A stretch of DNA of 64,000 nucleotides. Source: Planctomycetota bacterium. GTDB taxonomy: Bacteria > Planctomycetota > UBA8742 > UBA2392. The stretch is taken from NCBI GenBank assembly GCA_016712285.1, contig JADJRK010000001.1, positions 2,821,188-2,885,187 on the forward strand. The letters are read 5' to 3'. Positions 1 through 64,000 of the stretch are shown here, one piece after another. The notes under the pieces were generated by a model. That model did not search any database, was not told the DNA's origin, and saw only the letters and a program-made list of their open reading frames with translations. Each line of letters begins with the position of its first letter. Within the stretch, counting starts at the first letter, position 1. The position numbers were made by a program, and so were the translations under genes.

Positions 1-2747
1 CAATGCTTGAGCATGTCGGTGACGAACTGCGGCACGTCTTTGCGGCCGATCAGCTCGAACACTTCCACCGGCTCGGACTTGCCCTTGACGACGATCAGGT
101 CAATCGCGCGCGTGGTGAACTCGCCGCGGATCAGTTTCTCAGTGTTCTGGCCGATCAAAATGTCTGTCCCGTACTCCTTGCACTGCGGCTCAAGGCGCGC
201 CGCAAGGTTCACCGCGTCGCCCATCACCGTGTAGGCAAAGCGCTTGCTGCTGCCCATGTTGCCGACCGTCATCAGGCCGCTGTTGATGCCGGCGCGGGCG
301 TACAACACGGTGCCGTCCGGCTTGATCAGTTGCGGCGCAATGCCACGAATGCTGTCGGCAAACAGCGGCTGCATGCGTTGCAGCTCGGCGCGGCAGGTCA
401 ACGCGCCGCGGCAGGCGCGCACGGCGTGGTCGGCCTGGTCCACGGGCGCGCCCCAGAAGCACATGATCGCGTCGCCGATGTACTTGTCGATCACGCCGCC
501 GGTCTCGAGCATCAGGTCGGTCATGCGCTCGAGGTAGATATTCAGCAGCTCGACCAGCCGCTCGGGGTTGTTCGGCCCCAGTGTTTCCGTGACCGTGGTG
601 AAGCCGGCGACGTCGCTGAAAAACACGCTCATGGCGCGGTTTTCGCCGCCCAGTTTCAGCGCGCCGGGGTTCTTGATCACGTAATCGACCAATTCGCGGC
701 CCATGTACTGGCGCGCGAACGATTCGCGCTGGCGCTTCTGCGCGCCCTCGGTCAACGCCTTGGCAAGCGCGCCATGACTGAACCCGAACAGCAAGCCGGC
801 CAGCGGCGCTGCCAGCGGCAGGAAGTGCTGCTGCTCAAACGCCACCCAGCCGGCGACAAGCACCAGCACGGCCAGCAGCAGCGTCAGCACCAGCCCGTTG
901 CGCAACTGCCCGGCATACAACACGGTGACGACCGTGAACGCGGCGCCGAACAGCGCCAGCAGCCATGCCAGCCAGCGCGGGGACTCGGTCATGAAGTCTT
1001 CGTTCTTGAGGTTGTCGAAATACGTCGCCAGCACCCAGGTGCCGGGTGTGTTGCTGTCCAGCGGCGTATCGTGACGATCAAGCAGCCCAATCGCGGTCGC
1101 CGCGATGATGACAACCTTGTCCTTGACGATGGCCGATGGTTCGCCGAGCCCCAGCGAATGCACTGGTTGTGACTCGACGGCTTGCAGCCGCATCTGCGCA
1201 TCCGAAAGCTGGGCCTGAAGCGCTTCACGGTCTTCTTCGGCGGCTGACGCAAGGCTCTTTTCCAGTTCAGGGATCAGCGCGTTCAGGCGCTGCGTTTCGC
1301 CGGCCTTAAAGCGATTGTCGCTCAGGAAGTCCCAGTCGCGCAGGATGTCGGTGGCTGACAACTGCGGATACACCGCGAACAGGCGGTCGTCGGGGTGACG
1401 GTCTTTCACCGCTTGCTGCTGCTCAGGCGAAAGGTAGTTCCAGTCCGCATTCTGGTCAGGACGCAGATAGCCGCGATAGCGCAACTGCACGCGCGACGAA
1501 CCATCCAGCGGCATCGCGCGGCCAAGATAGCTGGCCGTGTCGCCCTCAATGCTTACCGGCACATCCTGCAACTCGTTGGCGAGATCGTACGTTACGCCGT
1601 CGCACTCCAGCCCCTGCGCCGTAAGCATCAGGCCGCTGAAGCGCGAATTGAATTCATCCAGCCGGCCGGCGGCTGAGAACTCCCGCGCATAAGACAGCAC
1701 GTACAGGCGCCAGGTCTCAAGCGGCAACGTGCGGTACAGCCGCGCGTCGTGGGCGCCGACCACGTCGTAGCGGCGCAACACGCCGTCAAGATCTTCAAAG
1801 CCCATCACCAGGCCCAGCCCTGCAACGCCTTGCGGCGCCGTCGAAGCCACCGGCAGCAACGATCGAAGGCGTGGTGACTCATTCAGCCACGGGTCACCGT
1901 TGATGCGTTTGCGCAGGCTGGCGAGTTTCTTGTCTGCACCCTCTGCACCGCGGCGGCCTTCTTCAACGAGTGTGGGCCACCCGTCCAGGAGCGCGGGGTA
2001 GGGCGCCTCGGCTGTCCGGAACTTGGCGTAGCGGTCCGCCACGTTGTCGAGCACTTCCGGCTGGCCGTCGCCGCCGAGCTTCCCGGCGTACGCGGGCAGC
2101 AGGTCGTCGCGCACGTCTTTGTTGCGATTGGTGGCGCCCAGCACCAGTGCCAGCGCGACGTCGTCTTGTGCGGTCGCTTCCATGGCGAACAGGTCATCGC
2201 CGGCCTGGTCGAACGTCCACATGCGCGTGAGGTTGCCGTTGACCTCGCGTACCAGCATGGCCTGGTTGGTGTTCGGGCCGCTCTCGCTGTAGATCATGTC
2301 GAACACGATGACGCGGGCGCCGCCTTCGCGGCAGTAGCGAATGATCTTGCTGTACACGTGGCGTGGCCATGGCCAGGCGTAACGGTCGGCTGCGGCGCTG
2401 CCGTCTTCGGCGGTTTGCCACGAGTCGCCGTATGCCAATGCGGCTTCATCTATGTTGATCAGCAGGATGTCGGGGTCGCGCTGTTCGTTGGTTTCGAATG
2501 TGCGCACGCGGGCGTCGCGGCTTGGCAATTCGACGTAGTCGATCAGCGCCGCCTCGTCCCATTGCACAAGCAGCAGGCTGGTAACAGCGCAGGCGGCGAT
2601 GCAGGCCAGCAGCGCGGTCACGGCGCGCTGGCGCGGCTCGTGCGCTTTGCCGAACTCGGTGCGGGCTTTGCGCAGCTTTTCGCCGGCGCGCACCATGGTG
2701 CTGCCCAAGCCGGACATCGCCCGCTCAACTGTGTTGCCGTCACCCAT
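1..2747 (-). CDS. CHASE2-domain adenylate/guanylate cyclase (C-terminus cut by window edge)
   Basis: Minus-strand frame reads from ATG at 2745-2747 to the window edge; translation of the 3' part gives class III cyclase motifs (FSDVAGFT, GDAVNLAARLE, VKGKSEPVEVFEL) preceded by TM segments and a long CHASE2-like N-terminal region. Absent from ORF track because no stop lies inside the window; track ORF 3..1172 (+) is its antisense shadow. Confidence 0.8.
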   Translation of the reverse strand, partial: MGDGNTVERAMSGLGSTMVRAGEKLRKARTEFGKAHEPRQRAVTALLACIAACAVTSLLLVQWDEAALIDYVELPSRDARVRTFETNEQRDPDILLINIDEAALAYGDSWQTAEDGSAAADRYAWPWPRHVYSKIIRYCREGGARVIVFDMIYSESGPNTNQAMLVREVNGNLTRMWTFDQAGDDLFAMEATAQDDVALALVLGATNRNKDVRDDLLPAYAGKLGGDGQPEVLDNVADRYAKFRTAEAPYPALLDGWPTLVEEGRRGAEGADKKLASLRKRINGDPWLNESPRLRSLLPVASTAPQGVAGLGLVMGFEDLDGVLRRYDVVGAHDARLYRTLPLETWRLYVLSYAREFSAAGRLDEFNSRFSGLMLTAQGLECDGVTYDLANELQDVPVSIEGDTASYLGRAMPLDGSSRVQLRYRGYLRPDQNADWNYLSPEQQQAVKDRHPDDRLFAVYPQLSATDILRDWDFLSDNRFKAGETQRLNALIPELEKSLASAAEEDREALQAQLSDAQMRLQAVESQPVHSLGLGEPSAIVKDKVVIIAATAIGLLDRHDTPLDSNTPGTWVLATYFDNLKNEDFMTESPRWLAWLLALFGAAFTVVTVLYAGQLRNGLVLTLLLAVLVLVAGWVAFEQQHFLPLAAPLAGLLFGFSHGALAKALTEGAQKRQRESFARQYMGRELVDYVIKNPGALKLGGENRAMSVFFSDVAGFTTVTETLGPNNPERLVELLNIYLERMTDLMLETGGVIDKYIGDAIMCFWGAPVDQADHAVRACRGALTCRAELQRMQPLFADSIRGIAPQLIKPDGTVLYARAGINSGLMTVGNMGSSKRFAYTVMGDAVNLAARLEPQCKEYGTDILIGQNTEKLIRGEFTTRAIDLIVVKGKSEPVEVFELIGRKDVPQFVTDMLKH

Positions 2748-2868
2748 CACCGGACCACCATAGAGTCTGAGCCCCCACGGCGGGAGTCTTGAGTGCTGTG
2801 TTCAGCGCGCCTTGCGGAATTCGCATTCCGAAATCCAAATCGCTTTCGTGGCTTGCTATCTTGCGGAC

Positions 2869-3879
2869 ATGCTTGAAGACGGCCACATCTTTGTCGCGGA
2901 CATTGCCGAAGGCCCTATCCACGCCGTGTACCTGGTGCAGGATGCGCGCAAGTTGACCACGCGCAACGGAAAGCCGTACCTTGCGCTTACCCTGATGGAC
3001 AACACCGGCAGCATCGGCGCCAAGCGCTGGGATGTGAGCGACGAAGAAGTCGCCACTGCCAAACAGGGCAGCTACCTCGAGATCACCGGGGCCGTGGAGC
3101 TGTACCGCAACGCACCCCAGATCATCATCTCGGCGCTTCGCCAAGCACAGCCGGAAGACATCCTGCGCGAAGCCTTTGAGCACTCACCCGAGTTTGACCC
3201 GGCCGACCTGTTGCAGCAGGTCAAGGACATGCTGCTGGGCCTGCACGATGAAGACCTGCGGCGGCTTGCACAGGCGTATCTTGACGATGATGCGTTCATG
3301 GCGCGGTTCGAAATCGGGCCCGCGGCGCAGCGCATGCACCACCCGTATCGTTTCGGCCTGCTTGAGCATGTGCACAGCGTGATGCGCCTTGGTGAGCGCA
3401 TGTGCGAGCACTACGCGTGGGTAGACCGCGGCATGGTGCTGCTGGGCCTGTTCCTGCACGACAGCGGAAAGGTCGTGGAACTGGTCGGCGAAGAGGCCCC
3501 CGGCTACAGCATCGAAGGCGAATTGCTGGGGCACATCACGATCGGCATCAACATGCTCGACCGAAAGTTGCAGGCGCTTGAGGGCTTCCCGCACCGCAAG
3601 GGCGTGTTGCTCAAGCACATCATCTTGAGCCATCACGGGCTGCAGGAGTGGGGCAGCCCAAAGCCGCCGATGACACCCGAGGCGCTGGTCGTACACACAA
3701 TCGAGATGATGGACGCCAAGATGAATGCGTTTCTGCGCGAGCAGGTTGAGGCGCCGGAGCAGACAGACGAGCTGGGCGGCCTGCGCTGGAGCAACCTGCT
3801 CAAGCGCAAGATCCTGACCACGGGCCCGGGCACAGGGCATGCGCCTTCCGCGCACGGCAACAACGGCGAATCTGAGTAA
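2869..3879 (+). CDS. OB-fold plus HD-domain phosphohydrolase (YhaM-like 3'-5' exoribonuclease family)
   Basis: Track ORF 2812..3879; N-terminal OB-fold-like segment (GKPYLALTLMDNTGSIGAKRW) followed by HD motifs (HSVMRLGERM, LFLHDSGK, ILSHHG). ATG at 2869 chosen over the TTG at 2812. Confidence 0.7.
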   Translation: MLEDGHIFVADIAEGPIHAVYLVQDARKLTTRNGKPYLALTLMDNTGSIGAKRWDVSDEEVATAKQGSYLEITGAVELYRNAPQIIISALRQAQPEDILREAFEHSPEFDPADLLQQVKDMLLGLHDEDLRRLAQAYLDDDAFMARFEIGPAAQRMHHPYRFGLLEHVHSVMRLGERMCEHYAWVDRGMVLLGLFLHDSGKVVELVGEEAPGYSIEGELLGHITIGINMLDRKLQALEGFPHRKGVLLKHIILSHHGLQEWGSPKPPMTPEALVVHTIEMMDAKMNAFLREQVEAPEQTDELGGLRWSNLLKRKILTTGPGTGHAPSAHGNNGESE

Positions 3880-3993
3880 ATTCCGCCCTAAGCCATCGCA
3901 TCAGAACCGTGGCAGCTGCCAGGATTTGCACCAAATGCAAACGCCGCGGATTACTCCGCGGCGTTGCGTTCCCTGCTGTGCATCAAGCTGGTC

Positions 3994-4019
3994 CCTTCCG
4001 GGCCCTAAGGCCCGGAAGG
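3994..4019. terminator. GC-rich perfect hairpin (ccttccgggcc-ctaa-ggcccggaagg) downstream of the HD-domain gene; no U-tract
   Basis: 11-bp perfect inverted repeat with 4-nt loop read directly from sequence; a second palindrome ccgcgg-attact-ccgcgg lies at 3943-3960. Confidence 0.4.
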
Positions 4020-4248
4020 TGCGGTGGTCAGTCAGGTTGCGGGCGGGCGATAAACCCGACTGATTCACCTTACCTTATTAAACGACTGGTTGGTTGCTTG
4101 TCATTCCCGAAGCGCACAAACACTCCAAATTCTTGCGAACTCACGAAGCTACTCACCTCACACCACCTTCCAAGGCCTCTTTGTGTTTGCGGTTACGCGC
4201 AACCTGCATACCCTTGAAGTGTTCCATTGCCTCTACTGAGGAGTCGCT

Positions 4249-5814
4249 ATGCGCTTATTCTTCACCTTGGCCATCTGTGCACTGACCCTGGTCGCCATTT
4301 CCGGCCTGGCCCGGGCAGAGCAGATTCGCCTCTCTGACGGGCGCTACCTGCAGGGCGAAGTCGCCGAGGTCAAGGAAGACGGCTTTGTCTTCAAGCTGAC
4401 CGATACCGGCGGCAAGGTGTTCCTGCGCTGGAGCCAGGTCGATGCCGGCTTGAAGAAGCGCCTGACGAACGACAAAGACCCGGACGAAGGGCTGAACCTG
4501 GAAGTCATGGTGCCCGGTGCACGCCTTGAGCTGATCGACGGCACGATTTACGAGGGCAACATCACGCAGGTCGGCGGCGGCTACAAGGTGGTCAACCGCG
4601 ACTTCGCCAAGGGCAGAACGATCGCGGATGCGGACGTGGTCGAAGAAGGCTACATCACCGACATCATGATCGACGCCTCGTCGATGATGGTCGAAAGCGA
4701 AGTGCTCAAGCTGGCTGAAGATGAGCGCTCACCGCTTGAGACAGCGCGCCAGTTCTACGAGATGGCACGCATCGCCGACAACCTGGGCCTGTACATGGAG
4801 GCCAAGGACTTTGTCACGCTGGCGCTGGCCGCCGGCCCCGATGCCAAGCTGGAAGCCCGCCTTACCGCATACGACGCGACGCTGGACGAGCTGATCCGGC
4901 AGAAGGGCCTGCTGACCGCGCTGGCCGGTGCGCGCCAGCTTGCCAAGAAGAAGAAGTTCCAGACCGCACTGGATGTGCTGACCAACGCCAAGAACGAGTA
5001 CAAGCCCACCGAGACCGTGCTGGCCAAGTGGGACCTGACCTACGCCGAGATTGACCTGCAGTTCACGGCCTTTGTCGTCACCGAGTGGTACAAGCAGATG
5101 CGCCCGGTGACCCGCACCAAACTGAAGGAAAAAGGCCTCACCATCAGCGACTGCATCAGCTGGGCGCGGCGCGAGATTGACAACATGATCAGCGCCAAAA
5201 TCGCCGAGCTTGTCGGCAGCACCACCGCCGACGACATGAAAAAGCGCTTCATCCAGCGCTTCAACCTTGAAGCCGAAGGCAAGCTGCGCCTGACCATGAA
5301 GAAGGCCAGCTTTGGCGAGACCGGCTTCTACCAGATCGTCGGCGGGCACCTGCCGATCAACGGCAAGAAGCCCGAGCCTGCGACGCCGACACCCCCGGGC
5401 GGGCGCCCGGGTCCCGGCGGCAGCGGGTCAGGCCCCGGCGGCGACCGCAGCGGCAGCGTGGTCCCCGGTGAAGACATCGGCGACTTCTTGAAGAGCCAGG
5501 GTTTCCAGGACAGCGAAAACAAGGGCGGCGAGCTGCCCGGCGGCATCAAGCCCGAGGACATCCGCGACTTCCTGAAGAAGATCGCCGGCGACGACAGCAA
5601 GTCAGACGGCGAAAAGAAAGACGGCGGCGCACCCGCCATCGGCAAGCAGGACATCTCGCACCTGAAGGTGCCGGCGACTGTGCCGACACTGCAGGAGTGG
5701 TGGGACGGCGCCAGCAGCACCACCAAGGCCAAGTGGCTTGAGGCTTACTATGCCCGCTACGCCGGCACGATGCGCGTGTTTGAACTCGACGACTGGAACG
5801 TGAAGTTCAAGTAA
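4249..5814 (+). CDS. secreted hypothetical protein with Gly/Pro-rich linker
   Basis: 521-aa ORF with N-terminal signal peptide (MRLFFTLAICALTLVAISGLARA) and a low-complexity G/P-rich segment near residue 360; no recognisable catalytic motif. Confidence 0.6.
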   Translation: MRLFFTLAICALTLVAISGLARAEQIRLSDGRYLQGEVAEVKEDGFVFKLTDTGGKVFLRWSQVDAGLKKRLTNDKDPDEGLNLEVMVPGARLELIDGTIYEGNITQVGGGYKVVNRDFAKGRTIADADVVEEGYITDIMIDASSMMVESEVLKLAEDERSPLETARQFYEMARIADNLGLYMEAKDFVTLALAAGPDAKLEARLTAYDATLDELIRQKGLLTALAGARQLAKKKKFQTALDVLTNAKNEYKPTETVLAKWDLTYAEIDLQFTAFVVTEWYKQMRPVTRTKLKEKGLTISDCISWARREIDNMISAKIAELVGSTTADDMKKRFIQRFNLEAEGKLRLTMKKASFGETGFYQIVGGHLPINGKKPEPATPTPPGGRPGPGGSGSGPGGDRSGSVVPGEDIGDFLKSQGFQDSENKGGELPGGIKPEDIRDFLKKIAGDDSKSDGEKKDGGAPAIGKQDISHLKVPATVPTLQEWWDGASSTTKAKWLEAYYARYAGTMRVFELDDWNVKFK

Positions 5815-5827
5815 CTGCCGTTCGCTC

Positions 5828-5862
5828 ACAGACCCCCGCGCTATGCGGGGGTCTCTGTTTTT
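5828..5862. terminator. bidirectional rho-independent terminator between convergent genes
   Basis: Hairpin agaccccc-gcgctatgc-gggggtct followed by ctgttttt; the stop codon of the minus-strand DMT gene (5841-5843) sits inside the loop. Confidence 0.6.
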
Positions 5863-6827
5863 GCAGGCAGCCGCGGACGCTTGCGCAAAAACTCGGCACT
5901 TATGTTTGCCAGCAGGATCATCACCGCCCCGAAAACAAGCCATCCATCCAGCCGGTCACGGCCGGCGACGATGCTGATAACTGAGGCAAACACCGGCTCA
6001 GCGGTGTAGACGATGGCGGCCCGCGACGGCAGCAGCTCTTTCTGCCAGCGGTTGAGCACACTGACGGCGACAACAGTCGCCAGCGTGGCGCACAGCAGCA
6101 TCGTGCGCCAGAACTCGACGCTCGACAGCGCCGCTGCAAGCGGTAACGGCTCAAACAGCGCAATGCCGCCGGGCGCAACCACGACCGCCACGGTTGTAAA
6201 CAGCGTCGCGAACACGAACATCACCAGCGTGACTGCCATCGGGTCGGCGCGCTTCGTGCCGGTGTCGGTCATCAAAATGTGCACGCCGAACACCACGGCG
6301 CACCCGATGGTGGCCCATGCGCCCAGCGAAAGGCCGCCCTGCGGCGGGCCCTTGATGTAGGCGGCGCCCAGTGTTGCCAGCAGCACGCCGATCATCACGC
6401 CGCGCGGCGGCAGGCGCCGAAACACAATCGCCGCGATCAACGGTGTTGCCACAACGTACAGGCTGGTCAGGAACGCCGACTGGCTGGGCAGCACGTCCGA
6501 CTGCGCCAAGCCGAAGATCTGCAGCAGAAAGCCCAGCGTAAACGGCAGGCTGAGCAGAAAGCCCCACTTCAGGGCCGTCCGGTCAAGGCGCTTGACGCTG
6601 CGGGGGACCACGATCGGCATCAACAGGGCGGCAACCAGGAAGCGCCACAGCAGAAAGAATGCCCCCACCGCGGCAGGCCGCTCGTCGCCGTAGATCGCCT
6701 GCAACGCGTCGGTGCCCTCTTTCATCCACAGGAAAGTCGCGCCCCAGAAGATGCAGACCGACAGCAGCGCCAAGATTGCGATCAGGCGCGTGCGCGGGCT
6801 CTGCACTGTGGTGGTCGGGTCCGGCAT
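5841..6827 (-). CDS. DMT-superfamily (EamA-like) transporter
   Basis: Track ORF 5841..6857; about 10 predicted TM helices in two halves typical of EamA/DMT permeases; start taken at ATG 6827 (MPDPTTT). Confidence 0.7.
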   Translation of the reverse strand: MPDPTTTVQSPRTRLIAILALLSVCIFWGATFLWMKEGTDALQAIYGDERPAAVGAFFLLWRFLVAALLMPIVVPRSVKRLDRTALKWGFLLSLPFTLGFLLQIFGLAQSDVLPSQSAFLTSLYVVATPLIAAIVFRRLPPRGVMIGVLLATLGAAYIKGPPQGGLSLGAWATIGCAVVFGVHILMTDTGTKRADPMAVTLVMFVFATLFTTVAVVVAPGGIALFEPLPLAAALSSVEFWRTMLLCATLATVVAVSVLNRWQKELLPSRAAIVYTAEPVFASVISIVAGRDRLDGWLVFGAVMILLANISAEFLRKRPRLPAKTETPA

Positions 6828-6885
6828 GGGTGGCAGAAGCGTAGACGCGCAATGCAATCACGCAATGCCAATCGCGCGCTGCCCT

Positions 6886-8655
6886 TTATGCCGACAGACG
6901 CTCGAGCTCGGATTCGACTGCCTCGACCAGCGGCTTGAGCGTTTCCGCGTCCATGCCAAAGCGCAGGCCGGCCGCCTTGAACAGGTCGCGCAACCCGCGC
7001 GAGCCGCCAAGGCTGAGGGCGTGGCGATACTTCGCCAGCGTGCCGACGGTGTCTTTGCGCGAGTGCAGCCACACCTGCAACGCGCCAATCTGCGCAATCG
7101 CGTACTCAATGAAATAGAACGGCGCCCAGAAGAAGTGGCCGATGTTGGTCCAGCGCGCGTCGCGGAACTTTTCCAGCCCGGTCCACTCGGTGCCCGCGTT
7201 GAAGCGCTGCGCCTGCGCGCGCCACTGCGCCGTCACGGCGTCGGCGCCTGCACCGGCATGGGTGTAGATCCAGTGCTGGAACTGGTCGCCCTGCGCGATC
7301 ATCACCAGCACCTCCAGCGTGCGTTCCAGTTGTTCTGCTTGCGCACGCTTGATGTCGGCCGGCGCATAGAACTCGTTGACGTGCGGCATGCCCAGCAATT
7401 CCATCGACATGCTGGCCACTTCGCAGAATTCCATGGGCGCGTGGCGATAGGCAAACAACGGCTGGTCAGCCGCCGCGAACGCGTGAAAGGCGTGGCCGCC
7501 TTCGTGCAGCAGCGTGCGCACGTCAGAGTCCAGGCCCACGGCGTTCATGAAGATGAACGGCAGGCGCGCCTCGCACAGTGTGCTCTGGTAGCCGCCGGGG
7601 GCCTTGCCCTCACGGTTGGCAAGGTCAAGCAGCCCCAGCTCGCGCATGCGGTCGAACTGGTTGCCGAGTGCCGGGTCAATGCGGTGGAAGATGCGCGAGC
7701 ACCCAAGCTTGAGCTGCTCCACGTCGTCAAAGGGCTTCAGCGGCGGCTTGCCGGTTGTGTCAACGTCAAGGTCCCACGGCCGCAACGACGGCAGGCCCAG
7801 CGCTTCGCCGCGCCGCTGCTGCATGCGCCGGACGGCCGGCAGCACGACCTGCTCTACGCCATGGGCAAACACGTCGCAATCGTCGGGCGTGTAGTCGAAG
7901 CGCAGATAGCTCTGCCACGTATAATCCCGAAAGTCGGCGCAGCCGGCATTGCGCGCGATCTGCTCGCGCAGCCGCAACTGGCCCTCGAACAGCCGTCCCA
8001 GGCCCTCATGCTCGGCCAAGAGCCGCTCGTTGCCCGCCCTCCAGGCCCTTTCGCGCAGGCTTCGGTCCTGCTCAAGCCCGAACTTTGCCATCTGCACGGG
8101 CGTGTAGCGGCTGCCCTCGAAGTCGATGGTGACCGCGCCCTGGACCTCGTCGAACTGCTTGGTGAGCTTGGCAAGCTCGGTCTGCAGCGGGATGTTCTCG
8201 GGCCGGTACAGCGCAAGCTGGGCCAGCACCGCGCGCTCGTAAACGGCGTATCGTGCGGGGTCAAGGGCGCTGCGCGCGGGGGCTGCCTGGAACTTGCGGT
8301 CCAGCGCGTCGATCGCCTGCTTCAGTTGCGGCTCGAACTTCTCGACCCAGTCCAGAAAGACCTGCTTGTTCTCTTCGCTGGCGGTATCCAGCGTGGTGCG
8401 AATGTGAATGCGCGCGCCGACTTCGTTGATGACCGCCGCGAGTTCACTGCTGTCGCGCATCCATTGTTCCAGCGCGTCGGCGTCGGCAAGGTCCGCGTCG
8501 ATCAAGCGCTGGAACAGCGGGGCTACGTCCTCATAGGCGCGCACGACCAGGCCTTGCGGCACAAAGCTGCGCGGGTAATTGCGGGGCAAGGCTTCGAGGG
8601 TGTCAGTCACAATGGCCTCCGTTGCCAGAATAACGCACCGGGGCCAAGGGGCCAT
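6886..8655 (-). CDS. M3-family oligoendopeptidase (PepF-like)
   Basis: 589-aa ORF containing the zinc motif HEGGHAFH and M3B-like architecture; the 715-aa + strand ORF 6712..8859 is its antisense shadow. Confidence 0.8.
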   Translation of the reverse strand: MAPWPRCVILATEAIVTDTLEALPRNYPRSFVPQGLVVRAYEDVAPLFQRLIDADLADADALEQWMRDSSELAAVINEVGARIHIRTTLDTASEENKQVFLDWVEKFEPQLKQAIDALDRKFQAAPARSALDPARYAVYERAVLAQLALYRPENIPLQTELAKLTKQFDEVQGAVTIDFEGSRYTPVQMAKFGLEQDRSLRERAWRAGNERLLAEHEGLGRLFEGQLRLREQIARNAGCADFRDYTWQSYLRFDYTPDDCDVFAHGVEQVVLPAVRRMQQRRGEALGLPSLRPWDLDVDTTGKPPLKPFDDVEQLKLGCSRIFHRIDPALGNQFDRMRELGLLDLANREGKAPGGYQSTLCEARLPFIFMNAVGLDSDVRTLLHEGGHAFHAFAAADQPLFAYRHAPMEFCEVASMSMELLGMPHVNEFYAPADIKRAQAEQLERTLEVLVMIAQGDQFQHWIYTHAGAGADAVTAQWRAQAQRFNAGTEWTGLEKFRDARWTNIGHFFWAPFYFIEYAIAQIGALQVWLHSRKDTVGTLAKYRHALSLGGSRGLRDLFKAAGLRFGMDAETLKPLVEAVESELERLSA

Positions 8656-8685
8656 ATCCGGATTCAGTATGAAATCTGCGGCGAC

Positions 8686-10044
8686 CTATTTCACAGCCGG
8701 GTCAGGTTCGCCCATGGCGATCAGCCGTGCGCGGCAGGCATCGGCGATCTCGCCCTGTCCTTCAAACGTGTCATAGGTCTTGCGGTACCACGCCGCGGCA
8801 TCGGCGTTGCGGCCCGCACCGTCATAGGCCTGGGCAAGCAGGTACATGCCGCTGGGTGACCCGGGCACCAGGCGCAATGCATGCTCAAGCCGGCTTGCCG
8901 ACACAGCCCAGTCGCTACGCCGCAGCGCCACAGCCCCGCCCATGAAACTGGGCCAGAAGCCTTCGCCGTCTAACGCCAGCGCCTTGCTGCTGCTTTGCTC
9001 GGCTTCGTCGTAGCGGCCCAGGTAGTACAGCGCCTGCGCGACGTTGACGTGCAGCACGGCATGGTCGCTGCGCTGGTTCACCGCCTGTTTGTACAGGTCC
9101 AGCGCCTGCTCAAGCTTCTGTTTGCGCACGGTTGCGTCTTCACTCTGTAGCGCCTCGCCGGCGAGCGCATCGCCGCGGTCGGCCAGGTCGTAGGCGGGCT
9201 GGGCCGCGCGCATGTCGACCAGGGCGCTGGTGTACTCGGCGTCGCCGCGGAAGTACTCGCCTTCTCCTTTGTATTCCTTCTCGAGTTGGCGACCCAGGTA
9301 GTCCACCCGGTTGCCGGGGTCGGGGTGGCTGGACAGGAACTCGGGCGTGCCGCCGCCGTGCTCGTGCGTGACTTCTTCCAGCATCCGCATCACGTTGATG
9401 ATGCCGTCGGGGTGATAGCCCGCGCGGGCGGCAAAGCGCATGCCGAAGGTGTCGGATTCTTTTTCGTTGTCGCGCGAATAGCTCAGGCTCAGCAACTGGT
9501 ACCCGACCAGGCCGATCAGCGCCACTCCTTCCATTTCTTCGCCGGTGCTGGCCACCAGCATCAGCCCGAGCATGACCAGCGTGGCCTCGCTCATGCGCTC
9601 AGTGCCGTGGCGCCCGAACACGTGCGTGACTTCATGGCCCAGCAGGCCCGCAAGTTCAGACTCGTCTTTCAGGCGCTGCATGATGCCGCGCGTGACAAAC
9701 ACGTGCCCGCCCGGCAGCGCGAACGCGTTGATCATGCTGGTGTTGACGACGTAGAAGTTGAACTCCCAGTCCGGGAACTGCGCCTCGCCCTTTAGCCGCG
9801 TGCGGCCGGCCTCCACGACCTTCTGGCCCACCCGGTTGACGTACTCCTGCGTGGCGCGATCGGGGTACAAGCCGCCGAGTTCTGCCACGATCGGCTGCAC
9901 GTTTTCGTCGCCGAGCTGTTTTTCGCTGTCGTAATCGTAGATGTTGAGCGTGGACTTGCCGGTGAGCGGGTCGGTCTGGCATGAGCTGACCAGCGGCAGA
10001 ACGGCAAACAGCAGGATCGGGATTGCGCGCAGCAGCAGTTTCAT
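8686..10044 (-). CDS. M48-family zinc metallopeptidase with C-terminal TPR repeats (lipoprotein)
   Basis: Signal peptide with lipobox (LVSSC), HExxH motif (LGHEVTHV) and TPR-like C-terminal repeats; AAGGAG Shine-Dalgarno upstream of the ATG. Confidence 0.8.
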   Translation of the reverse strand: MKLLLRAIPILLFAVLPLVSSCQTDPLTGKSTLNIYDYDSEKQLGDENVQPIVAELGGLYPDRATQEYVNRVGQKVVEAGRTRLKGEAQFPDWEFNFYVVNTSMINAFALPGGHVFVTRGIMQRLKDESELAGLLGHEVTHVFGRHGTERMSEATLVMLGLMLVASTGEEMEGVALIGLVGYQLLSLSYSRDNEKESDTFGMRFAARAGYHPDGIINVMRMLEEVTHEHGGGTPEFLSSHPDPGNRVDYLGRQLEKEYKGEGEYFRGDAEYTSALVDMRAAQPAYDLADRGDALAGEALQSEDATVRKQKLEQALDLYKQAVNQRSDHAVLHVNVAQALYYLGRYDEAEQSSSKALALDGEGFWPSFMGGAVALRRSDWAVSASRLEHALRLVPGSPSGMYLLAQAYDGAGRNADAAAWYRKTYDTFEGQGEIADACRARLIAMGEPDPAVK

Positions 10045-10095
10045 GGCTATCTCCTTGGCTGCCCTTTTATCCGCGTGCGCGCGGAAGCACAGCGG

Positions 10096-10530
10096 CTAGG
10101 CGTTCATGCAGCACTTCTTGTATTTGCGCCCGCTGCCGCAGGGGCAGGGGTCATTGGGGCCGACCTTGATCGTGGGCTTGCGCTGTTGCTTTTTCAACAG
10201 GTGCGCCGTGGCTGTGACGCGCGCGTAGTTGCCCAGCGCTTCACCGCCACTGAGCCGCCCCGCGTTTGCGCAGTACGCCAGGAAACTCTCCAGCAAGCCG
10301 GGCACGGCTTCGCGCTCGGTTTGCTCAAGTTGCAGGGGCCCAAGACCGATAGCAACGCCGTCGCGGATGCAGGTCTCATCAAGCTCTGCCGGGTCCGCGC
10401 CCGTGCCTTGCAGAAAGGCCACCAGCACCTGCCCGGCGCGTTCACCAAACGCCCGGGCCTGCATCTCGCCCGGCGTGCTGGTTAAATACTCGCTGACCCA
10501 GTGCTCTACGGTTTCAGTGTGCTGGCCCAT
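10096..10530 (-). CDS. SEC-C motif domain protein (YecA/UPF0149-like)
   Basis: C-terminal CPCGSGRKYKKCC metal-binding SEC-C motif; start taken at internal ATG 10530 (MGQHTETVEH) rather than the track start at 10818. Confidence 0.6.
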   Translation of the reverse strand: MGQHTETVEHWVSEYLTSTPGEMQARAFGERAGQVLVAFLQGTGADPAELDETCIRDGVAIGLGPLQLEQTEREAVPGLLESFLAYCANAGRLSGGEALGNYARVTATAHLLKKQQRKPTIKVGPNDPCPCGSGRKYKKCCMNA

Positions 10531-10899
10531 GGGCCCAGAGTAGATTCGAAAGCGGCCGACGCGAAGGCCAATCAACAGAGCCCGCCGCGTCAGCGGTGGG
10601 TTTCCGCGAACAGCGCAGCGCGAGGGCACGCGAACTGCAATTTGGCCACAAAAACACCAAAGCACTAAAGACAGCGTACCAAGAGCTTTCGTGGCAGTTC
10701 CTTTCGTGTTTTCGTGGCTAACCTGCAGTTGGCAGTTCTTTGCGGCCTTCGCGTTCTTCGCGTCGTGCTGTGCCATAGTCGCGCTCGCGTACGCATGGTT
10801 CATGTTGGCGTGGCGCATCTACCTGCGCTGAGTTGCAGCCGGAAACTCCCTTCCCGAAAGCGCCGCCAGAACCGACAATCCTTGGCCACAGGAGACACC

Positions 10900-12354
10900 A
10901 TGAAAGCTGAATGCCTTGAAGCCATTGACGCCGCGAAATCGCTGGGCGCGAACTATGCCGACGTGCGGGTGATTGAGTATCGCCGCGAAGGCGTCGCCCT
11001 GCGCAACGGCCACCCGTGCAACCTTGCCAGCGGCCAGTCCTTCGGCGCGGGCATTCGCGTCATCGTCAACGGGGCATGGGGCTTCGCCAGCACCAACCAG
11101 GTCACAGCCGCCAGCCTGAAAGCCACGTCTGCGCGGGCGGTCGAGATCGCCAAAGCCAGCGCACAGGTCAAGAAGCAGGACGTGCGCCTTGCCCCGAAGC
11201 CGCCGGTCGAAGACATCTGGTGCACGCCCTTCACCATCGACCCGTTCAAGGTGCCGCTGGAACAGAAGCTGGGCCTGCTGTTGCAGATCGACACCATCCT
11301 GCGCAAGAACCCCGCGGTGAAAGTCGCCAGCGCCGCGATGCAGTTCGCGCGCGAGAAGCAGTGGTACATGGACACCGACGGCAGCTTTATCGTGCAAGAC
11401 CTGCTGCGCAGCGGCGCCGGCTACAGCGCGACCGCGGTCGGCAACGGCGAGGTGCAGATTCGCTCATACCCGCAGTCATGGGGCGGCAACCACAAGTGCA
11501 TGGGCTATGAAATCGTGCACGCCTATGACCTGCTGGGCAACGCCGAGCGCATACGCGACGAAGCGGTGGCACTGCTCACTGCGCCCGCGTGCCCGTCCGG
11601 CCGCATGGACCTGATTCTGGACGGCCCGCAGCTTGCCCTGCAGATTCACGAAAGCGTCGGCCACGCCAACGAGCTCGACCGCGTGTTCGGCTATGAAGCC
11701 AACTACGCCGGCCGCAGCTTCATGCTGCCCGAGCTGCACAACCGCAAAGGCGGGTTCAAGTACGGCAGCCCGATCGTGAACCTGGTGGCCGATTGCACGG
11801 TGCCCGGCGGGTTGGCGACGATCGGCTACGACGACGATGGTGTGCGCGCGCAGCGCTTTCACGTGGTGCAGAACGGCATCCACAACGAGTGGTTCACCAC
11901 GCGTGAAACCGCGCCGCTGGTGGACCGCGAGGTTTCAAACGGCTGTAACCGGGCGGAGGGATTCAACAACATCCCGATCACGCGCATCCCGAATTTGAGC
12001 CTGATGCCGGGCGAGTGGGAGTACGACGCGCTGATCGCGGACACGAAAGACGGCATCATCATGGAAGTGAACAAGAGCTGGAGCATCGACCAGATGCGCC
12101 TGAACTTCCAGTTCGGGGCCGAGATCGGCCGCGTGATCAAGGACGGCAAGATCACGGGCATCGTGAAGAACCCGAACTACCAGGGCAACACGCCCGAGTT
12201 CTGGGGCGCCTGCGACGCCATCTGCAACCAGGACCACTGGGACCTGTGGGGAGTCATCAACTGCGGCAAAGGCCAACCCGGCCAAACAGCCGAGATGTCC
12301 CACGGCGGAGCACCAACAAGGTTCCGGGGTGTCGAGGTGGGGATTAGGGGATAG
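10900..12354 (+). CDS. TldD/PmbA-family metalloprotease
   Basis: Track ORF 10714..12354; family-like sequence from MKAECLEAIDAAK onward with the HESVGH region and glycine-rich C-terminus; ATG at 10900 preceded by GGAG. Confidence 0.8.
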   Translation: MKAECLEAIDAAKSLGANYADVRVIEYRREGVALRNGHPCNLASGQSFGAGIRVIVNGAWGFASTNQVTAASLKATSARAVEIAKASAQVKKQDVRLAPKPPVEDIWCTPFTIDPFKVPLEQKLGLLLQIDTILRKNPAVKVASAAMQFAREKQWYMDTDGSFIVQDLLRSGAGYSATAVGNGEVQIRSYPQSWGGNHKCMGYEIVHAYDLLGNAERIRDEAVALLTAPACPSGRMDLILDGPQLALQIHESVGHANELDRVFGYEANYAGRSFMLPELHNRKGGFKYGSPIVNLVADCTVPGGLATIGYDDDGVRAQRFHVVQNGIHNEWFTTRETAPLVDREVSNGCNRAEGFNNIPITRIPNLSLMPGEWEYDALIADTKDGIIMEVNKSWSIDQMRLNFQFGAEIGRVIKDGKITGIVKNPNYQGNTPEFWGACDAICNQDHWDLWGVINCGKGQPGQTAEMSHGGAPTRFRGVEVGIRG

Positions 12355-12826
12355 GCGTAGTGCCCTCAGCACCGGGCGGCAGTCGGAAATCAAAAGGGCC
12401 GTGAAGTTTGATCACGGCCGCTTGCACCTTGGATTGGAGTTCCTTGCATTTCTTGGTGCCCTTGATCGCGGCGTTGAGTTCTGGAATCAGCGCATGTCCT
12501 GGGTTGTCTGGGAGAGGATCGGCCGTCGCACTCAATCCCGTCTCGTGCAGTTTCGATATGCTGATTTCCGCGACACAGAACTGACCGGGTGCCTTGCCCT
12601 GCCTTGTTAACTCGTCAAAGCGCCGCTTGGCCACATCTTCGGGTTTGACGTACTTCTCTCGATCTGCAGACAGGCCAGTCGCGTCCCCTGGAGATGGCTC
12701 AAAGGCCTGGCGCTCCGCCCTTCCCTTTTCAGGGTCGCACCAGCCTGGGCGAACTGGCACCGCCCTAAGCAAGGTCTCCCTTGTTGAATCCACTGGATCT
12801 ACAGGTTCGATAGACGCCCCTGACAT
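12344..12826 (-). CDS. hypothetical protein (island gene 3 of 3)
   Basis: 160-aa ORF whose ATG lies immediately after the stop of the upstream gene (12829-12831); GC lower than neighbours; no recognisable motif; 3' end overlaps the convergent TldD gene by about 10 nt. Confidence 0.45.
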   Translation of the reverse strand: MSGASIEPVDPVDSTRETLLRAVPVRPGWCDPEKGRAERQAFEPSPGDATGLSADREKYVKPEDVAKRRFDELTRQGKAPGQFCVAEISISKLHETGLSATADPLPDNPGHALIPELNAAIKGTKKCKELQSKVQAAVIKLHGPFDFRLPPGAEGTTPIP

Positions 12827-12828
12827 TC

Positions 12829-13296
12829 TTAGCTCGAATGCAGGCGGCTGTACGACTTGTACAAGATCACGTTTCCTTGAAGGAATCCTGTCAACTCTGC
12901 AGAACCACTGGGATTGAACTGCAGTTCGATCTCTCCTTTAGGTGACTGGAACTCCCAATGGAATGCGATGCCACCGTCCACCGTTGGAATCACTCGGTCA
13001 GGCGGCGTGTCGTGTTGTTTTTTGGAGTCCATTGCAAATCGGCACGCAAGGCTCAAGGCGTTCTTACTAATGGACGCCAGGCCATCAGATTCGAACTGTG
13101 ACGGACTACGTCCCCACTCGACAAGCTTCTGATTGATCATTCGAGACCAACTTTCCTTCCACGCCTCCGGTGAACCCAGAATGCTAGCCTGTCCCAAATC
13201 GGTTTCGCAGGCCGTCGTCAGTACGAATTTAGATTGCGTGTCCGGTGCACCGAATACACTCTCAAGCCGTTCAGCGACTTCTCGCATTTCGATCAT
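12829..13296 (-). CDS. hypothetical protein (island gene 2 of 3)
   Basis: 155-aa ORF in a clearly low-GC stretch; start overlaps the upstream stop as ATGA (13293-13296); no recognisable motif. Confidence 0.55.
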   Translation of the reverse strand: MIEMREVAERLESVFGAPDTQSKFVLTTACETDLGQASILGSPEAWKESWSRMINQKLVEWGRSPSQFESDGLASISKNALSLACRFAMDSKKQHDTPPDRVIPTVDGGIAFHWEFQSPKGEIELQFNPSGSAELTGFLQGNVILYKSYSRLHSS

Positions 13297-14114
13297 CTCT
13301 TCATCCTCCAGTAGCTCAGCGCCTCGTCAGATGACATCGAACGGAATCCGGTGACTATTGCTTTTCGGCCTTCCAGCAGCCCCAATCGGATGTCATCGAG
13401 CGATCCATTCCCCGCCATCGGGCCCCTTGCCGTCAAGTTCAGCTCAAGCGAATCCGGGTCACGCTGCCTTCGTGGGTGTACATGGCGTACTCGAACATGA
13501 AGGCGTCCCTCTTTCTCGCCAATGCGGAAATGCCACTCGCCTCCCAAGTTTTCCAATTTCATATTCGGCAGGTCGGATCGGACTCCTGGCAACGACTGAT
13601 TCAGCAGGTTTGCCCAGTCCTTAGGCTCATTCCAAACTGATCCACGTGGGATAAGGTTCAGGTATGTCACCTCCCACTGATTCGCCTTTGGGGCCCCAAG
13701 CCCCATCCCCGAACAGAAGTCTACGAACGCTTGCCACCGTGCTTCAAACTGCGTCAAGCATGCCTCAAACCGGGGATACTGTTTCCCGTCCATTCCCAGC
13801 CAGTTCGAGTGAAGACGACCGTTTTGAAGCTGTACCATCCATTGGTTCGCCTTGTGTATAAACTGGCACCGACCGTCATTTGGCTTGTTGATGTTGACTC
13901 TCAATTGGACAAACATCTGCTCCATCTCGTCGAATGTTTCGAACTGGTCCGGAAGCGCTGTTTGTTCACGCACTGTGGGCCAGTCTTCACCGAGCTGACG
14001 CCAAAAGGCCCCCATGTGAGCAACTGTCCACTTTTCAAGTGGCTCGAACTGAACCCCAAGAACGGTCTCAACTACCGGCGGGTTCTCGAAGTCTGGTAAC
14101 TGGGTCTCGCTCAT
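13293..14114 (-). CDS. hypothetical protein (island gene 1 of 3; N-terminus reminiscent of the TIGR04255 family, unverified)
   Basis: 273-aa ORF in low-GC DNA (about 52-55% by eye); N-terminal FENPPVVETVLGVQFEP resembles, from memory only, the conserved N-terminus of TIGR04255-type proteins. Confidence 0.6.
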   Translation of the reverse strand: MSETQLPDFENPPVVETVLGVQFEPLEKWTVAHMGAFWRQLGEDWPTVREQTALPDQFETFDEMEQMFVQLRVNINKPNDGRCQFIHKANQWMVQLQNGRLHSNWLGMDGKQYPRFEACLTQFEARWQAFVDFCSGMGLGAPKANQWEVTYLNLIPRGSVWNEPKDWANLLNQSLPGVRSDLPNMKLENLGGEWHFRIGEKEGRLHVRVRHVHPRRQRDPDSLELNLTARGPMAGNGSLDDIRLGLLEGRKAIVTGFRSMSSDEALSYWRMKR

Positions 14115-14596
14115 TTCTTGTCTGAATCCGTGTTGGAACTACCTAGGAAAACAACGCCTCCAAGTGAACGAAGAATCCCTCGCCATCAGACTCTACCAAT
14201 GACACATTTCTTTGTGTCCGCCAAATCGTGTGCCGCAAATTGCTTGCTGGCAAAGACATACGACAAGTATGGTGTGTCAGTAACTTTTCGTCAAGTAGCG
14301 CTCCGCGTCGGGTTCGCCGCCATTCAAGTCCCGTCAGTGACAACGAGGGTGGCATGCGCGTCTCGCGCTTGCCGCAGTTCTTGACGGCCGCCATCGGCGG
14401 GACGCCGCTTAGGCTGGCTCAGGGCGGGCCGATGCCACTTTGGCTTGTGCTAGTTGCGTGGTTTCAGAGTCTTGTCGATGAAGCGCTGGATTGCGGCCTT
14501 TACTTCGGGGGCGCGCCATTGGTCGGCTACTTTTTTGTTGTGGTTGGTGAGGGCTTGTACGGCCTGCATTGTGGGGGTGGCGCGCGTTTACGCTGT

Positions 14597-14679
14597 CGCC
14601 CCTGGCGGGGCTTTGGGTCTTTCCGGGCGGTTTACCGGTGGCTTCCGCCACCGGCTATTGGCGGCCGCCCCTGCGGGGC
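14597..14679. repeat. cluster of GC-rich REP-like hairpins next to the IS200-like transposase gene
   Basis: Three short palindromes read from sequence: gcccc-tggc-ggggc, ccggtggc-ttcc-gccaccgg, ccgcccc-tgc-ggggcgg. Confidence 0.45.
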
Positions 14680-14708
14680 GGTACTGCCCTGGCGACATCG
14701 ACGGGCGG

Positions 14709-15239
14709 TCATTCCCGATCGTTTGCCTCGTGGGCGCCGCCGCTTGGCGTGGTGCCCGGTGGCGGCACACCTTCTGAATCGCGCTCGGGCGAAGCTGGGG
14801 GCGCGTCGGGCTCGTCTGTCAGGCCGTGCAGTTCTTTGAACTTGTTCAACTCTTCGGCGAGCGTTTGTTTCTTGTGGTGCTCGGCTTGGTTCTGGATGTA
14901 CTTCTTTGCCTTCTCAATGTGTGAGATGCTGACCGAAAACACGCCGTAGCCTTCCTGCCAGCCGAATTCGTGCCTGGGCCAGGTTTCGTGAATCCACTTT
15001 GACGTGTTAGATTTGATGTCGCGCAGCACGTCTGAAACTGCGTGACGTGGCGCGAACCCGATCAGCAGGTGGGTGTGGTCCTCCACTCCGCCACCTTCGA
15101 GCAATACGCAATCTCGCTTTCGCAGGATGCCGCCAACGTACGGGTAGAGACGTGCGGCGATTTCGGGGACGATCAGCGGTCGCCGATCCTTGCAGGCGAA
15201 GATGGCGTGCAGCGTGACGCTGTGGTACGTGCTTCCCAT
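14709..15239 (-). CDS. IS200/IS605-family Y1 (HuH) transposase, TnpA/RAYT-like
   Basis: Track ORF 14709..15356; HuH motif (EDHTHLLIG), conserved downstream SKW and GYGVFSVS segments, EHHKKQT tail; ATG at 15239 (MGSTYH). A P/G-rich C-terminal tail of about 35 aa is atypical. Confidence 0.7.
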   Translation of the reverse strand: MGSTYHSVTLHAIFACKDRRPLIVPEIAARLYPYVGGILRKRDCVLLEGGGVEDHTHLLIGFAPRHAVSDVLRDIKSNTSKWIHETWPRHEFGWQEGYGVFSVSISHIEKAKKYIQNQAEHHKKQTLAEELNKFKELHGLTDEPDAPPASPERDSEGVPPPGTTPSGGAHEANDRE

Positions 15240-15333
15240 GCACGCACAATAACCGACGTCGCCGGATCTGTCGCCTTTGGAAGGGCTCGGTTCGTGCTTG
15301 TTGCGATGCGGGCGACTTGCTTTCTTGGCGGCT

Positions 15334-15891
15334 ATGCCCGACGCGCATTCTGTCAACCTGCCGGTTCTCCGCCGCCGCTACGCCGACGTGCGGGCCATGT
15401 TGGCGGCTGTGCGCGGGCTGCTGGAAAAGCTGGACTTTGAGGAAATGAAAAAGTCGACCAAGCCGTCGGGACGCAATCTCTGGGAATCGCTTTCGTTCTG
15501 GCTTTGCTACCGCGGGCCCTTCCTGAACATTGTCGAGGGCGTGCCGCACGCCACGTCAGGCGTCATCAATGCCCCGCGCGGCTACACGCTGGAACAGGCA
15601 TGGCAGGCATGGGACGAATCTGTCGCGCGTGCCGACCGGATCATGGCGACGTTTTCTGTCGAGCGCTGGAACACGGACGTGGACTTCTGGATTGACCGTG
15701 AGAAGACGCGCCGCATGAAGGCATGGGAGGTCTTTCTTGCTCACTTCGCCGACCGCCTCGAACACGACTGGCGGATGATGCTTGAGGACATCTGCACCGT
15801 GGGCCACCAGAAGTGGCTGGAAAGCCTGATCGGCGAAGACTGGTACTACTTCCGCGAAGGCGAGAGCCTCAAGGACGTCTACCCGCAGTAG
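15334..15891 (+). CDS. hypothetical protein
   Basis: Track ORF 15277..15891; start taken at ATG 15334 (MPDAHSV); Trp/His-rich helical protein with no secure family assignment. Confidence 0.5.
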   Translation: MPDAHSVNLPVLRRRYADVRAMLAAVRGLLEKLDFEEMKKSTKPSGRNLWESLSFWLCYRGPFLNIVEGVPHATSGVINAPRGYTLEQAWQAWDESVARADRIMATFSVERWNTDVDFWIDREKTRRMKAWEVFLAHFADRLEHDWRMMLEDICTVGHQKWLESLIGEDWYYFREGESLKDVYPQ

Positions 15892-15933
15892 GCGCGCGCC
15901 GCAGATTCGAGGCGGGCGATGCAAGCATCGCCC

Positions 15934-16569
15934 CTACTTCAGCAGCTTGTATGCGTGGGTCCAGACTCCGTGCTTGAAGCCGTAGGCTACCCACGTCATG
16001 CACATCGCCTCCAGGTACCTTGAGCCTTCGATGCCGCCGATGTCGGCTGTCTCCCAGCCGAATTCTTTGAGCAGGCCTTCGGTCTTCTTCTTGGCGGCTT
16101 CGTCGTTGCCGGCAATGAACATGGTCGGCGGGCCGCCGGCCAGTTTTGGCTTGAACATCAGCGCATTGCCCACGGTGTTGAAGACTTTGACGACGCTCGC
16201 TCCCGGCGCGGCTTTCTGGATGTGCTCGCCTAAACTGTCATGGCCGACGATGGAAAGGCGTGGCCCGCCAGTGCTGAAGTCGAGCGGGTTGGTGGCGTCC
16301 CACAGGATCTTGCCCTTGAGCTCGGCCGACGAACCCTTGACGATTTCTTCGCTGACATTGCCGAGCGTGCACAGGGCCACGATCTCGCCGAATTTCGCGG
16401 CATCGTTGAACGTGCCTTCGCTCGCCTTGCCGCCAGCCGACTCAACCCAGGCTTTCGCCTTGGCGTTGCCCGCAGTGCGCGAGCCCATTTTCACTTCATG
16501 GCCCAGCGCGATGAACCCGTTGCCCAGGGCCTTGCCGACGTCGCCGGTGCCGAGAATGCCGATCTTCAT
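15934..16569 (-). CDS. NAD(P)-binding oxidoreductase (NADPH-dependent F420 reductase-like)
   Basis: N-terminal Rossmann motif MKIGILGTGDVGKALG and overall similarity to the NpdG/F420-dependent NADP reductase fold. Confidence 0.6.
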   Translation of the reverse strand: MKIGILGTGDVGKALGNGFIALGHEVKMGSRTAGNAKAKAWVESAGGKASEGTFNDAAKFGEIVALCTLGNVSEEIVKGSSAELKGKILWDATNPLDFSTGGPRLSIVGHDSLGEHIQKAAPGASVVKVFNTVGNALMFKPKLAGGPPTMFIAGNDEAAKKKTEGLLKEFGWETADIGGIEGSRYLEAMCMTWVAYGFKHGVWTHAYKLLK

Positions 16570-16659
16570 GGTGATCTCCGTTATCCCGCCAGAGTGTAGC
16601 GTTCCCTGAAATCAAGCCAACGCCACGGCCTGCTGCCGCCTTCCCGGCTTTTCGGCTCT

Positions 16660-17928
16660 CTACTCGGTGCGGCGCAAGGTCTTGAAACTGATGCCCAGTA
16701 CCCCGCACAACGCGCCGCATAGGCCGCCCCAGAAAAACAACTCGCGCGGCTCCAGCCATTGCAGCGCCAGCCCCGTCGCCAGCGCGCTGAGCGCCGTGAA
16801 GCCCTGCACGGTAATGGCAACCAGCGCAAAGATGCGCCCCAGGCGCTCGCGCGGGTAGTGCCGCTGGATCAGCGTGGCGCGCCCGACCGTGATCAGCGGA
16901 ATGCTCAAGCCGTGCACGAAAATCGCCACCAGGAAAGTCTCGAACGTCTGCAGCCACAAGAACGGCACATACGTAACGCCATCCAGCAACATCCCCCAGA
17001 TCACAAGCCGCCCGGTGCGCAGCTTGCGGCCAAAGCGCGCCAGCAGCAGCGTGCCGACAAGCCAGCCCGCGCCCAGGCAGGCTTCGAACACGCCATAGGC
17101 CCAGATCTCGAGGCCGAGCGTTCCCTTGATCAGGAACATCGCGCCGACAATCGCGGGGCCCATGATGAAGAAGTTGTCGACGGCGGTCAGAAAAAGCAGC
17201 GAGCGCAGACGCGCGTCACGCCAGGCCGTGCTCAGGCTTTCGCGCAGCTCGGACAGCGAACTGGGCCGCACGCCGGCTTGCGCCAGGGTCTTGCGCGGGG
17301 TGCGAATCAGCAGAATGCACGCAAAGCTGACCAGAAAGCTGCCAGCGTCGGCAACCAGCAGCCACGCGATGCCGTCGGCCCCGGCGCGCTCGCCGGCGAT
17401 CGCGGGCGCCAGCAGAATGCCCACCAGCCCGGCACCCAGGATCACGGCGAGTTGCTGGCTCGTCTGGAAGATGCTGTTCACGCGCAGCAGGTTGGCGCCC
17501 TCGGCCAAGTCAGGGATCAACGCGTCGCGGGCGGGGTTGAACAGAGTGGCAAAGCCGTAGCTGGCAAAGGCGACTACCGGCAGCAGCCACCAGTCCAGCC
17601 AACCCAGGAAGTGCAGCAGCGGAATCGCACCGACAATCAGCGCCCGGGCGATGTCAGAAAGCAGCATCGCGCCACGCCGCGAGAAGCGGTCCACCAGCAC
17701 GCCCGCGTAGGCACCGAACAGCAGAAAGGGCAGCGCATCCATCATGCGCGTCAAGCCAACCTGCGTCTCAGAGTGCGGCCCGACCAGGTAGATCACAAAG
17801 AAGCCGACCGACACCGAGAACACCGAGTCACCAGTGCCCGAAACAAACTGCCCCACCCAAAGCAGGAACAGGTTGCGCGTGCGGCGAGAGGCCACTGGCG
17901 CGGCAGTCTGGGCGACGGGCTGATTCAT
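16660..17928 (-). CDS. MFS transporter
   Basis: About 12 predicted TM helices with MFS-like loop motifs; start taken at ATG 17928 (MNQPVAQ); the + ORF 16759..17943 is an antisense shadow. Confidence 0.75.
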   Translation of the reverse strand: MNQPVAQTAAPVASRRTRNLFLLWVGQFVSGTGDSVFSVSVGFFVIYLVGPHSETQVGLTRMMDALPFLLFGAYAGVLVDRFSRRGAMLLSDIARALIVGAIPLLHFLGWLDWWLLPVVAFASYGFATLFNPARDALIPDLAEGANLLRVNSIFQTSQQLAVILGAGLVGILLAPAIAGERAGADGIAWLLVADAGSFLVSFACILLIRTPRKTLAQAGVRPSSLSELRESLSTAWRDARLRSLLFLTAVDNFFIMGPAIVGAMFLIKGTLGLEIWAYGVFEACLGAGWLVGTLLLARFGRKLRTGRLVIWGMLLDGVTYVPFLWLQTFETFLVAIFVHGLSIPLITVGRATLIQRHYPRERLGRIFALVAITVQGFTALSALATGLALQWLEPRELFFWGGLCGALCGVLGISFKTLRRTE

Positions 17929-18000
17929 GGGTGCGGAGTCTAGCCCGGGCCACCTGCGTTGTCCTTGCCGCCCGTGCGGCATTCGCTAGCCTTGCGCGCC

Positions 18001-18582
18001 ATGGCTGGAAACATGGAACAGGCACGGTTGGCGTTTGTCGGCATGGTCGATGACCTCTACCAGCGCGGCGCCACCGGCCGCACCGTCATCGCCCTTGAGC
18101 TGGCGCAGGAACTGCTGGCTGCGGCCTTTGAATCAGCGGCCACGGGGCAGGACGAAGCCGAGATCACCAACGTGCGGCTTGACCTGTTTGAAGACGCAGG
18201 CTTGTTCTCGTGCAACATCAAGGTCAAGGGCAAGGCCTGGCCGCCGCGCCCGCCCGTCGATACGCGCGTTGAACTGGGAGTGCGCGACGTGACGCACAGC
18301 GAAGCCGGCGAATCCGGCAGCGTGATGTTCCGGGTTGAAAAACCGCTGCATTTCTCCAGCACATTCGCCGACATGCTGATCGGCCTGCTGGGAAAAATCG
18401 TGCGCAAGCTGCCCGTGAGCATCGACGCGCTGCGCCACAAAGACGCGCTGGTCACCATTGATTTTGCGCAGTTCGTGAAGGCATTCCGGCCCGAGCTTGG
18501 CGCGCACGCCCGGCAGGTGCGGCTGTACGCGTTGAAGGTTTCGGCCGGCAAGGCCAAGGTCGAGATCGGCTTTCTCAAGTAA
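18001..18582 (+). CDS. hypothetical protein
   Basis: Track ORF 17959..18582; plausible coding composition, no motif recognised; start uncertain (ATG at 18001 or 18013). Confidence 0.45.
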   Translation: MAGNMEQARLAFVGMVDDLYQRGATGRTVIALELAQELLAAAFESAATGQDEAEITNVRLDLFEDAGLFSCNIKVKGKAWPPRPPVDTRVELGVRDVTHSEAGESGSVMFRVEKPLHFSSTFADMLIGLLGKIVRKLPVSIDALRHKDALVTIDFAQFVKAFRPELGAHARQVRLYALKVSAGKAKVEIGFLK

Positions 18583-18591
18583 CGCCTGCCC

Positions 18592-19564
18592 ATGGAATAC
18601 GTGCTCATAGCGGTGCAGCTTGCCTTTGGCGTCCTGGGCCTTCACTTCGGGGCGAACTGGCTTGTTTCGGGCTCAAGCAAGCTGGCGCTGACGTTTGGCA
18701 TCAAGCCGCTGATCATCGGCCTGACCGTGGTGGCGATGGGCACCAGCGCGCCGGAGTTGACAGTAAGCCTGGGGGGCGCGTTCCAGGGAAAGACCGACCT
18801 TGCCGTGGGCAACGTGGTTGGCAGTAACATCGCCAACATCGGGTTGATCCTTGGGTTGTCAGCGGCAATCCGGCCGATGAAGATCCAGATTGAGCCGCTG
18901 AAGCGTGACCTGCCGTTCATGCTGTTTGCGGCGCTGTTGCTGGCTGGTTTGCCGTTCATCGGCGGGCCGGTCGAGACTGAAAACGGCGTCGCCTTCATGA
19001 TGGACCGCTGGAAGGGCGGCGTGCTGCTGGGCGCGATGGCGCTGTTCATGTGGCTGGCCTTTCGGGGGCGCGCGCGGCGGCGGCGAAGGCGAAACGCTGG
19101 AAAAACCCAAGGGCCGCGCCATGTTCATCGTGCTGACGCTGGTCGGCCTGGGCGTGCTGTTGATCGGCGGCACACTGTTCGTGGATGGCGCCGTAAGTTC
19201 CGCGAAGTTACTGGGCATTCCGGAGCTCGTGATCGGGCTGACGGTAGTCGCCGTCGGCACCAGCCTGCCTGAGCTTGCCACCGGGGTGATCGCGACGATC
19301 AAGGGCGAAAGCGACATCAGCCTGGGCAATGTCGTGGGCAGCAACATTTTCAACGTGTGCCTGGTGCTTGGGCTGGTGGCGGTGATTCACCCGCTGGCGA
19401 TTGACGTGCGCGTCATGCAGCTCGACATGATCGTGATGCTGTTTTTCAGCCTGTGGGTCACCAGCATGGCCTGGCGCGGCAAAGACCTTTCGCGCCTCGA
19501 GGGCATCTCGTTGCTGGGGGCCTACGTGCTGTACGTGGTCAACCTTTTCTTCGGCTGGGTGTGA
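18592..19564 (+). pseudogene. Na+/Ca2+ exchanger (CaCA/YrbG family) interrupted by a +1 frameshift at a C-G5 run near 19063-19068
   Basis: Track ORFs 18592..19272 and 19121..19564 each carry one CaCA alpha-repeat (GTSAPELTVS...GNVVGSNIANIGLILG and GTSLPELATG...GNVVGSNIFNVCLVLG); frame 1 degenerates into an Arg-rich tail after MWLAF while frame 2 continues as GGARGGGEGETLEKPKGRAMFIV. Confidence 0.65.
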
Positions 19565-19630
19565 GATTTGACGTAACATAAGGCCGGCCAGCCGCGTAGA
19601 GTCTGAAACGGACTTCTGTAGGAGGTTGCC

Positions 19631-21019
19631 ATGCGCTCATCGGGCTGGATTTTCGGGCTGTTGCTGATGATTCTCGCCTGCGGTTTGTCGTTCGGCGCAG
19701 GGTACTTCATCGCCAAGCAGGACGTGCCGCCCCCCGCACCGCAGATCGAAACCGCTGAGCTTACGCCGGCTGAAGCACAGCCCGGGCGCGACAAGGTCGT
19801 ACTGCCGCTCACGAACCAGCCCTCAATAGACCAACCCGAAGACACCGGCAACCTCAAGCCAGGGCCGGGCACGGATTCATCGACTGGCCAACCCGGCACC
19901 AAGCCGGACCAGCCACCCGTCGAAGCCGGTTCCAAGCCGGAAAGCACCAAACCAGCCGGCGACCCCAAGACCGCCGCAGAGGCCGCCGAGGCGATCAAAG
20001 AACTCGAGAAGAAGCTGAAAGAACTCGAGGGCCGCGACATTTTCGACCCAGAGGCCATGCTGAACGGCCCCAAAGTTGACTTCACGGCCACGATCACCGG
20101 CTCAGTCAGCGACACCGCCGGGCAGCCGGTCGCGGGCGCCGGCATCTATGGCGAATTCAGTGAAAACTACGGTGGCGGCGGCAACGTACTGCGCGTTTCG
20201 ATTGGCGGCGACGGCCAGGACGTCGGCGACCTGCTGACGACCACGGACTCGGGCGGGACCTTCCGCATCGACATCAACCGCAAGGTCAACGAAAAGGCCG
20301 GGCTGCACGTGGACTTGACGGCCAAGTCACAGGGCTACGCCGACAGCAAGACCATCGGCGTGTCGCTCAAGAATGGCGACACCAAGGAAGGCATCAAGCT
20401 GGCGCTGCGACAGGCCGGCAGCGTGGCTGGACGAGTGGTGGACCAGTCGGGCGCCGGTGTCGCCGGCATGCAGGTCAGCCTGGGCAGCGGAAGCCAGATG
20501 GGCGACCTGGGCCTTGAGATTGAAATGGGGGGCGCGGGCAGCAAGCTTTCCGCCACCACCGATGGCTCCGGCGAATATCGCATCGAGAACGTGCCCGAGG
20601 GCGACTATCGCCTGAAGTTGCGCGGTGCGGGCTACCGCGAAGTCAGCGGCCCCGCACAAATCAAGGTCAAGGCCGGCGCCGAAACCCGCGCAGCCGCCGA
20701 CTTCGTGGTCGCCATTACTTGCAGCGTGCGGCTGGTGGTGCAGGACGCGTCTGGGCAGCCGCTGCGGGCGTGGGTCACGCTCAACTTCAAGGATGCCGAG
20801 GGCAAGAGCGTCAAGAAGCTCAACGGCATGACTGACAGCGACGGCAATTTCAGCGCCAACGAGCCCCCAGTCGGCAACTTCAACGTCGAGGTGGCGGCCT
20901 GGGGCTACAAGCCTGAAACGGTGCCCGCCAACGTCATGGAAGGCCTGGCCTGCGACCTCGGGCGCCTGACACTGCAACCGTCTGAGACTAAGCCGGGGCC
21001 AGGCGACTCCGGCGAGTAA
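19631..21019 (+). CDS. membrane-anchored protein with carboxypeptidase-regulatory-like beta-sandwich domains
   Basis: N-terminal TM anchor, Pro/Gly-rich linker, then repeats of the GxVxDxxGxPVAGAxV type. Confidence 0.55.
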   Translation: MRSSGWIFGLLLMILACGLSFGAGYFIAKQDVPPPAPQIETAELTPAEAQPGRDKVVLPLTNQPSIDQPEDTGNLKPGPGTDSSTGQPGTKPDQPPVEAGSKPESTKPAGDPKTAAEAAEAIKELEKKLKELEGRDIFDPEAMLNGPKVDFTATITGSVSDTAGQPVAGAGIYGEFSENYGGGGNVLRVSIGGDGQDVGDLLTTTDSGGTFRIDINRKVNEKAGLHVDLTAKSQGYADSKTIGVSLKNGDTKEGIKLALRQAGSVAGRVVDQSGAGVAGMQVSLGSGSQMGDLGLEIEMGGAGSKLSATTDGSGEYRIENVPEGDYRLKLRGAGYREVSGPAQIKVKAGAETRAAADFVVAITCSVRLVVQDASGQPLRAWVTLNFKDAEGKSVKKLNGMTDSDGNFSANEPPVGNFNVEVAAWGYKPETVPANVMEGLACDLGRLTLQPSETKPGPGDSGE

Positions 21020-21093
21020 GTGATTTTTGTGGTTTCGAAGGAACCCTCGCCCCGGCTGTGGCATCCTATGGGCAGTCGCTACCGGAGGATGCC

Positions 21094-22341
21094 ATGTCTG
21101 TTTCGCGTCTCGTGTTGCCCGCGCTGGCCCTGACATCGTTGATCGCATCCGCCGTGGTGGCCACGGCCCAGGATCGCGCAGAAGCGGAGTTTCCTCGCCC
21201 TCGAGTAAAGGAAGCCGCCCGAGAAGAAACTGACCCGGCACGCAAGGTCGCACCGGTCACGCTGAAGGTGTACGAGTGGGGCGTAGCCACCGAGAACTGG
21301 GACGGCAGCGCCGAGCCGCCGGAAGACGTGCCGGTGTTCTATTGGCAGGCGGAACAGATCCCGCTTGAGCCCGCGCCGGCCAAACCGCAGCCGCAGGACA
21401 AGCCCGTCCGGCCCATCACCAAACGCAAGCCCGTGCTGTACTTTGAATGCACACAGGACCTTACGTTTGACCTCGACATCAGGTTCACGTGCGGCGTGCC
21501 GACGTGGCACTATCCAAAGGCAAACCGCCGTACCGACGCAGCCACTTTGCAGTGGGACAACATCAAGTTGACCAGCGACCTGACGCCGCGGGACAAGTCG
21601 CTGCCGCCGCCGAAACTCCGCGAAGTTGCTGACCGGCACTGGGCCAACTTCAGTCGCGAAGGCTCGACCAGCTATCTTGAAGTGAACGGCGAAGCCGAGC
21701 GCTTTCTGTTCTACGAAGGCAGCGCCTCGTACCTGCCCGAGTCAGACGTGTTCGTGAAAGACGGCAAGCTGGTGGTGCGCAACTTCACCGCCGAGCCGTT
21801 TCTGGACCTGCGCGTGTGCGTCAAGCTTGAGGGCAAGGTCGTGCGCCTGCACGCCGACAATGTCCCCGCGGCATCGGGCGACACGCCGGGCGAAGTCACG
21901 CTGGACCCCGCGGCCAGCGTTGCCACCTTCGGGCCCGCGGGCACGCTGACCACGGAAACCGGCAAGGCTGGACTCACCGAGGCGCAGGCCAAGGTGTTCG
22001 AGCGCTGCTGGAACACAGAGCTGCTTGAGCAAGAGGGCACCCTTTCATGGCGTCGCACGGGCAAAGCGCTGGACGACCTGATGCAGCTCAAGCTCACGCT
22101 GCCGGCTGGCATTGCCAGCGAAACGCACCGCGTCGGCTACGTGCAGGTGCGTGGTGTTGATCTTGCCAAGATCGCAGACTACGACGCGCTCGTGACCAGC
22201 TATCTGGGCGGCGACGACGAGACCCTGAAGAAGCTGAAGGGAACAGCCGGCGCTGGTGCGCTACGCCGCGCCATGCTCGACACAGAACGGCCGCTGAAAG
22301 ACCGCATCACCTTGGCCAAGGCGTTGAGTCTCATCAAGTAG
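21094..22341 (+). CDS. secreted hypothetical protein
   Basis: Track ORF 21058..22341; ATG 21094 preceded by GGAGGA; signal peptide MSVSRLVLPALALTSLIASAVVATAQ; no motif recognised. Confidence 0.55.
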   Translation: MSVSRLVLPALALTSLIASAVVATAQDRAEAEFPRPRVKEAAREETDPARKVAPVTLKVYEWGVATENWDGSAEPPEDVPVFYWQAEQIPLEPAPAKPQPQDKPVRPITKRKPVLYFECTQDLTFDLDIRFTCGVPTWHYPKANRRTDAATLQWDNIKLTSDLTPRDKSLPPPKLREVADRHWANFSREGSTSYLEVNGEAERFLFYEGSASYLPESDVFVKDGKLVVRNFTAEPFLDLRVCVKLEGKVVRLHADNVPAASGDTPGEVTLDPAASVATFGPAGTLTTETGKAGLTEAQAKVFERCWNTELLEQEGTLSWRRTGKALDDLMQLKLTLPAGIASETHRVGYVQVRGVDLAKIADYDALVTSYLGGDDETLKKLKGTAGAGALRRAMLDTERPLKDRITLAKALSLIK

Positions 22342-22391
22342 GGCACAACATTGTCGGACCATGACGTCCAGCGCCGCATGCGGCACGGAGG

Positions 22392-23420
22392 TTATGTTGG
22401 CCCTGTGTTCGATTGCGCTCGTTTCAGCCACCTTCTGATGAACGCAGGCGCGGCTGCCAGTTTCTCTGCGTTGTCCGGCGGCAGGGGCGCGCTGCTTTTT
22501 GTGCACCAGAACAGCTTGGGCCCGGGCAGGTCGATGAAGTCCAGCAGCGCCGCGCCCGACTTGGCGGCGTACGTCGTGTCCAGCGGCGGTGCCGAAAGCT
22601 CGCGAAACTTCGCGGCAGCCAGCAGACCGGCCCTGGTGATGCGGGCGTAGCCCCAGCCGAAGTAACGGGTGTGCAGGCGCAGCCGGCTTGGGTCAATCTC
22701 GACGGTCGGGCCGCCTCGCGCCGGTATCTCGCGGGCCGTGGCCCGGGCCAGCCGCAGAATCATGCCGCGAGAGGTAATCGGCCACGGCGTCACCCGCACA
22801 GCATGCACGAGCGGAAGCGACCACGGCCACGCCTCAACCTTGCGCGCCAATGCCAGGCCGGTAAGCAAGCCGGCAGTAGTACAGGTGCTGCCCACAGCCA
22901 GCACGATGTGCGCCGGCGGCGGCATCTTTCCCGCGTGCACCTGCTCGGCCAGTTCCAGAGCGGCGCCGACGTGACCCAGCGCGCCCAGGGGCACGGCACC
23001 GCCGGGGGTGATCAGGTACTCGGCTGCGTGGGCACGGCTTCGCGCCCACCAGTGCGCCGGAAAGGTGGCAATGCTGCGCAGGGGAACTACTCGGTCACCG
23101 TGGCTGATGATGGCGCGAAGATTCTCGGCGGCGGCGGCTGTGGCGCGCTGCGGGAACAACACCGTGCCCGTGGCCAGGGGCAGCTCGCGCGCATGCAGGA
23201 TCAGTGCCAGTGCCTGGTTGCTGCCGAAGGCGCCCAGGGTCCACACGCGTTTAGCCTTGCGCGCCAGTGCGTCTGCGACCAGCGTCTCGAGCGTGCGCAG
23301 CTTGTTGCCGCCGTACAGCGGCGAGCTTGCATCTTCGCGTTTCAGCCAGACATCTCCCAGGGCGGGCAGCGGCTCAACGGCAGTGGGATAGTCGCCCAGG
23401 CGAACGTGTGGCACGTCCAT
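22392..23420 (-). CDS. PLP-dependent enzyme of the ACC deaminase / D-cysteine desulfhydrase family
   Basis: Track ORF 22392..23564; family-like N-terminus from ATG 23420 (PTAVEPLP...WLKREDASSPLYGGNKLRTLE) with SN and glycine-rich PLP-fold motifs. Confidence 0.7.
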   Translation of the reverse strand: MDVPHVRLGDYPTAVEPLPALGDVWLKREDASSPLYGGNKLRTLETLVADALARKAKRVWTLGAFGSNQALALILHARELPLATGTVLFPQRATAAAAENLRAIISHGDRVVPLRSIATFPAHWWARSRAHAAEYLITPGGAVPLGALGHVGAALELAEQVHAGKMPPPAHIVLAVGSTCTTAGLLTGLALARKVEAWPWSLPLVHAVRVTPWPITSRGMILRLARATAREIPARGGPTVEIDPSRLRLHTRYFGWGYARITRAGLLAAAKFRELSAPPLDTTYAAKSGAALLDFIDLPGPKLFWCTKSSAPLPPDNAEKLAAAPAFIRRWLKRAQSNTGPT

Positions 23421-23500
23421 GTTGGGCAGTGTGCGCAGCAGCGCAAACTCGTGGGGCAGGGCAATACAGGCTTCATTGCCGAGTTCGTGGCCGGCTTCGT

Positions 23501-23818
23501 TCACCAGCCCATCATGCCAATCATCCAGACAAGCGCACCGCACAGTGCGGGCACCGCCAGCCACGACGCCAGCAGGTAGTTTGGTGCCAGCGGGGTCTGG
23601 TGGCGGGCCAGCACCACGACGCGTTTCCCGCGGCGGTACTCCACCGGCTCAGGGTAGGGCCGGACGCTGCCAGCCGGCGGGAGGTTCAGCAGCAGTTCGT
23701 CGCTTGGGCGGCGTATCGGCCCGCCCTTGGCAACGCGCGGCGCGCGGGCCACGAAGTAGCCCTGGAACGTATCCAAGTCCGACGAGTCGGCTGGCATGTC
23801 GAGGAAGCAATACGCCAT
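23501..23818 (-). CDS. small hypothetical protein with C-terminal TM helix (doubtful)
   Basis: Part of track ORF 23501..23863 from ATG 23818 (MAYCFLD); hydrophobic C-terminus; could be a non-coding divergent promoter region instead. Confidence 0.3.
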   Translation of the reverse strand: MAYCFLDMPADSSDLDTFQGYFVARAPRVAKGGPIRRPSDELLLNLPPAGSVRPYPEPVEYRRGKRVVVLARHQTPLAPNYLLASWLAVPALCGALVWMIGMMGW

Positions 23819-23951
23819 TAGTGACCTCAACCCCAGTTTCCCACATGAAGTCCCCGCCGCCAAATGGATTCGCGTTGGAACATGAACAGTGTTCAGCCCT
23901 TACGAATCTGACGCTATCATGGGCCGATCGATTGGCAGAAACGAGGGCGTG

Positions 23952-24440
23952 ATGTCGGCGGAATTGACTCTTCTGTTTCTAGAAAAGCGCGTGGAAGCCT
24001 CGCGGCTTTGCGCCTCTATCACCGAACCGTTTGCCACGGGCAGCGAGCCCGTGAAGCCGCAGCAACTGGCCGATGACTACGAACAGGTCTGCCAGGAGCT
24101 TGAGGGCACCTACGAAGACCTCAAGAAGCTCAACGACGGCTTGCTGAAAGACAAGACGCTGGAAGCGGGCGACATTCGGCATCTGCGTGGGCGCATTGCC
24201 ACGGCAGTGACTGAGGTGGCGCGTGCCGCGCAGGATATGGCGGCGCAGATCAGGTTTTTCGAAGCCATGAACCCCAACGATGCCGCGACCACCAAGCCCG
24301 CGCTGGACCACTTTGACCGCATCGATAAGTCTACGCGCGAATTCACGGTACCCGACGAGCCCGAAGACGGAGCCGAGCTGGCCCCCGCCGAAGACACCGG
24401 CATGGCCCACGAAGAAGACGTCGACCCGATGATGATGTAG
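23952..24440 (+). CDS. hypothetical protein, acidic and helical (cassette gene 1)
   Basis: Track ORF 23889..24440; start at ATG 23952 (MSAELTL); first gene of a tightly packed four-gene + strand cassette. Confidence 0.45.
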   Translation: MSAELTLLFLEKRVEASRLCASITEPFATGSEPVKPQQLADDYEQVCQELEGTYEDLKKLNDGLLKDKTLEAGDIRHLRGRIATAVTEVARAAQDMAAQIRFFEAMNPNDAATTKPALDHFDRIDKSTREFTVPDEPEDGAELAPAEDTGMAHEEDVDPMMM

Positions 24441-24446
24441 GCGGTA

Positions 24447-24884
24447 ATGCGCATGATGGCACATCCCATAATCCAGGCGGTGCTTCTATGCGACGGTGCG
24501 TGGAAAGTCGGCGACAAGTGGACGATTCAGGGCATTTTCAATCGGATTACGAGCAAGGCATATCCATCGCTGTTTCCGAAGTTTTTCATCTATGTAAATC
24601 TTGTGGAGTTGATGATCCGGAACGGCACCAGTTTGGCGGTAGAGATCCGACATTCCTCACTGGAGGAGATTGAATCGCCATCGGGCCCGGTCTTTCGAGG
24701 CACCATGGACTTCTCCCTGGGCGGCGAGCCGGGTACAATGGTCGGGCCGGTGGGGTTTGATTTTGCAGTGCCGGTAGACGAAGTCGAGTTTCCCCACGCT
24801 GGCACCTATGACCTAGTGTTTCTTGCCGGAGACACGCTCTTAGGGTTATGGACTTTGCGGGCAGAAGTGGTGAAGCCAGAATGA
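24447..24884 (+). CDS. hypothetical protein (cassette gene 2)
   Basis: 145-aa ORF in the lowest-GC part of the cassette (about 54% by eye); stop overlaps the next start as ATGA (24881-24884). Confidence 0.5.
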   Translation: MRMMAHPIIQAVLLCDGAWKVGDKWTIQGIFNRITSKAYPSLFPKFFIYVNLVELMIRNGTSLAVEIRHSSLEEIESPSGPVFRGTMDFSLGGEPGTMVGPVGFDFAVPVDEVEFPHAGTYDLVFLAGDTLLGLWTLRAEVVKPE

Positions 24885-25138
24885 AGCCAAAGGAAGTCCA
24901 AGTATCTGAGGCTATCGCGACGCCGGCCTTTCATGCCCGTGTGGTTGTGACGGCTGAGTCCAACCCCGCGCGCGACGTTCTTTCAGCGGCCCAGCGCGCT
25001 GCGATACGGGTTGAGGCTGAGCGGCTTCTGCGCGAGAGAAACAATGCGCGCTTTCGCGCGCTGCGCGAGAGGGAAGAGTCGGAATCCGACCAGTCATCGT
25101 CACGCCTGTATCGCCGAGAGGCTCTGAACCTGGACTAA
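24881..25138 (+). CDS. small basic protein, candidate antitoxin (cassette gene 3)
   Basis: Part of track ORF 24848..25138 from ATG 24881; 85 aa, Arg-rich helical; ends 8 nt before the MazF/PemK-like ORF. Confidence 0.4.
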   Translation: MKPKEVQVSEAIATPAFHARVVVTAESNPARDVLSAAQRAAIRVEAERLLRERNNARFRALREREESESDQSSSRLYRREALNLD

Positions 25139-25146
25139 CACCTGCA

Positions 25147-25497
25147 ATGGCGCGACTTCGTAAGGGCGACGTAGTCTGGTTCAGCTTTCCCCGCGTAGTT
25201 CCGCCCGGAGCCGACGCTGCCACCAAGACCGAAGACATGCGTCCCGCACTGGTGCTGCAGACCATCGGTGTCAACGTAGTCGTCGGCATGCTCACCACCA
25301 AGGACTACACCGACCAAGGTGCGCTGAAACTTACCCCCGCCGACTATGCCGCTGGGGGATCCGACGAAGTCAGCTTTTTCCGCCCTGATCGCCTCTGGAC
25401 AGATCATGAAGATTGGGCGGAAAGCTGGGTAGGGCGTCTGCAAAGCCAGAAGCTGACGCAGTGCTACGACGCGATCGATCGCTTCCTCCGTTCCTGA
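25147..25497 (+). CDS. MazF/PemK-family toxin-like protein (cassette gene 4)
   Basis: 116 aa; RKGDVVWFSFP, RPALVLQ and a Thr/Lys-rich loop match the spacing of the PemK/MazF fold (compare GDVYFADL...RPVLVIQ in EndoA); family call from motif pattern only. Confidence 0.6.
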   Translation: MARLRKGDVVWFSFPRVVPPGADAATKTEDMRPALVLQTIGVNVVVGMLTTKDYTDQGALKLTPADYAAGGSDEVSFFRPDRLWTDHEDWAESWVGRLQSQKLTQCYDAIDRFLRS

Positions 25498-25554
25498 CTT
25501 TCCGACACGAATCCACATCGCCCGCGCTGGCGCTGCGGCTGCTATGTTCGCGCC

Positions 25555-26496
25555 ATGCCCAACTACTTCTCTCGAGCAAAAATCTATGTCGTCGGCCGGC
25601 AGGTGATGCCCCCCGACGAAGTGCAGCGCTTTCTGGATGACGAGGGCGCGCTTTGGCAGACCGACACCGACAACCCCGCCCAGCGCATCCCCGAGCTTGC
25701 GGGCCGCATCTGCTACATGAGCTTTGGCGACAAGCAGGGCCGCAAAGACAACGCCAGCTACCTCGGCCACATCCTGCAAGTCGGCCACGGCAGCGTCCTT
25801 GAGCACACCGTCTTCAGCCTGGTGTTCACCGGCATCTCGCGCAGCCTGACCCATGAGCTGATTCGCCACCGCGCCGGCTTTGGCTACAGCCAGCTTTCAC
25901 AGCGCTACGTCGATGAGTCTGAGGCCAACTTTATCGTGCCGCCGGCGCTGCAGGGTGACGCCGCGCTGGAAGCAAAGCTGCGCGAGTTCTGCGACGTCAG
26001 CCTGAAGGTCTACGGTGAGCTGACAGACGCGCTGGCCGAAAAATACGCGACGCCGCACGGGCTGGTGGACTTCGCCCTGCGGGAAGAGATGCTCACTGAG
26101 GGGGAAACCGGAAAGTTCTCGCTCAGTGAGCCCGTCGCGGGCCGCAACGCGCTCAGCGTTGACGCGTGGCGCAAGTTCGTCGCCGACGACGCCGATGCCG
26201 CCAAGGCCTTCAAGAAGCTGACCGTGCGTGCCCGCCGCAAGGCTGCGCGCGAAGCCGCCCGCGCCGTGCTGCCCAACGCCACCGAAACCAAGATCTTCGT
26301 GACCGGCAACGCGCGCGCCTGGCGCCACTTCATCGAGCTGCGCGGCGACATTCACGCCGAGGCCGAGATTCGCGCGCTGGCATGCGACGTCTGCCGCCTG
26401 CTGCTGAAAGAAGCACCGAACCTGTTCGGCGATTACGAAGTGGTCAAGCTCGGCGACGGCAGCGAACGCACGCGCACCAAGCACCGCAAGGTCTAA
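25555..26496 (+). CDS. thyX: FAD-dependent thymidylate synthase
   Basis: ThyX signature RHRxxxxxS (THELIRHRAGFGYSQLSQRY) and overall ThyX-like sequence. Confidence 0.85.
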   Translation: MPNYFSRAKIYVVGRQVMPPDEVQRFLDDEGALWQTDTDNPAQRIPELAGRICYMSFGDKQGRKDNASYLGHILQVGHGSVLEHTVFSLVFTGISRSLTHELIRHRAGFGYSQLSQRYVDESEANFIVPPALQGDAALEAKLREFCDVSLKVYGELTDALAEKYATPHGLVDFALREEMLTEGETGKFSLSEPVAGRNALSVDAWRKFVADDADAAKAFKKLTVRARRKAAREAARAVLPNATETKIFVTGNARAWRHFIELRGDIHAEAEIRALACDVCRLLLKEAPNLFGDYEVVKLGDGSERTRTKHRKV

Positions 26497-26695
26497 GAGG
26501 CTGATTCAAAAACCTCTCGCGGACCGGTTTGGGCGGGGCACTTCGCATCTCTGCGTCGCGCTCCCTGCGCCATATCACCAGGATATGGCTCAGTCGCGCG
26601 CCTTGATCTGCTCGCGCCGCGCTCCAAACCGGCCTCGCTCAGGGTTCTGAAACAGCCTCTAAGCGCGAAAACGTAATTTGGGCCTGCACATCGCC

Positions 26696-27109
26696 ATGAC
26701 CAAAGTAGTATTGGGTGGCAGGCCGCGCCGCGGGCGCGAAACAGGAGACCGGACCATCGACACCCTTGAAGCCGCGCGCATCGCATATGCCGCATGCGCT
26801 GAGAAACGAGCCACCGATATCCGCATCCTCGAAGTCCGGGGGCTCACCATTGTCGCCGATTATTTCGTCATCTGCACCGCCAGCAGCTCGGTGAACGCCA
26901 AGGCCATCGCCGACGAAGTACGCGACCAGTTGAAACTGCGCGGCAAACGCACGCCCATCGGCATTGAAGGCCGCGAAAGCGGCTGGTGGGTGCTGGTGGA
27001 CTTCGGCGACCTGATTGTCCACGTCTTCCAGTCCGATGCGCGCGAGTACTACGGCATCGACGAAACCTGGGCAGATGCCCGCGTCGTCGAACAGTCGGAA
27101 GCCGCCTAG
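26696..27109 (+). CDS. rsfS: ribosome silencing factor RsfS (Iojap-like)
   Basis: Track ORF 26678..27109; conserved core ADYFVICTASSSVNAKAIADEV...WVLVDFGDLIVHVF typical of RsfS. Confidence 0.8.
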   Translation: MTKVVLGGRPRRGRETGDRTIDTLEAARIAYAACAEKRATDIRILEVRGLTIVADYFVICTASSSVNAKAIADEVRDQLKLRGKRTPIGIEGRESGWWVLVDFGDLIVHVFQSDAREYYGIDETWADARVVEQSEAA

Positions 27110-27140
27110 GCCAGCCCCAAAACCCCGTATTTCGCCCTGA

Positions 27141-28025
27141 ATGCGCACTTTTGCTGAAGTGTTTGATGCCTATTTGACGTTTAAAGTAATGCAGGCGGAG
27201 GCGAATGTGGCGCCCGACTTGAACATCTCGCACCATGACGTCATCCGCGCGCTCCGGATCTACTGGCGCCATGCCTGGCCTGCTGGATCGGGCATCTGCC
27301 CGGTGCTGCCGGACTGGTCTGACCTGTCGCTACCCGAAGTGCTCAACCGCTTTGCTGATGAAACCGGCCGCACGGCACATGCCTGCCGCCGGTTTGTGCT
27401 TCGGCTTGGCAACTACCTGTACCCGCACATGAAGTTCGCCATTGAGCAGTGCGTGTACGGCGGCGGCTTCTACTTTCTGGCCGACTGCCACGACGACGCC
27501 GGCGCACCCCGCGCCGAAGACAGCGGCCAGTGGCAGGTTCTGCGCACACGCAACTTCGAGATCAAGCTGGCGATTGAAGCCGGCTGGGAAGACGCCTCAC
27601 TGCCCACATTTCGAACCACCAGCGAAGCCGCCACCGGCACCTTCAAGCGCCCCGGCACGGATCACCGGCGCATCTTGATTGTCGACGACGAGCCCGCCAA
27701 CGCCGCGTTGACCGACGCCATGCTGCGCGCCGAGGGATTTGGCACTGAAACCGCCGCCAGCGGCGCCGACGCACTGCACCGCGTGAATGAGCAAAAACCC
27801 GACCTGGTAGTCTCAGACTACGAAATGCCCGGCTTGACCGGCCGCGATGTCGCACGGCGCCTCAAAGCCGACAAGGACACGCGGCAGATCCCGGTACTGA
27901 TCTGTACGTATGCCGACGTCTCGGAAGCCGACCTTCGACCTGCCGACGCCCTGTTGCGCCGGCCTTTTTCTCGCGAAGACCTGAGCGCCGCCGTCGGTCG
28001 CCTGCTGGGCCGGAGGGTTTCGTGA
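27141..28025 (+). CDS. response regulator with C-terminal receiver domain and N-terminal domain of unknown function
   Basis: C-terminal REC motifs (RILIVDDEP, phospho-acceptor in DLVVSDYEMPGLTG, KADKDTRQIPVLICT); N-terminal about 160 aa has no recognised motif. Confidence 0.7.
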   Translation: MRTFAEVFDAYLTFKVMQAEANVAPDLNISHHDVIRALRIYWRHAWPAGSGICPVLPDWSDLSLPEVLNRFADETGRTAHACRRFVLRLGNYLYPHMKFAIEQCVYGGGFYFLADCHDDAGAPRAEDSGQWQVLRTRNFEIKLAIEAGWEDASLPTFRTTSEAATGTFKRPGTDHRRILIVDDEPANAALTDAMLRAEGFGTETAASGADALHRVNEQKPDLVVSDYEMPGLTGRDVARRLKADKDTRQIPVLICTYADVSEADLRPADALLRRPFSREDLSAAVGRLLGRRVS

Positions 28026-28240
28026 GCGAGCCGCCCCTGCGCATTTCCCGCCCGTTGCGCTACACGATCATCTGCGCCGGTTGCCGCGGCGAAGTCGAGA
28101 TCTGCCCCGACGAACTGGATGAGAAGCTGGCAGTCTGCCCCAAGTGCAACCTGCCCAACCGGACGCCCGTGTTCGCGCTGCTGTCGGGCCGCCGCCGCGC
28201 GACGATTGACGAGACCGGGCAAGACGACCTCAAGGAATAG
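28022..28240 (+). CDS. small zinc-ribbon protein (CxxC...CxxC)
   Basis: 72-aa ORF with GTG start overlapping the response-regulator stop (GTGA); two Cys pairs (CAGC, CPKC). Confidence 0.4.
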   Translation: MSEPPLRISRPLRYTIICAGCRGEVEICPDELDEKLAVCPKCNLPNRTPVFALLSGRRRATIDETGQDDLKE

Positions 28241-28277
28241 GCCCCGCGCTGCCGACAGGATGCACTGAGGCAGCGCC

Positions 28278-29213
28278 ATGCATCATCCCAACGCCACACG
28301 GTACAGAATCGCCAGCAGCCGCCTGCCAAGGCTGCCCGGCGGCCTGCGTGTTGCACCGCTGCTCGTGCTGCTGGGCTGCCTGTGCGTTGCCGCGCTGGCG
28401 CCGCTGCGCGCCCTGGATGGCGACGCTGAAACCAAGCGCTGGGCGCGGCGCGCGCTGTTGGACGAAGCCACGCGCAAGCACATGAACCTGGACGTCGGCG
28501 AAGTTGAGCCGCTGACGCTCGCACTTGCAGCACCGGGCGACTTCGGCGACGCCGATGACCAGGCAGTGGTGGTGCGCCGCGATGCCGCCACAGCCGTCGT
28601 GATCATGCGCGGCACTACGCCGCTGGGGCGCTGTACATTCAGCACCACGGGGGCGCTGACCATTGCCACACGCAAGCTGGCCGGCCAGACGTGGGTGCTG
28701 CTGGACGAAAGCAGCGAACTGGCGGGCGTGTCTTCGACGCTGCGGCGGCTGATCAGCCTGCGCGATAGCCAGCTTTCGGTGCGCCAGAGCTGGGTGCACT
28801 CGGCGACCGTGAAGATCGGCAAACGCTTTGTGCGCGAACAAAGCAGCGACCTGCGCGAGCTGGGCGGCAGCCTGCTGCTGACCACGCTCGTGGTTGACCG
28901 ACTGGATGGCAAGGCGATGGCAGACTGCGAGTCCGAGACCATTCTCAAGCTGACACCGCAGCCCGACGGCAGCCTGCGCGCCGAAGTAGATAAGGACAAG
29001 CCCGTGCCCGTTGCCGTGCGGCTGCGCCATGCCCGCACCCTTGAGCGAGAAGGCCTTGAGGAAGCCGCCATGCTGCTGGCACGCGAAGCCCGCGAACAGA
29101 GCACCAAACTGCCCGCCGAAGATGCCCGCCGCCTCGACGCAGCCGGCCTTGTCGCAAGGCTTGAGGCCCGGCTGTTGCCCGCCGACAAACCCGTGCAGGT
29201 TTCCCCGCGATAG
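28278..29213 (+). CDS. secreted hypothetical protein
   Basis: 311 aa with hydrophobic N-terminal segment; the competing minus-strand ORF 28283..29251 is Ser/Arg-rich low complexity and judged antisense. Confidence 0.45.
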   Translation: MHHPNATRYRIASSRLPRLPGGLRVAPLLVLLGCLCVAALAPLRALDGDAETKRWARRALLDEATRKHMNLDVGEVEPLTLALAAPGDFGDADDQAVVVRRDAATAVVIMRGTTPLGRCTFSTTGALTIATRKLAGQTWVLLDESSELAGVSSTLRRLISLRDSQLSVRQSWVHSATVKIGKRFVREQSSDLRELGGSLLLTTLVVDRLDGKAMADCESETILKLTPQPDGSLRAEVDKDKPVPVAVRLRHARTLEREGLEEAAMLLAREAREQSTKLPAEDARRLDAAGLVARLEARLLPADKPVQVSPR

Positions 29214-29253
29214 CAGCGTTGCGCCTGTCCCCGCTTGCCGCTAAACCGCACGC

Positions 29254-29700
29254 ATGGCCGTATCGCTGAAGCTCAAACGCCTGCCCCACGGTTCGGGATT
29301 GCCGCTGCCCGCGTATCAATCCGAACACGCCGCCGGCGCCGATGTGCACGCAGCCATCGAGGCATCCGTGCTGCTGTCGCCGGGTCAGCGCGCGCTGGTG
29401 CCGACCGGTTTCTGCTATGAGATTCCGCCCGGGTACGAAATGCAGGTGCGCCCGCGCAGCGGTCTGGCGGCCAAGCATGGCGTCACGGTGCTGAACACGC
29501 CGGGCACGATAGACGCCGACTATCGCGGTGAGCTGAAGGTGCTGCTGGTCAACCTCGGCGTTGAGCCCTTTGAGATCAAGCGGGCCGAGCGCATCGCTCA
29601 AATCATTATTGCCCCGGTCAGCCACGCGACGTTCCACGAAGCTGACGAGCTCTCTGATACCGTTCGCGGCAGCGGCGGCTTTGGCTCCACGGGCAAGTAG
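29254..29700 (+). CDS. dut: dUTP diphosphatase
   Basis: Conserved dUTPase motifs ([51 protein letters not shown]). Confidence 0.9.
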
Positions 29701-29707
29701 CCCGGGT

Positions 29708-30634
29708 TCAATCCCACAATCCCGTGGAGTAGTAGCGCTCGCCGGTGTCGGCAAACACCGTCACGATCTTCGCGCCGGGCTCGTCTTCGGCCAGCTTTCG
29801 GGCCGCGGCGAGGTTCGCGCCGCTGCTTTGGCCCACGAACAGCCCGTTGCGCGCGAGCAGGCGGCTTGCCTCGAAGGCTTCTTCCACGGTGATCTCGATG
29901 CGCTGGTCCACCAGATGCTCGTGGAAATTCTTCGGCTTGATGCTGCCGGGGGCCTTGAGCGGCTTCAGGCCTTCGATGCCCGGAAACTCCTCGGGTTGCA
30001 CCAGCACCACCTGGATGTCGGGGTTGTGGTCTTTGAGGCGCTCGCCAATGCCGGTCAGCGTGCCGCCAGTGCCGACGCCGGATATGAAGTGCGTGATCTC
30101 GCCGGCTTGCGCAACGATCTCGGCGCCGGTGCCGAAGTAGTGGGCCTGCCAGTTTGCGCGGTTGCTGTACTGGTCGATCAGGAAGTACTTGTCCGGCGCG
30201 GCGTGGGCCAGGTCATGGGCCTTGCGCATGGCTTCGTCGTAGCCCAGCAGCGGGTCAGTCAGGATGACTTCGGCGCCGTGGGCCTTGATGCGGCGCAGGC
30301 GCTCAAGGCTCGCGTTGCCCGGGATGACCAGCGTGACCGGGATGCCGAGCGCTGCCCCGATCATCGCGTACGCGATGCCGCTGTTGCCGCTGGTTGAGTC
30401 CAGCACGCGGCGCCCCTGCAGCGTGTCGTCCTCAAGCAGCTTCGCCAGCATGTTCAACACCGGGCGGTCCTTGATGCTGCCACCGGGGTTGACCCATTCG
30501 GCTTTGGCCTTGATGGAAAGTCGCGGAAACAGGTTTTCGTAGACGTTGACCTCAAGCAGCGGCGTGTTGCCAATCAGCTGCAAAGCCGGCACTCGGCGTT
30601 TGAGTTCGTTCACGGATGTAAGCGTCGTCGTCAT
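29708..30634 (-). CDS. cysteine synthase (CysK/CysM family, PLP-dependent)
   Basis: PLP-lysine region GGSIKDRP, motifs SGNSG and GVGTGGTLTG; lies directly downstream of a JAMM/Mec+ gene, the arrangement seen in CysO-dependent CysM pathways. Confidence 0.85.
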   Translation of the reverse strand: MTTTLTSVNELKRRVPALQLIGNTPLLEVNVYENLFPRLSIKAKAEWVNPGGSIKDRPVLNMLAKLLEDDTLQGRRVLDSTSGNSGIAYAMIGAALGIPVTLVIPGNASLERLRRIKAHGAEVILTDPLLGYDEAMRKAHDLAHAAPDKYFLIDQYSNRANWQAHYFGTGAEIVAQAGEITHFISGVGTGGTLTGIGERLKDHNPDIQVVLVQPEEFPGIEGLKPLKAPGSIKPKNFHEHLVDQRIEITVEEAFEASRLLARNGLFVGQSSGANLAAARKLAEDEPGAKIVTVFADTGERYYSTGLWD

Positions 30635-30649
30635 GGCTGGTTCTCTTCA

Positions 30650-30749
30650 GGAGCGCAGGCTTCCCGCCTGCCCGGGGCGCGGACGTCTTGTCCGCGCAAT
30701 GCCGTGGACGAGACGCCCACGGCAGGTGCAGGCCGGAGGCCTGCGCTCC
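30650..30749 (-). promoter_or_regulatory. nested-hairpin element in the mec-cysM intergenic spacer (possible cis-regulatory RNA or REP-like element)
   Basis: Outer 11-bp stem (ggagcgcaggc/gcctgcgctcc) enclosing two hairpins (gcgcggac-gtctt-gtccgcgc and gccgtgg-acgagacgc-ccacggc), all read from sequence. Confidence 0.4.
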
Positions 30750-30750
30750 C

Positions 30751-31161
30751 TCAACATCGCAGCTCTTCCTGCCTGAAGGCGCCTTCGCCCAGCTCAAACG
30801 AGTGAAAGTCGCCGGGTTTGCCCTGGTTCACGGCCACGATGACGTAGCTGTAACCCTCCCACGCGGCTGCCAGGTCGGTTTCGCTGGGGCGCGCCGGGTG
30901 GTCGGGGTGAGAGTGATAGATGCCGATAATGTCCAACCCGCGCGCCCGCGCGTCGCGGTCGATGCGCATGTAGTCTTTCGGGTCCAGCTCAAAGCGGTCG
31001 TGGGCGCGCTGCGTGTTCAGGTTGCCGGTGCGCGCTGATTCAACGGCGACGCGCCCGCCGGCGTCGATGCGACCGACCAGCACGCCGCAGCATTCGTGCG
31101 GGTAGGCTTCAACGGCGTGAACTTCAATCAAGGCCTTGATGGCCGGGGTAATCGTCAACAT
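30751..31161 (-). CDS. JAMM/MPN+ metalloprotease (Mec+-like)
   Basis: Track ORF 30751..31182; JAMM motif HSHPDHPARPSETD, upstream E...CG(V/L)L motif (HECCGVLVG); start at ATG 31161 (MLTITPAIK). Confidence 0.8.
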   Translation of the reverse strand: MLTITPAIKALIEVHAVEAYPHECCGVLVGRIDAGGRVAVESARTGNLNTQRAHDRFELDPKDYMRIDRDARARGLDIIGIYHSHPDHPARPSETDLAAAWEGYSYVIVAVNQGKPGDFHSFELGEGAFRQEELRC

Positions 31162-31279
31162 GGGATTGGTCCGAACAGTCAAACAACGTTGGTCGCACGG
31201 CGGGGAGCCGGGTTATCGACAACAACAGTTGCTCGGACACATGAACATGGCCGCGAGGTTATCCCGACGTGCCTTGCTG

Positions 31280-32014
31280 TCAAGCCGGCGACCGCTGCCA
31301 CTTGCCGTTGACCAGCAGCTCAAAGGGCCTGTAGTGCTGCTTGTACTCCATCGTGCTGCAGCCCTTGACCCAGTAACCAAGGTAGTAGTGCGGAATCTTC
31401 TTGCGGCGGCACAGCTCAATCTCGCTCAGCACGCTGAACACGCCGATGCTGCGTTTGGCCTCTGCGGGCTCAAAGAAGTGGTACACGCTGCTCATGCTGC
31501 GGCGGCTGATGTCGCAGATGCTTACGCCCAGCAGGCGCCCCTGCGGGTCACGGTACTCGACCTCAATGCTGGCCACGCAGCTTGAGTACAGGAATTCCCG
31601 CAGGCTGTCTTCATCCGCGCCCTGCGGGCTCTTGTCGTGCTGGGCCGCCAGGTAGCGCTTGTAGACGTCATGCTTTTCGGGCGTGAGCTCGGGCTCGCTG
31701 ATCGACATCTGCACGTCTGCGTTGCGGCGCAGAACGCGGCGCTGGCTCCTGGTCGGCTTGAAGTCGGCGACCGGCACCCGGATCGGCACGCACATGCGGC
31801 AACCCTGGCAGCGCGTGCGGTACAGAATGTTGCCGCTGCGCCGGATGCCGCGGTCCATGAGTTCGTGGTAAGCCGCCGGGCTGACCTGCCATGCCAGCCA
31901 GGCTTCCTCGGTGGCCTGGCGGTCCGGCAGATAGCTGCACTCGTGCGAATGCAGGCCCAGGGGCACCGAGTGCGGGCCGATCAGGGTAGGAACGCTGACG
32001 TTCTGGGTGCCCAT
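31280..32014 (-). CDS. bpt: arginyl/leucyl-tRNA-protein transferase (Ate1/Bpt family)
   Basis: N-terminal Cys cluster (CQGCRMC) and C-terminal YHFFEP...IPHYYLGYWV segment typical of bacterial Bpt. Confidence 0.65.
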   Translation of the reverse strand: MGTQNVSVPTLIGPHSVPLGLHSHECSYLPDRQATEEAWLAWQVSPAAYHELMDRGIRRSGNILYRTRCQGCRMCVPIRVPVADFKPTRSQRRVLRRNADVQMSISEPELTPEKHDVYKRYLAAQHDKSPQGADEDSLREFLYSSCVASIEVEYRDPQGRLLGVSICDISRRSMSSVYHFFEPAEAKRSIGVFSVLSEIELCRRKKIPHYYLGYWVKGCSTMEYKQHYRPFELLVNGKWQRSPA

Positions 32015-32063
32015 GCGCTACCAAGGTAACCGATTTCGGGTTGCAGGTAGAACGAGTTTCCGG

Positions 32064-32606
32064 CTACACCGGATCCGCCACCACCCGCCTGATCTTGCTG
32101 CGCGCGAGCATCACGACCCGGGCGCACGCCTCTGCGTCGCTCAACGCATCGTGGTGATTCAGCGGAATGTTCAGCACGCGCGCCACATGGCCCAGGTGCG
32201 CAGGGTAAATCCCCAGTGTGCGCCGCGCCTGCCGTACCGTGCACACCCACGGCAGCCCGGGCGCTTCCAGGCCGGCGGTTTCGCAACACGCTTCAAGCAC
32301 TGCCCGGTCAAAGCCGGCGTTGTGCGCCGCCAGAAACACCGCGCCATCCAGCACTTCTTTCAGCAGCAGCCACGCCCGGCCAAACGCCGGTTTGTCCGCA
32401 ACTTCATCCAGAGTGATGCCGTGAATGTGCGTGAAAAACATCTGTTCGCGCGGCGGCTTGAGCAGCTGGCGCACGCGCCTCACCACGCGCCCGCGCTCGA
32501 CGCGCACCATCCCAATGGCGCAGGCTGAATCAGCGCCGTGGTCCGCAGTCTCGAAATCGATCGCGACAAAGGGGCCGGGCACGGGGTCAATGAAGGCGCG
32601 ACTCAT
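32064..32606 (-). CDS. DEDDh 3'-5' exonuclease (DnaQ/epsilon-like)
   Basis: Track ORF 32064..32669; Exo motifs VAIDFETAD, FLAAHNAGFD, HHDALSDA; start at ATG 32606. Confidence 0.75.
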   Translation of the reverse strand: MSRAFIDPVPGPFVAIDFETADHGADSACAIGMVRVERGRVVRRVRQLLKPPREQMFFTHIHGITLDEVADKPAFGRAWLLLKEVLDGAVFLAAHNAGFDRAVLEACCETAGLEAPGLPWVCTVRQARRTLGIYPAHLGHVARVLNIPLNHHDALSDAEACARVVMLARSKIRRVVADPV

Positions 32607-32665
32607 GGCTGCATTGTAACCGGCAGCGCGACATCGCGCATTCAGCGGCATTCGTTGGCTTTCGC

Positions 32666-34066
32666 TCACTGCACCCGTGACAACAGCGATTGCACAGCCT
32701 CGCTTGCGCCGCGTATGCAGTCTGGAATGCCCACGCCGTCGAAGGCGTTGCCACAGATCGCCAGCCGCGCGTGCCGGGCTGCAAGCTCGCGAATCCGCGC
32801 CACGCGCTCAAGGTGGCCCACGTGATACTGTGCCATTGCGCCCGTGTGGGCTGCGGCGACTGCGAACTTCGGCTCGCCCTTGACCCCGATCAACTCGCGC
32901 AGCTCGGCCAAGGCCACTGCCGTCAATTCAGCCGCCGGCAGCTTTGCCACCTCGGGCGCCGTGCCGCCGCCCATGAACACCCGCACGACCGCCAGCCCTT
33001 CCGGTGCGCGGCCCTCGAACTTCACGCTGCTGAAGCTGAATGCCACGATGCGCCGGTTCTCGACCGCCGGGATCACCGCGCCTATGCCGTCCATGGCATG
33101 GCTGATCTGGGTGCGCTCAAAGATGAAATTCACGACAGCCGCGCCCGCATACTCAACCTGCGAAAGCGCGCCTGCCAACGCGGGGTCCGTGCCCGAAAGC
33201 AGGCCCGCGGCTTTGTGCGCCGGCAGCGCCAGCACCGCCGCATCTACCTGCACCGGGCCGTCCGGCAGCGCCAGGGACACGGCGCTTTCTGTTGCATGCA
33301 GCGCCAGCACTGGGGTGTTGCGTTGCAGGCAGCCCGGCGGCAGCGCGGCTTCGAGCGCGCCGGTCAGCGTGCCCATGCCCTGCTTCAGCGTGACGAACAT
33401 GCCATAGCGCGGGCCGGCGGCTTTGGCGTCGATCTTCTCGCCGGCCGCCCCGGAACGGGCCTTGCTGCGCAGGGCGGCGATCACGCTGCCGTGTTCCTGT
33501 TCCATGGCGATGAATTGCGGAAAGGTTGCCTTGAGGCTCAGTTTTTCGGGATCCGCGGTGTAGATGCCGGCGATCATCGGCTGCGCAATGCGTTGCAGCG
33601 CCTCTACGCCGAAGCGGCGCCGCACGAAGCTGGCCAGCGATTCGTCGCCGCCGCCCCACTTGCGCGGGCAGACCAGTTCGTAGGCCATGCGCAGCTTGCC
33701 CCGCGCGCTGAGAATCGGCGTCTTGAGCAGCGCACCCAGCGACATCGGGCTGATCAGGAAGAACCCCTCCGGCAGGCGCTTGAGCGTGCCCTTGTGCAGG
33801 ATGAAGCTGCGGCGCACGCCCTGGCGCGTGCCGATCAGTTCGGCCTCCAGCCCCAGCTCGCGCACCAGCTCAACGCCCGCGGGCTTGTTGCCCGCCCAGC
33901 AGTCGGGGCCGGTTTCAAGCAGGCAGCCCTGCTCGTGCAATGTGCGTATGACTCCGCCGGTGTGGTCGCCGCCCTCGAACAGTGTGACGCGCGCGCCGGC
34001 CTTTGAGAGCCGATACGCCGCGGTCAAGCCGCTGATGCCTGCACCGATGACAGCCACATGCGCCAT
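32666..34066 (-). CDS. hemY: protoporphyrinogen/coproporphyrinogen oxidase (HemY family flavoprotein)
   Basis: N-terminal FAD-binding motif VAVIGAGISGLTAAYRL and amine-oxidase-like length and organisation. Confidence 0.7.
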   Translation of the reverse strand: MAHVAVIGAGISGLTAAYRLSKAGARVTLFEGGDHTGGVIRTLHEQGCLLETGPDCWAGNKPAGVELVRELGLEAELIGTRQGVRRSFILHKGTLKRLPEGFFLISPMSLGALLKTPILSARGKLRMAYELVCPRKWGGGDESLASFVRRRFGVEALQRIAQPMIAGIYTADPEKLSLKATFPQFIAMEQEHGSVIAALRSKARSGAAGEKIDAKAAGPRYGMFVTLKQGMGTLTGALEAALPPGCLQRNTPVLALHATESAVSLALPDGPVQVDAAVLALPAHKAAGLLSGTDPALAGALSQVEYAGAAVVNFIFERTQISHAMDGIGAVIPAVENRRIVAFSFSSVKFEGRAPEGLAVVRVFMGGGTAPEVAKLPAAELTAVALAELRELIGVKGEPKFAVAAAHTGAMAQYHVGHLERVARIRELAARHARLAICGNAFDGVGIPDCIRGASEAVQSLLSRVQ

Positions 34067-34123
34067 GTCGTGGGTATAACCCCACGGGCGGGGCAGCGCT
34101 ATTCTGCGATGTTCAGGGAATGC

Positions 34124-34645
34124 TCAGGCGGCGGCTGGCAGGCGAATGCTGTCGGGAAAGTCATCTTCCACGACAAGCAATGCCGGCAGCCGGATGCTGT
34201 CGGGAAAGTCCTCTTCCACAATGATCAGCGTACCCTCAAGCTCAGGGTCGGTGTTATCCGCGTACTCGACCAGCACCTCGCGCAGGCCGTAAAGTGTGAA
34301 GGCATTCCAGACCTGGCGCGTCGGCTGAATCAGCTGCAGTGCAGTCCCGCGCGCCATGCAGGCCTGCGCAAACTCGACCAGTACCGCCAGCGCACAGCCA
34401 TCCATGAAGCGCACGCCGGACAGATTAACTGAGAGGAGCCGGTGCTTCTCAGCCAGCAACCGGAACAGTCGTTTGCGCAGCAGGGCGGCGCCCTGCATGC
34501 ACAGGCGCCCGGCAACATGAGTGCTGGGGTTGGCGCGAACGGGCGGGGCGCTGGATGGCGGCTCAGTCTCCGCAATGAGTTTGCGGATGCGGGTGGTAAT
34601 GCGCTTGATCGCAGCGACCGGCATGAAGCCTCCGGCAAGCTTCAT
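34124..34645 (-). CDS. STAS-domain protein (anti-sigma-factor antagonist-like) with a duplicated C-terminal 15-aa unit
   Basis: Track ORF 34124..34786; STAS-like core (LSVNLSGVRFMDGCALAVLVEF); C-terminus contains VEEDFPDSIRLPA twice, encoded by a tandem DNA repeat of about 45 bp. Confidence 0.6.
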   Translation of the reverse strand: MKLAGGFMPVAAIKRITTRIRKLIAETEPPSSAPPVRANPSTHVAGRLCMQGAALLRKRLFRLLAEKHRLLSVNLSGVRFMDGCALAVLVEFAQACMARGTALQLIQPTRQVWNAFTLYGLREVLVEYADNTDPELEGTLIIVEEDFPDSIRLPALLVVEDDFPDSIRLPAAA

Positions 34646-34970
34646 CGGCGTGACTTGTGTGCAGGCTTGAGGAAAGGCCGGAATTTCAGGCATTTGCCCG
34701 GCTTCGCGTGTTCGCGAGGCCAAATCCCGCTGTTTGAAAAACCGCGAACCCCGACACGAAAAAATGCCCAAAAGAGACGCACACATGACTTAGCGCGTGG
34801 TATGTTACCCGCGTTGACAACCACAGCTTACGCCGACCCGTATGGAGTTGGTTTCCTTTAAGGGGGGGAATCTGGCTTCGGTGTCGGTACGCGCAGGCGG
34901 GCAGGATCGTGACTTCGATTTTTAAGGGGGATTGAAGTTATCTCTGTTCGCCTGCGCACCTAATCCCTTC

Positions 34971-35003
34971 GCCCGGCGCCCACAAGGCGCCGGGTTCGTT
35001 TTT
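34971..35003 (+). terminator. intrinsic terminator/attenuator hairpin in the infC leader
   Basis: cccggcgcc-cacaa-ggcgccggg followed by ttcgtttttt, about 140 nt upstream of the infC ATG; a further inverted repeat (gcgcaggcg / cgcctgcgc) lies upstream at about 34889-34957. Confidence 0.55.
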
Positions 35004-35143
35004 TCGTGCCGAGGCCGCAGCCACCGGCGCGGAACCCGCTACGCCCGGTTGTGGAAAAACTCTCTGCTGCTATCATCCCGCCGCCAATTGACTTACCGGC
35101 GCGCCCGACGGGTGCGCCTTTATGCTGCTGCCAGAAGGAGTCT

Positions 35144-35815
35144 ATGCGAGCAAAACGGCCACCCCCGGTTACCGCATTTCGCGGGCCGCAGACTGAGCAC
35201 CGCATCAATCGACGCATTCGCATTCCGCGCGTGCAGTTGATTGACCATGAAGGCACGAATCACGGGGAGCTGGCGACGGAAGATGCGCTGAAACTGGCCG
35301 AAGAAGCCGGTTTGGACCTCGTGGAAGTCAGCCCGACCGCACGCCCGCCCGTGTGCAAGATCATGAATTACGGGCAGTATAAGTACTCGCTGAAGAAGCG
35401 GGCCAAGGGCAACAAGGCTCACCAGGCCAAGGTCAAGGGCATACGGCTTCACCCGAATACAGCCGAGCATGACGTGCAGGTAGCATTGAAGAAAAGCATC
35501 GGGTTCCTGGAGCGCGGCGACAAGGTGCTGATCCAGGTGTGGTTCAAGGGCCGTGAGCTTGCGCACTCAGAGCGCGGCGACGAGATCCTGAAGCGCTTTA
35601 TCGAGGAACTGAAGGACCTGAGCAAGGTTGAATCGCCGATCCGCCGTGAAGGCAAGCGCATGCACCTGCTGCTGACGCCGATGACGCCGGAAGAGCGCAA
35701 CGCCCGCAAAAAGCAGATCGAAAAAGACAAAGAAAAGGCCATGGAACTGCGCATCAAGCAGGCCAAAGAAGAAGCCGCCAAAAAAGCAGAGGCAGAGAAG
35801 GCCCAACAAAGCTAA
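35144..35815 (+). CDS. infC: translation initiation factor IF-3 with Lys-rich C-terminal extension
   Basis: Part of track ORF 35006..35815; IF-3 core (INRRIRIPRVQLIDHEG...VCKIMNYGQYKY); ATG at 35144 preceded by GAAGGAG. Confidence 0.85.
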   Translation: MRAKRPPPVTAFRGPQTEHRINRRIRIPRVQLIDHEGTNHGELATEDALKLAEEAGLDLVEVSPTARPPVCKIMNYGQYKYSLKKRAKGNKAHQAKVKGIRLHPNTAEHDVQVALKKSIGFLERGDKVLIQVWFKGRELAHSERGDEILKRFIEELKDLSKVESPIRREGKRMHLLLTPMTPEERNARKKQIEKDKEKAMELRIKQAKEEAAKKAEAEKAQQS

Positions 35816-35949
35816 AAGCTTCACCCCGCAATGGTCGCGGGAAACAGTGACCGGCACCTGTTGCACAAGCAGCGGGGCCAAACAGAGACGCGCACGGCGG
35901 TTCCAAGTCGAACCAGGTTCGCCCGGCGTGACGTCGAAAGGACAGAGAC

Positions 35950-36201
35950 ATGCCGAAGATGAAGACCCACAAGGGCGCGTCCAAGCGCTTCAAGGTCACC
36001 AAGAAGGGCAAGATCAAGCACCACAACGCGGGTCGCTCGCACTTGATGAGCACCAAGAGCCCCAAGCGCCGCCGCAACAAGCGCCGCACCCACCTGCTGA
36101 GCCCGACCCACGCGCGCAACGTCGCCAAGCTGATGGGCGTGCGTCGCAAGCCGCCTGCGCCGACACCGCCGCAGAGCGAGTTGAAAGAACAGGCAAGCTA
36201 G
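35950..36201 (+). CDS. rpmI: 50S ribosomal protein L35 (with C-terminal extension)
   Basis: MPKMKTHKGASKRFKVTKKGKIKHHNAGRSH matches the L35 N-terminus; position between infC and rplT. Confidence 0.85.
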   Translation: MPKMKTHKGASKRFKVTKKGKIKHHNAGRSHLMSTKSPKRRRNKRRTHLLSPTHARNVAKLMGVRRKPPAPTPPQSELKEQAS

Positions 36202-36316
36202 GCAATACGCTTCACCGCCGGTCTCAAGTCGAGTGTGAACTCGCCCGGCACAATCGGTACGCCAACCGGATTCAAGTCGGGCCAGGCCCGCCCGGAAGGC
36301 ACCAAGGAGAAGGCAC

Positions 36317-36670
36317 ATGGCACACGCAGTCAGCCGGGTAGCGCGCCACGCGCGCAAGAAGAAGTTCCGCAAACTCGCCAAGGGATACTGGGGCCGCCGC
36401 CGCACGACGTACCGGCAGGCGCGCGTCGCCGTTGAACGCGCATGGCGCTACGCGTGGTTCCATCGCATGGCCCGCAAGCGCGACTTCCGGCGCCTCTGGA
36501 TCACGCGCCTCAACGCCGCCGCACGCATGCACGGGGTGACTTACAGCCAGCTGATTCACCTGCTGGACAAAGCCGGCATCGAGCTGAACCGCAAGAGCCT
36601 GAGTGAGCTGGCCATCCGCGACCCCAACGCCTTTGCCAAGGTCATGGAACAGGCCAAGTCAGCCAAGTAG
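36317..36670 (+). CDS. rplT: 50S ribosomal protein L20
   Basis: Basic N-terminus and conserved L20 core ([45 protein letters not shown]); AAGGAGAAGG upstream. Confidence 0.9.
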
Positions 36671-36739
36671 CTGTCACAATCCGGGTGTAAAACAGATCGC
36701 CCGCGCACACGCGCGGGCGATTCATGTTTGCTCGGGCAC

Positions 36740-38236
36740 TCAATCGTGCCGCAGGGCCTTCACGGGGTCGATGCGTGCGGCGCGCCGGGCCGGGAAGATC
36801 GCCGCCAGCACGGCCGTGACAGCGCCCAAAGCCGGGCCGGCCAGCGCAAGCCAGAGCGGCAGGACGAACACGCTGCCATTGTAGGGCACGGCTGCGCGCT
36901 CGGCGATCATGCTGCCGGCGATTGCGTCGCCGGGAATCATCGCGAGCACAGCCACGAGCAGGCCGAGCGTGCCGCCGATCAAGCCGATCAACGCGCTTTC
37001 GGTCAGGAACACCGCCTGCACCTGCCAGTTGGTGGCGCCGACGGCTTTGAAAATGCCGATCTCGCGGGTGCGCTCCAGCACGCTGGTGATCATGGTGTTG
37101 ACGATGCCCAGCGTGCTGACGATCAATGCGATGCCAGTCAGAAACGCGATGATCACCGTGATCACGGTCAGCATCGTCTCGACCTGTTGGAGCACACTGG
37201 CGACGCTGAAGGCTGTGAATCCCTTATCGCGCAGCGCTTGCTCAACGGCAGGCGCGTTCTCGGCGTCGTCCACCAGCACCAGTGCCCGCGGATAGCCAAG
37301 CTCACGGTTCACGGCGCTGGCATTGAACAGGTTGCGTGCTGTCCCTTGCGGAAGAAACACGTCGGTCTGGACCGCGTTGCCGTCCTCAATCACGTTGAAC
37401 ACGTCGCCGGGCACGGCTTCGCGCAGCACGCCGACGATGGTGACCTGGCGTTCCACGGGCTTGCGGGCCTGGCTGGCGATCTGCCCGAACTGTTCCAGCA
37501 GCTTGGGCAGGATCTTCATCATCGCCTGGCGCTCTTCTTCGGTCAGGCTTTCCATGAAGGCGCGCAGTTGCGGCGGCGCGTCTGCCATCGGGTCGTCGTT
37601 GGGGTTCACGATGCTGCGCAGCATGATCGTCTTGCCCAGCACCTGCTGGTAGTCCTGCTCGGTCAGCAGGCCCATCTTGTACAGCATGTACTCGTGCAGG
37701 ATGACTTCGTCGGCGTCGGGCCCGCTGAAGTAGCGCCCGGCAATCACGCGCTCGGCATAGCGCTGCCGCGCCACATCCACGCCGCCGCTAAGGCTGCCTT
37801 CGCTGCTCCATGCCCCGGCATCGATCGCGTAGCGTTCAATGATCACGGGCGTAATGCTCTCGACGTGCTCAAGCTGCGACAGCGCGGCGATGGTCGTGTC
37901 GTCGATCTCGTTCACGCGGCGGCCGCTCCACTGGCGGATCTGCCGGCGGTTGATCGCCGCACGCCGCAATCTCTCGCGCCGGTCTTCTTCCATTTCGCCG
38001 TCGATCTGCACCTCGGCCGGGTTGTTCGACAGCTCAATGCCGAAGCCCCCCGTCAAGCCGATCTGCCGCAGGTTGTCGCTGCCGCTGACGGTGTCGGTGA
38101 TCGCGCTGCTCAGGCCCTGCCCCAGCGAAACAATCATGGTCAGCGCGAACACGCCGATCAGCACGCCCGTCATGGTCAGCAGGTTGCGCGACTTCTTGCG
38201 CAGCAGGCCTTCCAGCGCCAGAGCCAGGACGTTCAT
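36740..38236 (-). CDS. ABC transporter permease (FtsX/MacB-like)
   Basis: N-terminal TM helix, large periplasmic domain and C-terminal FtsX-like four-helix region; stop overlaps the ATPase gene; + ORF 36728..38296 is an antisense shadow. Confidence 0.8.
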   Translation of the reverse strand: MNVLALALEGLLRKKSRNLLTMTGVLIGVFALTMIVSLGQGLSSAITDTVSGSDNLRQIGLTGGFGIELSNNPAEVQIDGEMEEDRRERLRRAAINRRQIRQWSGRRVNEIDDTTIAALSQLEHVESITPVIIERYAIDAGAWSSEGSLSGGVDVARQRYAERVIAGRYFSGPDADEVILHEYMLYKMGLLTEQDYQQVLGKTIMLRSIVNPNDDPMADAPPQLRAFMESLTEEERQAMMKILPKLLEQFGQIASQARKPVERQVTIVGVLREAVPGDVFNVIEDGNAVQTDVFLPQGTARNLFNASAVNRELGYPRALVLVDDAENAPAVEQALRDKGFTAFSVASVLQQVETMLTVITVIIAFLTGIALIVSTLGIVNTMITSVLERTREIGIFKAVGATNWQVQAVFLTESALIGLIGGTLGLLVAVLAMIPGDAIAGSMIAERAAVPYNGSVFVLPLWLALAGPALGAVTAVLAAIFPARRAARIDPVKALRHD

Positions 38237-38925
38237 GCCGCCGCCCCCTCATGCACAAACTGGCCGTCGGCCATGCGCAGCGTGCGGCTGGCATAGGTGG
38301 CAGCGAGGTCAGGGTCATGCGTGACCATCACCAGCGTAGTCCCGCCCTGGTGGGCGTCGCGCAGGATGGCCATGATCTGTTCGCTGGTGGCGGTATCGAG
38401 GTTGCCCGTGGGCTCGTCGCACAGCAGCATGCGCGGGTTGTTGACCAGCGAACGCGCAATCGCGACACGCTGCTGCTCGCCGCCCGACATCTGGCTTGGC
38501 ACATGGTTGGCGCGCTTGGACAACCCGACGCGCTCAAGCAACTCAGTGGCCCGGCGCTTGCGCTCAAGGCGGCCGACTCCCTGGAACACCAGCGGCAGCG
38601 CCACGTTTTCCCAGGCGCGCAATGACGTCACCAGGTTGAAGCTCTGGAAGATGAACCCGACCGTGGTGCGCCGGTAAAGGCTAAGCTCAGTGGCGCTCAT
38701 GCCCGCGAGCTCGCGGCCGTCCACGACGATGCTGCCGCCAGTCGGTTGATCGAGCCCGCCCAGCAGGTTCAGCAGCGTGCTCTTGCCGCTGCCTGAGCGA
38801 CCCAGCAGCGCGACAAAGTCGCCGCGCGCGACGGCGATATCCACCTCGCGCAAGGCGCTGACGGTTTCGCCGCCGAGGTGATAGGTGCGCGTCAGCCGTG
38901 TCGCGGTGACCAGCGGTTCGTTCAT
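38233..38925 (-). CDS. ABC transporter ATP-binding protein (MacB/LolD-like)
   Basis: Walker A GRSGSGKST, signature LSGGEQQRVAIARSL, Walker B LLCDEPTGNLD, H-loop. Confidence 0.9.
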   Translation of the reverse strand: MNEPLVTATRLTRTYHLGGETVSALREVDIAVARGDFVALLGRSGSGKSTLLNLLGGLDQPTGGSIVVDGRELAGMSATELSLYRRTTVGFIFQSFNLVTSLRAWENVALPLVFQGVGRLERKRRATELLERVGLSKRANHVPSQMSGGEQQRVAIARSLVNNPRMLLCDEPTGNLDTATSEQIMAILRDAHQGGTTLVMVTHDPDLAATYASRTLRMADGQFVHEGAAA

Positions 38926-39009
38926 GAACTCCGTTCCCTTCCGGACGTTCTTAGCATAGTCTCTTTGCCGCTTTCTGGCCGCTTTCTGGCTTTCGCCCCG
39001 GGGAAACGC

Positions 39010-39495
39010 ATGCGAACTGTTTCAATATTCCTGCTGTTTGGCGTTCTGGTAGCCGGCTGTGGCGGAGGCACAAATGCCGCGGCCGAGACAACCGACACCG
39101 ACCTGCGCGAGCGCGCCAAGCCCGCCGAAGGAAACCTTGAGCGGATTCGTGACTCGGTTCTCAAGTACTACGCAGCCAAGAAGGCGCCGCCACACTCGGT
39201 GAGCGACCTGGAGTCTTTCGGTGCATCCGAGAAAGACCTGCTCCCCACCGAAGACTACGCCGACATCGGCTATGCCTTCTTTTCGCTGAAATTTGACGCA
39301 TCGGGCAAGCTGGTACGCGGCTGGTTTCTTGCCACGCCCAAGGGCAACAGCGACGCGCTGCAGGTACGCATGAACGGTGTGACTGGAAAGTTCGAGCACC
39401 TGCCCAAGGGCGAAACCTGGCTGGCCGCCAACGAAGACGAAGGCTGGGCCCCGGGCGAAGAACCCAAGGAAAGCGACGGGGTCGAGGTCAAGTAG
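39010..39495 (+). CDS. lipoprotein, hypothetical
   Basis: Track ORF 38878..39495; ATG 39010; signal peptide with lipobox (LVAGC). Confidence 0.5.
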   Translation: MRTVSIFLLFGVLVAGCGGGTNAAAETTDTDLRERAKPAEGNLERIRDSVLKYYAAKKAPPHSVSDLESFGASEKDLLPTEDYADIGYAFFSLKFDASGKLVRGWFLATPKGNSDALQVRMNGVTGKFEHLPKGETWLAANEDEGWAPGEEPKESDGVEVK

Positions 39496-39504
39496 GGCTG
39501 CTTG

Positions 39505-41397
39505 CTATGGGACCAGCGGCTTGGGCAGCTCAACGGCTTTCTTCTCCACCCATCCGCCACCTTCTTTGTACTTCACCTGCGGCACGTACTTGTGGTCACG
39601 CTTGCGGATCACTTTTGCGCTCTTGATGGCGTCGTCTTTCTGCACCAGCGCCGCCAGCTCCAGGCCGTACATCACTTCGCCGAACGCGCAGTATGGGCTC
39701 TGCTCTTTGTCCCAGTCCGGCCAGTCTTTCAGGTTGATGAAGAACTCGGTGCTGGCGCTGTCCAAGTCGCTGGTGCGTGCCATGGCAATCGTGCCGCGGC
39801 TGTTGCCCAGGCCGGCGGCCTTGTACTTGGGGTTGTCGACGGCCTCGTTGCGGATGCCGTAGTCGTAGCCTTCGCGTGATCCAGCCTGCGCAAAGCCGCC
39901 CTGGATGATGCGCAGCCCCTGGGCCTTGTAGATCTCGGCGATGTCGGATGCCGTGCCCTCTATGCGGTAAAATTCGCACTCACTGTTGAAGAAGCCTTCC
40001 TCGATCAGGTTGATCAGGTTGGCCACGGTGTTGGGGCAGGCGTCTTCAAACAACTCGACGACGATGTCGCCCTTTTCCAGCTCAAAGACGACAATCGGGT
40101 TCAGCTTGCTGTCCGCGGGCACAACCTCGACCTTGACCTCGCTGAAGCGCACCGGCTTGGGTACTTCCGTGCGCTTGTCCATCGGCACGGGCCAGCCGTC
40201 GTAGTAGACCTTGGGGACGTACTTGGTGCTTTTGCGCTTCTGCTCAACGTAGGTGTAGTAGATCTCGGCCTGGTGAAGGCGGCGGGCCACGTTCAGGCCC
40301 TTCTCGCCGTCAAGCACGCGGCCCAGGGGCAGGAAGTTCTGGCCCAGCGCGGGGCTGGTCTCGATCACGACAAAGAACTCGCCGCGGGCGCGTGACGGGT
40401 CATCGGCGTCGCGGGATAGCGCGATCGAGCCCACAGTAAAGGGCTGCGTCGTGCTGCCCTGGTAGTCGATCTGGTACGGGTTGTTCTCGGCCACGGTGTC
40501 AACGTCATCGCCTTCTTTGGCCGTGGTGGGTTTCTCAAGTTCCACGCCAGCCGGCCGGCCCTGCTTGCCCGCGCTGATGACCGTCGAGCCCTTGAAGGGG
40601 CCGGTCGGGTTGAAGCTGTTGCTGAAGCTGAGCGTGCCCGCGTCGCCGCGGTCGAAATATCCCTCGTCGCACAGGCTGACGAAGTGCTTCACGGCGTTGG
40701 GTGCCTCGTCTTCGAACAGTTCCATGCGCAGCGTGCCGACGGCGGTCTCGAAGACCACGATCGGGTTGCCCGCGTCCACTTCTTTGGTGGCGGGCTTGTC
40801 GGCTTTGCTGTGGTGATCCCAAGGCAGAAGTTTCTTGTTCTCGGGCTTCTCAAGGAATTCAAGGTCGGCCTTGAGCTTGGCTTGCAGGCCATCGAGGTGG
40901 CGCACCCAGGCGTCATTGGCGGCGTCTTCAAGCGCTTTGATCTTGTCGGATGAGCCGCCCAGAATGCCGATCACGTCTTTCAACTCGTCGGCTTTGTAGG
41001 GGTGCGAGAGCAGTGCATAGGCGCGGGTGCCGAAACGATAGTTGGCGTACGCGACCAGCAGCTCTTCTTCTTCAGACTCGGCGATGACCACTTCCATGCC
41101 GGTTTTGAGCTCGGGCAGCTTTTCGACCATGGCCGCACGGTCAATCTTGTTCTTGAAGGCGACTTCACCCGACGCCTGTGACTGCGTCAGGAAGTACACG
41201 GTGAAGAAGCCGGCCACAATCAGCACGATGGCCGGGCCCAGCACCTTGCCGTAGCCGGCCAGGAACTTGCTGGCGCTGTCGACAAACGTGGCGCCAAGGC
41301 CCATGCCGGTGCGGGGCAGGACGTCGCGGCTGGCGTCTTTGGAGGCGGCAACGAGCTCGCCCTTCTTTTGCTTGCTTTTGACTTTGGTGCGGACCAT
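39505..41397 (-). CDS. membrane-anchored protein with two cyclophilin-type peptidyl-prolyl isomerase-like domains
   Basis: N-terminal TM anchor; two regions resembling cyclophilin cores (GEFFVVIETSPALG... and STEFFINLKDWPDWD...). Confidence 0.65.
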   Translation of the reverse strand: MVRTKVKSKQKKGELVAASKDASRDVLPRTGMGLGATFVDSASKFLAGYGKVLGPAIVLIVAGFFTVYFLTQSQASGEVAFKNKIDRAAMVEKLPELKTGMEVVIAESEEEELLVAYANYRFGTRAYALLSHPYKADELKDVIGILGGSSDKIKALEDAANDAWVRHLDGLQAKLKADLEFLEKPENKKLLPWDHHSKADKPATKEVDAGNPIVVFETAVGTLRMELFEDEAPNAVKHFVSLCDEGYFDRGDAGTLSFSNSFNPTGPFKGSTVISAGKQGRPAGVELEKPTTAKEGDDVDTVAENNPYQIDYQGSTTQPFTVGSIALSRDADDPSRARGEFFVVIETSPALGQNFLPLGRVLDGEKGLNVARRLHQAEIYYTYVEQKRKSTKYVPKVYYDGWPVPMDKRTEVPKPVRFSEVKVEVVPADSKLNPIVVFELEKGDIVVELFEDACPNTVANLINLIEEGFFNSECEFYRIEGTASDIAEIYKAQGLRIIQGGFAQAGSREGYDYGIRNEAVDNPKYKAAGLGNSRGTIAMARTSDLDSASTEFFINLKDWPDWDKEQSPYCAFGEVMYGLELAALVQKDDAIKSAKVIRKRDHKYVPQVKYKEGGGWVEKKAVELPKPLVP

Positions 41398-41408
41398 GGG
41401 TTCCTGCG

Positions 41409-41852
41409 TCAGTCGAATTTCGGGTTCATCTCAACAGTAAGGACGCTGAAGCGCTTGCTGCTTTGCACGCGAGCGTCGGGCGCGAGTTGCAACTCTAGCT
41501 GGTCGTCTGCCTTTTTGAAGCGCACCTTCATGGTGCCCTCGGAATCATTGTGCTCTTCTACCATCAGTTCCCAGCCTTCGCCGGGCAGCGTGTCCTTGAA
41601 CCAGCCCAGCACCTTGCTGGGCGTATCCAGGCTGTCGCCGGTGCTGCGGTAGCTGTAGCGGCCATAGATGCGCTTGCCGGCGGCGCTGTCCTGCCGCTTG
41701 AAGGCCGGGTTGTCGTGCGGCTCATAGTTCGCGGGCACCGGCACGTCCGCGTAGGGCTCGCCCCAGGCGGACTTGTTGGTCCCGTTGGTGGTTTTGCAAC
41801 CCGCGATCAGCAGCACTGCCAGCAATGTCAGGAATGTGAGCGAAAGCTTCAT
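41409..41852 (-). CDS. lipoprotein, hypothetical
   Basis: Track ORF 41409..41864; ATG 41852 (MKLSLTF); lipobox LIAGC. Confidence 0.5.
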   Translation of the reverse strand: MKLSLTFLTLLAVLLIAGCKTTNGTNKSAWGEPYADVPVPANYEPHDNPAFKRQDSAAGKRIYGRYSYRSTGDSLDTPSKVLGWFKDTLPGEGWELMVEEHNDSEGTMKVRFKKADDQLELQLAPDARVQSSKRFSVLTVEMNPKFD

Positions 41853-41982
41853 CCCATCCTCCATGAGGGGGCCAGACTATACATATCCGGCTTTCCACCA
41901 AGCAGGGGGAAACCGGGCCAAATACCATGCATGTATATCGGCATTCTGGCGCCCTGCGCTTGGGCCAAATCGGGGCCCAAGC

Positions 41983-42798
41983 CTACGACACGAGGCGCGT
42001 CCTGGCCTTCTCCATGCGCTCGCGACGCTGGCGAATCGGGTCAGGGGCATTCAAGCCGTCGCGGGCGATCGACTTGGCCTCGAGGTGCTGCTGGTACTCG
42101 CGCTCGCGCTCATGCAGTGGCCCGTTGATGATGCCGCGAATGCGCTCAGACAGCACTTCCTGGTAGTCCTTCTCGCGCATGCCCTCGGGCATTTCGGACA
42201 TGTACTGCTCGTAGGTCAGCGGCTTGTGCACGACCTGCGTGTGGCGCCGGAAGAAGTACGGGCGCCAGCGCGACTTGGGCCAGAATTCGCCCCCGGTGAC
42301 AAACGTGATCGGCAGGATCGTCGCCTTGGCCGCAAAGGCGGCGCGCAACGCGCCGGGCTTCCATGGGCCCATCAGGCGGCCTTCACTGCGCGAACCTTCA
42401 GGAAACACGCCGGCTGCGCCGCCTTGCTCAAGAATGCGCACCAGTGTCACGTAGGGTCCGCGGCCCGGGTTGGCACGATTGACCGGGTAGGCCTTGTACG
42501 TGCGGGCAAAGAAGCTGACGACCGGGATCCGGAACAGCTTGTCCCATGCCATGATCGATAAGTCACGGTCGGCGTGATAGATCATCAATGCCACCAGCGT
42601 CGGCGGCTCGAGATAGCTGGGGTGGTTGGCCAGCACCAGCAACGGCCCGGCCTTCGGAATGTTCTCGACTCCCAGCGGCTGCCAGAACAGCAACGCGCGA
42701 CCCAGGCCAGCCGCAAAATTGACGGCTGTGCGGTAAACCCAGCCGCGCAACCCCGTGGGGCGCGTCTGGTCCACCAGCATGTGTTCGTCGCGTTCCAT
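41983..42798 (-). CDS. lysophospholipid acyltransferase (PlsC-like)
   Basis: Track ORF 41983..42975; acyltransferase block LANHPSYLEP and FPEGSRS motif; start at ATG 42798. Confidence 0.7.
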   Translation of the reverse strand: MERDEHMLVDQTRPTGLRGWVYRTAVNFAAGLGRALLFWQPLGVENIPKAGPLLVLANHPSYLEPPTLVALMIYHADRDLSIMAWDKLFRIPVVSFFARTYKAYPVNRANPGRGPYVTLVRILEQGGAAGVFPEGSRSEGRLMGPWKPGALRAAFAAKATILPITFVTGGEFWPKSRWRPYFFRRHTQVVHKPLTYEQYMSEMPEGMREKDYQEVLSERIRGIINGPLHEREREYQQHLEAKSIARDGLNAPDPIRQRRERMEKARTRLVS

Positions 42799-42800
42799 GT

Positions 42801-43235
42801 TCAGGCTCGAAGCTTCTGCCGGGTTTCCATCAGGATGCGGCCAAGCATGTTGCGCCCGCTGCCGTCTTTGCCACAGCCCCAGTAATAGTCGCCCGGGGCG
42901 TTTTCTACCAGTTCCTGCTCGCCGGTGCTGAGCAGTAACGCCTTGAGTTCGGGGTGGGTGGTGAACTTGGCCCATACGGCTTTGCGCATGACATCGTCCT
43001 TGACCTGCTCCCAGTCAGGGCGCAAGGGCCGTGATCGTTCGCGCCCCATGCGGGCGGCGTCATTGGGTTTGCGCGCCGCACGAATTGCCTCTTCGTGCTC
43101 GGTGCCGGCAAACTTCTGCGCCTGGAAGTAATGCTCGCTGGTGGGCCAGACCTTTCCGTCAAGCTCAAACGGAAAGTGGGCGAAATTGCTGAACTCGCCC
43201 CATTGGCCGGTCCGCCCATAAAAGTAGATCGCCAT
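42801..43235 (-). CDS. NADAR-family protein (YbiA-like)
   Basis: Track ORF 42801..43244; conserved YFYGRTGQWGEFSNF, SEHYFQAQKF and GDYYWGCG segments typical of NADAR/DUF1768. Confidence 0.7.
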   Translation of the reverse strand: MAIYFYGRTGQWGEFSNFAHFPFELDGKVWPTSEHYFQAQKFAGTEHEEAIRAARKPNDAARMGRERSRPLRPDWEQVKDDVMRKAVWAKFTTHPELKALLLSTGEQELVENAPGDYYWGCGKDGSGRNMLGRILMETRQKLRA

Positions 43236-43347
43236 GGCACTCACTTTCTCGACTGGCTGCCTAACGAATCACGGATTCCGTTTGGCATAGTGTCGTTCGC
43301 ACACTATACTAAGTGTGTAGGATACACATAGAGAGGAGCGCCGAGCC

Positions 43348-44388
43348 ATGGCCACTATCACCAAACTTGCAGGGCTTCGCCACCTGCGCGCCGAGCCCAA
43401 CCAGTACATCCTGCACTACCGCGCCGGCAAGCTTGCCCGCCAGGGCGCAGGCATCGCCTACTGGTTTCTGCCCATGAGCGCAAGCATCGCGCAGCTGCCG
43501 GTCGAAGATGCGGAAGCCACCTGCATCCTGAACGAACGCACCATCGACATGCAGGCGATCAACGTGCAGGCCGTCATCCGCTACCGCATCCAAGACCCCG
43601 AACGCGCGGCACGACGCGTCAACTTCACGATCAGCACCGCCACCGGCGCATGGACCGAACAGCCGCTCGAAAAGCTGACCGAGTTCTGGCACCAGCGCGT
43701 GCAGGAACCGGCACGCAGGGCGCTCAGCGGCATGGCGTTGACTGAAGCGGTCCGCAGCGGCGCCGAAGCCGTGCACAACGCGATTCGCGCGGCGTTCGAA
43801 CATGACCCGGAGCTGGCAGACATGGGCCTGTCGATTGTCGAGGTCCACGTCGTACGCGTGTCACCCAGCAGCGAGATGGAAAAGGCGCTGCAGACCCCGG
43901 CCCGTGAAAGCATGCAGCAGAAGGCCGACGAGGCGATTTTCCGGCGCCGCGCCGACGCGGTCGAAAAGGAACGCGCAATCAAGGAAAACGAGTTGTCTAC
44001 GCAGATCGAGCTGGAAAAGCGCAACGAGCAGTTGATCGCCCAGCAGGGCGCCAACAAGGTCCGCGAGGTCACCCAGGACGCCGAAGCCGAGAAGCTCGCC
44101 GCCCAGGCAGGCATCGAGCGCGCAAACCTGCAGGCCACGGCAACGGCGGAGCATATCCGCTTGCGGGCCGACGCCGACGCCGATGCGGCGCGCGCGCTGG
44201 GCCAGGCCAACGCAGACGCAGAGGCTGCGCGGGCCGCGGCATGGAAGGACCTGCCAAGCAAGGTGCTGCTGGGTCTGGCCGCAATCGAGTTCGCACGCAA
44301 GATTGAGCACATCCAGCACCTGAACGTCAGCCCCAACATGCTGGGCGACCTGTTGGGCGAGTTCCTGCAGGGCAAGGTGGAGAAGTGA
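43348..44388 (+). CDS. SPFH/band-7 family protein (stomatin/flotillin-like)
   Basis: N-terminal SPFH-like region followed by long Ala/Glu-rich coiled coil; GAGAGGAG upstream of ATG. Confidence 0.65.
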   Translation: MATITKLAGLRHLRAEPNQYILHYRAGKLARQGAGIAYWFLPMSASIAQLPVEDAEATCILNERTIDMQAINVQAVIRYRIQDPERAARRVNFTISTATGAWTEQPLEKLTEFWHQRVQEPARRALSGMALTEAVRSGAEAVHNAIRAAFEHDPELADMGLSIVEVHVVRVSPSSEMEKALQTPARESMQQKADEAIFRRRADAVEKERAIKENELSTQIELEKRNEQLIAQQGANKVREVTQDAEAEKLAAQAGIERANLQATATAEHIRLRADADADAARALGQANADAEAARAAAWKDLPSKVLLGLAAIEFARKIEHIQHLNVSPNMLGDLLGEFLQGKVEK

Positions 44389-44530
44389 GTGTGTGTGGTG
44401 AGGAGTGCGACGTGCGTAGTGCGTAGTGGGTGGAGGGCGATCACAACACCCGACAGAGTTCATTGCCTTCGATCGACGAGCACTACGCACCAAGCACCCA
44501 GCACTACGCACTCCCCCGGAGGGCCAAGCC

Positions 44531-45454
44531 ATGAAAACCACACTCCCACGCATCGTGGTCATCACCCGCCCCACACCGCTGGACATGCTGCTGCGCCGCT
44601 TCGGCACCCAGGACAACGCCAAATTCTACGTCGAGTCACGGGGGCAGGACTTCGCCCGCGTCCTGCACATCCACGAGTTGCAACAGCAGGCCGTGTCTGC
44701 CGTGCTGCGCGCGATCCCACCGGAGCAGCGCCGGGCCCAGGTCAGCCGCGACGACCTTGACCGCTTTCTGTTCAACCGCGACGACGTGGTCTTCGCGATC
44801 GGCCAGGACGGCCTGGTCCCCAACGTCGCCAAGTATCTCGACGACCACACCATTGTCGGGTTCAACCCCGACCCCGCCACGGTCGGCGGCTTACTGTGCC
44901 GGTTCACGCCGGCGGAGGCTCCCGGCGTGATCGCAGCCCTGAACACGGACACATTGGGCGGTTTCGTGCTGGAGCGCCGAACCATGGTCGTGGCCGTGCG
45001 CGAAGACGGCCAGCAACTGCTTGCCCTGAACGAGCTGTTCATCGGCCACCACACACACCAGAGCGCGAAGTATCGCGTCAGCGTCAGCGGCAATGGCCCC
45101 GGGCAATCGGAACGCCACTCATCCTCCGGCGTAATCGTCTCGACCGGCACCGGCGCCACCGGCTGGACAGCCAGCATTGTCAAGCAGCGCGGAATCGTGC
45201 AGCAACTGCCAACGGCCGTCGAACGCAAGCTGACATACATGGTGCGCGAGCCATGGCCCAGCATCGCCACGGGCACGGACATCAATTTCGGGTTTCTGGC
45301 CGAGGGCGAAACGCTCACCCTGAGCAGCGAGATGGAGGAAGGCGGTGTGGCCTTCGGTGACGGCATCGAAGCCGACTTCCTCGAGTTCAATGAGGGCCAG
45401 ACCATCACCGTGCGACTGGCCGATCGCACGCTGAACCTGCTTGCCAAGCCATAG
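44531..45454 (+). CDS. NAD kinase-like (ATP-NAD/diacylglycerol kinase fold) protein
   Basis: Track ORF 44426..45454; start ATG 44531; motifs IGQDGLV (GGDG-like), NELFIGHHTH and STGTGATGW resemble NadK-family segments. Confidence 0.5.
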   Translation: MKTTLPRIVVITRPTPLDMLLRRFGTQDNAKFYVESRGQDFARVLHIHELQQQAVSAVLRAIPPEQRRAQVSRDDLDRFLFNRDDVVFAIGQDGLVPNVAKYLDDHTIVGFNPDPATVGGLLCRFTPAEAPGVIAALNTDTLGGFVLERRTMVVAVREDGQQLLALNELFIGHHTHQSAKYRVSVSGNGPGQSERHSSSGVIVSTGTGATGWTASIVKQRGIVQQLPTAVERKLTYMVREPWPSIATGTDINFGFLAEGETLTLSSEMEEGGVAFGDGIEADFLEFNEGQTITVRLADRTLNLLAKP

Positions 45455-45458
45455 CGGC

Positions 45459-45938
45459 TCAGCCGGCAAACAAACCGCGATGCTCTACCAGCCATTGCCG
45501 TTGCTCAGGCGTGTCGGGCACGGCAACGCCCCGCGCAGTGCCGACCTGCGCAAACGCACCCTCGACTTCGTGGCCAAGGCGCACCAGCATCGCAGCCGCC
45601 GCCAGGCCGCTGCGGCCAATGCCGGCGCGGCAGTGAACGCCCACGGCTTTGCCGCTGTTGGCCAGGTCGTTGATCGTGGCTGCAAACAGCGCCGGCGAGC
45701 GCGGCACGCCGCGGTCCGGGATGGCGTAGCGCATGAAGTCGAGGCCGAACTTTTCGGCAAACAGGACCTCGTCGAACAGGCCCAGTTCAAGCTCTTCCGC
45801 GGGCTCGAGCAGCGAAAGCAGCACCTGCACGCCCTGCTGCGCGTAGCTGGCAATTTCGTCCTCAAGCCAGTCGCCGCCGCGCGGGCGCGGCAGGATGGCG
45901 ATGCGGCGGTCCATCACCCAAAGTACGTCTGCTTTCAT
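45459..45938 (-). CDS. protein tyrosine/dual-specificity phosphatase
   Basis: Track ORF 45459..45971; CX5R active-site loop VHCRAGIGRSG. Confidence 0.7.
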   Translation of the reverse strand: MKADVLWVMDRRIAILPRPRGGDWLEDEIASYAQQGVQVLLSLLEPAEELELGLFDEVLFAEKFGLDFMRYAIPDRGVPRSPALFAATINDLANSGKAVGVHCRAGIGRSGLAAAAMLVRLGHEVEGAFAQVGTARGVAVPDTPEQRQWLVEHRGLFAG

Positions 45939-45974
45939 TCGGATTCCAAATAGTGAAAACGACTGGGCCAAGAC

Positions 45975-46811
45975 TCAAAAGGCCACGGGCGGCGGTTCCT
46001 TGCTTGGTGCTGGTTCCGTCACCCGGATGCTGCCGTCGGCTTCGACGGCGACGCGCAACCGGTCATAGCCAAGCCGCGCCCATGTCGGCAGCTCTGCGTT
46101 GATCTGTTCGTGTTCGAGGTCATGGTTGATGTGGGTGAACAACACGCGCTCAACGCCCGCTTGCTCGGCGATGTGCAGGGCCTTGCCCAGGCTCAGGTGC
46201 GTGGGGTGCGGGGCGCGGCGCAGGGCGTCAAGAATCAGCACGCGCACGCCCTTGAGCCTCGCGATGCTGCTTTCAGGCACTTCGTTGGTGTCAGTGATGT
46301 ACGCGCAGTCGCCGATGCGAAAGCCCGCCACGCGCATGTTGCCGTGGACCACAGGGATCGGCGTGACCGTGATGCCCGCGGCAACAAATGCTTCGTGCTC
46401 GAAGACGTGCGTGTTGAACCGCGCAATGCCCTTGTAGTCGTACTCGTCGTCGAACAGGTAGCCGAACGTGCGCTTGAGCTGCTCCAGCGATTCGGGGTAG
46501 GCAAACAGCTCCAGCCGCTCGCGCCCGCCGCCCCAGTACAGGCCGCGCAGGTCGTCCAGGCCGTGGCAATGGTCGGCGTGGGTGTGCGTGATCAGCACGC
46601 CGTGCACGCTGGTCAGCCCGGCACGCAAGGCCTGCATGCGTATATCCGGAGTGACGTCCACCAGCAGGCGGCGCTCGTCGTCGCCGGCGCCCACGCGAAA
46701 CAGGATGCTGCTGCGAAGCCGCTTGTTGCGCGGATTTGGCGAGTGGCACACCCAGCAGTCGCAACCGATAGTCGGTATGCCGCTGCTGGTGCCGCTGCCA
46801 AGGAATTCCAT
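45975..46811 (-). CDS. MBL-fold metallo-hydrolase
   Basis: Track ORF 45975..46823; HxHxDH motif (ITHTHADHCHG) and N-terminal Cys cluster; start at ATG 46811. Confidence 0.75.
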   Translation of the reverse strand: MEFLGSGTSSGIPTIGCDCWVCHSPNPRNKRLRSSILFRVGAGDDERRLLVDVTPDIRMQALRAGLTSVHGVLITHTHADHCHGLDDLRGLYWGGGRERLELFAYPESLEQLKRTFGYLFDDEYDYKGIARFNTHVFEHEAFVAAGITVTPIPVVHGNMRVAGFRIGDCAYITDTNEVPESSIARLKGVRVLILDALRRAPHPTHLSLGKALHIAEQAGVERVLFTHINHDLEHEQINAELPTWARLGYDRLRVAVEADGSIRVTEPAPSKEPPPVAF

Positions 46812-46978
46812 TTCAACGCGCATGGCGCAAGGTTACCGCGGCTGCACATCCGGGACTACTGCCGGCGGCGATTCAGGAACTTGCGGCCCCGGCGTGAAGA
46901 AACCGAGGTAAACTGAAAGTTAGGCTTGGCTTTCAATAACGACGTGATAGACTGCATAACGTCGTTATAGGTGACACC

Positions 46979-48184
46979 ATGGCAAGACTGCGCAAGAAAC
47001 TTCCGTTCCGCGAACTCGGCATTGCCGTCAAAATGCTGCGCGGCTGGAGCAACAACCGCAAGCGCCACATCACGCCGTTCCGCGAATTGACCCTGCCCAA
47101 CGGCAGCCTGCAATTGATCGACGGCGTGCCCCTGGCCCGCGTGCGCGGCACACCGCGCGAAATGGGCCGCGCGCTCGGCAACCTGGTCGGCGTGCAAGCC
47201 GCCGAGACCTTCCATAGTTACATGCAGTGTTTCGCGCCCGACTTCAAAGGCGACCTGGCGTTGGCCCGCGAAATGGAACCCAACCTGCCGCCCTGGCTAG
47301 TCGAAGAAATGCGCGGTTTCAGCGAAACCAGTGAACTCACTTACGACGAGATGCTGGTCGGCCAGTGCTTTCTCGACATTCACAAGGTCGCCGCGTGCAG
47401 CACCATCGCCGTGCACGACAAGCAAAGCGAACGCGGCGAAATGCTGCTTGGCCGCAACCTCGACTTCCCCAGCCTTCACATCGCCGACGAAGCCAACATG
47501 GTCGTGGTCTATGAACCACTGGACGCCCCCGCCTACGCCGGCGTCACCTGGCCCGGCTTTCTGGGCATCTTGACCGGTTTGAACACCGCCGGCTTGGCGC
47601 TGTCGATGATGCTGGTCTACGGTCAATCGCGCCACGAGCACCTGACAGGCCAGCCATTCCCGACCGTGTTCCGGCGCCTGCTGCACGAGTGTGCCACCGT
47701 GCGCGAAGCCGACACGCTGCTGCAAACCCGACCCTACTGTACTGCGACCAATTTGATTCTCGGCGACAGCAGCCGCACCGCCGCCCGCTTTCAACTGCAC
47801 CCGCGCCAGGCCGTCGTCGAGTACACCAGCGCCGAGCGCCCGGTGACGGCGTGCACGAACCACTATCACGACAAGCGCATCAAGGGGTTCGCGTTCACGT
47901 GGTTCAGCAGCGTGGTGCGCTACAACAAGATGCTCAAGCGCATCAACAGCGGCCAGACCTGGGACACGCACAAGATCAAGCTTGCGCTGCAAGCCACCGG
48001 CATTCCCGCCATCAACCTGCAACGCACGATCATGCGCCCGGAGCAGCTGAGCATGGAAGTGAGCTTCCAGAACAACGGCCGCGCCTTCGGCCGCTGGGTA
48101 AACCTGCCCCGCGAACTGCTGTTCTCCGAGTCTGCGGCGCAACAACCCGCACCCGAGGCACTTTCCGTGTCCGCGGCCCAATGA
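46979..48184 (+). CDS. C45-family (acyl-CoA:6-APA acyltransferase-like) Ntn hydrolase
   Basis: 401-aa ORF with a candidate nucleophile Cys in AACSTIAV and overall C45/choloylglycine-hydrolase-like organisation; assignment tentative. Confidence 0.5.
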   Translation: MARLRKKLPFRELGIAVKMLRGWSNNRKRHITPFRELTLPNGSLQLIDGVPLARVRGTPREMGRALGNLVGVQAAETFHSYMQCFAPDFKGDLALAREMEPNLPPWLVEEMRGFSETSELTYDEMLVGQCFLDIHKVAACSTIAVHDKQSERGEMLLGRNLDFPSLHIADEANMVVVYEPLDAPAYAGVTWPGFLGILTGLNTAGLALSMMLVYGQSRHEHLTGQPFPTVFRRLLHECATVREADTLLQTRPYCTATNLILGDSSRTAARFQLHPRQAVVEYTSAERPVTACTNHYHDKRIKGFAFTWFSSVVRYNKMLKRINSGQTWDTHKIKLALQATGIPAINLQRTIMRPEQLSMEVSFQNNGRAFGRWVNLPRELLFSESAAQQPAPEALSVSAAQ

Positions 48185-48320
48185 ACCGGCAATCCGTGAG
48201 TTCAGTAACGCACAGAAAAATTTGCGCGGAAGGCGGGCGCGTCTTTGCGCGAGTTGAGTAAACTGCCGGGCGGACGATCAGGGGTGCGGCTGGATGCGAT
48301 CTGCTGGTGGCAAAGTAATC

Positions 48321-51300
48321 ATGGGGGCGGTGGCCGGCGTCGTTGTCGTCGTGCTGCTGCTGCTGTTGAACGCCAACGTCAATGCGCCAGCACCTCACGA
48401 CGAAGCCGGAAACACGCCCCTCACCAACAAGCCGCAGAACAAGGGCAACGAGCCCGATCATCCGTCCAATACACCGCAGGATCCGCCGCCGGACGACCCG
48501 CCACCAGACGTGCCCGAAGACCCACCCGAGGTTGTGCTTGAGCCGCTGCCGGGGCCGAAGATCGAGGTGCAGGTCAAGGTGCGCGTATTGACGCCCGCCG
48601 GCAGCCCGGTGTCCGGAGCTACCGTTTCCCTGCGCGCGATGCCGCGCGGGCACCAGTTTGAAGAAGATTGGTTTGAGCCACCCGAGCTGGTTGAGCTGAA
48701 GTCAGGCACGACCGACGGCGCCGGGGAAGCACAGTTCGACGTGTACATCGGCACGGACAGCAACGGCGAGCGCATGCTGCAGGCACACGCGGCTGCGCAA
48801 GGCTATGCCCCGGGCCGCTCAGCCACGACACTCTTGAACGTTCACAATCACACGTGCCTGCTGACGCTGCGGCTGCATGCGGAATGCGCAATCCTGGGGC
48901 GGGTCGTAGACAGCGCGGGCAACGGGGTCTCCGGCGCGCGGGTAAACGCATACGTGTTCGGCGCGTCGACCACGCTGCCTTGGGCCAGCACCGACAGCGG
49001 GCAGGACGGGCGTTTTCGTATCGACAACATGCCCGCGACAGCCGGCATCATTGGCGCCCGCGCCGCGGGTTTCGCGCAGGCCTGGCCATGGAACTACCGC
49101 TACACGCCGATCCCGCCTGAGCACGACGTGGGCGACCTTGTGCTGCAAGCCACCGGCGGCGTGACTGGCCGCGTGCTGGACCCGTCCGGCAACCCATTGC
49201 CGGGGGCGCACGTCTTTGTGCGTCCGACCGACACGTTGTTCGGCGGTGAAGACACCGCGCAGACGGATGCGGACGGGCGCTTCACAATCGCCGAGCTGCG
49301 GCACGGGGCCGGCACGTACCGTCTGGCGGTCTGCCACGCCAAGTTCGCGCGCGCGCTGCTCGAAGAATTCGACGTGGCGTCAGGCCAGGTCACCGACGTC
49401 GGCGACCAGCGCGTCACCGCAGGTGCCACCCTGACGGTCAAGGTCACGCATGAACGCGATGCGCCGCTGGGCGGCGCGCTTGTGCGCGTGCTGTATCGCG
49501 GCGCGCACTCGGAACTCGGCCACGCCTGGATGCGCCAACGCGGCCAAGCAACCACGGGTGCCGACGGCATCGCCAGGCTTGTGGGCATGGACGCGGGCAG
49601 TTGGTCGCTGAAAGTCAGTGCCGCAGGGTTTGCAAGCCACAGGGCTGAACTGGAAATGGCCGGGGACCTTGAACATCCGGTGCGGCTGGCCGCCGGCAGC
49701 ACAGTGGAAGGCAAGCTGCTCACGCACGAACGGTTGCCAGCTGCAGGCGCACTGGTGGGGCTGATTTCGTCTGACAGTTCGTCGTACGAGAAGCTCAAGG
49801 ACGGCACGCTTGCGCTAACGGGCGTTGACTGGCCTCCGCGGACCGCAGTGCCCGCGGTGCGCACGGACGCGCAAGGAATGTTTGTTATGAACGACGTTGC
49901 CCCGGGCGCCTATCTGCTCGCGGCCGTTGACTTTGAAGGCCGGGCTTCGCTGGTTGACGGCAGCGTGAATGTGCCACCGCTGTCTGTACTGGACCTGGGA
50001 GAGTTGACGTTTCCGGCCCTCTCAAGGCTGCTGGTGGAAGTCACAGATGATGGCGTGCCCCAGGCCGGGCTGGAACTGCGCATTGTAAAGGACTCGACGC
50101 ACCAGGTCGCCACTACAGACAGCGCGGGAGTGGCGCTCTTTCCCGATCTTCAGCCGGGCGCGTGGCTGGTCATGACTGGCGACGAAGACCTTGCGCCCTC
50201 GTTGCCCGAAGCCGACGCGCGCCGCGTGCAGGTGGTTGAGGGGCGCGACGTGCAGTTCAAGCTCGAGTTGCCGGGGCCGGGGCGCTCGCGCGTCGTTGGC
50301 CGCCTGAGTGTGAACTCGCGGCACGTGTTTCACCGGGTCGTGCTTGAGCGCGAGGGCGCCCGCTATTGGGCCGACGTGGGCGATGACGGGCGCTTCGAGA
50401 TTGGGTCGGTGCTGCACGGTGCCTACGAGTTGAAGGCATACCAGGCAAGCCGTGTCGAAGCCGCGCTGCCCGTGCAGGTGGGCCCGGACGACGGCATCGC
50501 TGAGATCAACCTCGACTTCAGCGGCGGCTCAGTCTCAGGTCGCGTGGAAGGCGGCAACGCCGAAAGCGTGGTGCTGCTGCAGAAGATCGACGCCGAAAGC
50601 TCTCACTTTCGGGCCGAGACGAAGTGTGACGCCAACGGCGTGTTCGACTTCAGCGGGGTGCCCGCGGGGCGCTGGCGGCTGGGCGTCGCGGGCACATCGG
50701 GTGCCGCCCATGTGGATATCGACGTTGGGGCAGTTGATGTCACGGATGTTGTGCTGCAACCCGCGCCGGCCGGCTCGCTGGTGGTGATCGTCGCCAAGCT
50801 GATTGGCAACCCGGGCACCAACATGTTCGTCGCGCGTCTGCGTGACTCGCAAGGCCACCTGATCTTGCCCGGGGACGGCGTCTTCCCCAGTGAGGGCGCA
50901 CGGGTCGTCATCGAGGGCATTGAGCCCGGCGACTACACGCTGGAATTCACCGGCATGGGCTATGCCAGCCGCTACGCGCCGGTCAGCATTAAGGCTGGTG
51001 AGCGCACCGAGGTCTCCCTTGAGTTGCCCGCGGCGGCAACAGCAACCATTGAACTCTCCGGTGAGGGTCTCGATGCAACGGCCGTGGCACAAGCCGCCGT
51101 CGAATGGCTGGACAGCGCTGGCAAGCCGATTCGTGTGCCGTACTGGCAAGGCAAGCCGCGCCAGAAGTCGGCGCTCGAGCTTGAGGTGCCGGGGTTGATG
51201 CCCGAGGTGAAACAGGTCGTATTGACTGTGCCCGGGTACAAGCCCGCGACCCTGACCATTGATTTCAAGCCGGGTGCGAAACTGTCGCTGAAGTACCAGC

Positions 51301-51326
51301 TCAGCCCGGCAGTTGAGCCGGAATAA
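48321..51326 (+). CDS. giant membrane-anchored protein with about 8 carboxypeptidase-regulatory-like domains
   Basis: Track ORF 48294..51326; TM anchor, Pro-rich linker, then repeated modules with GxVxDxxGxPLPGAxV and DADGRF/DSAGxA-type turns. Confidence 0.6.
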   Translation: MGAVAGVVVVVLLLLLNANVNAPAPHDEAGNTPLTNKPQNKGNEPDHPSNTPQDPPPDDPPPDVPEDPPEVVLEPLPGPKIEVQVKVRVLTPAGSPVSGATVSLRAMPRGHQFEEDWFEPPELVELKSGTTDGAGEAQFDVYIGTDSNGERMLQAHAAAQGYAPGRSATTLLNVHNHTCLLTLRLHAECAILGRVVDSAGNGVSGARVNAYVFGASTTLPWASTDSGQDGRFRIDNMPATAGIIGARAAGFAQAWPWNYRYTPIPPEHDVGDLVLQATGGVTGRVLDPSGNPLPGAHVFVRPTDTLFGGEDTAQTDADGRFTIAELRHGAGTYRLAVCHAKFARALLEEFDVASGQVTDVGDQRVTAGATLTVKVTHERDAPLGGALVRVLYRGAHSELGHAWMRQRGQATTGADGIARLVGMDAGSWSLKVSAAGFASHRAELEMAGDLEHPVRLAAGSTVEGKLLTHERLPAAGALVGLISSDSSSYEKLKDGTLALTGVDWPPRTAVPAVRTDAQGMFVMNDVAPGAYLLAAVDFEGRASLVDGSVNVPPLSVLDLGELTFPALSRLLVEVTDDGVPQAGLELRIVKDSTHQVATTDSAGVALFPDLQPGAWLVMTGDEDLAPSLPEADARRVQVVEGRDVQFKLELPGPGRSRVVGRLSVNSRHVFHRVVLEREGARYWADVGDDGRFEIGSVLHGAYELKAYQASRVEAALPVQVGPDDGIAEINLDFSGGSVSGRVEGGNAESVVLLQKIDAESSHFRAETKCDANGVFDFSGVPAGRWRLGVAGTSGAAHVDIDVGAVDVTDVVLQPAPAGSLVVIVAKLIGNPGTNMFVARLRDSQGHLILPGDGVFPSEGARVVIEGIEPGDYTLEFTGMGYASRYAPVSIKAGERTEVSLELPAAATATIELSGEGLDATAVAQAAVEWLDSAGKPIRVPYWQGKPRQKSALELEVPGLMPEVKQVVLTVPGYKPATLTIDFKPGAKLSLKYQLSPAVEPE

Positions 51327-51418
51327 CGCAGCGAAAGCAGGCGTGGGACAGCTAGCCGTTGCGGCCAGATGTTGGCGCTTGTTCCCACGGCCTGTGGCCT
51401 TTCCTATATTGCCTGCCC

Positions 51419-53566
51419 ATGCCCGACACCCTTGCATGTGAAAGCCGCATTTCGCGCGTGGTGGTTTACGCGCGCGGCGCGGTCGTAACGCGCGAAGTTG
51501 AGCTGCCGGTGTCGGTGCCGCCGGAGGGCGTGACGCTTGAGCTTCGCGGCATTACGTCCCTTGCCGAACCGGCGAGCTTTCGCACGTCCGTTGATGGCGA
51601 ACGCATTGTCACCAGCCTGCGCGCGCCACTGATCGCGCCTGTAACGCCCCCGCCGCCAACTCCGGACGAAGCGCTGGTATCGAAGCTGCAACGCGAGATC
51701 AGCCGGCTGAACGAACTGACCCAGCGCAAGCAGCGACAACGCGATGCCGTCGCCGCCATGTCGATCGACGCGGACTTGAAGGCACCGAAAGAGACTGAGT
51801 CAGATGGCGCTGGCGGTGCTGGTGGTATTGAAAAGCGCGTTGGCGACGTGCTGGCAATCAGTGCTTTGCAGCATGAAATCCTGACTGCACTGGACGCAGA
51901 GCTCGATGCGCTGGCCGAGAAAGTCCGTGCCAAGGGCACCGAGCTGAAGGCGGCCCGCAACCCGGCGCGCGCAGCCGCCGGCACCCAGTACTCTCGCTCG
52001 GCCCAGGTCACGCTGGCACCCGGCAGCGCGCAGTTGCGCAAGCTGGAGGTCTCCTACACCGTGCGCCCGGCGCGCTGGTGGCCCGCTTATTCGGCGCGGC
52101 TTGAGGGCGGCGGCAAGCACGCCCACTTCGCGCTGGAAGCGTTCGTCGCACAGGTCAGCGGCGAGAACTGGACCGGCGCGCGCATTGCACTGTGCACCGC
52201 CGACATGCTGACCGACGTGACGCTGCCTGAACTGGCCAGCCTGCGCCTCGGCCGCCGACAGCCGCCCCGCCGCACCGGTTTTCGCGCGCCGCCTGAGGGC
52301 CTGGACGCACTGTTTGCCGGGTACGACAGCTTTGTCACACCGCCGCAGATCCCGATGCCCGCGATCGCCGAGCCATCGCCCCGCGACTACGGCGAAGACA
52401 TGGACGACATGGTGGTGGGCTCAGTCTCTGCAATGCCCGAAGAGGAATGGCAGCAGGCACCAACCATGTCTGCGCCTGCCGCGCCGGCTTCGGGCTTTGG
52501 CGGTGCCGCAGACATGCGGATGGAAGCCAAGGCCATGCCGCGGCAGTCTGCACCGGCGAAGTCCGCAAAGAAGGGCCGCGGCGATGCCAGCCGCGACAGG
52601 CTCAAGGATGCTGGCGTCGAGCGCTCACGCTCGCTGAAGCGCAGCGTGGAGATGGAATCCGCCGACGAGGCGGGCGGCGCGGCGCTGGACGAAGACTACG
52701 AGGGCGCCGACGGAGTCGAAGAAGATTTTGCCGACGAGGGCGCAGACGCCGAGTCCTGGCTTGACTTCGACACACTGGAAGTGACACCCGGCGAAGTCTA
52801 TGGCCGCGGCCGGCTTGCGCGCGGCAGCGTGGCCTCGGCGCCGGGGTTGCACCAGGCGCTCAATCATCTGGAAGGGCTGGCCGGCCCGGGCGGCAGCTCG
52901 GACCCGCGCTATTCGCGCGGCATGTTTGACCACCAGTTCGAAGCCGAGGACCTGGTCGAAATCCCCGCCGACGGCACCGCCCACCGCATTCGGCTGCTGA
53001 GCCGCCCCGCAAAGTCGCGCATGCGCATGCGCTGTGTGCCCCTGGCCGACGAGCGCGTGTTTCGTGAAGTCGAGCTGGAGAACCCGCTGGAGGCGCCGCT
53101 GCTGCCCGGCCCGGTGGACGTGTTCATGGATGGCGCATTGCTGATCACCGCGCAGGTTGGCTCGGTAGACCGCGGCGGCACTGTGCGCTTCGGGCTAGGC
53201 GAAGAGCAACGCGTGACCGTGGCCCGCAACATGCGCGCCAGCGAAGAAACCAAGGGTCTGCTCGGCGGCAAGGCGTCTGTGGCGCACGTGGTGACGCTGG
53301 AAGTCGCATCGTCGCTGCCTGCCGAGATTGAACTGGAATTGATTGAGCGGGTACCAGTCGCAGCGGGCAAAGACATCCACATTGAAGTCAACAGCAGCAC
53401 GCCCAAAGCCGAGCTGTACAAGCAAGAAGAGCGCGACTACCCGGTCAAGGGCGGCTATCGCTGGTTGTTGAAACTGCCGGCAGGCGGCAAACAGGAAGTG
53501 AAGCTGCAGTACACGCTGGCGTTTGACAAAGACTATGAAGTTGAGGGGGGCAACCGTCGTGCCTGA
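51419..53566 (+). CDS. DUF4139-type protein (mucoidy-inhibitor MuiA-like), paralog 1
   Basis: Track ORF 51359..53566; beta-rich N-terminus, coiled coil, acidic low-complexity insert and C-terminal domain matching the DUF4140/DUF4139 layout as recalled. Confidence 0.55.
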   Translation: MPDTLACESRISRVVVYARGAVVTREVELPVSVPPEGVTLELRGITSLAEPASFRTSVDGERIVTSLRAPLIAPVTPPPPTPDEALVSKLQREISRLNELTQRKQRQRDAVAAMSIDADLKAPKETESDGAGGAGGIEKRVGDVLAISALQHEILTALDAELDALAEKVRAKGTELKAARNPARAAAGTQYSRSAQVTLAPGSAQLRKLEVSYTVRPARWWPAYSARLEGGGKHAHFALEAFVAQVSGENWTGARIALCTADMLTDVTLPELASLRLGRRQPPRRTGFRAPPEGLDALFAGYDSFVTPPQIPMPAIAEPSPRDYGEDMDDMVVGSVSAMPEEEWQQAPTMSAPAAPASGFGGAADMRMEAKAMPRQSAPAKSAKKGRGDASRDRLKDAGVERSRSLKRSVEMESADEAGGAALDEDYEGADGVEEDFADEGADAESWLDFDTLEVTPGEVYGRGRLARGSVASAPGLHQALNHLEGLAGPGGSSDPRYSRGMFDHQFEAEDLVEIPADGTAHRIRLLSRPAKSRMRMRCVPLADERVFREVELENPLEAPLLPGPVDVFMDGALLITAQVGSVDRGGTVRFGLGEEQRVTVARNMRASEETKGLLGGKASVAHVVTLEVASSLPAEIELELIERVPVAAGKDIHIEVNSSTPKAELYKQEERDYPVKGGYRWLLKLPAGGKQEVKLQYTLAFDKDYEVEGGNRRA

Positions 53567-55106
53567 TCCCGCGACAACCCCAAGCAAGGCGCAACTCGTG
53601 CGGTTCTTTGAGGACCGGGCCGAGGTCGTGCGCACCGCCACCGTGAGTCTGCACGAAGGAACGCAGTGGGTGCGCGTGTCGGGCGCAGGCTTGTTCGTGC
53701 ATGACCGCAGCGTGCAGGCGCGCGTTCTGTCGGGCGGCGCCACGGTACTGGCTGCCCGCGTGACCCGGCACACGCGCGAGACGCCGGCTCTGCCCGCCGA
53801 CGAGGTGGCCGGGCTGACCAGCAAGATCACCGAGTTGCACCGCGAGATGCAGCGCCAGCAGCTGTTGCAGTCGCGCCACAACACGCGCGCGAGTATCGCC
53901 GAGGCATTGCTGCGGCGCTGGGCCCTGACGCTGGCTGTCCAACAGCGCCTGGAAGGCAGCGAGAGCATTGAGCACTGGAAGAAAGCCTGGCAGGCCCTGC
54001 TGGCGCGCATTGACGACGCTTATGGCAACGTGCAGTCCATTCGCGAACGCATTGAGGACGTGCAGGTTGAGCTGGCACAGCTTCAGCAGCGGGTCGCCCT
54101 GGGCGAAACCACGCAGCAGCACAATGAATGCCTGGTCGAGGTGCAGTTGTCTGCGCGCGCTGGCGGCGACTGCGAAATTGAACTGACCTACCGCACGCCG
54201 TGCGCGCTGTGGCGCCCCGAGCATGCGGCACGGCTGATTGCGGGCAAAGAGCCCGCCATCGAGTGGGCCAGCTTCGGCGTGGTGTGGCATCGCGCCGGCG
54301 AAGACTGGAGCGACGTCGAGGTGCGCTTCTCGACAGCAAGGCCGGCTGCAATCGCCGACGCGCCGAACATCGACGACGACGTGCTGAGCCTGCGCAAGAA
54401 GACCGCCGAGGAACGCAAAGAGATCAGGGTCGAAGTGCGCGAGCAGACAATCGCCAGCGCGGGCAAGCGCGAAGAACCGGAAATGCCCGGCGTAGACGAC
54501 GGCGGCAAGCCCGTCGAGTTCGCGCCCAAGGGCCGTTTCAAGCTTACGGGCGATGGCAAACCGATCCGTGTTGAGATCAGCAAGCGCACGCTCAAGTGCA
54601 GCATCGAGCGCGCCCTGTACCCCGAGCGCGCGCAAACGGCGTTTCTGAAGGCGACGGCAAACTGGCAGGGCGACGCGCCGCTGCTGGCAGGACCGCTGGC
54701 ACTGGCCCGCGGCGCCTCATTGATCGGGCGCTCACGTGCCGGGTTTGTCGGCGTGGGCGAACGCTTTGACACCGGGTTCGGGCCCGAAGACGGCATGCGC
54801 TGCAAACGAAGCGTCAGCGAACAGCGCGAAACCGCGAAGCTGACGGGCTCGCAGACCATCACCCGCGAGGTCACGCTGCGCATCAGCAACCTGTCCGATG
54901 AAACGCGCCCGCTGGCCATCACCGAGCGCCTGCCCGTCAGCGAAATCGAAGGCCTCGAGGTCAAGCCGCTTGATTTAAAGGGCTGGGAGCACGACCAGAC
55001 GGATGGCTACGTGAAACGCACCCTCGAGCTGAAGCCGCGCGAGAACCTGACACTGACGCTCAAGTACGAAATCCGCGCCAAGTCGAACGTGGTACTTCCC
55101 TTCTGA
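53535..55106 (+). CDS. DUF4139-type protein (MuiA-like), paralog 2
   Basis: Track ORF 53523..55106 (TTG); ATG at 53535 overlaps the end of paralog 1 by about 30 nt; same domain order. Confidence 0.55.
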   Translation: MKLRGATVVPDPATTPSKAQLVRFFEDRAEVVRTATVSLHEGTQWVRVSGAGLFVHDRSVQARVLSGGATVLAARVTRHTRETPALPADEVAGLTSKITELHREMQRQQLLQSRHNTRASIAEALLRRWALTLAVQQRLEGSESIEHWKKAWQALLARIDDAYGNVQSIRERIEDVQVELAQLQQRVALGETTQQHNECLVEVQLSARAGGDCEIELTYRTPCALWRPEHAARLIAGKEPAIEWASFGVVWHRAGEDWSDVEVRFSTARPAAIADAPNIDDDVLSLRKKTAEERKEIRVEVREQTIASAGKREEPEMPGVDDGGKPVEFAPKGRFKLTGDGKPIRVEISKRTLKCSIERALYPERAQTAFLKATANWQGDAPLLAGPLALARGASLIGRSRAGFVGVGERFDTGFGPEDGMRCKRSVSEQRETAKLTGSQTITREVTLRISNLSDETRPLAITERLPVSEIEGLEVKPLDLKGWEHDQTDGYVKRTLELKPRENLTLTLKYEIRAKSNVVLPF

Positions 55107-55455
55107 ACAACTGGATGGGTACCAGCATCAGATTGCCGGCTGAGGTCTACAGTCGACGGTCGACAGTTCACGGTAACTGCGGCTACTTGCAGTAACCGTA
55201 GACTGTGAACCGTTGACCGTGAACCTGCTCCCTGACTCTGGTGGTCATGCAATTCTGAACAAGCGAGTGGTCCGGAACCCGCCGCGCCAAAGGCCCGGCG
55301 GGCGGTGAGGCTTTGCAGGCACGGCGCACGTGTCATTTTGGACAAGTTAGGTCTTTTGGGCCACTTTTATCCATTTTATATTGTCCGTTGAAATTTTAAA
55401 CCGCCGGTATAATATTCGCCCGTGATGCAGCCCCGCTGCACTTCGGGAGAGAGCA

Positions 55456-56868
55456 ATGCCGGACGCCGACCCACCTGCCACCCACGACGAGTTCGGCCTC
55501 GTCAAATTCCACATCATCGCCGGGATCACGTGGCTGTTTGTCGGCATGCTGGCCGGCACGCTGATGGGCTACCGCCTGTCGGGCGCCGCCGCAGCCGAGT
55601 TCATCGGCGACATCGCCGAGCTGAGCTACGGCCGCGTACGCATGCTGCACACCCACGCCGTGGTCTTCGGCTGGCTGAGCAATGGCTTCCTGGCGTTCAG
55701 CTACTACGCAATCCCTAAACTGACCGGGCGACGCCTGTGGATGCGCGGGTTGGCGCGGGGCAACGCGGTGTTCTTCCAGGTGGCGGTGCTGGTGGGCGCG
55801 ATCGGGTTGCTGACCGGGCACGCCGAGGGCGTGGAGTACGCTGAGGCGCCGTGGTGGGCCGACGTCGTATTTGCGCTCAGCTTCGTGGGCGCGGTGCTGG
55901 TCAACGTCGGCACGATCCTGACCAGCGGCGTGAAGAACATGTACGTCACGCTGTGGTACCTAATACTCGGGTTCGTGTTCACCACGCTGAACTTCGTGAT
56001 GGCCAACACCATCGTTGCCCACGTTGCGCCGGGCGCCGCGGGCGCAAGCATCGAGGGCCTGTGGATTCACAACGCCGTCGGCCTGTGGGTCACGCCGATG
56101 GGTGTTGCGATCATCTACTATCTGCTGCCCGTGATCCTCAAGCGCCCGATTGCCAGCCACAAGTTGAGCTTGCTGGGCTTCTGGACACTGGCCTTCTTTT
56201 ACCCACTGGGCGGCAGCCACCATTTCTTTTACTCGCCGACGCCGTGGTGGTTGCAGGTACTGGCTGTGCCGCTGACGTTCACGCTGATCTTTGTGGTCTA
56301 CAGTGTCGTCTACAACTTCTTCGCGACGATGAAGGGCCGCTGGAAAGAGATTGCGAAAGACATCCCGCTGCGCTGGCTGACGTTCGGCTTGATCAACTAC
56401 ATCATCACCTGCACGCAGGGCCCGTTTCACGCGCTGCTGAGCGTGCAGCAGGTCATCCACTTCACCGACTGGGTGGTGGCGCACGCGCACTTGGCACTGT
56501 TCGGCGTGTTCTCGTGGTGGGTGTACGCGTTCATTTACTGGATCTGGCCCAAGCTCACGGGTCGCGCCTACTCGCGCGCCTTTGCCGAGTGGCACTTCTG
56601 GTTGACACTCGTCAGCTTCTGGGTGCTGTACTACGTGGCCGACACCGTCGCCGGCCTCATGCAGGGCATGTTCTGGCTGACCACACTGCCGCTGCAGGAT
56701 TCCATCGAAGCAGCATTGCCCTTCTGGGCCACGCGCGCCATTTCTGGCGTGTTGATCCTGGCCGGCACAATCTGCTTCGTGATCAGCCTGGCCCGCAAGG
56801 GCAAGCCTGTCATTGACGACGACACGAAACAGCCGCAAGCGCAACCGGAGGTCGCACATGTCGAATGA
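55456..56868 (+). CDS. ccoN: cbb3-type cytochrome c oxidase subunit I
   Basis: 12-TM heme-copper oxidase with CcoN-like His ligand regions (MLHTHAVVFGWLSNGF, HNAVGLWVTPMG, WVVAHAHLALFG); AT-rich promoter-like region upstream. Confidence 0.85.
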   Translation: MPDADPPATHDEFGLVKFHIIAGITWLFVGMLAGTLMGYRLSGAAAAEFIGDIAELSYGRVRMLHTHAVVFGWLSNGFLAFSYYAIPKLTGRRLWMRGLARGNAVFFQVAVLVGAIGLLTGHAEGVEYAEAPWWADVVFALSFVGAVLVNVGTILTSGVKNMYVTLWYLILGFVFTTLNFVMANTIVAHVAPGAAGASIEGLWIHNAVGLWVTPMGVAIIYYLLPVILKRPIASHKLSLLGFWTLAFFYPLGGSHHFFYSPTPWWLQVLAVPLTFTLIFVVYSVVYNFFATMKGRWKEIAKDIPLRWLTFGLINYIITCTQGPFHALLSVQQVIHFTDWVVAHAHLALFGVFSWWVYAFIYWIWPKLTGRAYSRAFAEWHFWLTLVSFWVLYYVADTVAGLMQGMFWLTTLPLQDSIEAALPFWATRAISGVLILAGTICFVISLARKGKPVIDDDTKQPQAQPEVAHVE

Positions 56869-58045
56869 GAAAGCGGTTGTTGCCGAGAAACCGATGTTCG
56901 TGCTGACCGTGGCCGGGCTGGGGTTCTTCCTGCTCAGCTTCGTGGGCATGGGGCTTGGCCCGTGGTTGGGCCTTGAGCTGGGCATGGAGCCGCCCGAGGA
57001 ATTCGTCAATCCATACGAGGACGAAGCCGGCGAAATCAACGCCATCGGCCGCGGCCGCAAGGTCTACATTCGTGAGGCGTGCTGGCACTGCCACAGCCAG
57101 TTCGTGCGTCCCGTTGCCAACGAAGAGTTCCGGTACGGCCCTGTCAGCCAGGCGTGGGAGTACATGTACGACGTGCCCAACACGTTCGGCACCCGCCGCA
57201 TCGGGCCCGACCTGGCGCGCGAAGCCGGCCGCCGCAGCGATGACTGGCACTTCGCGCACCTGTGGAACCCGCGTAGCACTGTGCCGGCCAGCATCATGCC
57301 CAAGTACAAGTGGCTGTTCACGGAAAGCGCCGACGGCATTGAGCCAACGCAGGACGCGCAGGACCTGGTGGCCTACCTGCAATACCTGGGCATCAACTTC
57401 AAGCAGGACGTGCGCCGGCAGGTATGGCCCGAGCGCGTGGTTGTGTCAGGTGCGCCCGTGACGACACCCGAAGCCGGGCGGCGCGGCGAGGAACTGTTCA
57501 ACAAGTACTGCACCGGCTGCCACGGCGAAAGCGGCAACGGGCAAGGCATGGCATCGCCGTTTCTCAAGCCGTCTGCGGCGGACCTGACGACACGATACCT
57601 GCCGCGCGAAGAAGTCTTCCGCATCCTGTTCATGGGCAGCGAGGGCAGCAGCATGCCCAGCTTCAGCGAACTGACTGAAAAGGACCTGTGGGCGATCAGC
57701 CAGCACGTGCACTACATAGGCCGCGACGTCCGTGCCGAAGCGCTGAAACCCGCGGCAAACGCGCAGCTGGTGGCGCGCGGCCGCGAGGTCTACGACCGCT
57801 CGTGCAAGAGCTGCCACGGTGAAGACGGTCTGGTGCCCGAGATCATGGAAAAGGCGCTGAAACCCGCACCCAAGCACTTCCGCGACCGGGTCTATCAGCC
57901 TGCCTACGTGCGCAAGGTGATCGACGAGGGCCGGCCCGGCACGACTATGGCGTCGTTCGCTCACCTGCCTTCGGAAGACAAGGATGCGCTGGTCGCCTAC
58001 CTGGCCAGCCTGTTCGACGCCGACAAGTACAAGGAGAAACCATGA
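56858..58045 (+). CDS. fused cbb3 oxidase subunit II (CcoO, monoheme) with a C-terminal diheme cytochrome c domain (CcoP-like)
   Basis: Track ORF 56813..58045; ATG 56858 preceded by GGAG; TM anchor, then CWHCH (CcoO-like) plus two further CxxCH motifs (CTGCHG, CKSCHG). Confidence 0.75.
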   Translation: MSNEKAVVAEKPMFVLTVAGLGFFLLSFVGMGLGPWLGLELGMEPPEEFVNPYEDEAGEINAIGRGRKVYIREACWHCHSQFVRPVANEEFRYGPVSQAWEYMYDVPNTFGTRRIGPDLAREAGRRSDDWHFAHLWNPRSTVPASIMPKYKWLFTESADGIEPTQDAQDLVAYLQYLGINFKQDVRRQVWPERVVVSGAPVTTPEAGRRGEELFNKYCTGCHGESGNGQGMASPFLKPSAADLTTRYLPREEVFRILFMGSEGSSMPSFSELTEKDLWAISQHVHYIGRDVRAEALKPAANAQLVARGREVYDRSCKSCHGEDGLVPEIMEKALKPAPKHFRDRVYQPAYVRKVIDEGRPGTTMASFAHLPSEDKDALVAYLASLFDADKYKEKP

Positions 58046-58236
58046 ACCTTGCCTGCTTCTTCTGCGATGAGGGTGCCTACAACACGGCGCTGTTCGTGGT
58101 GACCATCTTCGGGCTGTTCTTCATGGGCATGTTCATGCTGTGCGTGGGTTACTGGAAAGCCGGCGCCTTCAAGGCTTCCAACCAGACCGAACTCAGGGTG
58201 CTTGAAGCGGAGGGCATCATGGAGGAACGGTCATGA
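58042..58236 (+). CDS. small single-TM protein (CcoQ-like accessory subunit, tentative)
   Basis: 64-aa ORF overlapping the upstream stop as ATGA; one hydrophobic helix; position within the cbb3 operon. Confidence 0.45.
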   Translation: MNLACFFCDEGAYNTALFVVTIFGLFFMGMFMLCVGYWKAGAFKASNQTELRVLEAEGIMEERS

Positions 58237-58412
58237 GCAACGACACCACTCAGCCCGCCCCGCCGGACAGCGAATCGATCGATACAGAAATTCCCGGCAT
58301 GGAGAACCCGAAGATACCGCTGTGGATCAAGCTGATGTGGCTTGGCGCGGTGCTGTTCATCCTGTGGTACATCATCTTCGGCTTGCAGGCATCGCCGACA
58401 ACGTGGGCTTAG
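58233..58412 (+). CDS. 59-aa ORF resembling the FixP N-terminal TM domain of CcoP (not in ORF track)
   Basis: Translated by hand: MSNDTTQPAPPDSESIDTEIPGMENPKIPLWIKLMWLGAVLFILWYIIFGLQASPTTWA; ENPxIPLW plus TM helix resembles the FixP_N segment; ATGA overlap with the preceding ORF. Confidence 0.45.
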   Translation: MSNDTTQPAPPDSESIDTEIPGMENPKIPLWIKLMWLGAVLFILWYIIFGLQASPTTWA

Positions 58413-58428
58413 GGCAGGCTAAATAGTC

Positions 58429-58456
58429 GCGGCGCGGACCGTGTGGTCCGCGCCGC
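58429..58456. terminator. GC-rich hairpin between convergent genes (end of cbb3 operon)
   Basis: 12-bp perfect stem gcggcgcggacc-gtgt-ggtccgcgccgc followed by aattcttc. Confidence 0.5.
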
Positions 58457-58463
58457 AATTCTT

Positions 58464-60689
58464 CTATCGGCCGTAGCTGCCTACCGCCACGACATCGCCC
58501 AGGCTGGTGAGCCTTTCCATGCTGTCGGTGCGGCTGTCCCATGCCCACAGTTCGCCGTAGGTGACGTTGCCGTCGGGTCGGTACATTACGCAGTAGGCGA
58601 CGTAAGCCTTCGCGTCCAGTGCCATCGACTGGCAGCTCTGGCCCGCAAGCTGCATCCAGCGACGTCCGCCGGCGCCGCCTGTTTCTATGGTCGCCACGCC
58701 GATGCCCGGCGCGCCATAGACAGATTCACCCATGGTCGCGTTGGTCCAGCACGAATAGCAGAAGTATGCGTTGTCGCTGGTCCAGGCGCCTTCGCTGTTG
58801 TACGCGGGCTCAAACGCAGCGTTCGCGATGGACTTGATCAGCTTGCCGTCGGGACCCCATACGCCGACGTGGCTGCCGTTGGCCGTGAACGCGAACATCT
58901 TGCCATTCGGGCTGCAGGCAAAGCCGCCGTTCATCATGTCCAGCGCTTCGCCGAACTTGTGCTCTGCAAACGTGTGCTCGGGGTAGCCCACGGCCATGGC
59001 ACTGTTCCAGCCGTCGTACACGTGCCAGATCTCTCCGCCACGCCAGGTCGGGCGGCCCAGCGCCTGTCGCGTGCGGTGGCTGTTGATGCGGACATCACCC
59101 ATGTCGTAGACGCCGCCTTCAGTGGGCAGAATCACGCTGCCCGCACCCGCCCAGCGCTTCATGACGTCGTTCTCGCCGCGCGTTTTGCCGTTGCGGTAGA
59201 TCAGCGGGAGTGTGCCCTGGATGTCCACGTATAGCGAATGGCCGACGGGCACACCGGCCAGGCTGAACGTGCCGTCCGAGTTGATCACGCCGCGGCAGAC
59301 CGTGTGGTCAACAATAATCGAGCCCGTGAACCCATCGTTTCGGTCGCGTCCGCCCATGGGGTCGTCGTCGTACCACACGATGCGGCCCTTGAGTGTGCAT
59401 GTCTGCTCAGACTTCAGCGGCTGCGCGATGCCCTTGTTGTCGGCCCAGCGGGGGCTGATCTGGTTGACCGTGCCGGACTCAAGCTCAAGCACGAACACGT
59501 CGCGCTCGAACGAGCATATGCCGCTGTTGAGATTGCTGGAGAAGGCAACGCGCTTGCGGTCAGGAGAGACGGCGATCTGCGAGACAGTTGTGCCCTCCCA
59601 CAGTGTGAGCAGGTTCTTCACTACCTTCTTCGTCTTGGTGTCAAAGGCCTGCAGTCGGGTGACCTTGCCGTTGTTGCGGCCGATCACGATTTCGTGTTCC
59701 TCCAGCGCCCGGAATTTCTCGCCCAGTACTTTGCCCGTTTCGCCTTTTTCCGGCCCGGCGCTGCCGTTGTCGGGCTTGGCGTCGATCACTTTGCCGTAGC
59801 TGTATGTGTAGCTCTCCTTGAGCGTGGCGTTTGCCTCAATGTCTGCGCCTGACAATTTGCCTTTGGCTTTGAGTGTGCCGCTCCAGCCCAGGCTCACCAT
59901 GCGGCCCTCAGTTGCGTTGAACACGGCCTCGCCGCTCAGTGTGGACTCAGTGGTGTATCGCGTTGAGGACGCATCATCGAACTCGTTGATCTGCTCGGTG
60001 AAGTGCGTGAACTTGATTGCCAGCTTCAACTTGACTGTCAGGCCCTCGTCTCGGGCCATGTTCATTCCTGACACCGTAGCGGTGATGTCATGGGACTTGA
60101 TGACGTCACTCGCGCTGAATCCCCCAAGAATGCCGATTTGCGCCGGCTGCAACTTGAAGCTGTCGCCCACGCTTACCGACTTGCCGTGCGCAATCACGGG
60201 CTGCCGCTCGCCACAGGCGGCTCCTTGGTTCTCGGCGTCGATCAACGCGCTCGGTTTGACGGCCAGGCTGCGCGAACCATCAGCCGCCACAGCCAGCACG
60301 AACGAGACGTTGGCTTTCCAATCCTGGCCATCGGTGATCATTTCCTCTGGGCCCTTGCCCATATCCAACACCTGCATGTTCTTGCGCATGATCGCGCCGT
60401 AGCTGCGCCAGAGCTGGGTCACCCGGCTGCCATCCATGCCGGTGATCCACTCGTCCACGTCACGATGGATGGTGAACCCGAAGCGGTTGTCTGTGGCCCA
60501 GTCTTTGCCGGGACTGTAAGTCACGGTAGACGCGAACTCGACGGTTTCACTGGTGCGCCGCAGCGTGCCGACTTCAAGCTTTTCGGCCAGCACGGCCGAT
60601 TCCTGCGCCATCACAACTTTCGGTGACTGCGTGTTGCCGACCGACCAGATGACCAGCATCGCTGCACTCAAAGCAACCAGGCGTCCCAT
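58464..60689 (-). CDS. large secreted hypothetical protein (beta-propeller-like)
   Basis: 741 aa, N-terminal signal peptide, beta-rich Gly/Asp/Trp-containing repeats; no catalytic motif recognised. Confidence 0.55.
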   Translation of the reverse strand: MGRLVALSAAMLVIWSVGNTQSPKVVMAQESAVLAEKLEVGTLRRTSETVEFASTVTYSPGKDWATDNRFGFTIHRDVDEWITGMDGSRVTQLWRSYGAIMRKNMQVLDMGKGPEEMITDGQDWKANVSFVLAVAADGSRSLAVKPSALIDAENQGAACGERQPVIAHGKSVSVGDSFKLQPAQIGILGGFSASDVIKSHDITATVSGMNMARDEGLTVKLKLAIKFTHFTEQINEFDDASSTRYTTESTLSGEAVFNATEGRMVSLGWSGTLKAKGKLSGADIEANATLKESYTYSYGKVIDAKPDNGSAGPEKGETGKVLGEKFRALEEHEIVIGRNNGKVTRLQAFDTKTKKVVKNLLTLWEGTTVSQIAVSPDRKRVAFSSNLNSGICSFERDVFVLELESGTVNQISPRWADNKGIAQPLKSEQTCTLKGRIVWYDDDPMGGRDRNDGFTGSIIVDHTVCRGVINSDGTFSLAGVPVGHSLYVDIQGTLPLIYRNGKTRGENDVMKRWAGAGSVILPTEGGVYDMGDVRINSHRTRQALGRPTWRGGEIWHVYDGWNSAMAVGYPEHTFAEHKFGEALDMMNGGFACSPNGKMFAFTANGSHVGVWGPDGKLIKSIANAAFEPAYNSEGAWTSDNAYFCYSCWTNATMGESVYGAPGIGVATIETGGAGGRRWMQLAGQSCQSMALDAKAYVAYCVMYRPDGNVTYGELWAWDSRTDSMERLTSLGDVVAVGSYGR

Positions 60690-61008
60690 GGCTTCTCCCT
60701 TTCAGGCCCGTGAGTCTGTGACGGAAGGCAGATTGTAGGAAGGCATCGACAGGCTGACAGCCCTTCGTCGCCGGGCTGAGCGGTGCCCGGAGTCAGATAC
60801 AGTACGGGTGAGGCCACGCTGCCGTTACGCCAATCGTTAGCCTTGGGCGCACAAGGGTTTACGGCCCGTTTTCACACTCGCGCTTGGGTCCGTGGGCCAA
60901 GGCACCCACTGCGCCGGCACTTGATCGGGAAAACGACGCCACCGGCGGTGATTCGGATGCGCCACTGGAAAGTGCCGCTACAATTCCTCGCGCTTCAGCG
61001 GGGACTGA

Positions 61009-61974
61009 ATGACCGACGACACCGTGATGACGCATGCCACGCGCGACTTTCTTGCGCTGCGTCACGATTGGACCTTCGAGCGCGCATTGCGCGAGATCCG
61101 CGACCGGCAGGTACCCGGGCCGATTCTCTACTTCTATGTGACCGACGATGCCGGCCGCCTGATGGGGGTGCTGCCGACACGGTCGCTGCTCGTGGCGCCG
61201 CTCGACATGCGCCTTGAAGAGAAGATGGTCAAGCGCGTGGTGTCGTTGCCGCACACCATGAAGCTCAGCGACGCCTCGGAACTGTTCGTGATGCACCGCT
61301 TTCTCGCACTGCCCGTGGTTGACGAGCAACGCCGCGTCGTTGGCGTAATCGACGTGAACGCATTCACCGAGCAGGTCTTCGACGTGGCTGAGCGGCGCAA
61401 CTTCGACACCATGTTCGAAGCCATCGGTCTGCGCGTCTCTGAGGCCCGCGACGCCTCGCCTCTGCGGGCGTTCCGGTTGCGGTTTCCGTGGCTGACTGCA
61501 ACCATCGCCGGCGGCACGGCGTGTGCCCTGTTGTCGTCGCTGTTTGGCGCAACGCTTGAACAAAGCATTGTGCTGGCCTTCTTCCTTACCCTGGTGCTGG
61601 GCCTGGGCGAATCCGTGGCTGCTCAGTCGATGACGCTGGCCGTGCAATTACTGCGCACGAACAAGCCGACGCTGGGCTGGTTCGCCAAAAGAGCAACGCG
61701 CGAACTTGCCACTGCGTTGCTGCTCGGCGCTGTCTGCGGCGCGGTCGTTGGCGGCATCGTGCAAGCATGGCATGGTGATGTCGTGGCCGCAGTCACGATC
61801 GGCGGCAGTATCATGGCCGCGATCACATGTGCCGCGTTGCTGGGACTCGGCGTTCCATCGCTGCTCCATGCACTGAAGCTTGACCCGCGGGTTGCAGCCG
61901 GCCCGCTGACCTTGGCGCTGTCCGACCTGGCAACGATCGGCATCTACTTCAGCATCGCCACTGCAATGCTGTAG
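61009..61974 (+). CDS. MgtE-like magnesium transporter (CBS pair plus MgtE TM domain, short form)
   Basis: CBS-like segments (VVSLPHTMKLSDASELF, ALPVVDEQRRVVGVIDVNA) followed by hydrophobic helices ending LSDLATIGIYFSIAT; lacks the usual MgtE N-domain. Confidence 0.6.
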   Translation: MTDDTVMTHATRDFLALRHDWTFERALREIRDRQVPGPILYFYVTDDAGRLMGVLPTRSLLVAPLDMRLEEKMVKRVVSLPHTMKLSDASELFVMHRFLALPVVDEQRRVVGVIDVNAFTEQVFDVAERRNFDTMFEAIGLRVSEARDASPLRAFRLRFPWLTATIAGGTACALLSSLFGATLEQSIVLAFFLTLVLGLGESVAAQSMTLAVQLLRTNKPTLGWFAKRATRELATALLLGAVCGAVVGGIVQAWHGDVVAAVTIGGSIMAAITCAALLGLGVPSLLHALKLDPRVAAGPLTLALSDLATIGIYFSIATAML

Positions 61975-62027
61975 CCAGATGCGTTGCTTCTGTTCTATCG
62001 GCCCGCCGCGTCGCTATAACCTGCCAC

Positions 62028-64000
62028 ATGCACTTTCTTGCCGAGACCGAGCTTGAGCACCTGGGCTTCCTGATTGACCTGGGGGTTGTGCTCGGTGCCG
62101 GCGTGATTGCGTCGCTGCTGATGGCAACGCTGCGCCTGCCTGCGGTCACCGGACTGTTGCTGGCCGGGGCAATCTGCGGGCCGTTCGGGTTTGCGCTGGT
62201 CGAGGACCAGGGCACGATCAATACACTTGCCGAAGTGGGCGTGGTGCTGCTGCTGTTCACCATCGGCCTCGAGTTTCCGCTTTCGCGCTTCCTGCGCATC
62301 GGCAAAACGCTGGCCATTGGCGGCAGTTTGCAGGTCGGCCTGACCAGCGCCGCAGTCATCGGCGCCTGCATGCTGCTTGGGCTTGAGTTCAAGTTCGCCG
62401 TGCCGATCGGATTTGCCGTGGCGTTGTCCAGCACCGCGATCGTGCTGCGCGGCTTGTCGGACCGTGGAGAAGTCGATGCGCCCCACGGCCGCTTCATCGT
62501 CGGCACGCTGCTGTTTCAAGACTTGTGTGTGATCCCGATGATGCTGGTGCTGCCGGTGTTGGCTGGCAGCGGGACAGCACTCGACATTGTGCAAAGCACT
62601 GCCATCAGCCTGGGCCTGGCAACGGCAGCCGTTGTGCTGACTTACATCGTGTCGAGAGTCCTGCTGCCGCCATTGCTGCGCCGCGTTGACAAAACCCGAA
62701 GCCGCGAAAGCTTCGTGCTGGCCATTCTGTCGATCTGCCTTGGAATCGCCCTGGCGACCGGCTATGCGGGCCTGAGCCTTGCGTTGGGCGCGTTTCTGGC
62801 GGGGATTGTGCTTGCGGACTCGCCGTTTGCGAATCGCGCGCTGACAGAAGTGATGCCGTTGCGCGACGTGCTGACCGGCTTGTTTTTCATCTCGCTGGGC
62901 ATGATGTTTGATTGGCGTGCGCTTGTTGAGGGGCCGCTGATCGTGGGCGGTGTCTTTCTGGCCATATTCTTCGGCAAGGCGCTGCTGGCGACCATTGCCG
63001 CGATGGTCATGCGCTTTCCGCCGCGCGCGGCCATTGTCGCAGGCCTTGGCTTGGCCCAGTTTGGCGAGTTCGGGTTCGTGCTGCTGAACAACGCAGCCGC
63101 CCTGGACACTCCATTGTTTGACGTGCAGGGCGACGGCCGCTGGTTGTGGGCCGCGGCCTTGATCACCATGTTCATCACGCCGCTTGTGCTTCGGTTCTCG
63201 CCGCACCTGGCGGCAGGGGCTCGGCTGCTCAAGCCGCTGGAAAGGCTCCTGGGAGCGCGCGGCATGGACGAGCCCGCCAAGGGCGACGCCGGACTGTCTG
63301 ATCATGTCGTAGTCGCCGGCTATGGCGTGTCCGGGCGCATGGTGGTCAGCGCGCTAAAGACCGTCGGCATTCCATACCTGATTCTGGAAATGAACGCCGA
63401 GACAGTGCGCGCAGCCCAGGCGGCCAACGAGCCCGCCTACTACGCCGACGTCAGCAGCGACGAGGCGCTGCACCACGCGCGCGTAGAGCATGCCCGCGCG
63501 TTCGTGCTGACAATCAACGACCCCGGGGCTGTGCAACGCTCGATCGACACCGTGCGTCGCGTCGCGCCCAACGTGCCGCTGCTGGTGCGTGCCCGCTATC
63601 TGGCTGAGCGCGACACATTTCTCAAGCTGGGTGCGTCCGAAGTCGTCAGCGGCGAGCTCGAAGGCGCAGTCGAGATCATGGCCCGCGTGCTGCGCCTGAT
63701 GGATATCCCGCGCAACCTAATTGACCGCGAAGTCGCGCTCGTCCGTGAACGCACACAGACGTCGGTCCGCGAGCACACGATACCGCGAGCAACGCTGGCG
63801 GCCTTCAGCATGCTCAAGGACCTGAAAATCGAAACCTTTCTCGTTGAGCCGGAGTCGAGCGCCGCTGCCAAGTCATTGCGAGACTTGAACTTACGCAAAG
63901 TCACCGGGGCTACGGTCATTGCCGTCAGCCGCGGGCCCCAAGTGATGGACAACCCGGCCCCCACCATGCCGCTGCAGCCGGGCGACATGGTCTACCTGCT
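62028..64000 (+). CDS. CPA2-family cation:proton antiporter with RCK/TrkA-N domain (3' end cut by window edge)
   Basis: Hand translation from ATG 62028 (MHFLAETELEHLGFLIDLGVV...) gives Kef-type TM helices; in-frame DHVVVAGYGVSGRMV Rossmann motif at about 63300; absent from track because no stop in window; minus ORF 61995..63305 is its low-complexity antisense shadow. Confidence 0.75.
   Translation, partial: MHFLAETELEHLGFLIDLGVVLGAGVIASLLMATLRLPAVTGLLLAGAICGPFGFALVEDQGTINTLAEVGVVLLLFTIGLEFPLSRFLRIGKTLAIGGSLQVGLTSAAVIGACMLLGLEFKFAVPIGFAVALSSTAIVLRGLSDRGEVDAPHGRFIVGTLLFQDLCVIPMMLVLPVLAGSGTALDIVQSTAISLGLATAAVVLTYIVSRVLLPPLLRRVDKTRSRESFVLAILSICLGIALATGYAGLSLALGAFLAGIVLADSPFANRALTEVMPLRDVLTGLFFISLGMMFDWRALVEGPLIVGGVFLAIFFGKALLATIAAMVMRFPPRAAIVAGLGLAQFGEFGFVLLNNAAALDTPLFDVQGDGRWLWAAALITMFITPLVLRFSPHLAAGARLLKPLERLLGARGMDEPAKGDAGLSDHVVVAGYGVSGRMVVSALKTVGIPYLILEMNAETVRAAQAANEPAYYADVSSDEALHHARVEHARAFVLTINDPGAVQRSIDTVRRVAPNVPLLVRARYLAERDTFLKLGASEVVSGELEGAVEIMARVLRLMDIPRNLIDREVALVRERTQTSVREHTIPRATLAAFSMLKDLKIETFLVEPESSAAAKSLRDLNLRKVTGATVIAVSRGPQVMDNPAPTMPLQPGDMVYL

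Follow-up and report, generated by a model that had tools for sequence, protein, structure and literature searches.

What a short unit repeated three times within a ribosomal-protein operon might be doing is the question raised by the infC-rpmI-rplT cluster of a Planctomycetota genome, which we analyzed within a stretch of 64,000 nucleotides (hereafter, the window). A first-pass annotation, made from the DNA letters, had noticed a motif of about 32 nt in the two spacers of this cluster and had proposed that its repetition reflected a shared RNA-level signal, of which an autoregulatory protein-binding site was listed first, followed by a processing site and a translational-coupling structure. 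The genes and signals around the units are as follows.

35144..35815, + strand: infC (IF3), the first gene of the cluster, from the ORF list and the sequence; start uncertain
35936..35942, + strand: Shine-Dalgarno-like GAAAGGA of rpmI, read from the sequence
35950..36201, + strand: rpmI (L35), 83 aa with a Pro-rich C-terminal extension, from the ORF list; homologues carry PF01632
36304..36309, + strand: Shine-Dalgarno sequence AAGGAG of rplT, read from the sequence
36317..36670, + strand: rplT (L20), the proposed repressor, from the ORF list and protein comparison with E. coli L20
36695..36722, + strand: intrinsic-terminator-like hairpin with a T-rich tail, end of the transcription unit, from a terminator scan

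The start of infC can be placed at the ATG at 35144, which follows AAGGAG, or at the GTG at 35006 given in the mechanical ORF list; the infC homologues in related loci contain the IF3_N and IF3_C domains. Over 105 residues, which take in the RNA-binding C-terminal domain, the L20 protein encoded in the window was 50% identical to E. coli L20. The L35 proteins of the clade to which the window belongs (P0001-P0026) were 78-96 aa long through a Pro-rich C-terminal extension (...RRKPPAPTPPQSELKEQAS), and those of other phyla retrieved in the same search were mostly 64-66 aa long. About 15 nt before the infC Shine-Dalgarno sequence lies a GC-rich hairpin, GGCGCGCCCGACGGGTGCGCC then TTTATGCTGC (window 35098-35118, + strand), which a simple scan flagged as terminator-like and which might influence infC expression. 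Elsewhere in the window, positions 14635-14680 (+ strand) matched the Rfam family RF01687, Acido-Lenti-1 RNA, at 38.4 bits against a gathering score of 37 bits.

All three of the annotated units were present, at positions 35896-35928, 36217-36249, and 36265-36295. The pattern CAAGTCG-N7-12-CGCCCGG had three exact matches in the 64-kb window, on the + strand only and all within the infC-rpmI and rpmI-rplT spacers, and no match in 100 dinucleotide-preserving shuffles, indicating that the units are real and not a product of chance. When the units were folded as single sequences, the same hairpin was predicted for each: a CCGG/CCGG outer stem, six loop bases confined to the 5' strand (UUCCAA, UCUCAA, and AUUCAA, respectively), an isolated G-C pair, one bulged U, an upper stem of five pairs, and a closing loop of 3-4 nt, with no unpaired bases on the 3' strand. 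The extents of the predicted hairpins are given below, together with their scores under the covariance model R1 described later.

35887..35935, + strand: Site 1, extended hairpin before rpmI, from the MFE fold; R1 38.7 bits, E ~2e-7
36217..36249, + strand: Site 2, distal extra copy in the rpmI-rplT spacer, from the MFE and centroid folds; R1 44.6 bits
36256..36303, + strand: Site 3, extended hairpin before rplT, MFE structure identical to the centroid structure; best R1 score, 47.6 bits

The core junction of Site 1 occupies 35897-35926 (CGG-UUCCAA-G-U-CGAAC-CAG-GUUCG-C-CCG); its outer stem ends 23 nt before the rpmI ATG, and the lower pairing predicted for it stops immediately 5' of the Shine-Dalgarno sequence of rpmI. 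Site 2 reads GCCGG-UCUCAA-G-U-CGAGU-GUGA-ACUCG-C-CCGGC. The core of Site 3 lies at 36266-36295 (CCGG-AUUCAA-G-U-CGGGC-CAG-GCCCG-C-CCGG); position 36303, immediately 5' of the Shine-Dalgarno sequence of rplT, is the last of its lower stem (GGU..GCC..//..GGCACC), and its outer stem ends 21 nt before the ATG. The description of every unit as standing just upstream of a ribosome-binding site therefore holds for 35897-35926 (rpmI) and 36266-36295 (rplT), which lie 21-23 nt before an ATG, and fails for 36218-36248, which begins 16 nt past the stop codon of rpmI and leaves 68 nt to the start of rplT.

Nor are the units near-identical, as they had first been called. What they share is an invariant core, CGG...CAAGU...C-CCG, and the middle varies by compensatory base changes, the strands of the upper stem being CGAAC/GUUCG, CGAGU/ACUCG, and CGGGC/GCCCG in the three units. 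These paired changes point to a hairpin and not to a plain sequence repeat. The individual hairpins were not more stable than shuffled sequence (z -0.3 to -1.0), and the folding energies of the two whole spacers were not significant (z -0.77 and -1.35); the support for the hairpins is comparative, not thermodynamic. Two more hairpins were seen 5' of Site 1, at approximately 35823-35843 and 35853-35879 of the infC-rpmI spacer (35816-35895). They could be aligned only in the two closest relatives, L001 and L002, where the stem at ~35853-35879 showed U.G to U-A or C-G changes, and no T-run follows them.

A scan based on rplT, with one genome per species, placed the window in a Planctomycetota lineage of metagenome-assembled genomes. 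L20 identity to the window was 99% in L001 and L002 and 78-84% in L003-L007; the next loci, at 58% or less, belonged to other phyla. A protein search with L35 and contig look-ups added 11 further loci of the clade, giving 18 related loci, or 19 clade sources with the window itself; the sequence of one of them, L165, is truncated just upstream of rpmI and contributed its rplT spacer only. In all 18 related Planctomycetota loci, every readable spacer contained the motif or a variant. Among the seven loci L001-L007, each had a hairpin before rpmI and another before rplT, with differing upper-stem sequences (the variants of L005 and L007 included). Before rpmI, a canonical site was found in 16 of the 18 loci with sequence there, and the other two, L005 and L164, had variants without the AA (AUUGAGAC); before rplT, 18 of 19 loci had a canonical site, and L007 had a variant without the AA (UCUGAGC). 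A second copy in the rpmI-rplT spacer was confined, among the 19 clade sources, to the window, L001, L002, and L004.

The spacing of the hairpin to the start codon was also regular. In 28 of the 30 gene-proximal instances, the outer stem ended 20-25 nt before the start codon (median, 22), for rpmI and rplT alike, and about 10 nt before the Shine-Dalgarno sequence, and in the single-sequence folds of many relatives the lower stem reached to within 0-4 nt of the Shine-Dalgarno sequence. The spacers were 66-115 nt long, and rpmI and rplT each had their own Shine-Dalgarno sequence. In several relatives, the rpmI site was separated from infC by a terminator and by a promoter-like sequence; in these genomes, the rpmI-site hairpin would sit in the true 5' leader of an rpmI-rplT transcript.

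We built the covariance model R1 from 14 instances (alignment A1). It found 36 instances, 32 of them distinct, in the 19 clade sources, and no other match at E<0.1 in the window, its flanks, or 153 rpmI/rplT loci of other phyla (~0.7 Mb in total). A metagenome scan with L35 returned, among the matches listed, only distant L35 genes of other phyla, which were used as a negative set. When the 32 distinct instances (19 loci) were aligned, standard pairs were formed in 98.1% of cells, compared with 33-53% in slide controls; six of the 10 pairs had changed on both sides, and the covariation score was 0.39, compared with 0.02-0.11 when the partners were slid by one to three columns. This alignment was fitted to the model, and a hand-picked MAFFT alignment gave the same picture. 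RNAalifold predicted the same hairpin, including the isolated G-C pair and the bulge. The three outer pairs beside the loop (C-G, G-C, and G-C), the AAG, and the G-C pair were invariant, and the upper stem varied freely. The AAG was present in 36 of 36 aligned instances, and pairs 6-37 and 7-36 were G-C in 32 and 31 of the 32 distinct rows, respectively, forming two consecutive G-C pairs of the lower helix.

Chance similarity, a dispersed (REP-like) repeat, or a terminator element might be invoked instead, since GC-rich DNA such as that of this genome commonly contains short CCGG-rich hairpins. The shuffles, the absence of further R1 matches from the window and the ~0.7 Mb of loci, and the retention of the motif with compensatory changes across 19 loci speak against these possibilities, as does the lack of a T-run after the hairpins, where no terminator was called. 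We regard all three as extremely improbable. The same results settle two points raised in the first-pass annotation: the motif is not a common genome-wide repeat, with three copies in 64 kb and none outside the two spacers, and it is present in the homologous spacers of all the related genomes examined.

Conserved hairpins in intercistronic spacers could also be structural mRNA elements with no role for L20, such as determinants of RNase processing or stability, ribosome standby sites, or coupling structures, and the distal copy lies just past the rpmI stop codon, where a terminating ribosome could melt it. A generic hairpin of this kind, however, needs no invariant asymmetric loop ending in AA, no G-C pair with a bulge, and no invariant G-C closing pairs, a combination that matches both E. 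coli site 2 and the L20 site in 23S rRNA (see below), and the fixed distance to the start codon points to control of initiation. We therefore consider a purely structural role unlikely. Nothing specific was found in favor of the processing site or the translational-coupling structure suggested at first, and the evidence favors the protein-binding option.

A separate conserved structured RNA was observed upstream of infC, at window positions 34853-35005 (+ strand), with an MFE z-score of -5.25. It begins with the 5' end UUCCUUUAAGGGGGGGAA, continues with a hairpin of ~67 nt (34891-34957) in whose loop UUUUUAAGGGGGA appears again, and contains an intrinsic terminator with a T-run at 34971-34995. 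It was found at 80-90% identity, always upstream of infC, in L001, L003, L005, L006, L162, L163, L168, and L169, with compensatory changes in the apical and terminator stems, and it matched no Rfam family in a scan of 34800-36800 at E up to 10. This RNA could be an sRNA gene or an attenuator-type leader of infC.

The protein most likely to bind the units was suggested by their likeness to 23S rRNA. For this comparison, E. coli rrlH was aligned to the Rfam bacterial large-subunit (LSU) model, which gave the consensus GGu-CCCuAA-g-u(bulged)-gcgggc...gcccgc-c-aCC at helices 40 and 41 (H40/H41), and the motif reads CGG-NNNCAA-G-U-helix...helix-C-CCG. Compared with the E. coli and bacterial consensus rRNAs, the motif has the topology, the AAGU, and the single 3'-side C of the H40/H41 junction, the primary site of L20. 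Two differences were apparent. H41 of the rRNA is long and branched (~140 nt), whereas the motif has a capped stem of 4-7 bp instead; and in the rRNA a U-A pair stands between the GG/CC pairs and the loop, whereas the G-C pairs of the motif adjoin the loop (CGG-NNNCAA versus GGU-CCCNAA).

We expressed this topology as a descriptor. It called for two consecutive G-C pairs in the outer stem, a loop of 5-7 nt with AA at its end, a G-C pair with a single bulged base, 4 bp or more in the inner stem, and a 3'-side C. A version that required the G-C pairs directly beside the loop missed the E. coli 23S junction, which was recovered when one intervening pair was allowed. The descriptor found the E. 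coli 23S junction, the three copies in the window, and a hairpin in the E. coli infC-rpmI spacer; its frequency was 5.7 matches per kb in the clade spacers, compared with 0.08 per kb in the background. The E. coli hairpin, GGC-CUUCAA-G-U-AGCA...UGUU-C-GCC, lies at the first bases of the intergenic region and is L20 operator site 2 in the numbering of Allemand et al. 2007 (PMC1888825). In that site, iris1-2 are GG, iris8-9 are AA, and iris53-55 (GCC) form the lower helix; changing AA to UU weakens L20 binding, and a lower-helix mutation abolishes repression (PMC1888825). These determinants, the AA and the G-C pairs of the lower helix, were invariant across the 36 motif instances. L20 binds the H40/H41 junction through its C-terminal domain (Allemand et al. 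2007, PMC1888825; Choonee et al. 2007, PMC1865079), L20 leaders share two consecutive G-C pairs and an AA dimer (Eckert and Weinberg 2020, PMC7247131), and the AA dinucleotide has also been described as an L20 determinant elsewhere (PMC3616713). The invariant parts of the motif are exactly the L20-leader determinants of Eckert and Weinberg. The autoregulatory protein-binding site that headed the list of the first-pass annotation thus gained support from the match of the hairpins to both H40/H41 and E. coli site 2.

Another RNA-binding protein, such as L35 or IF3, might bind the hairpins in place of L20: one site precedes rpmI, the operon also encodes IF3 and L35, and the shift of the G-C pairs by one pair relative to the rRNA leaves some room for a different partner. 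Nevertheless, the match is to the very junction bound by the L20 C-terminal domain, and L20 is the regulator of this operon in E. coli as well as in B. subtilis (PMC1888825, PMC1865079). We consider a partner other than L20 very unlikely.

The resemblance to E. coli operator site 2 comprises a lower helix with two consecutive G-C pairs, a 5'-side loop of 6 nt with CAA at its end, a G-C pair followed by a bulged U and an upper helix, and a 3' strand without interruption, as well as a location upstream of rpmI in the same operon; translational control by L20 is presumed here. Beyond this core, there is no sequence homology, the upper helix is much shorter in our motif (4-7 bp), and the G-C pairs of the E. 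coli site lie one pair further from the loop (GGC-CUUCAA). E. coli site 2, an imperfect stem-loop, is reportedly also described by Guillier 2002/2005. The E. coli operator needs a second, pseudoknotted site (site 1), in which infC coding sequence pairs over a long range with the region beside the rpmI Shine-Dalgarno sequence; the terminator and promoter-like sequence between infC and the hairpin in several relatives would argue against a need for infC sequence in this clade. In E. coli, L20 represses rpmI directly and rplT through coupling (PMC1888825), whereas the Planctomycetota lineage has a separate site before rplT itself, doubled in the window.

The first-pass annotation had also pointed to the L20-leader family of Rfam, RF00558, but this family had no match, either at the gathering threshold in the window or at E up to 10 in 34800-36800. 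In the same scans, no Rfam 15 family fell on the motif. The E. coli L20 operator is not covered by any Rfam 15 family either, so this negative result rules out only RF00558-like leaders. The Firmicutes L20 leader (RF00558, B. subtilis) likewise mimics H40/H41; it responds to L20 and has two conserved adenosines beside the upper helix (PMC1865079), but its place is upstream of infC, where a terminator/antiterminator switch brings about transcription attenuation (PMC1865079). The copies described here lie downstream of infC, with no terminator-like site after them, and neither R1 nor the topology descriptor found an L20-type site upstream of infC. Assignment of the motif to the Firmicutes leader was ruled out by the lack of an RF00558 match, the lack of a terminator, and the different location. 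The L20 r-leader candidate of Deltaproteobacteria, compared by its description (PMC7247131), keeps the AA dimer and the two G-C pairs on another scaffold and in another lineage.

In Bacteroidota loci (Cytophagales, Flavobacteriales, and Chitinophagaceae), a single AU-rich hairpin with the same H40/H41 topology was observed 20-55 nt upstream of rplT, for example GGU-AACUAA-G-U-GAUU...AAUC-C-ACC and GGC-CCCUAA-G-A-GAG...CUC-C-GCC. Its positions are 2947-2978 in L054 and in L061, 2950-2977 in L072, 2953-2980 in L057, 2949-2979 in L016, and ~2950-2985 in L024. Compared with the motif, these hairpins were single-copy, were not seen before rpmI, had no R1 match, and belonged to no Rfam 15 family. 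They are candidates for the same type of L20 operator in a second phylum.

Taken together, we consider it probable, at roughly 0.8, that the units are mRNA operator hairpins that imitate 23S H40/H41, through which L20 represses the translation of rpmI and rplT by feedback; we infer the binding and the block of initiation. L20 in excess of free 23S rRNA would bind the hairpins, and the bound complex, lying against the Shine-Dalgarno sequence, would repress translation initiation by competition with the 30S subunit. Repression would be exerted separately at rpmI (L35) and at rplT (L20 itself), and the distal copy in the rpmI-rplT spacer would be a second L20 site of the rplT operator. Such competition would be expected because the proximal hairpins stop about 10 nt short of the Shine-Dalgarno sequence, with their predicted lower stems reaching up to it. 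Since the Shine-Dalgarno sequences were mostly unpaired in the predicted folds, repression would have to be by steric competition. It is conceivable that the extra distal copy raises the sensitivity of the operator or responds to ribosomes terminating on rpmI, although this is speculation.

Bound L20 could also have an outcome other than competition with the 30S subunit, such as entrapment of the 30S subunit, recruitment of an RNase leading to decay, or local capture of nascent L20. This possibility is suggested by the finding that the Shine-Dalgarno sequences are not sequestered in the predicted folds and by the distance of the distal copy from the rplT Shine-Dalgarno sequence, ~55 nt, too far for a direct block. 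The proximal hairpins, however, abut the Shine-Dalgarno sequence, and Haentjens-Sitri et al. 2008 (J Mol Biol 375:612) reportedly describe, going by the title of the paper, a competition mechanism for the E. coli L35/L20 operon. Such alternative outcomes are, in our estimation, quite unlikely. Sequestration of the Shine-Dalgarno sequence was considered separately: the pyrimidine-rich stretch GCUUCACC follows both stop codons in the window and, in one MFE fold, is base-paired to the Shine-Dalgarno sequence of rplT. Even L001 and L002 do not conserve this stretch, however, and relatives mostly have unpaired Shine-Dalgarno sequences, and sequestration was therefore rejected as a general mechanism.

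We also put forward a broader proposal, tentatively and at somewhat less than even odds: that the minimal H40/H41 hairpin recurs as an L20 operator in distant phyla, whether through repeated evolution or ancient origin, namely in this clade, in several Bacteroidota orders, and as site 2 in Gammaproteobacteria; that rpmI and rplT here have separate operators instead of coupling; and that the tandem pair is cooperative or more sensitive.

Autoregulation by L20 through rRNA mimicry is a textbook case, but to our knowledge its documented occurrence is limited to Gammaproteobacteria and Firmicutes, plus a single candidate in Deltaproteobacteria; our literature search found no L20 leader in Planctomycetota. 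The principle of rRNA mimicry is already known; what is new here is an L20-type layout in one Planctomycetota group with one predicted operator per cistron, a result that is well supported but unsurprising. If the proposed role is correct, a Planctomycetota version of this autoregulation would be added, with the simplest scaffold to date, in essence a bare H40/H41 junction under a short stem, and with sites placed independently before both putatively regulated genes and sometimes duplicated. The hairpin is a candidate new RNA family, absent from Rfam 15. At ~30 nt, it would be a compact natural substrate for studies of L20-RNA recognition, and it would offer a clean example of how ribosomal-protein operators repeatedly arise by the copying of rRNA.

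Follow-up and report, generated by a model that had tools for sequence, protein, structure and literature searches.

Oxidases of the cbb3 type set the lower oxygen limit of aerobic respiration in many bacteria, and to our knowledge all structural and mechanistic work on them concerns the proteobacterial CcoNO(Q)P form. In the canonical CcoNOQP enzymes, represented by those of P. stutzeri (3MK7/5DJQ), R. capsulatus (6XKW), and P. aeruginosa (8SMR), the catalytic CcoN is accompanied by a CcoO monoheme domain set on an N-terminal transmembrane (TM) helix and by a CcoP diheme module carried on an anchor helix of its own, for a total of three c-hemes. Subunit fusions are known among C-family oxidases, with all three subunits fused in the cbb3 oxidase of Nitrospina gracilis and CcoN joined to CcoO in others (NF011053; PMC10839748; PMC5371394), and Ducluzeau et al. 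2008 (Mol Biol Evol 25:1158), as quoted in PMC8788666, describe a second cbb3 clade, the 'Distal' subtree, with differing subunit composition. Also similar to the present case are an NCBIfam model for CcoO fused C-terminally to extra c-type heme domain(s) and the annotation of plasmid pGX3, which explicitly names such a fusion.

The locus described here lies in a 64,000-nucleotide stretch of a Planctomycetota genome (the window, meaning the whole stretch of DNA that was analysed). Like the canonical enzymes, it encodes a CcoN with its ligands and cross-link Tyr, a monoheme CcoO domain borne on an N-terminal TM helix, a CcoP-type diheme module, a FixP_N-like candidate anchor helix, and three c-heme sites in total. 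It differs from them in that the diheme module is joined covalently to CcoO instead of to an anchor of its own, the putative anchor is a separate 59-aa peptide, CcoQ is missing, a possibly CcoS-like gene sits within the structural operon, and the Glu of the FEGP motif in CcoN is replaced by Gln. It shares subunit fusion with Nitrospina gracilis and the CcoN-CcoO fusions, but here the joining is confined to CcoO and the heme module of CcoP, with CcoN on its own and the putative anchor of CcoP detached. The NCBIfam fusion model was the top match of our fused gene (185.6 bits), which nevertheless falls under the 447-bit cut-off of that model, and at 294 aa the model is too short for a further pair of heme domains. 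The proteobacterial plasmid type resembles our locus in its fused gene, but has two extra upstream cytochrome c genes and a single plain FixS-like peptide without a CxxC motif, and does not contain the second of the small ORFs found here.

Operon layout and flanking signals

The segment from 55456 to 58412 (+) is a single four-gene operon. The first gene, ccoN (55456-56868, +), encodes subunit I (470 aa), the catalytic subunit of a heme-copper oxidase of the C family (cbb3 type), and overlaps by 11 nt with gene 2 (56858-58045, +), which encodes a predicted triheme subunit of 395 aa with a TM helix, a CcoO monoheme domain, and a CcoP-like diheme module. The open reading frame of gene 2 spans 56813-58045, and its likely start is the ATG at 56858 behind a GGAGG. 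Two mini-ORFs follow, s1 (58042-58236, +, 64 aa) and s2 (58233-58412, +, 59 aa), and their translational coupling, proposed in an earlier sequence-only reading of this DNA, can be read directly from the ATGA overlaps at 58042 and 58233. Shine-Dalgarno-like motifs lie 3-6 nt 5' of all four genes.

The operon is flanked by a putative promoter-like site with sigma-70-like hexamers (55388-55416, +) on one side and by a putative terminator-like hairpin (58429-58456, +) on the other. The former lies in a conserved AT-rich leader (about 55262-55455) with a GC content of 37%, compared with 63.5% for the window. This leader is nearly identical to that of a 95%-identical relative (L001); synonymous sites of the operon differ by 27-35% between the two. 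The hairpin, a pattern match with a 12-bp stem containing 11 GC pairs, sits between the operon and a convergent gene at 58464-60689 (-). Within the window we found no ccoG, ccoH, or ccoI genes and no CcoQ, and an MFS transporter at 16660-17982 (-), considered as a CcoA-like copper importer, was rejected as it is without the MxxxM/HxxxM motifs.

The catalytic and predicted triheme subunits

CcoN matched the Pfam COX1 family (E 1.5e-71), and its top PDB matches were CcoN chains (6xkw_n, 3mk7_A, and 8smr_E), at about 180 bits compared with 48 bits for NorB. Alignment with canonical CcoN revealed that the six His ligands (two for heme b, one for heme b3, and three for CuB) are all kept, along with the cross-link Tyr in helix VII, located six residues before the HH pair, where FFYPLGGSHH aligns with the canonical (F/M)(L/M)YIWAGPHH. 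The CuB His triad and this Tyr are both hallmarks of heme-copper oxidases that reduce O2. With the ccoN model TIGR00780 the protein reached 224.5 bits, under the equivalog cut-off of 583 bits, and we therefore treated it as a C-family member of a divergent clade and not as an equivalog of the characterised CcoN. The FEGP Glu, reportedly hydrogen-bonded to the proximal His of heme b3 in the P. stutzeri structure, is Gln (TQGP) here and in 15/15 other non-canonical loci compared, as opposed to Glu in 4/4 canonical loci, so that kinetics or even substrate preference may differ.

For gene 2, Pfam placed FixO at residues 65-186 (E 4.5e-44; 151 bits vs a gathering cut-off of 29.6), followed by two Cytochrome_CBB3/Cytochrom_C domains at residues 206-284 and 305-385. 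The protein is thus no ordinary CcoO, and its domain order bears out the proposal of the sequence-only reading that a CcoO-like monoheme region is combined with two extra CxxCH motifs. The three heme motifs are CWHCH (75-79), CTGCH (218-222), and CKSCH (316-320). In an alignment of 53 sequences their Cys and His residues were invariant, as were the distal Met147, Met266, and Met364, the ligands of the CcoO part (C75, C78, H79, and M147) among them, indicating that the triple motif did not arise by chance and that three hemes would indeed be carried by one polypeptide, as had been suggested. A single-chain AF2 model (pLDDT 89.4, pTM 0.85) contained a helix at residues 10-42 corresponding to the N-terminal TM segment, and its N-terminal part matched CcoO chains in Foldseek. 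The CcoO part is 36-40% identical to solved CcoO and scored 137 bits with TIGR00781, where the equivalog cut-off of 201 was not reached.

The diheme module (residues about 200-390) was collinear with residues 104-289 of canonical CcoP, with an hhalign score of 166 (prob 99.7) compared with 75-77 for the controls, cytochrome c4 and another diheme cytochrome. The best diheme match of gene 2 in the PDB was the CcoP chain 8smr_G (E 3.6e-9, with phmmer covering 137-310 of 312), and the best in NCBIfam was TIGR00782 (CcoP), at 57 bits vs an equivalog cut-off of 180; in the fold search with the diheme part, Kuenenia Kustc0457 and actinobacterial QcrC ranked ahead of CcoP. These profile-level similarities support a module that is specifically CcoP-like and nearer to CcoP than to other diheme cytochromes. 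Because the anchor-like s2 is a separate gene, so that FixP_N-like anchor and diheme domain are not on one polypeptide, and because TIGR00782 was matched so weakly, no single gene of this locus can be called CcoP.

The two small membrane peptides

Based on comparison of related sequences, both mini-ORFs are real genes under purifying selection. Measured against L001, pN/pS was 0.049 for s1 and 0.152 for s2, with gene 2 (0.068) as the reference, and homologous small ORFs come after the fused gene in 9/9 independent related loci, so the expectation that they would be kept in homologous loci held. All of the s1 and s2 homologues checked are annotated as 'hypothetical protein', and it may be that only these small-subunit assignments are new. 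A CcoQ/FixQ identity was rejected for either peptide: no FixQ (PF05545) match was obtained among 19 family members at E<=10, and hhalign of the mini-ORF families against six CcoQ gave probabilities of 1-5%. The closest PDB matches of the mini-ORFs were ELIC ion channels, with E about 0.5.

The first peptide, s1, had been left unidentified by the sequence-only reading. It consists of a CxxC motif (CFFC, residues 5-8), one TM helix, and a cytoplasmic tail (KAGAFK...LRVLEAEGI). Similar to CcoS/FixS (PF03597, TIGR00847), it is single-pass with a tail of the form ...G(Q/A)(F/Y)...E..K.R.LE, but it differs from them in its N-terminal periplasmic A-C-x-x-C motif, in its location in the structural operon and not in ccoGHIS, and in a window-type tail too divergent for a direct match. 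A signal-like segment precedes the A-C-x-x-C motif in most relatives and is missing in the window and L001. The window peptide alone had no FixS, Pfam, NCBIfam, or relevant PDB match; within the family, Pfam FixS was matched by 3/9 members (4.2e-8) and TIGR00847 ccoS by 2/9 (6e-6). With hhalign, the window-type subgroup was joined to the FixS-positive CxxC subgroup (prob 98.4), and the latter to plain FixS-like peptides (prob 98.7), compared with only 30% for the window-type subgroup against the plain peptides directly. The link is therefore transitive via profiles, and s1 is a candidate CcoS/FixS-like peptide, divergent in sequence and with a CxxC added on the periplasmic side. The option of a CcoQ-like s1 was dropped, with no FixQ match and an hhalign score of 14 against CcoQ.

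The second peptide, s2, is composed of an acidic N-tail, an ENPKIPLW motif, one TM helix, and a short GLQxSPxxW tail. A word-indexed search using the single s2 sequence gave one near-identical protein, and a search with an alignment recovered further relatives. The s2 family comprises 66 clusters at 50% identity, almost all of them 35-90 aa long. The resemblance to the FixP_N anchor of CcoP, as originally proposed, stood at the level of this family. PF14715 (FixP_N) was matched by 6/10 relatives (best E 2.6e-4), and hhalign of the family against seven canonical CcoP N-termini gave a score of 35.6 and a probability of 92.4 (90-92 overall) over a short alignment of the hydrophobic segment, 23-24 columns at 17% identity. 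The score lies about 10 sd above a null of 200 column shuffles (10.1 +/- 2.6, maximum 20.1) and is twice that of any control, CcoQ included, with other single-helix peptide families at 11-18. The window peptide by itself had no FixP_N match at E<=10 and nothing in Pfam or NCBIfam or of relevance in the PDB, and an hmmsearch of 1.84 billion representatives with the s2-family profile retrieved no full-length CcoP. Two natural fusions bear on the same question: in P0313, s1 and s2 form one chain, which links the two peptides and gives s2 an N-in/C-out topology, as in CcoP, and in P0289 an s2-like anchor stands ahead of a monoheme cytochrome c domain, which is the architecture of CcoP and favours kinship between s2 and CcoP. 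Together, these data support a resemblance of s2 to the CcoP N-terminal anchor at the family level only.

The proposed enzyme, its alternatives, and its distribution

We consider it probable that the four genes make up a complete and self-contained operon that encodes a non-canonical cbb3-type (C-family) cytochrome c oxidase with split and fused subunits. Such an arrangement could have arisen by splitting of CcoP, or CcoP could itself have been put together from parts of this kind. We infer an enzyme that would reduce O2 physiologically and in which one membrane-anchored chain would hold three c-hemes with His/Met ligands, first that of CcoO, adjacent to heme b, and then those of the CcoP-type diheme module. 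Electrons would pass from a donor cytochrome c to the distal c-heme, the proximal c-heme, the CcoO heme, heme b, and finally the b3-CuB site, which is the canonical route but on a single chain. As for subunit contacts, s2 would correspond, as a separate peptide, to the N-terminal anchor of CcoP, would be oriented N-in/C-out, and may dock on CcoN at the position of the canonical CcoP helix. CcoS is required for cofactor and copper supply to CcoN (PMC8267372), and s1, as a putative CcoS-type maturation factor with an added periplasmic CxxC, may help to load copper and/or heme into CcoN. More tentatively, and with some doubt on our part, the CcoP helix could have a role of its own beyond heme anchoring, and the CxxC variant of CcoS could be a built-in periplasmic thiol/copper factor replacing parts of CcoGHIS. 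Either the surface of CcoN or the cytoplasmic mouth of the proton pathway might be completed by the CcoP helix, and such a role would explain a free micro-subunit of 35-90 aa whenever the CcoP hemes are fused to CcoO.

An alternative is that s2 is unrelated to CcoP and is instead a small peptide serving stability or assembly, comparable in function to CcoQ or CcoM; its likeness to FixP_N would then reflect convergence of TM helices started by proline and tryptophan. The missing direct match of the window peptide, the short aligned region of low identity, the weak Pfam matches of the relatives, and the lack of any CcoP among 1.84e9 proteins searched would all fit, but FixP_N was the sole family matched by several members (6/10), the hhalign score exceeded both the shuffles and every control TM-peptide family, P0289 has the s2-like anchor before a cytochrome c domain, and the topology deduced from P0313 agrees with that of CcoP, and we therefore regard convergence as unlikely. 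The divergence of CcoN raises a separate question of function, as the low score with the ccoN equivalog model and the Gln found throughout the non-canonical group could be expected if the enzyme were not primarily an O2 reductase and instead served as an NO reductase or O2/NO scavenger of a divergent C-family clade. The conserved three CuB His and cross-link Tyr and the far weaker match to NorB make this quite improbable. Lastly, GC-rich DNA yields many spurious ORFs, and the fusion and the mini-ORFs might be artefacts, with ccoO and ccoP joined through a frameshift or an error of assembly and the mini-ORFs open by chance. The comparative data refute this explanation, to which we assign next to no probability: more than 100 homologues from many sources, including complete plasmids and contigs >2 Mb, have the same length and domain order, the heme ligands are invariant, pN/pS is 0.05-0.15 for both mini-ORFs, and the small ORFs are kept in 9/9 loci.

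The same layout is found at other loci, and the operon is an ordinary example of a cbb3 variant that is widespread and uncharacterised. The order of ccoN, fused CcoO-diheme gene, s1, and s2 was found in all nine independent loci, down to 41% identity, from Planctomycetota, Nitrospirota, and others. Among environmental lineages, Planctomycetota and Nitrospirota included, operons of this kind seem to be the usual form. On pSymA of S. meliloti (L023), a 554-aa CcoO-multiheme gene occurs with an s2-like gene of 74 aa. In a scan of genome contigs with a single-protein query, L001 was the sole true relative, and the remaining 10 loci encoded unrelated cytochromes c, with no CcoP among them. The searchable literature yielded no experimental study of any enzyme of this subtype. 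The operon leaves the general picture of C-family oxidases unchanged, but it may be viewed as a natural domain swap in which the heme module and the anchor helix of CcoP are separable and a CcoS-type factor could accompany the structural genes. Annotation is now within reach for two micro-protein families so far listed as 'hypothetical', and a metagenomic call of 'ccoP absent' in such genomes should not be taken for an incomplete oxidase. In metagenomes the fused CcoO-diheme protein is frequent, and some cultured bacteria carry it on plasmids.

Operon organization and the triheme subunit

The four tightly packed genes of the cbb3 oxidase operon occupy positions 55456-58412 of the forward strand, where a sequence-only reading by a model had placed them: ccoN (55456-56868, 470 AA), the fused CcoO-diheme gene (gene 2; ORF 56813-58045, 395 AA), and two mini-ORFs, s1 (58042-58236, 64 AA) and s2 (58233-58412, 59 AA), joined by the predicted ATGA overlaps at 58042 and 58233. 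The likely start of gene 2 is the ATG at 56858 behind a GGAGG, giving an 11-nt overlap with ccoN, and Shine-Dalgarno-like motifs lie 3-6 nt 5' of all four genes. The same reading proposed that the parts of CcoP, a single protein with a FixP_N anchor and a diheme domain in the canonical ccoNOQP oxidase, appeared to be redistributed here; the observation was confirmed and the interpretation supported, although CcoP may either have been split to give this layout or have been put together from parts laid out in this way.

Gene 2 had been taken for a CcoO carrying two additional hemes, and this held. Behind a FixO domain (Pfam; residues 65-186, E 4.5e-44) come two cytochrome c domains of class I (206-284 and 305-385), and three CxxCH/Met sets (C75/C78/H79/M147, C218/C221/H222/M266, and C316/C319/H320/M364) were invariant in an alignment of 53 sequences, indicating three His/Met c-hemes. 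The AlphaFold2 single-chain model was confident (pLDDT 89.4, pTM 0.85) and showed residues 10-42 as an N-terminal helix, and Foldseek matched its N-terminal part to the CcoO chains 8smr_F and 3mk7_B. For the diheme part, the top match in a PDB sequence search was the Pseudomonas aeruginosa CcoP (8smr_G, E 3.6e-9), spanning residues 203-385 of gene 2 and 137-310 of 312 in CcoP, and the best NCBIfam model was TIGR00782 ccoP at 57 bits, under its cut-off. Fold searching was less specific, with Kuenenia Kustc0457 and actinobacterial QcrC outranking CcoP. When the diheme part of this alignment was compared, profile against profile, with five canonical CcoP sequences, the score was 166 (probability 99.7 over 172 columns, in a collinear match to CcoP 104-289), compared with 75 for cytochrome c4 and 77 for another diheme cytochrome, and because of this difference we assign the diheme module, on sequence grounds, to the CcoP type. 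A donor cytochrome would deliver electrons to the two CcoP-type hemes, from which they would reach the CcoO heme, heme b, and b3-CuB in turn.

CcoN and the distribution of the fused layout

CcoN matched Pfam COX1 (E 1.5e-71) and TIGR00780 ccoN at 224 bits, under the 583-bit equivalog cut-off, and its closest solved relatives were CcoN chains of cbb3 oxidases (roughly 170-180 bits), with NorB at 48 bits. When it was aligned with CcoN from 15 other non-canonical loci and four canonical ccoNOQP loci, it was found to retain all six of its His ligands as well as the cross-link Tyr. At the FEGP motif, which reads CTQGP in the window (CcoN residues 319-323, positions 56410-56424), Gln was present here and in 15/15 of the other non-canonical loci, and Glu in all four canonical ones. 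This change is a signature at the level of the clade and may be functionally important, so the kinetics of the window enzyme may differ from those of characterized cbb3 oxidases.

The small genes are under purifying selection together with gene 2, with pN/pS values of 0.049 (s1) and 0.152 (s2), as against 0.068 in gene 2, relative to a 95%-identical relative, the Planctomycetota MAG SJ873 (locus L001). The comparison of homologous loci that the sequence-only reading had called for recovered both mini-ORFs in 9/9 independent loci, down to 41% identity, in the order N, O-diheme, s1, (second FixS-like peptide), s2; these loci belong to Planctomycetota, Nitrospirota, and other uncultured lineages, two being deltaproteobacterial. 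In L016 and L019, loci of deltaproteobacterial type, the second FixS-like peptide, lacking a CxxC, lies between s1 and s2. A Nitrospirota contig (L014) carries a remnant-like second set 3 kb downstream (9040-9654, reverse strand), made up of a FixO fragment (72 AA), a FixS-like peptide (53 AA), and a peptide of 79 AA in which a PPW...W..W motif occurs.

FixO followed by cytochrome c was the domain order in all of at least 120 gene 2 homologues among the matches listed, and by this measure the fused protein is widespread. Related fusions occur on plasmids of cultured bacteria, namely Komagataeibacter pGX3, where the annotation reads 'monoheme and diheme subunits', Paraburkholderia pBIL, and Sinorhizobium meliloti pSymA, where a triheme version of 554 AA precedes an s2-like gene of 74 AA. 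The proteobacterial plasmid subtype is distinguished by two extra upstream cytochromes c and one FixS-like peptide without CxxC, and it lacks s2. The pSymA locus (L023; CP140933.1, 530741-534492) is a second, non-canonical cbb3 cluster in a model rhizobium, with the gene order ccoN, the 554-AA CcoO with three CxxCH motifs, the 74-AA s2-like 'hypothetical protein', a 40-AA ORF, TauE/SafE, and a P-type ATPase, and it could serve as a tractable system for the small subunits.

Fusions among cbb3 subunits are already known: all three subunits are fused in Nitrospina gracilis (PMC10839748), and CcoN-CcoO fusions have been reported (PMC5371394) and are curated in NCBIfam as NF011053/NF011054. 'Proximal' and 'distal' cbb3 subtrees of differing subunit composition were defined by Ducluzeau et al. 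2008, as quoted in PMC8788666. The non-canonical layout noted from the sequence is real but, the subtype being widespread, not peculiar to this locus; the operon is an unexceptional representative of a cbb3 oxidase variant that is known but biochemically uncharacterized. Only the assignment of the two micro-proteins may be new. Every s1 or s2 homologue looked up was annotated 'hypothetical protein', and the literature searched, which lay outside Ducluzeau et al. 2008, yielded no description of a FixP_N-like peptide standing free or of a CcoS with a CxxC.

The two small proteins

The proposed resemblance of s2 to the N-terminal segment of CcoP stood at the level of the family but not of the window peptide, which alone had no match in Pfam, NCBIfam, or PDB. 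In all the related loci fetched, an s2 homologue lay at the same position after the fused gene; six of ten such peptides matched Pfam FixP_N (best E 2.6e-4), and any other family was matched by at most one. Compared by hhalign with seven canonical CcoP N-termini from plasmid and chromosome records, the s2 family gave a probability of 92.4 and a score of 35.6, pairing (I/V)PLWIKLMW...W..Y with PLPRWWLWTFYATI.W..GY, and a larger alignment of 33 members gave a probability of 90. Controls scored 10.1 +/- 2.6 for 200 column shuffles (maximum 20.1), 14.4 for the reversed alignment, and 11-18 for the other single-helix families (CcoQ, s1, FixS-like). An s2 profile search of 1.84 billion representatives returned 66 clusters, nearly all of 35-90 AA, and no full-length CcoP, from which we judge, on sequence comparison, that the s2 family is probably related to the CcoP anchor, and only remotely.

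Two proteins from this search bear on the architecture. P0289 (193 AA) has a monoheme cytochrome c domain behind an s2-type anchor, a mini-CcoP arrangement, and P0313 (109 AA) is a natural fusion of an s1-type CxxC peptide with an s2-type helix, which, with the s1 CxxC being periplasmic, places s2 N-in/C-out, the topology of the CcoP anchor. A conserved acidic residue lies 4-6 positions ahead of the PxW motif of s2 and may be the counterpart of the invariant Glu in the GIxE motif of canonical CcoP N-termini, a residue that probably sits at the entrance of the proton channel. We would expect s2 to dock on CcoN where the CcoP helix sits, a site near CcoN TMH8/9 in Rhodobacter capsulatus (PMC7876108). 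The s2 homologue is only 35 AA long in L016 (6557-6664), L019 (5968-6075), and L035 (4391-4498), e.g. MSDHKFPRWLAALWIAALIGIVGY..., and that of L016 had been left uncalled as a gene.

All s1 family members share an invariant A-C-x-x-C, a single TM helix, and a tail ending ...R.LE. Most have a signal-like hydrophobic segment ahead of the Cys pair; only MNLA precedes it in the window and L001, and the upstream reading frame offered no alternative start. Three of nine members matched Pfam FixS (4.2e-8) and two of nine TIGR00847 ccoS. The window-type subgroup aligned by hhalign with the FixS-positive members at a probability of 98.4, and these with plain FixS-like peptides at 98.7; directly, the window-type subgroup reached only 30% against the plain peptides. 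We read s1 as a putative, divergent peptide of the CcoS/FixS type that carries an additional periplasmic CxxC. The CcoQ similarity considered for the first mini-ORF was not borne out, and a CcoQ identity was rejected for s1 and s2 alike. CcoS is required to supply CcoN with cofactor and copper, and has been described as lacking recognizable motifs (PMC8267372); s1 might work in Cu or heme insertion.

Leader and flanking regions

A promoter-like site (55388-55416) lies within an AT-rich leader (37% GC at 55330-55420 vs 63.5% across the window), and a GC-rich 12-bp hairpin (58429-58456) lies 3' of s2. The leader/promoter region at 55262-55458 is near-identical to that of L001 despite differences of 27-35% at synonymous sites of the operon, which suggests a conserved regulatory region; no FNR-type box was recognized in it.

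The flanking genes are unrelated to the oxidase. Two tandem DUF4140/DUF4139 paralogues (51359-53566 and 53523-55106) lie directly upstream, and the product of the convergent downstream gene has 741 AA and a weak PD40 repeat. The DUF4140/DUF4139 pair also precedes the operon in 70%-identical Planctomycete loci (L012/L013), so synteny reaches beyond the oxidase genes. Relative to L001, the window carries a 152-nt insertion (55101-55262) that directly follows the stop codon of the upstream DUF4139 gene. It is bounded by a perfect 10-nt direct repeat, TTCTGAACAA, at 55101-55110 and 55253-55262, and is single-copy in the window; within it are an inverted repeat of 9 nt (GTTCACGGT / ACCGTGAAC) and a tandem repeat of 14 nt. 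It resembles a small insertion that has produced a target-site duplication. Large secreted-type CarboxypepD_reg / Ig-like repeat proteins are encoded at 48294-51326 (1010 AA) and 19631-21019 (462 AA).
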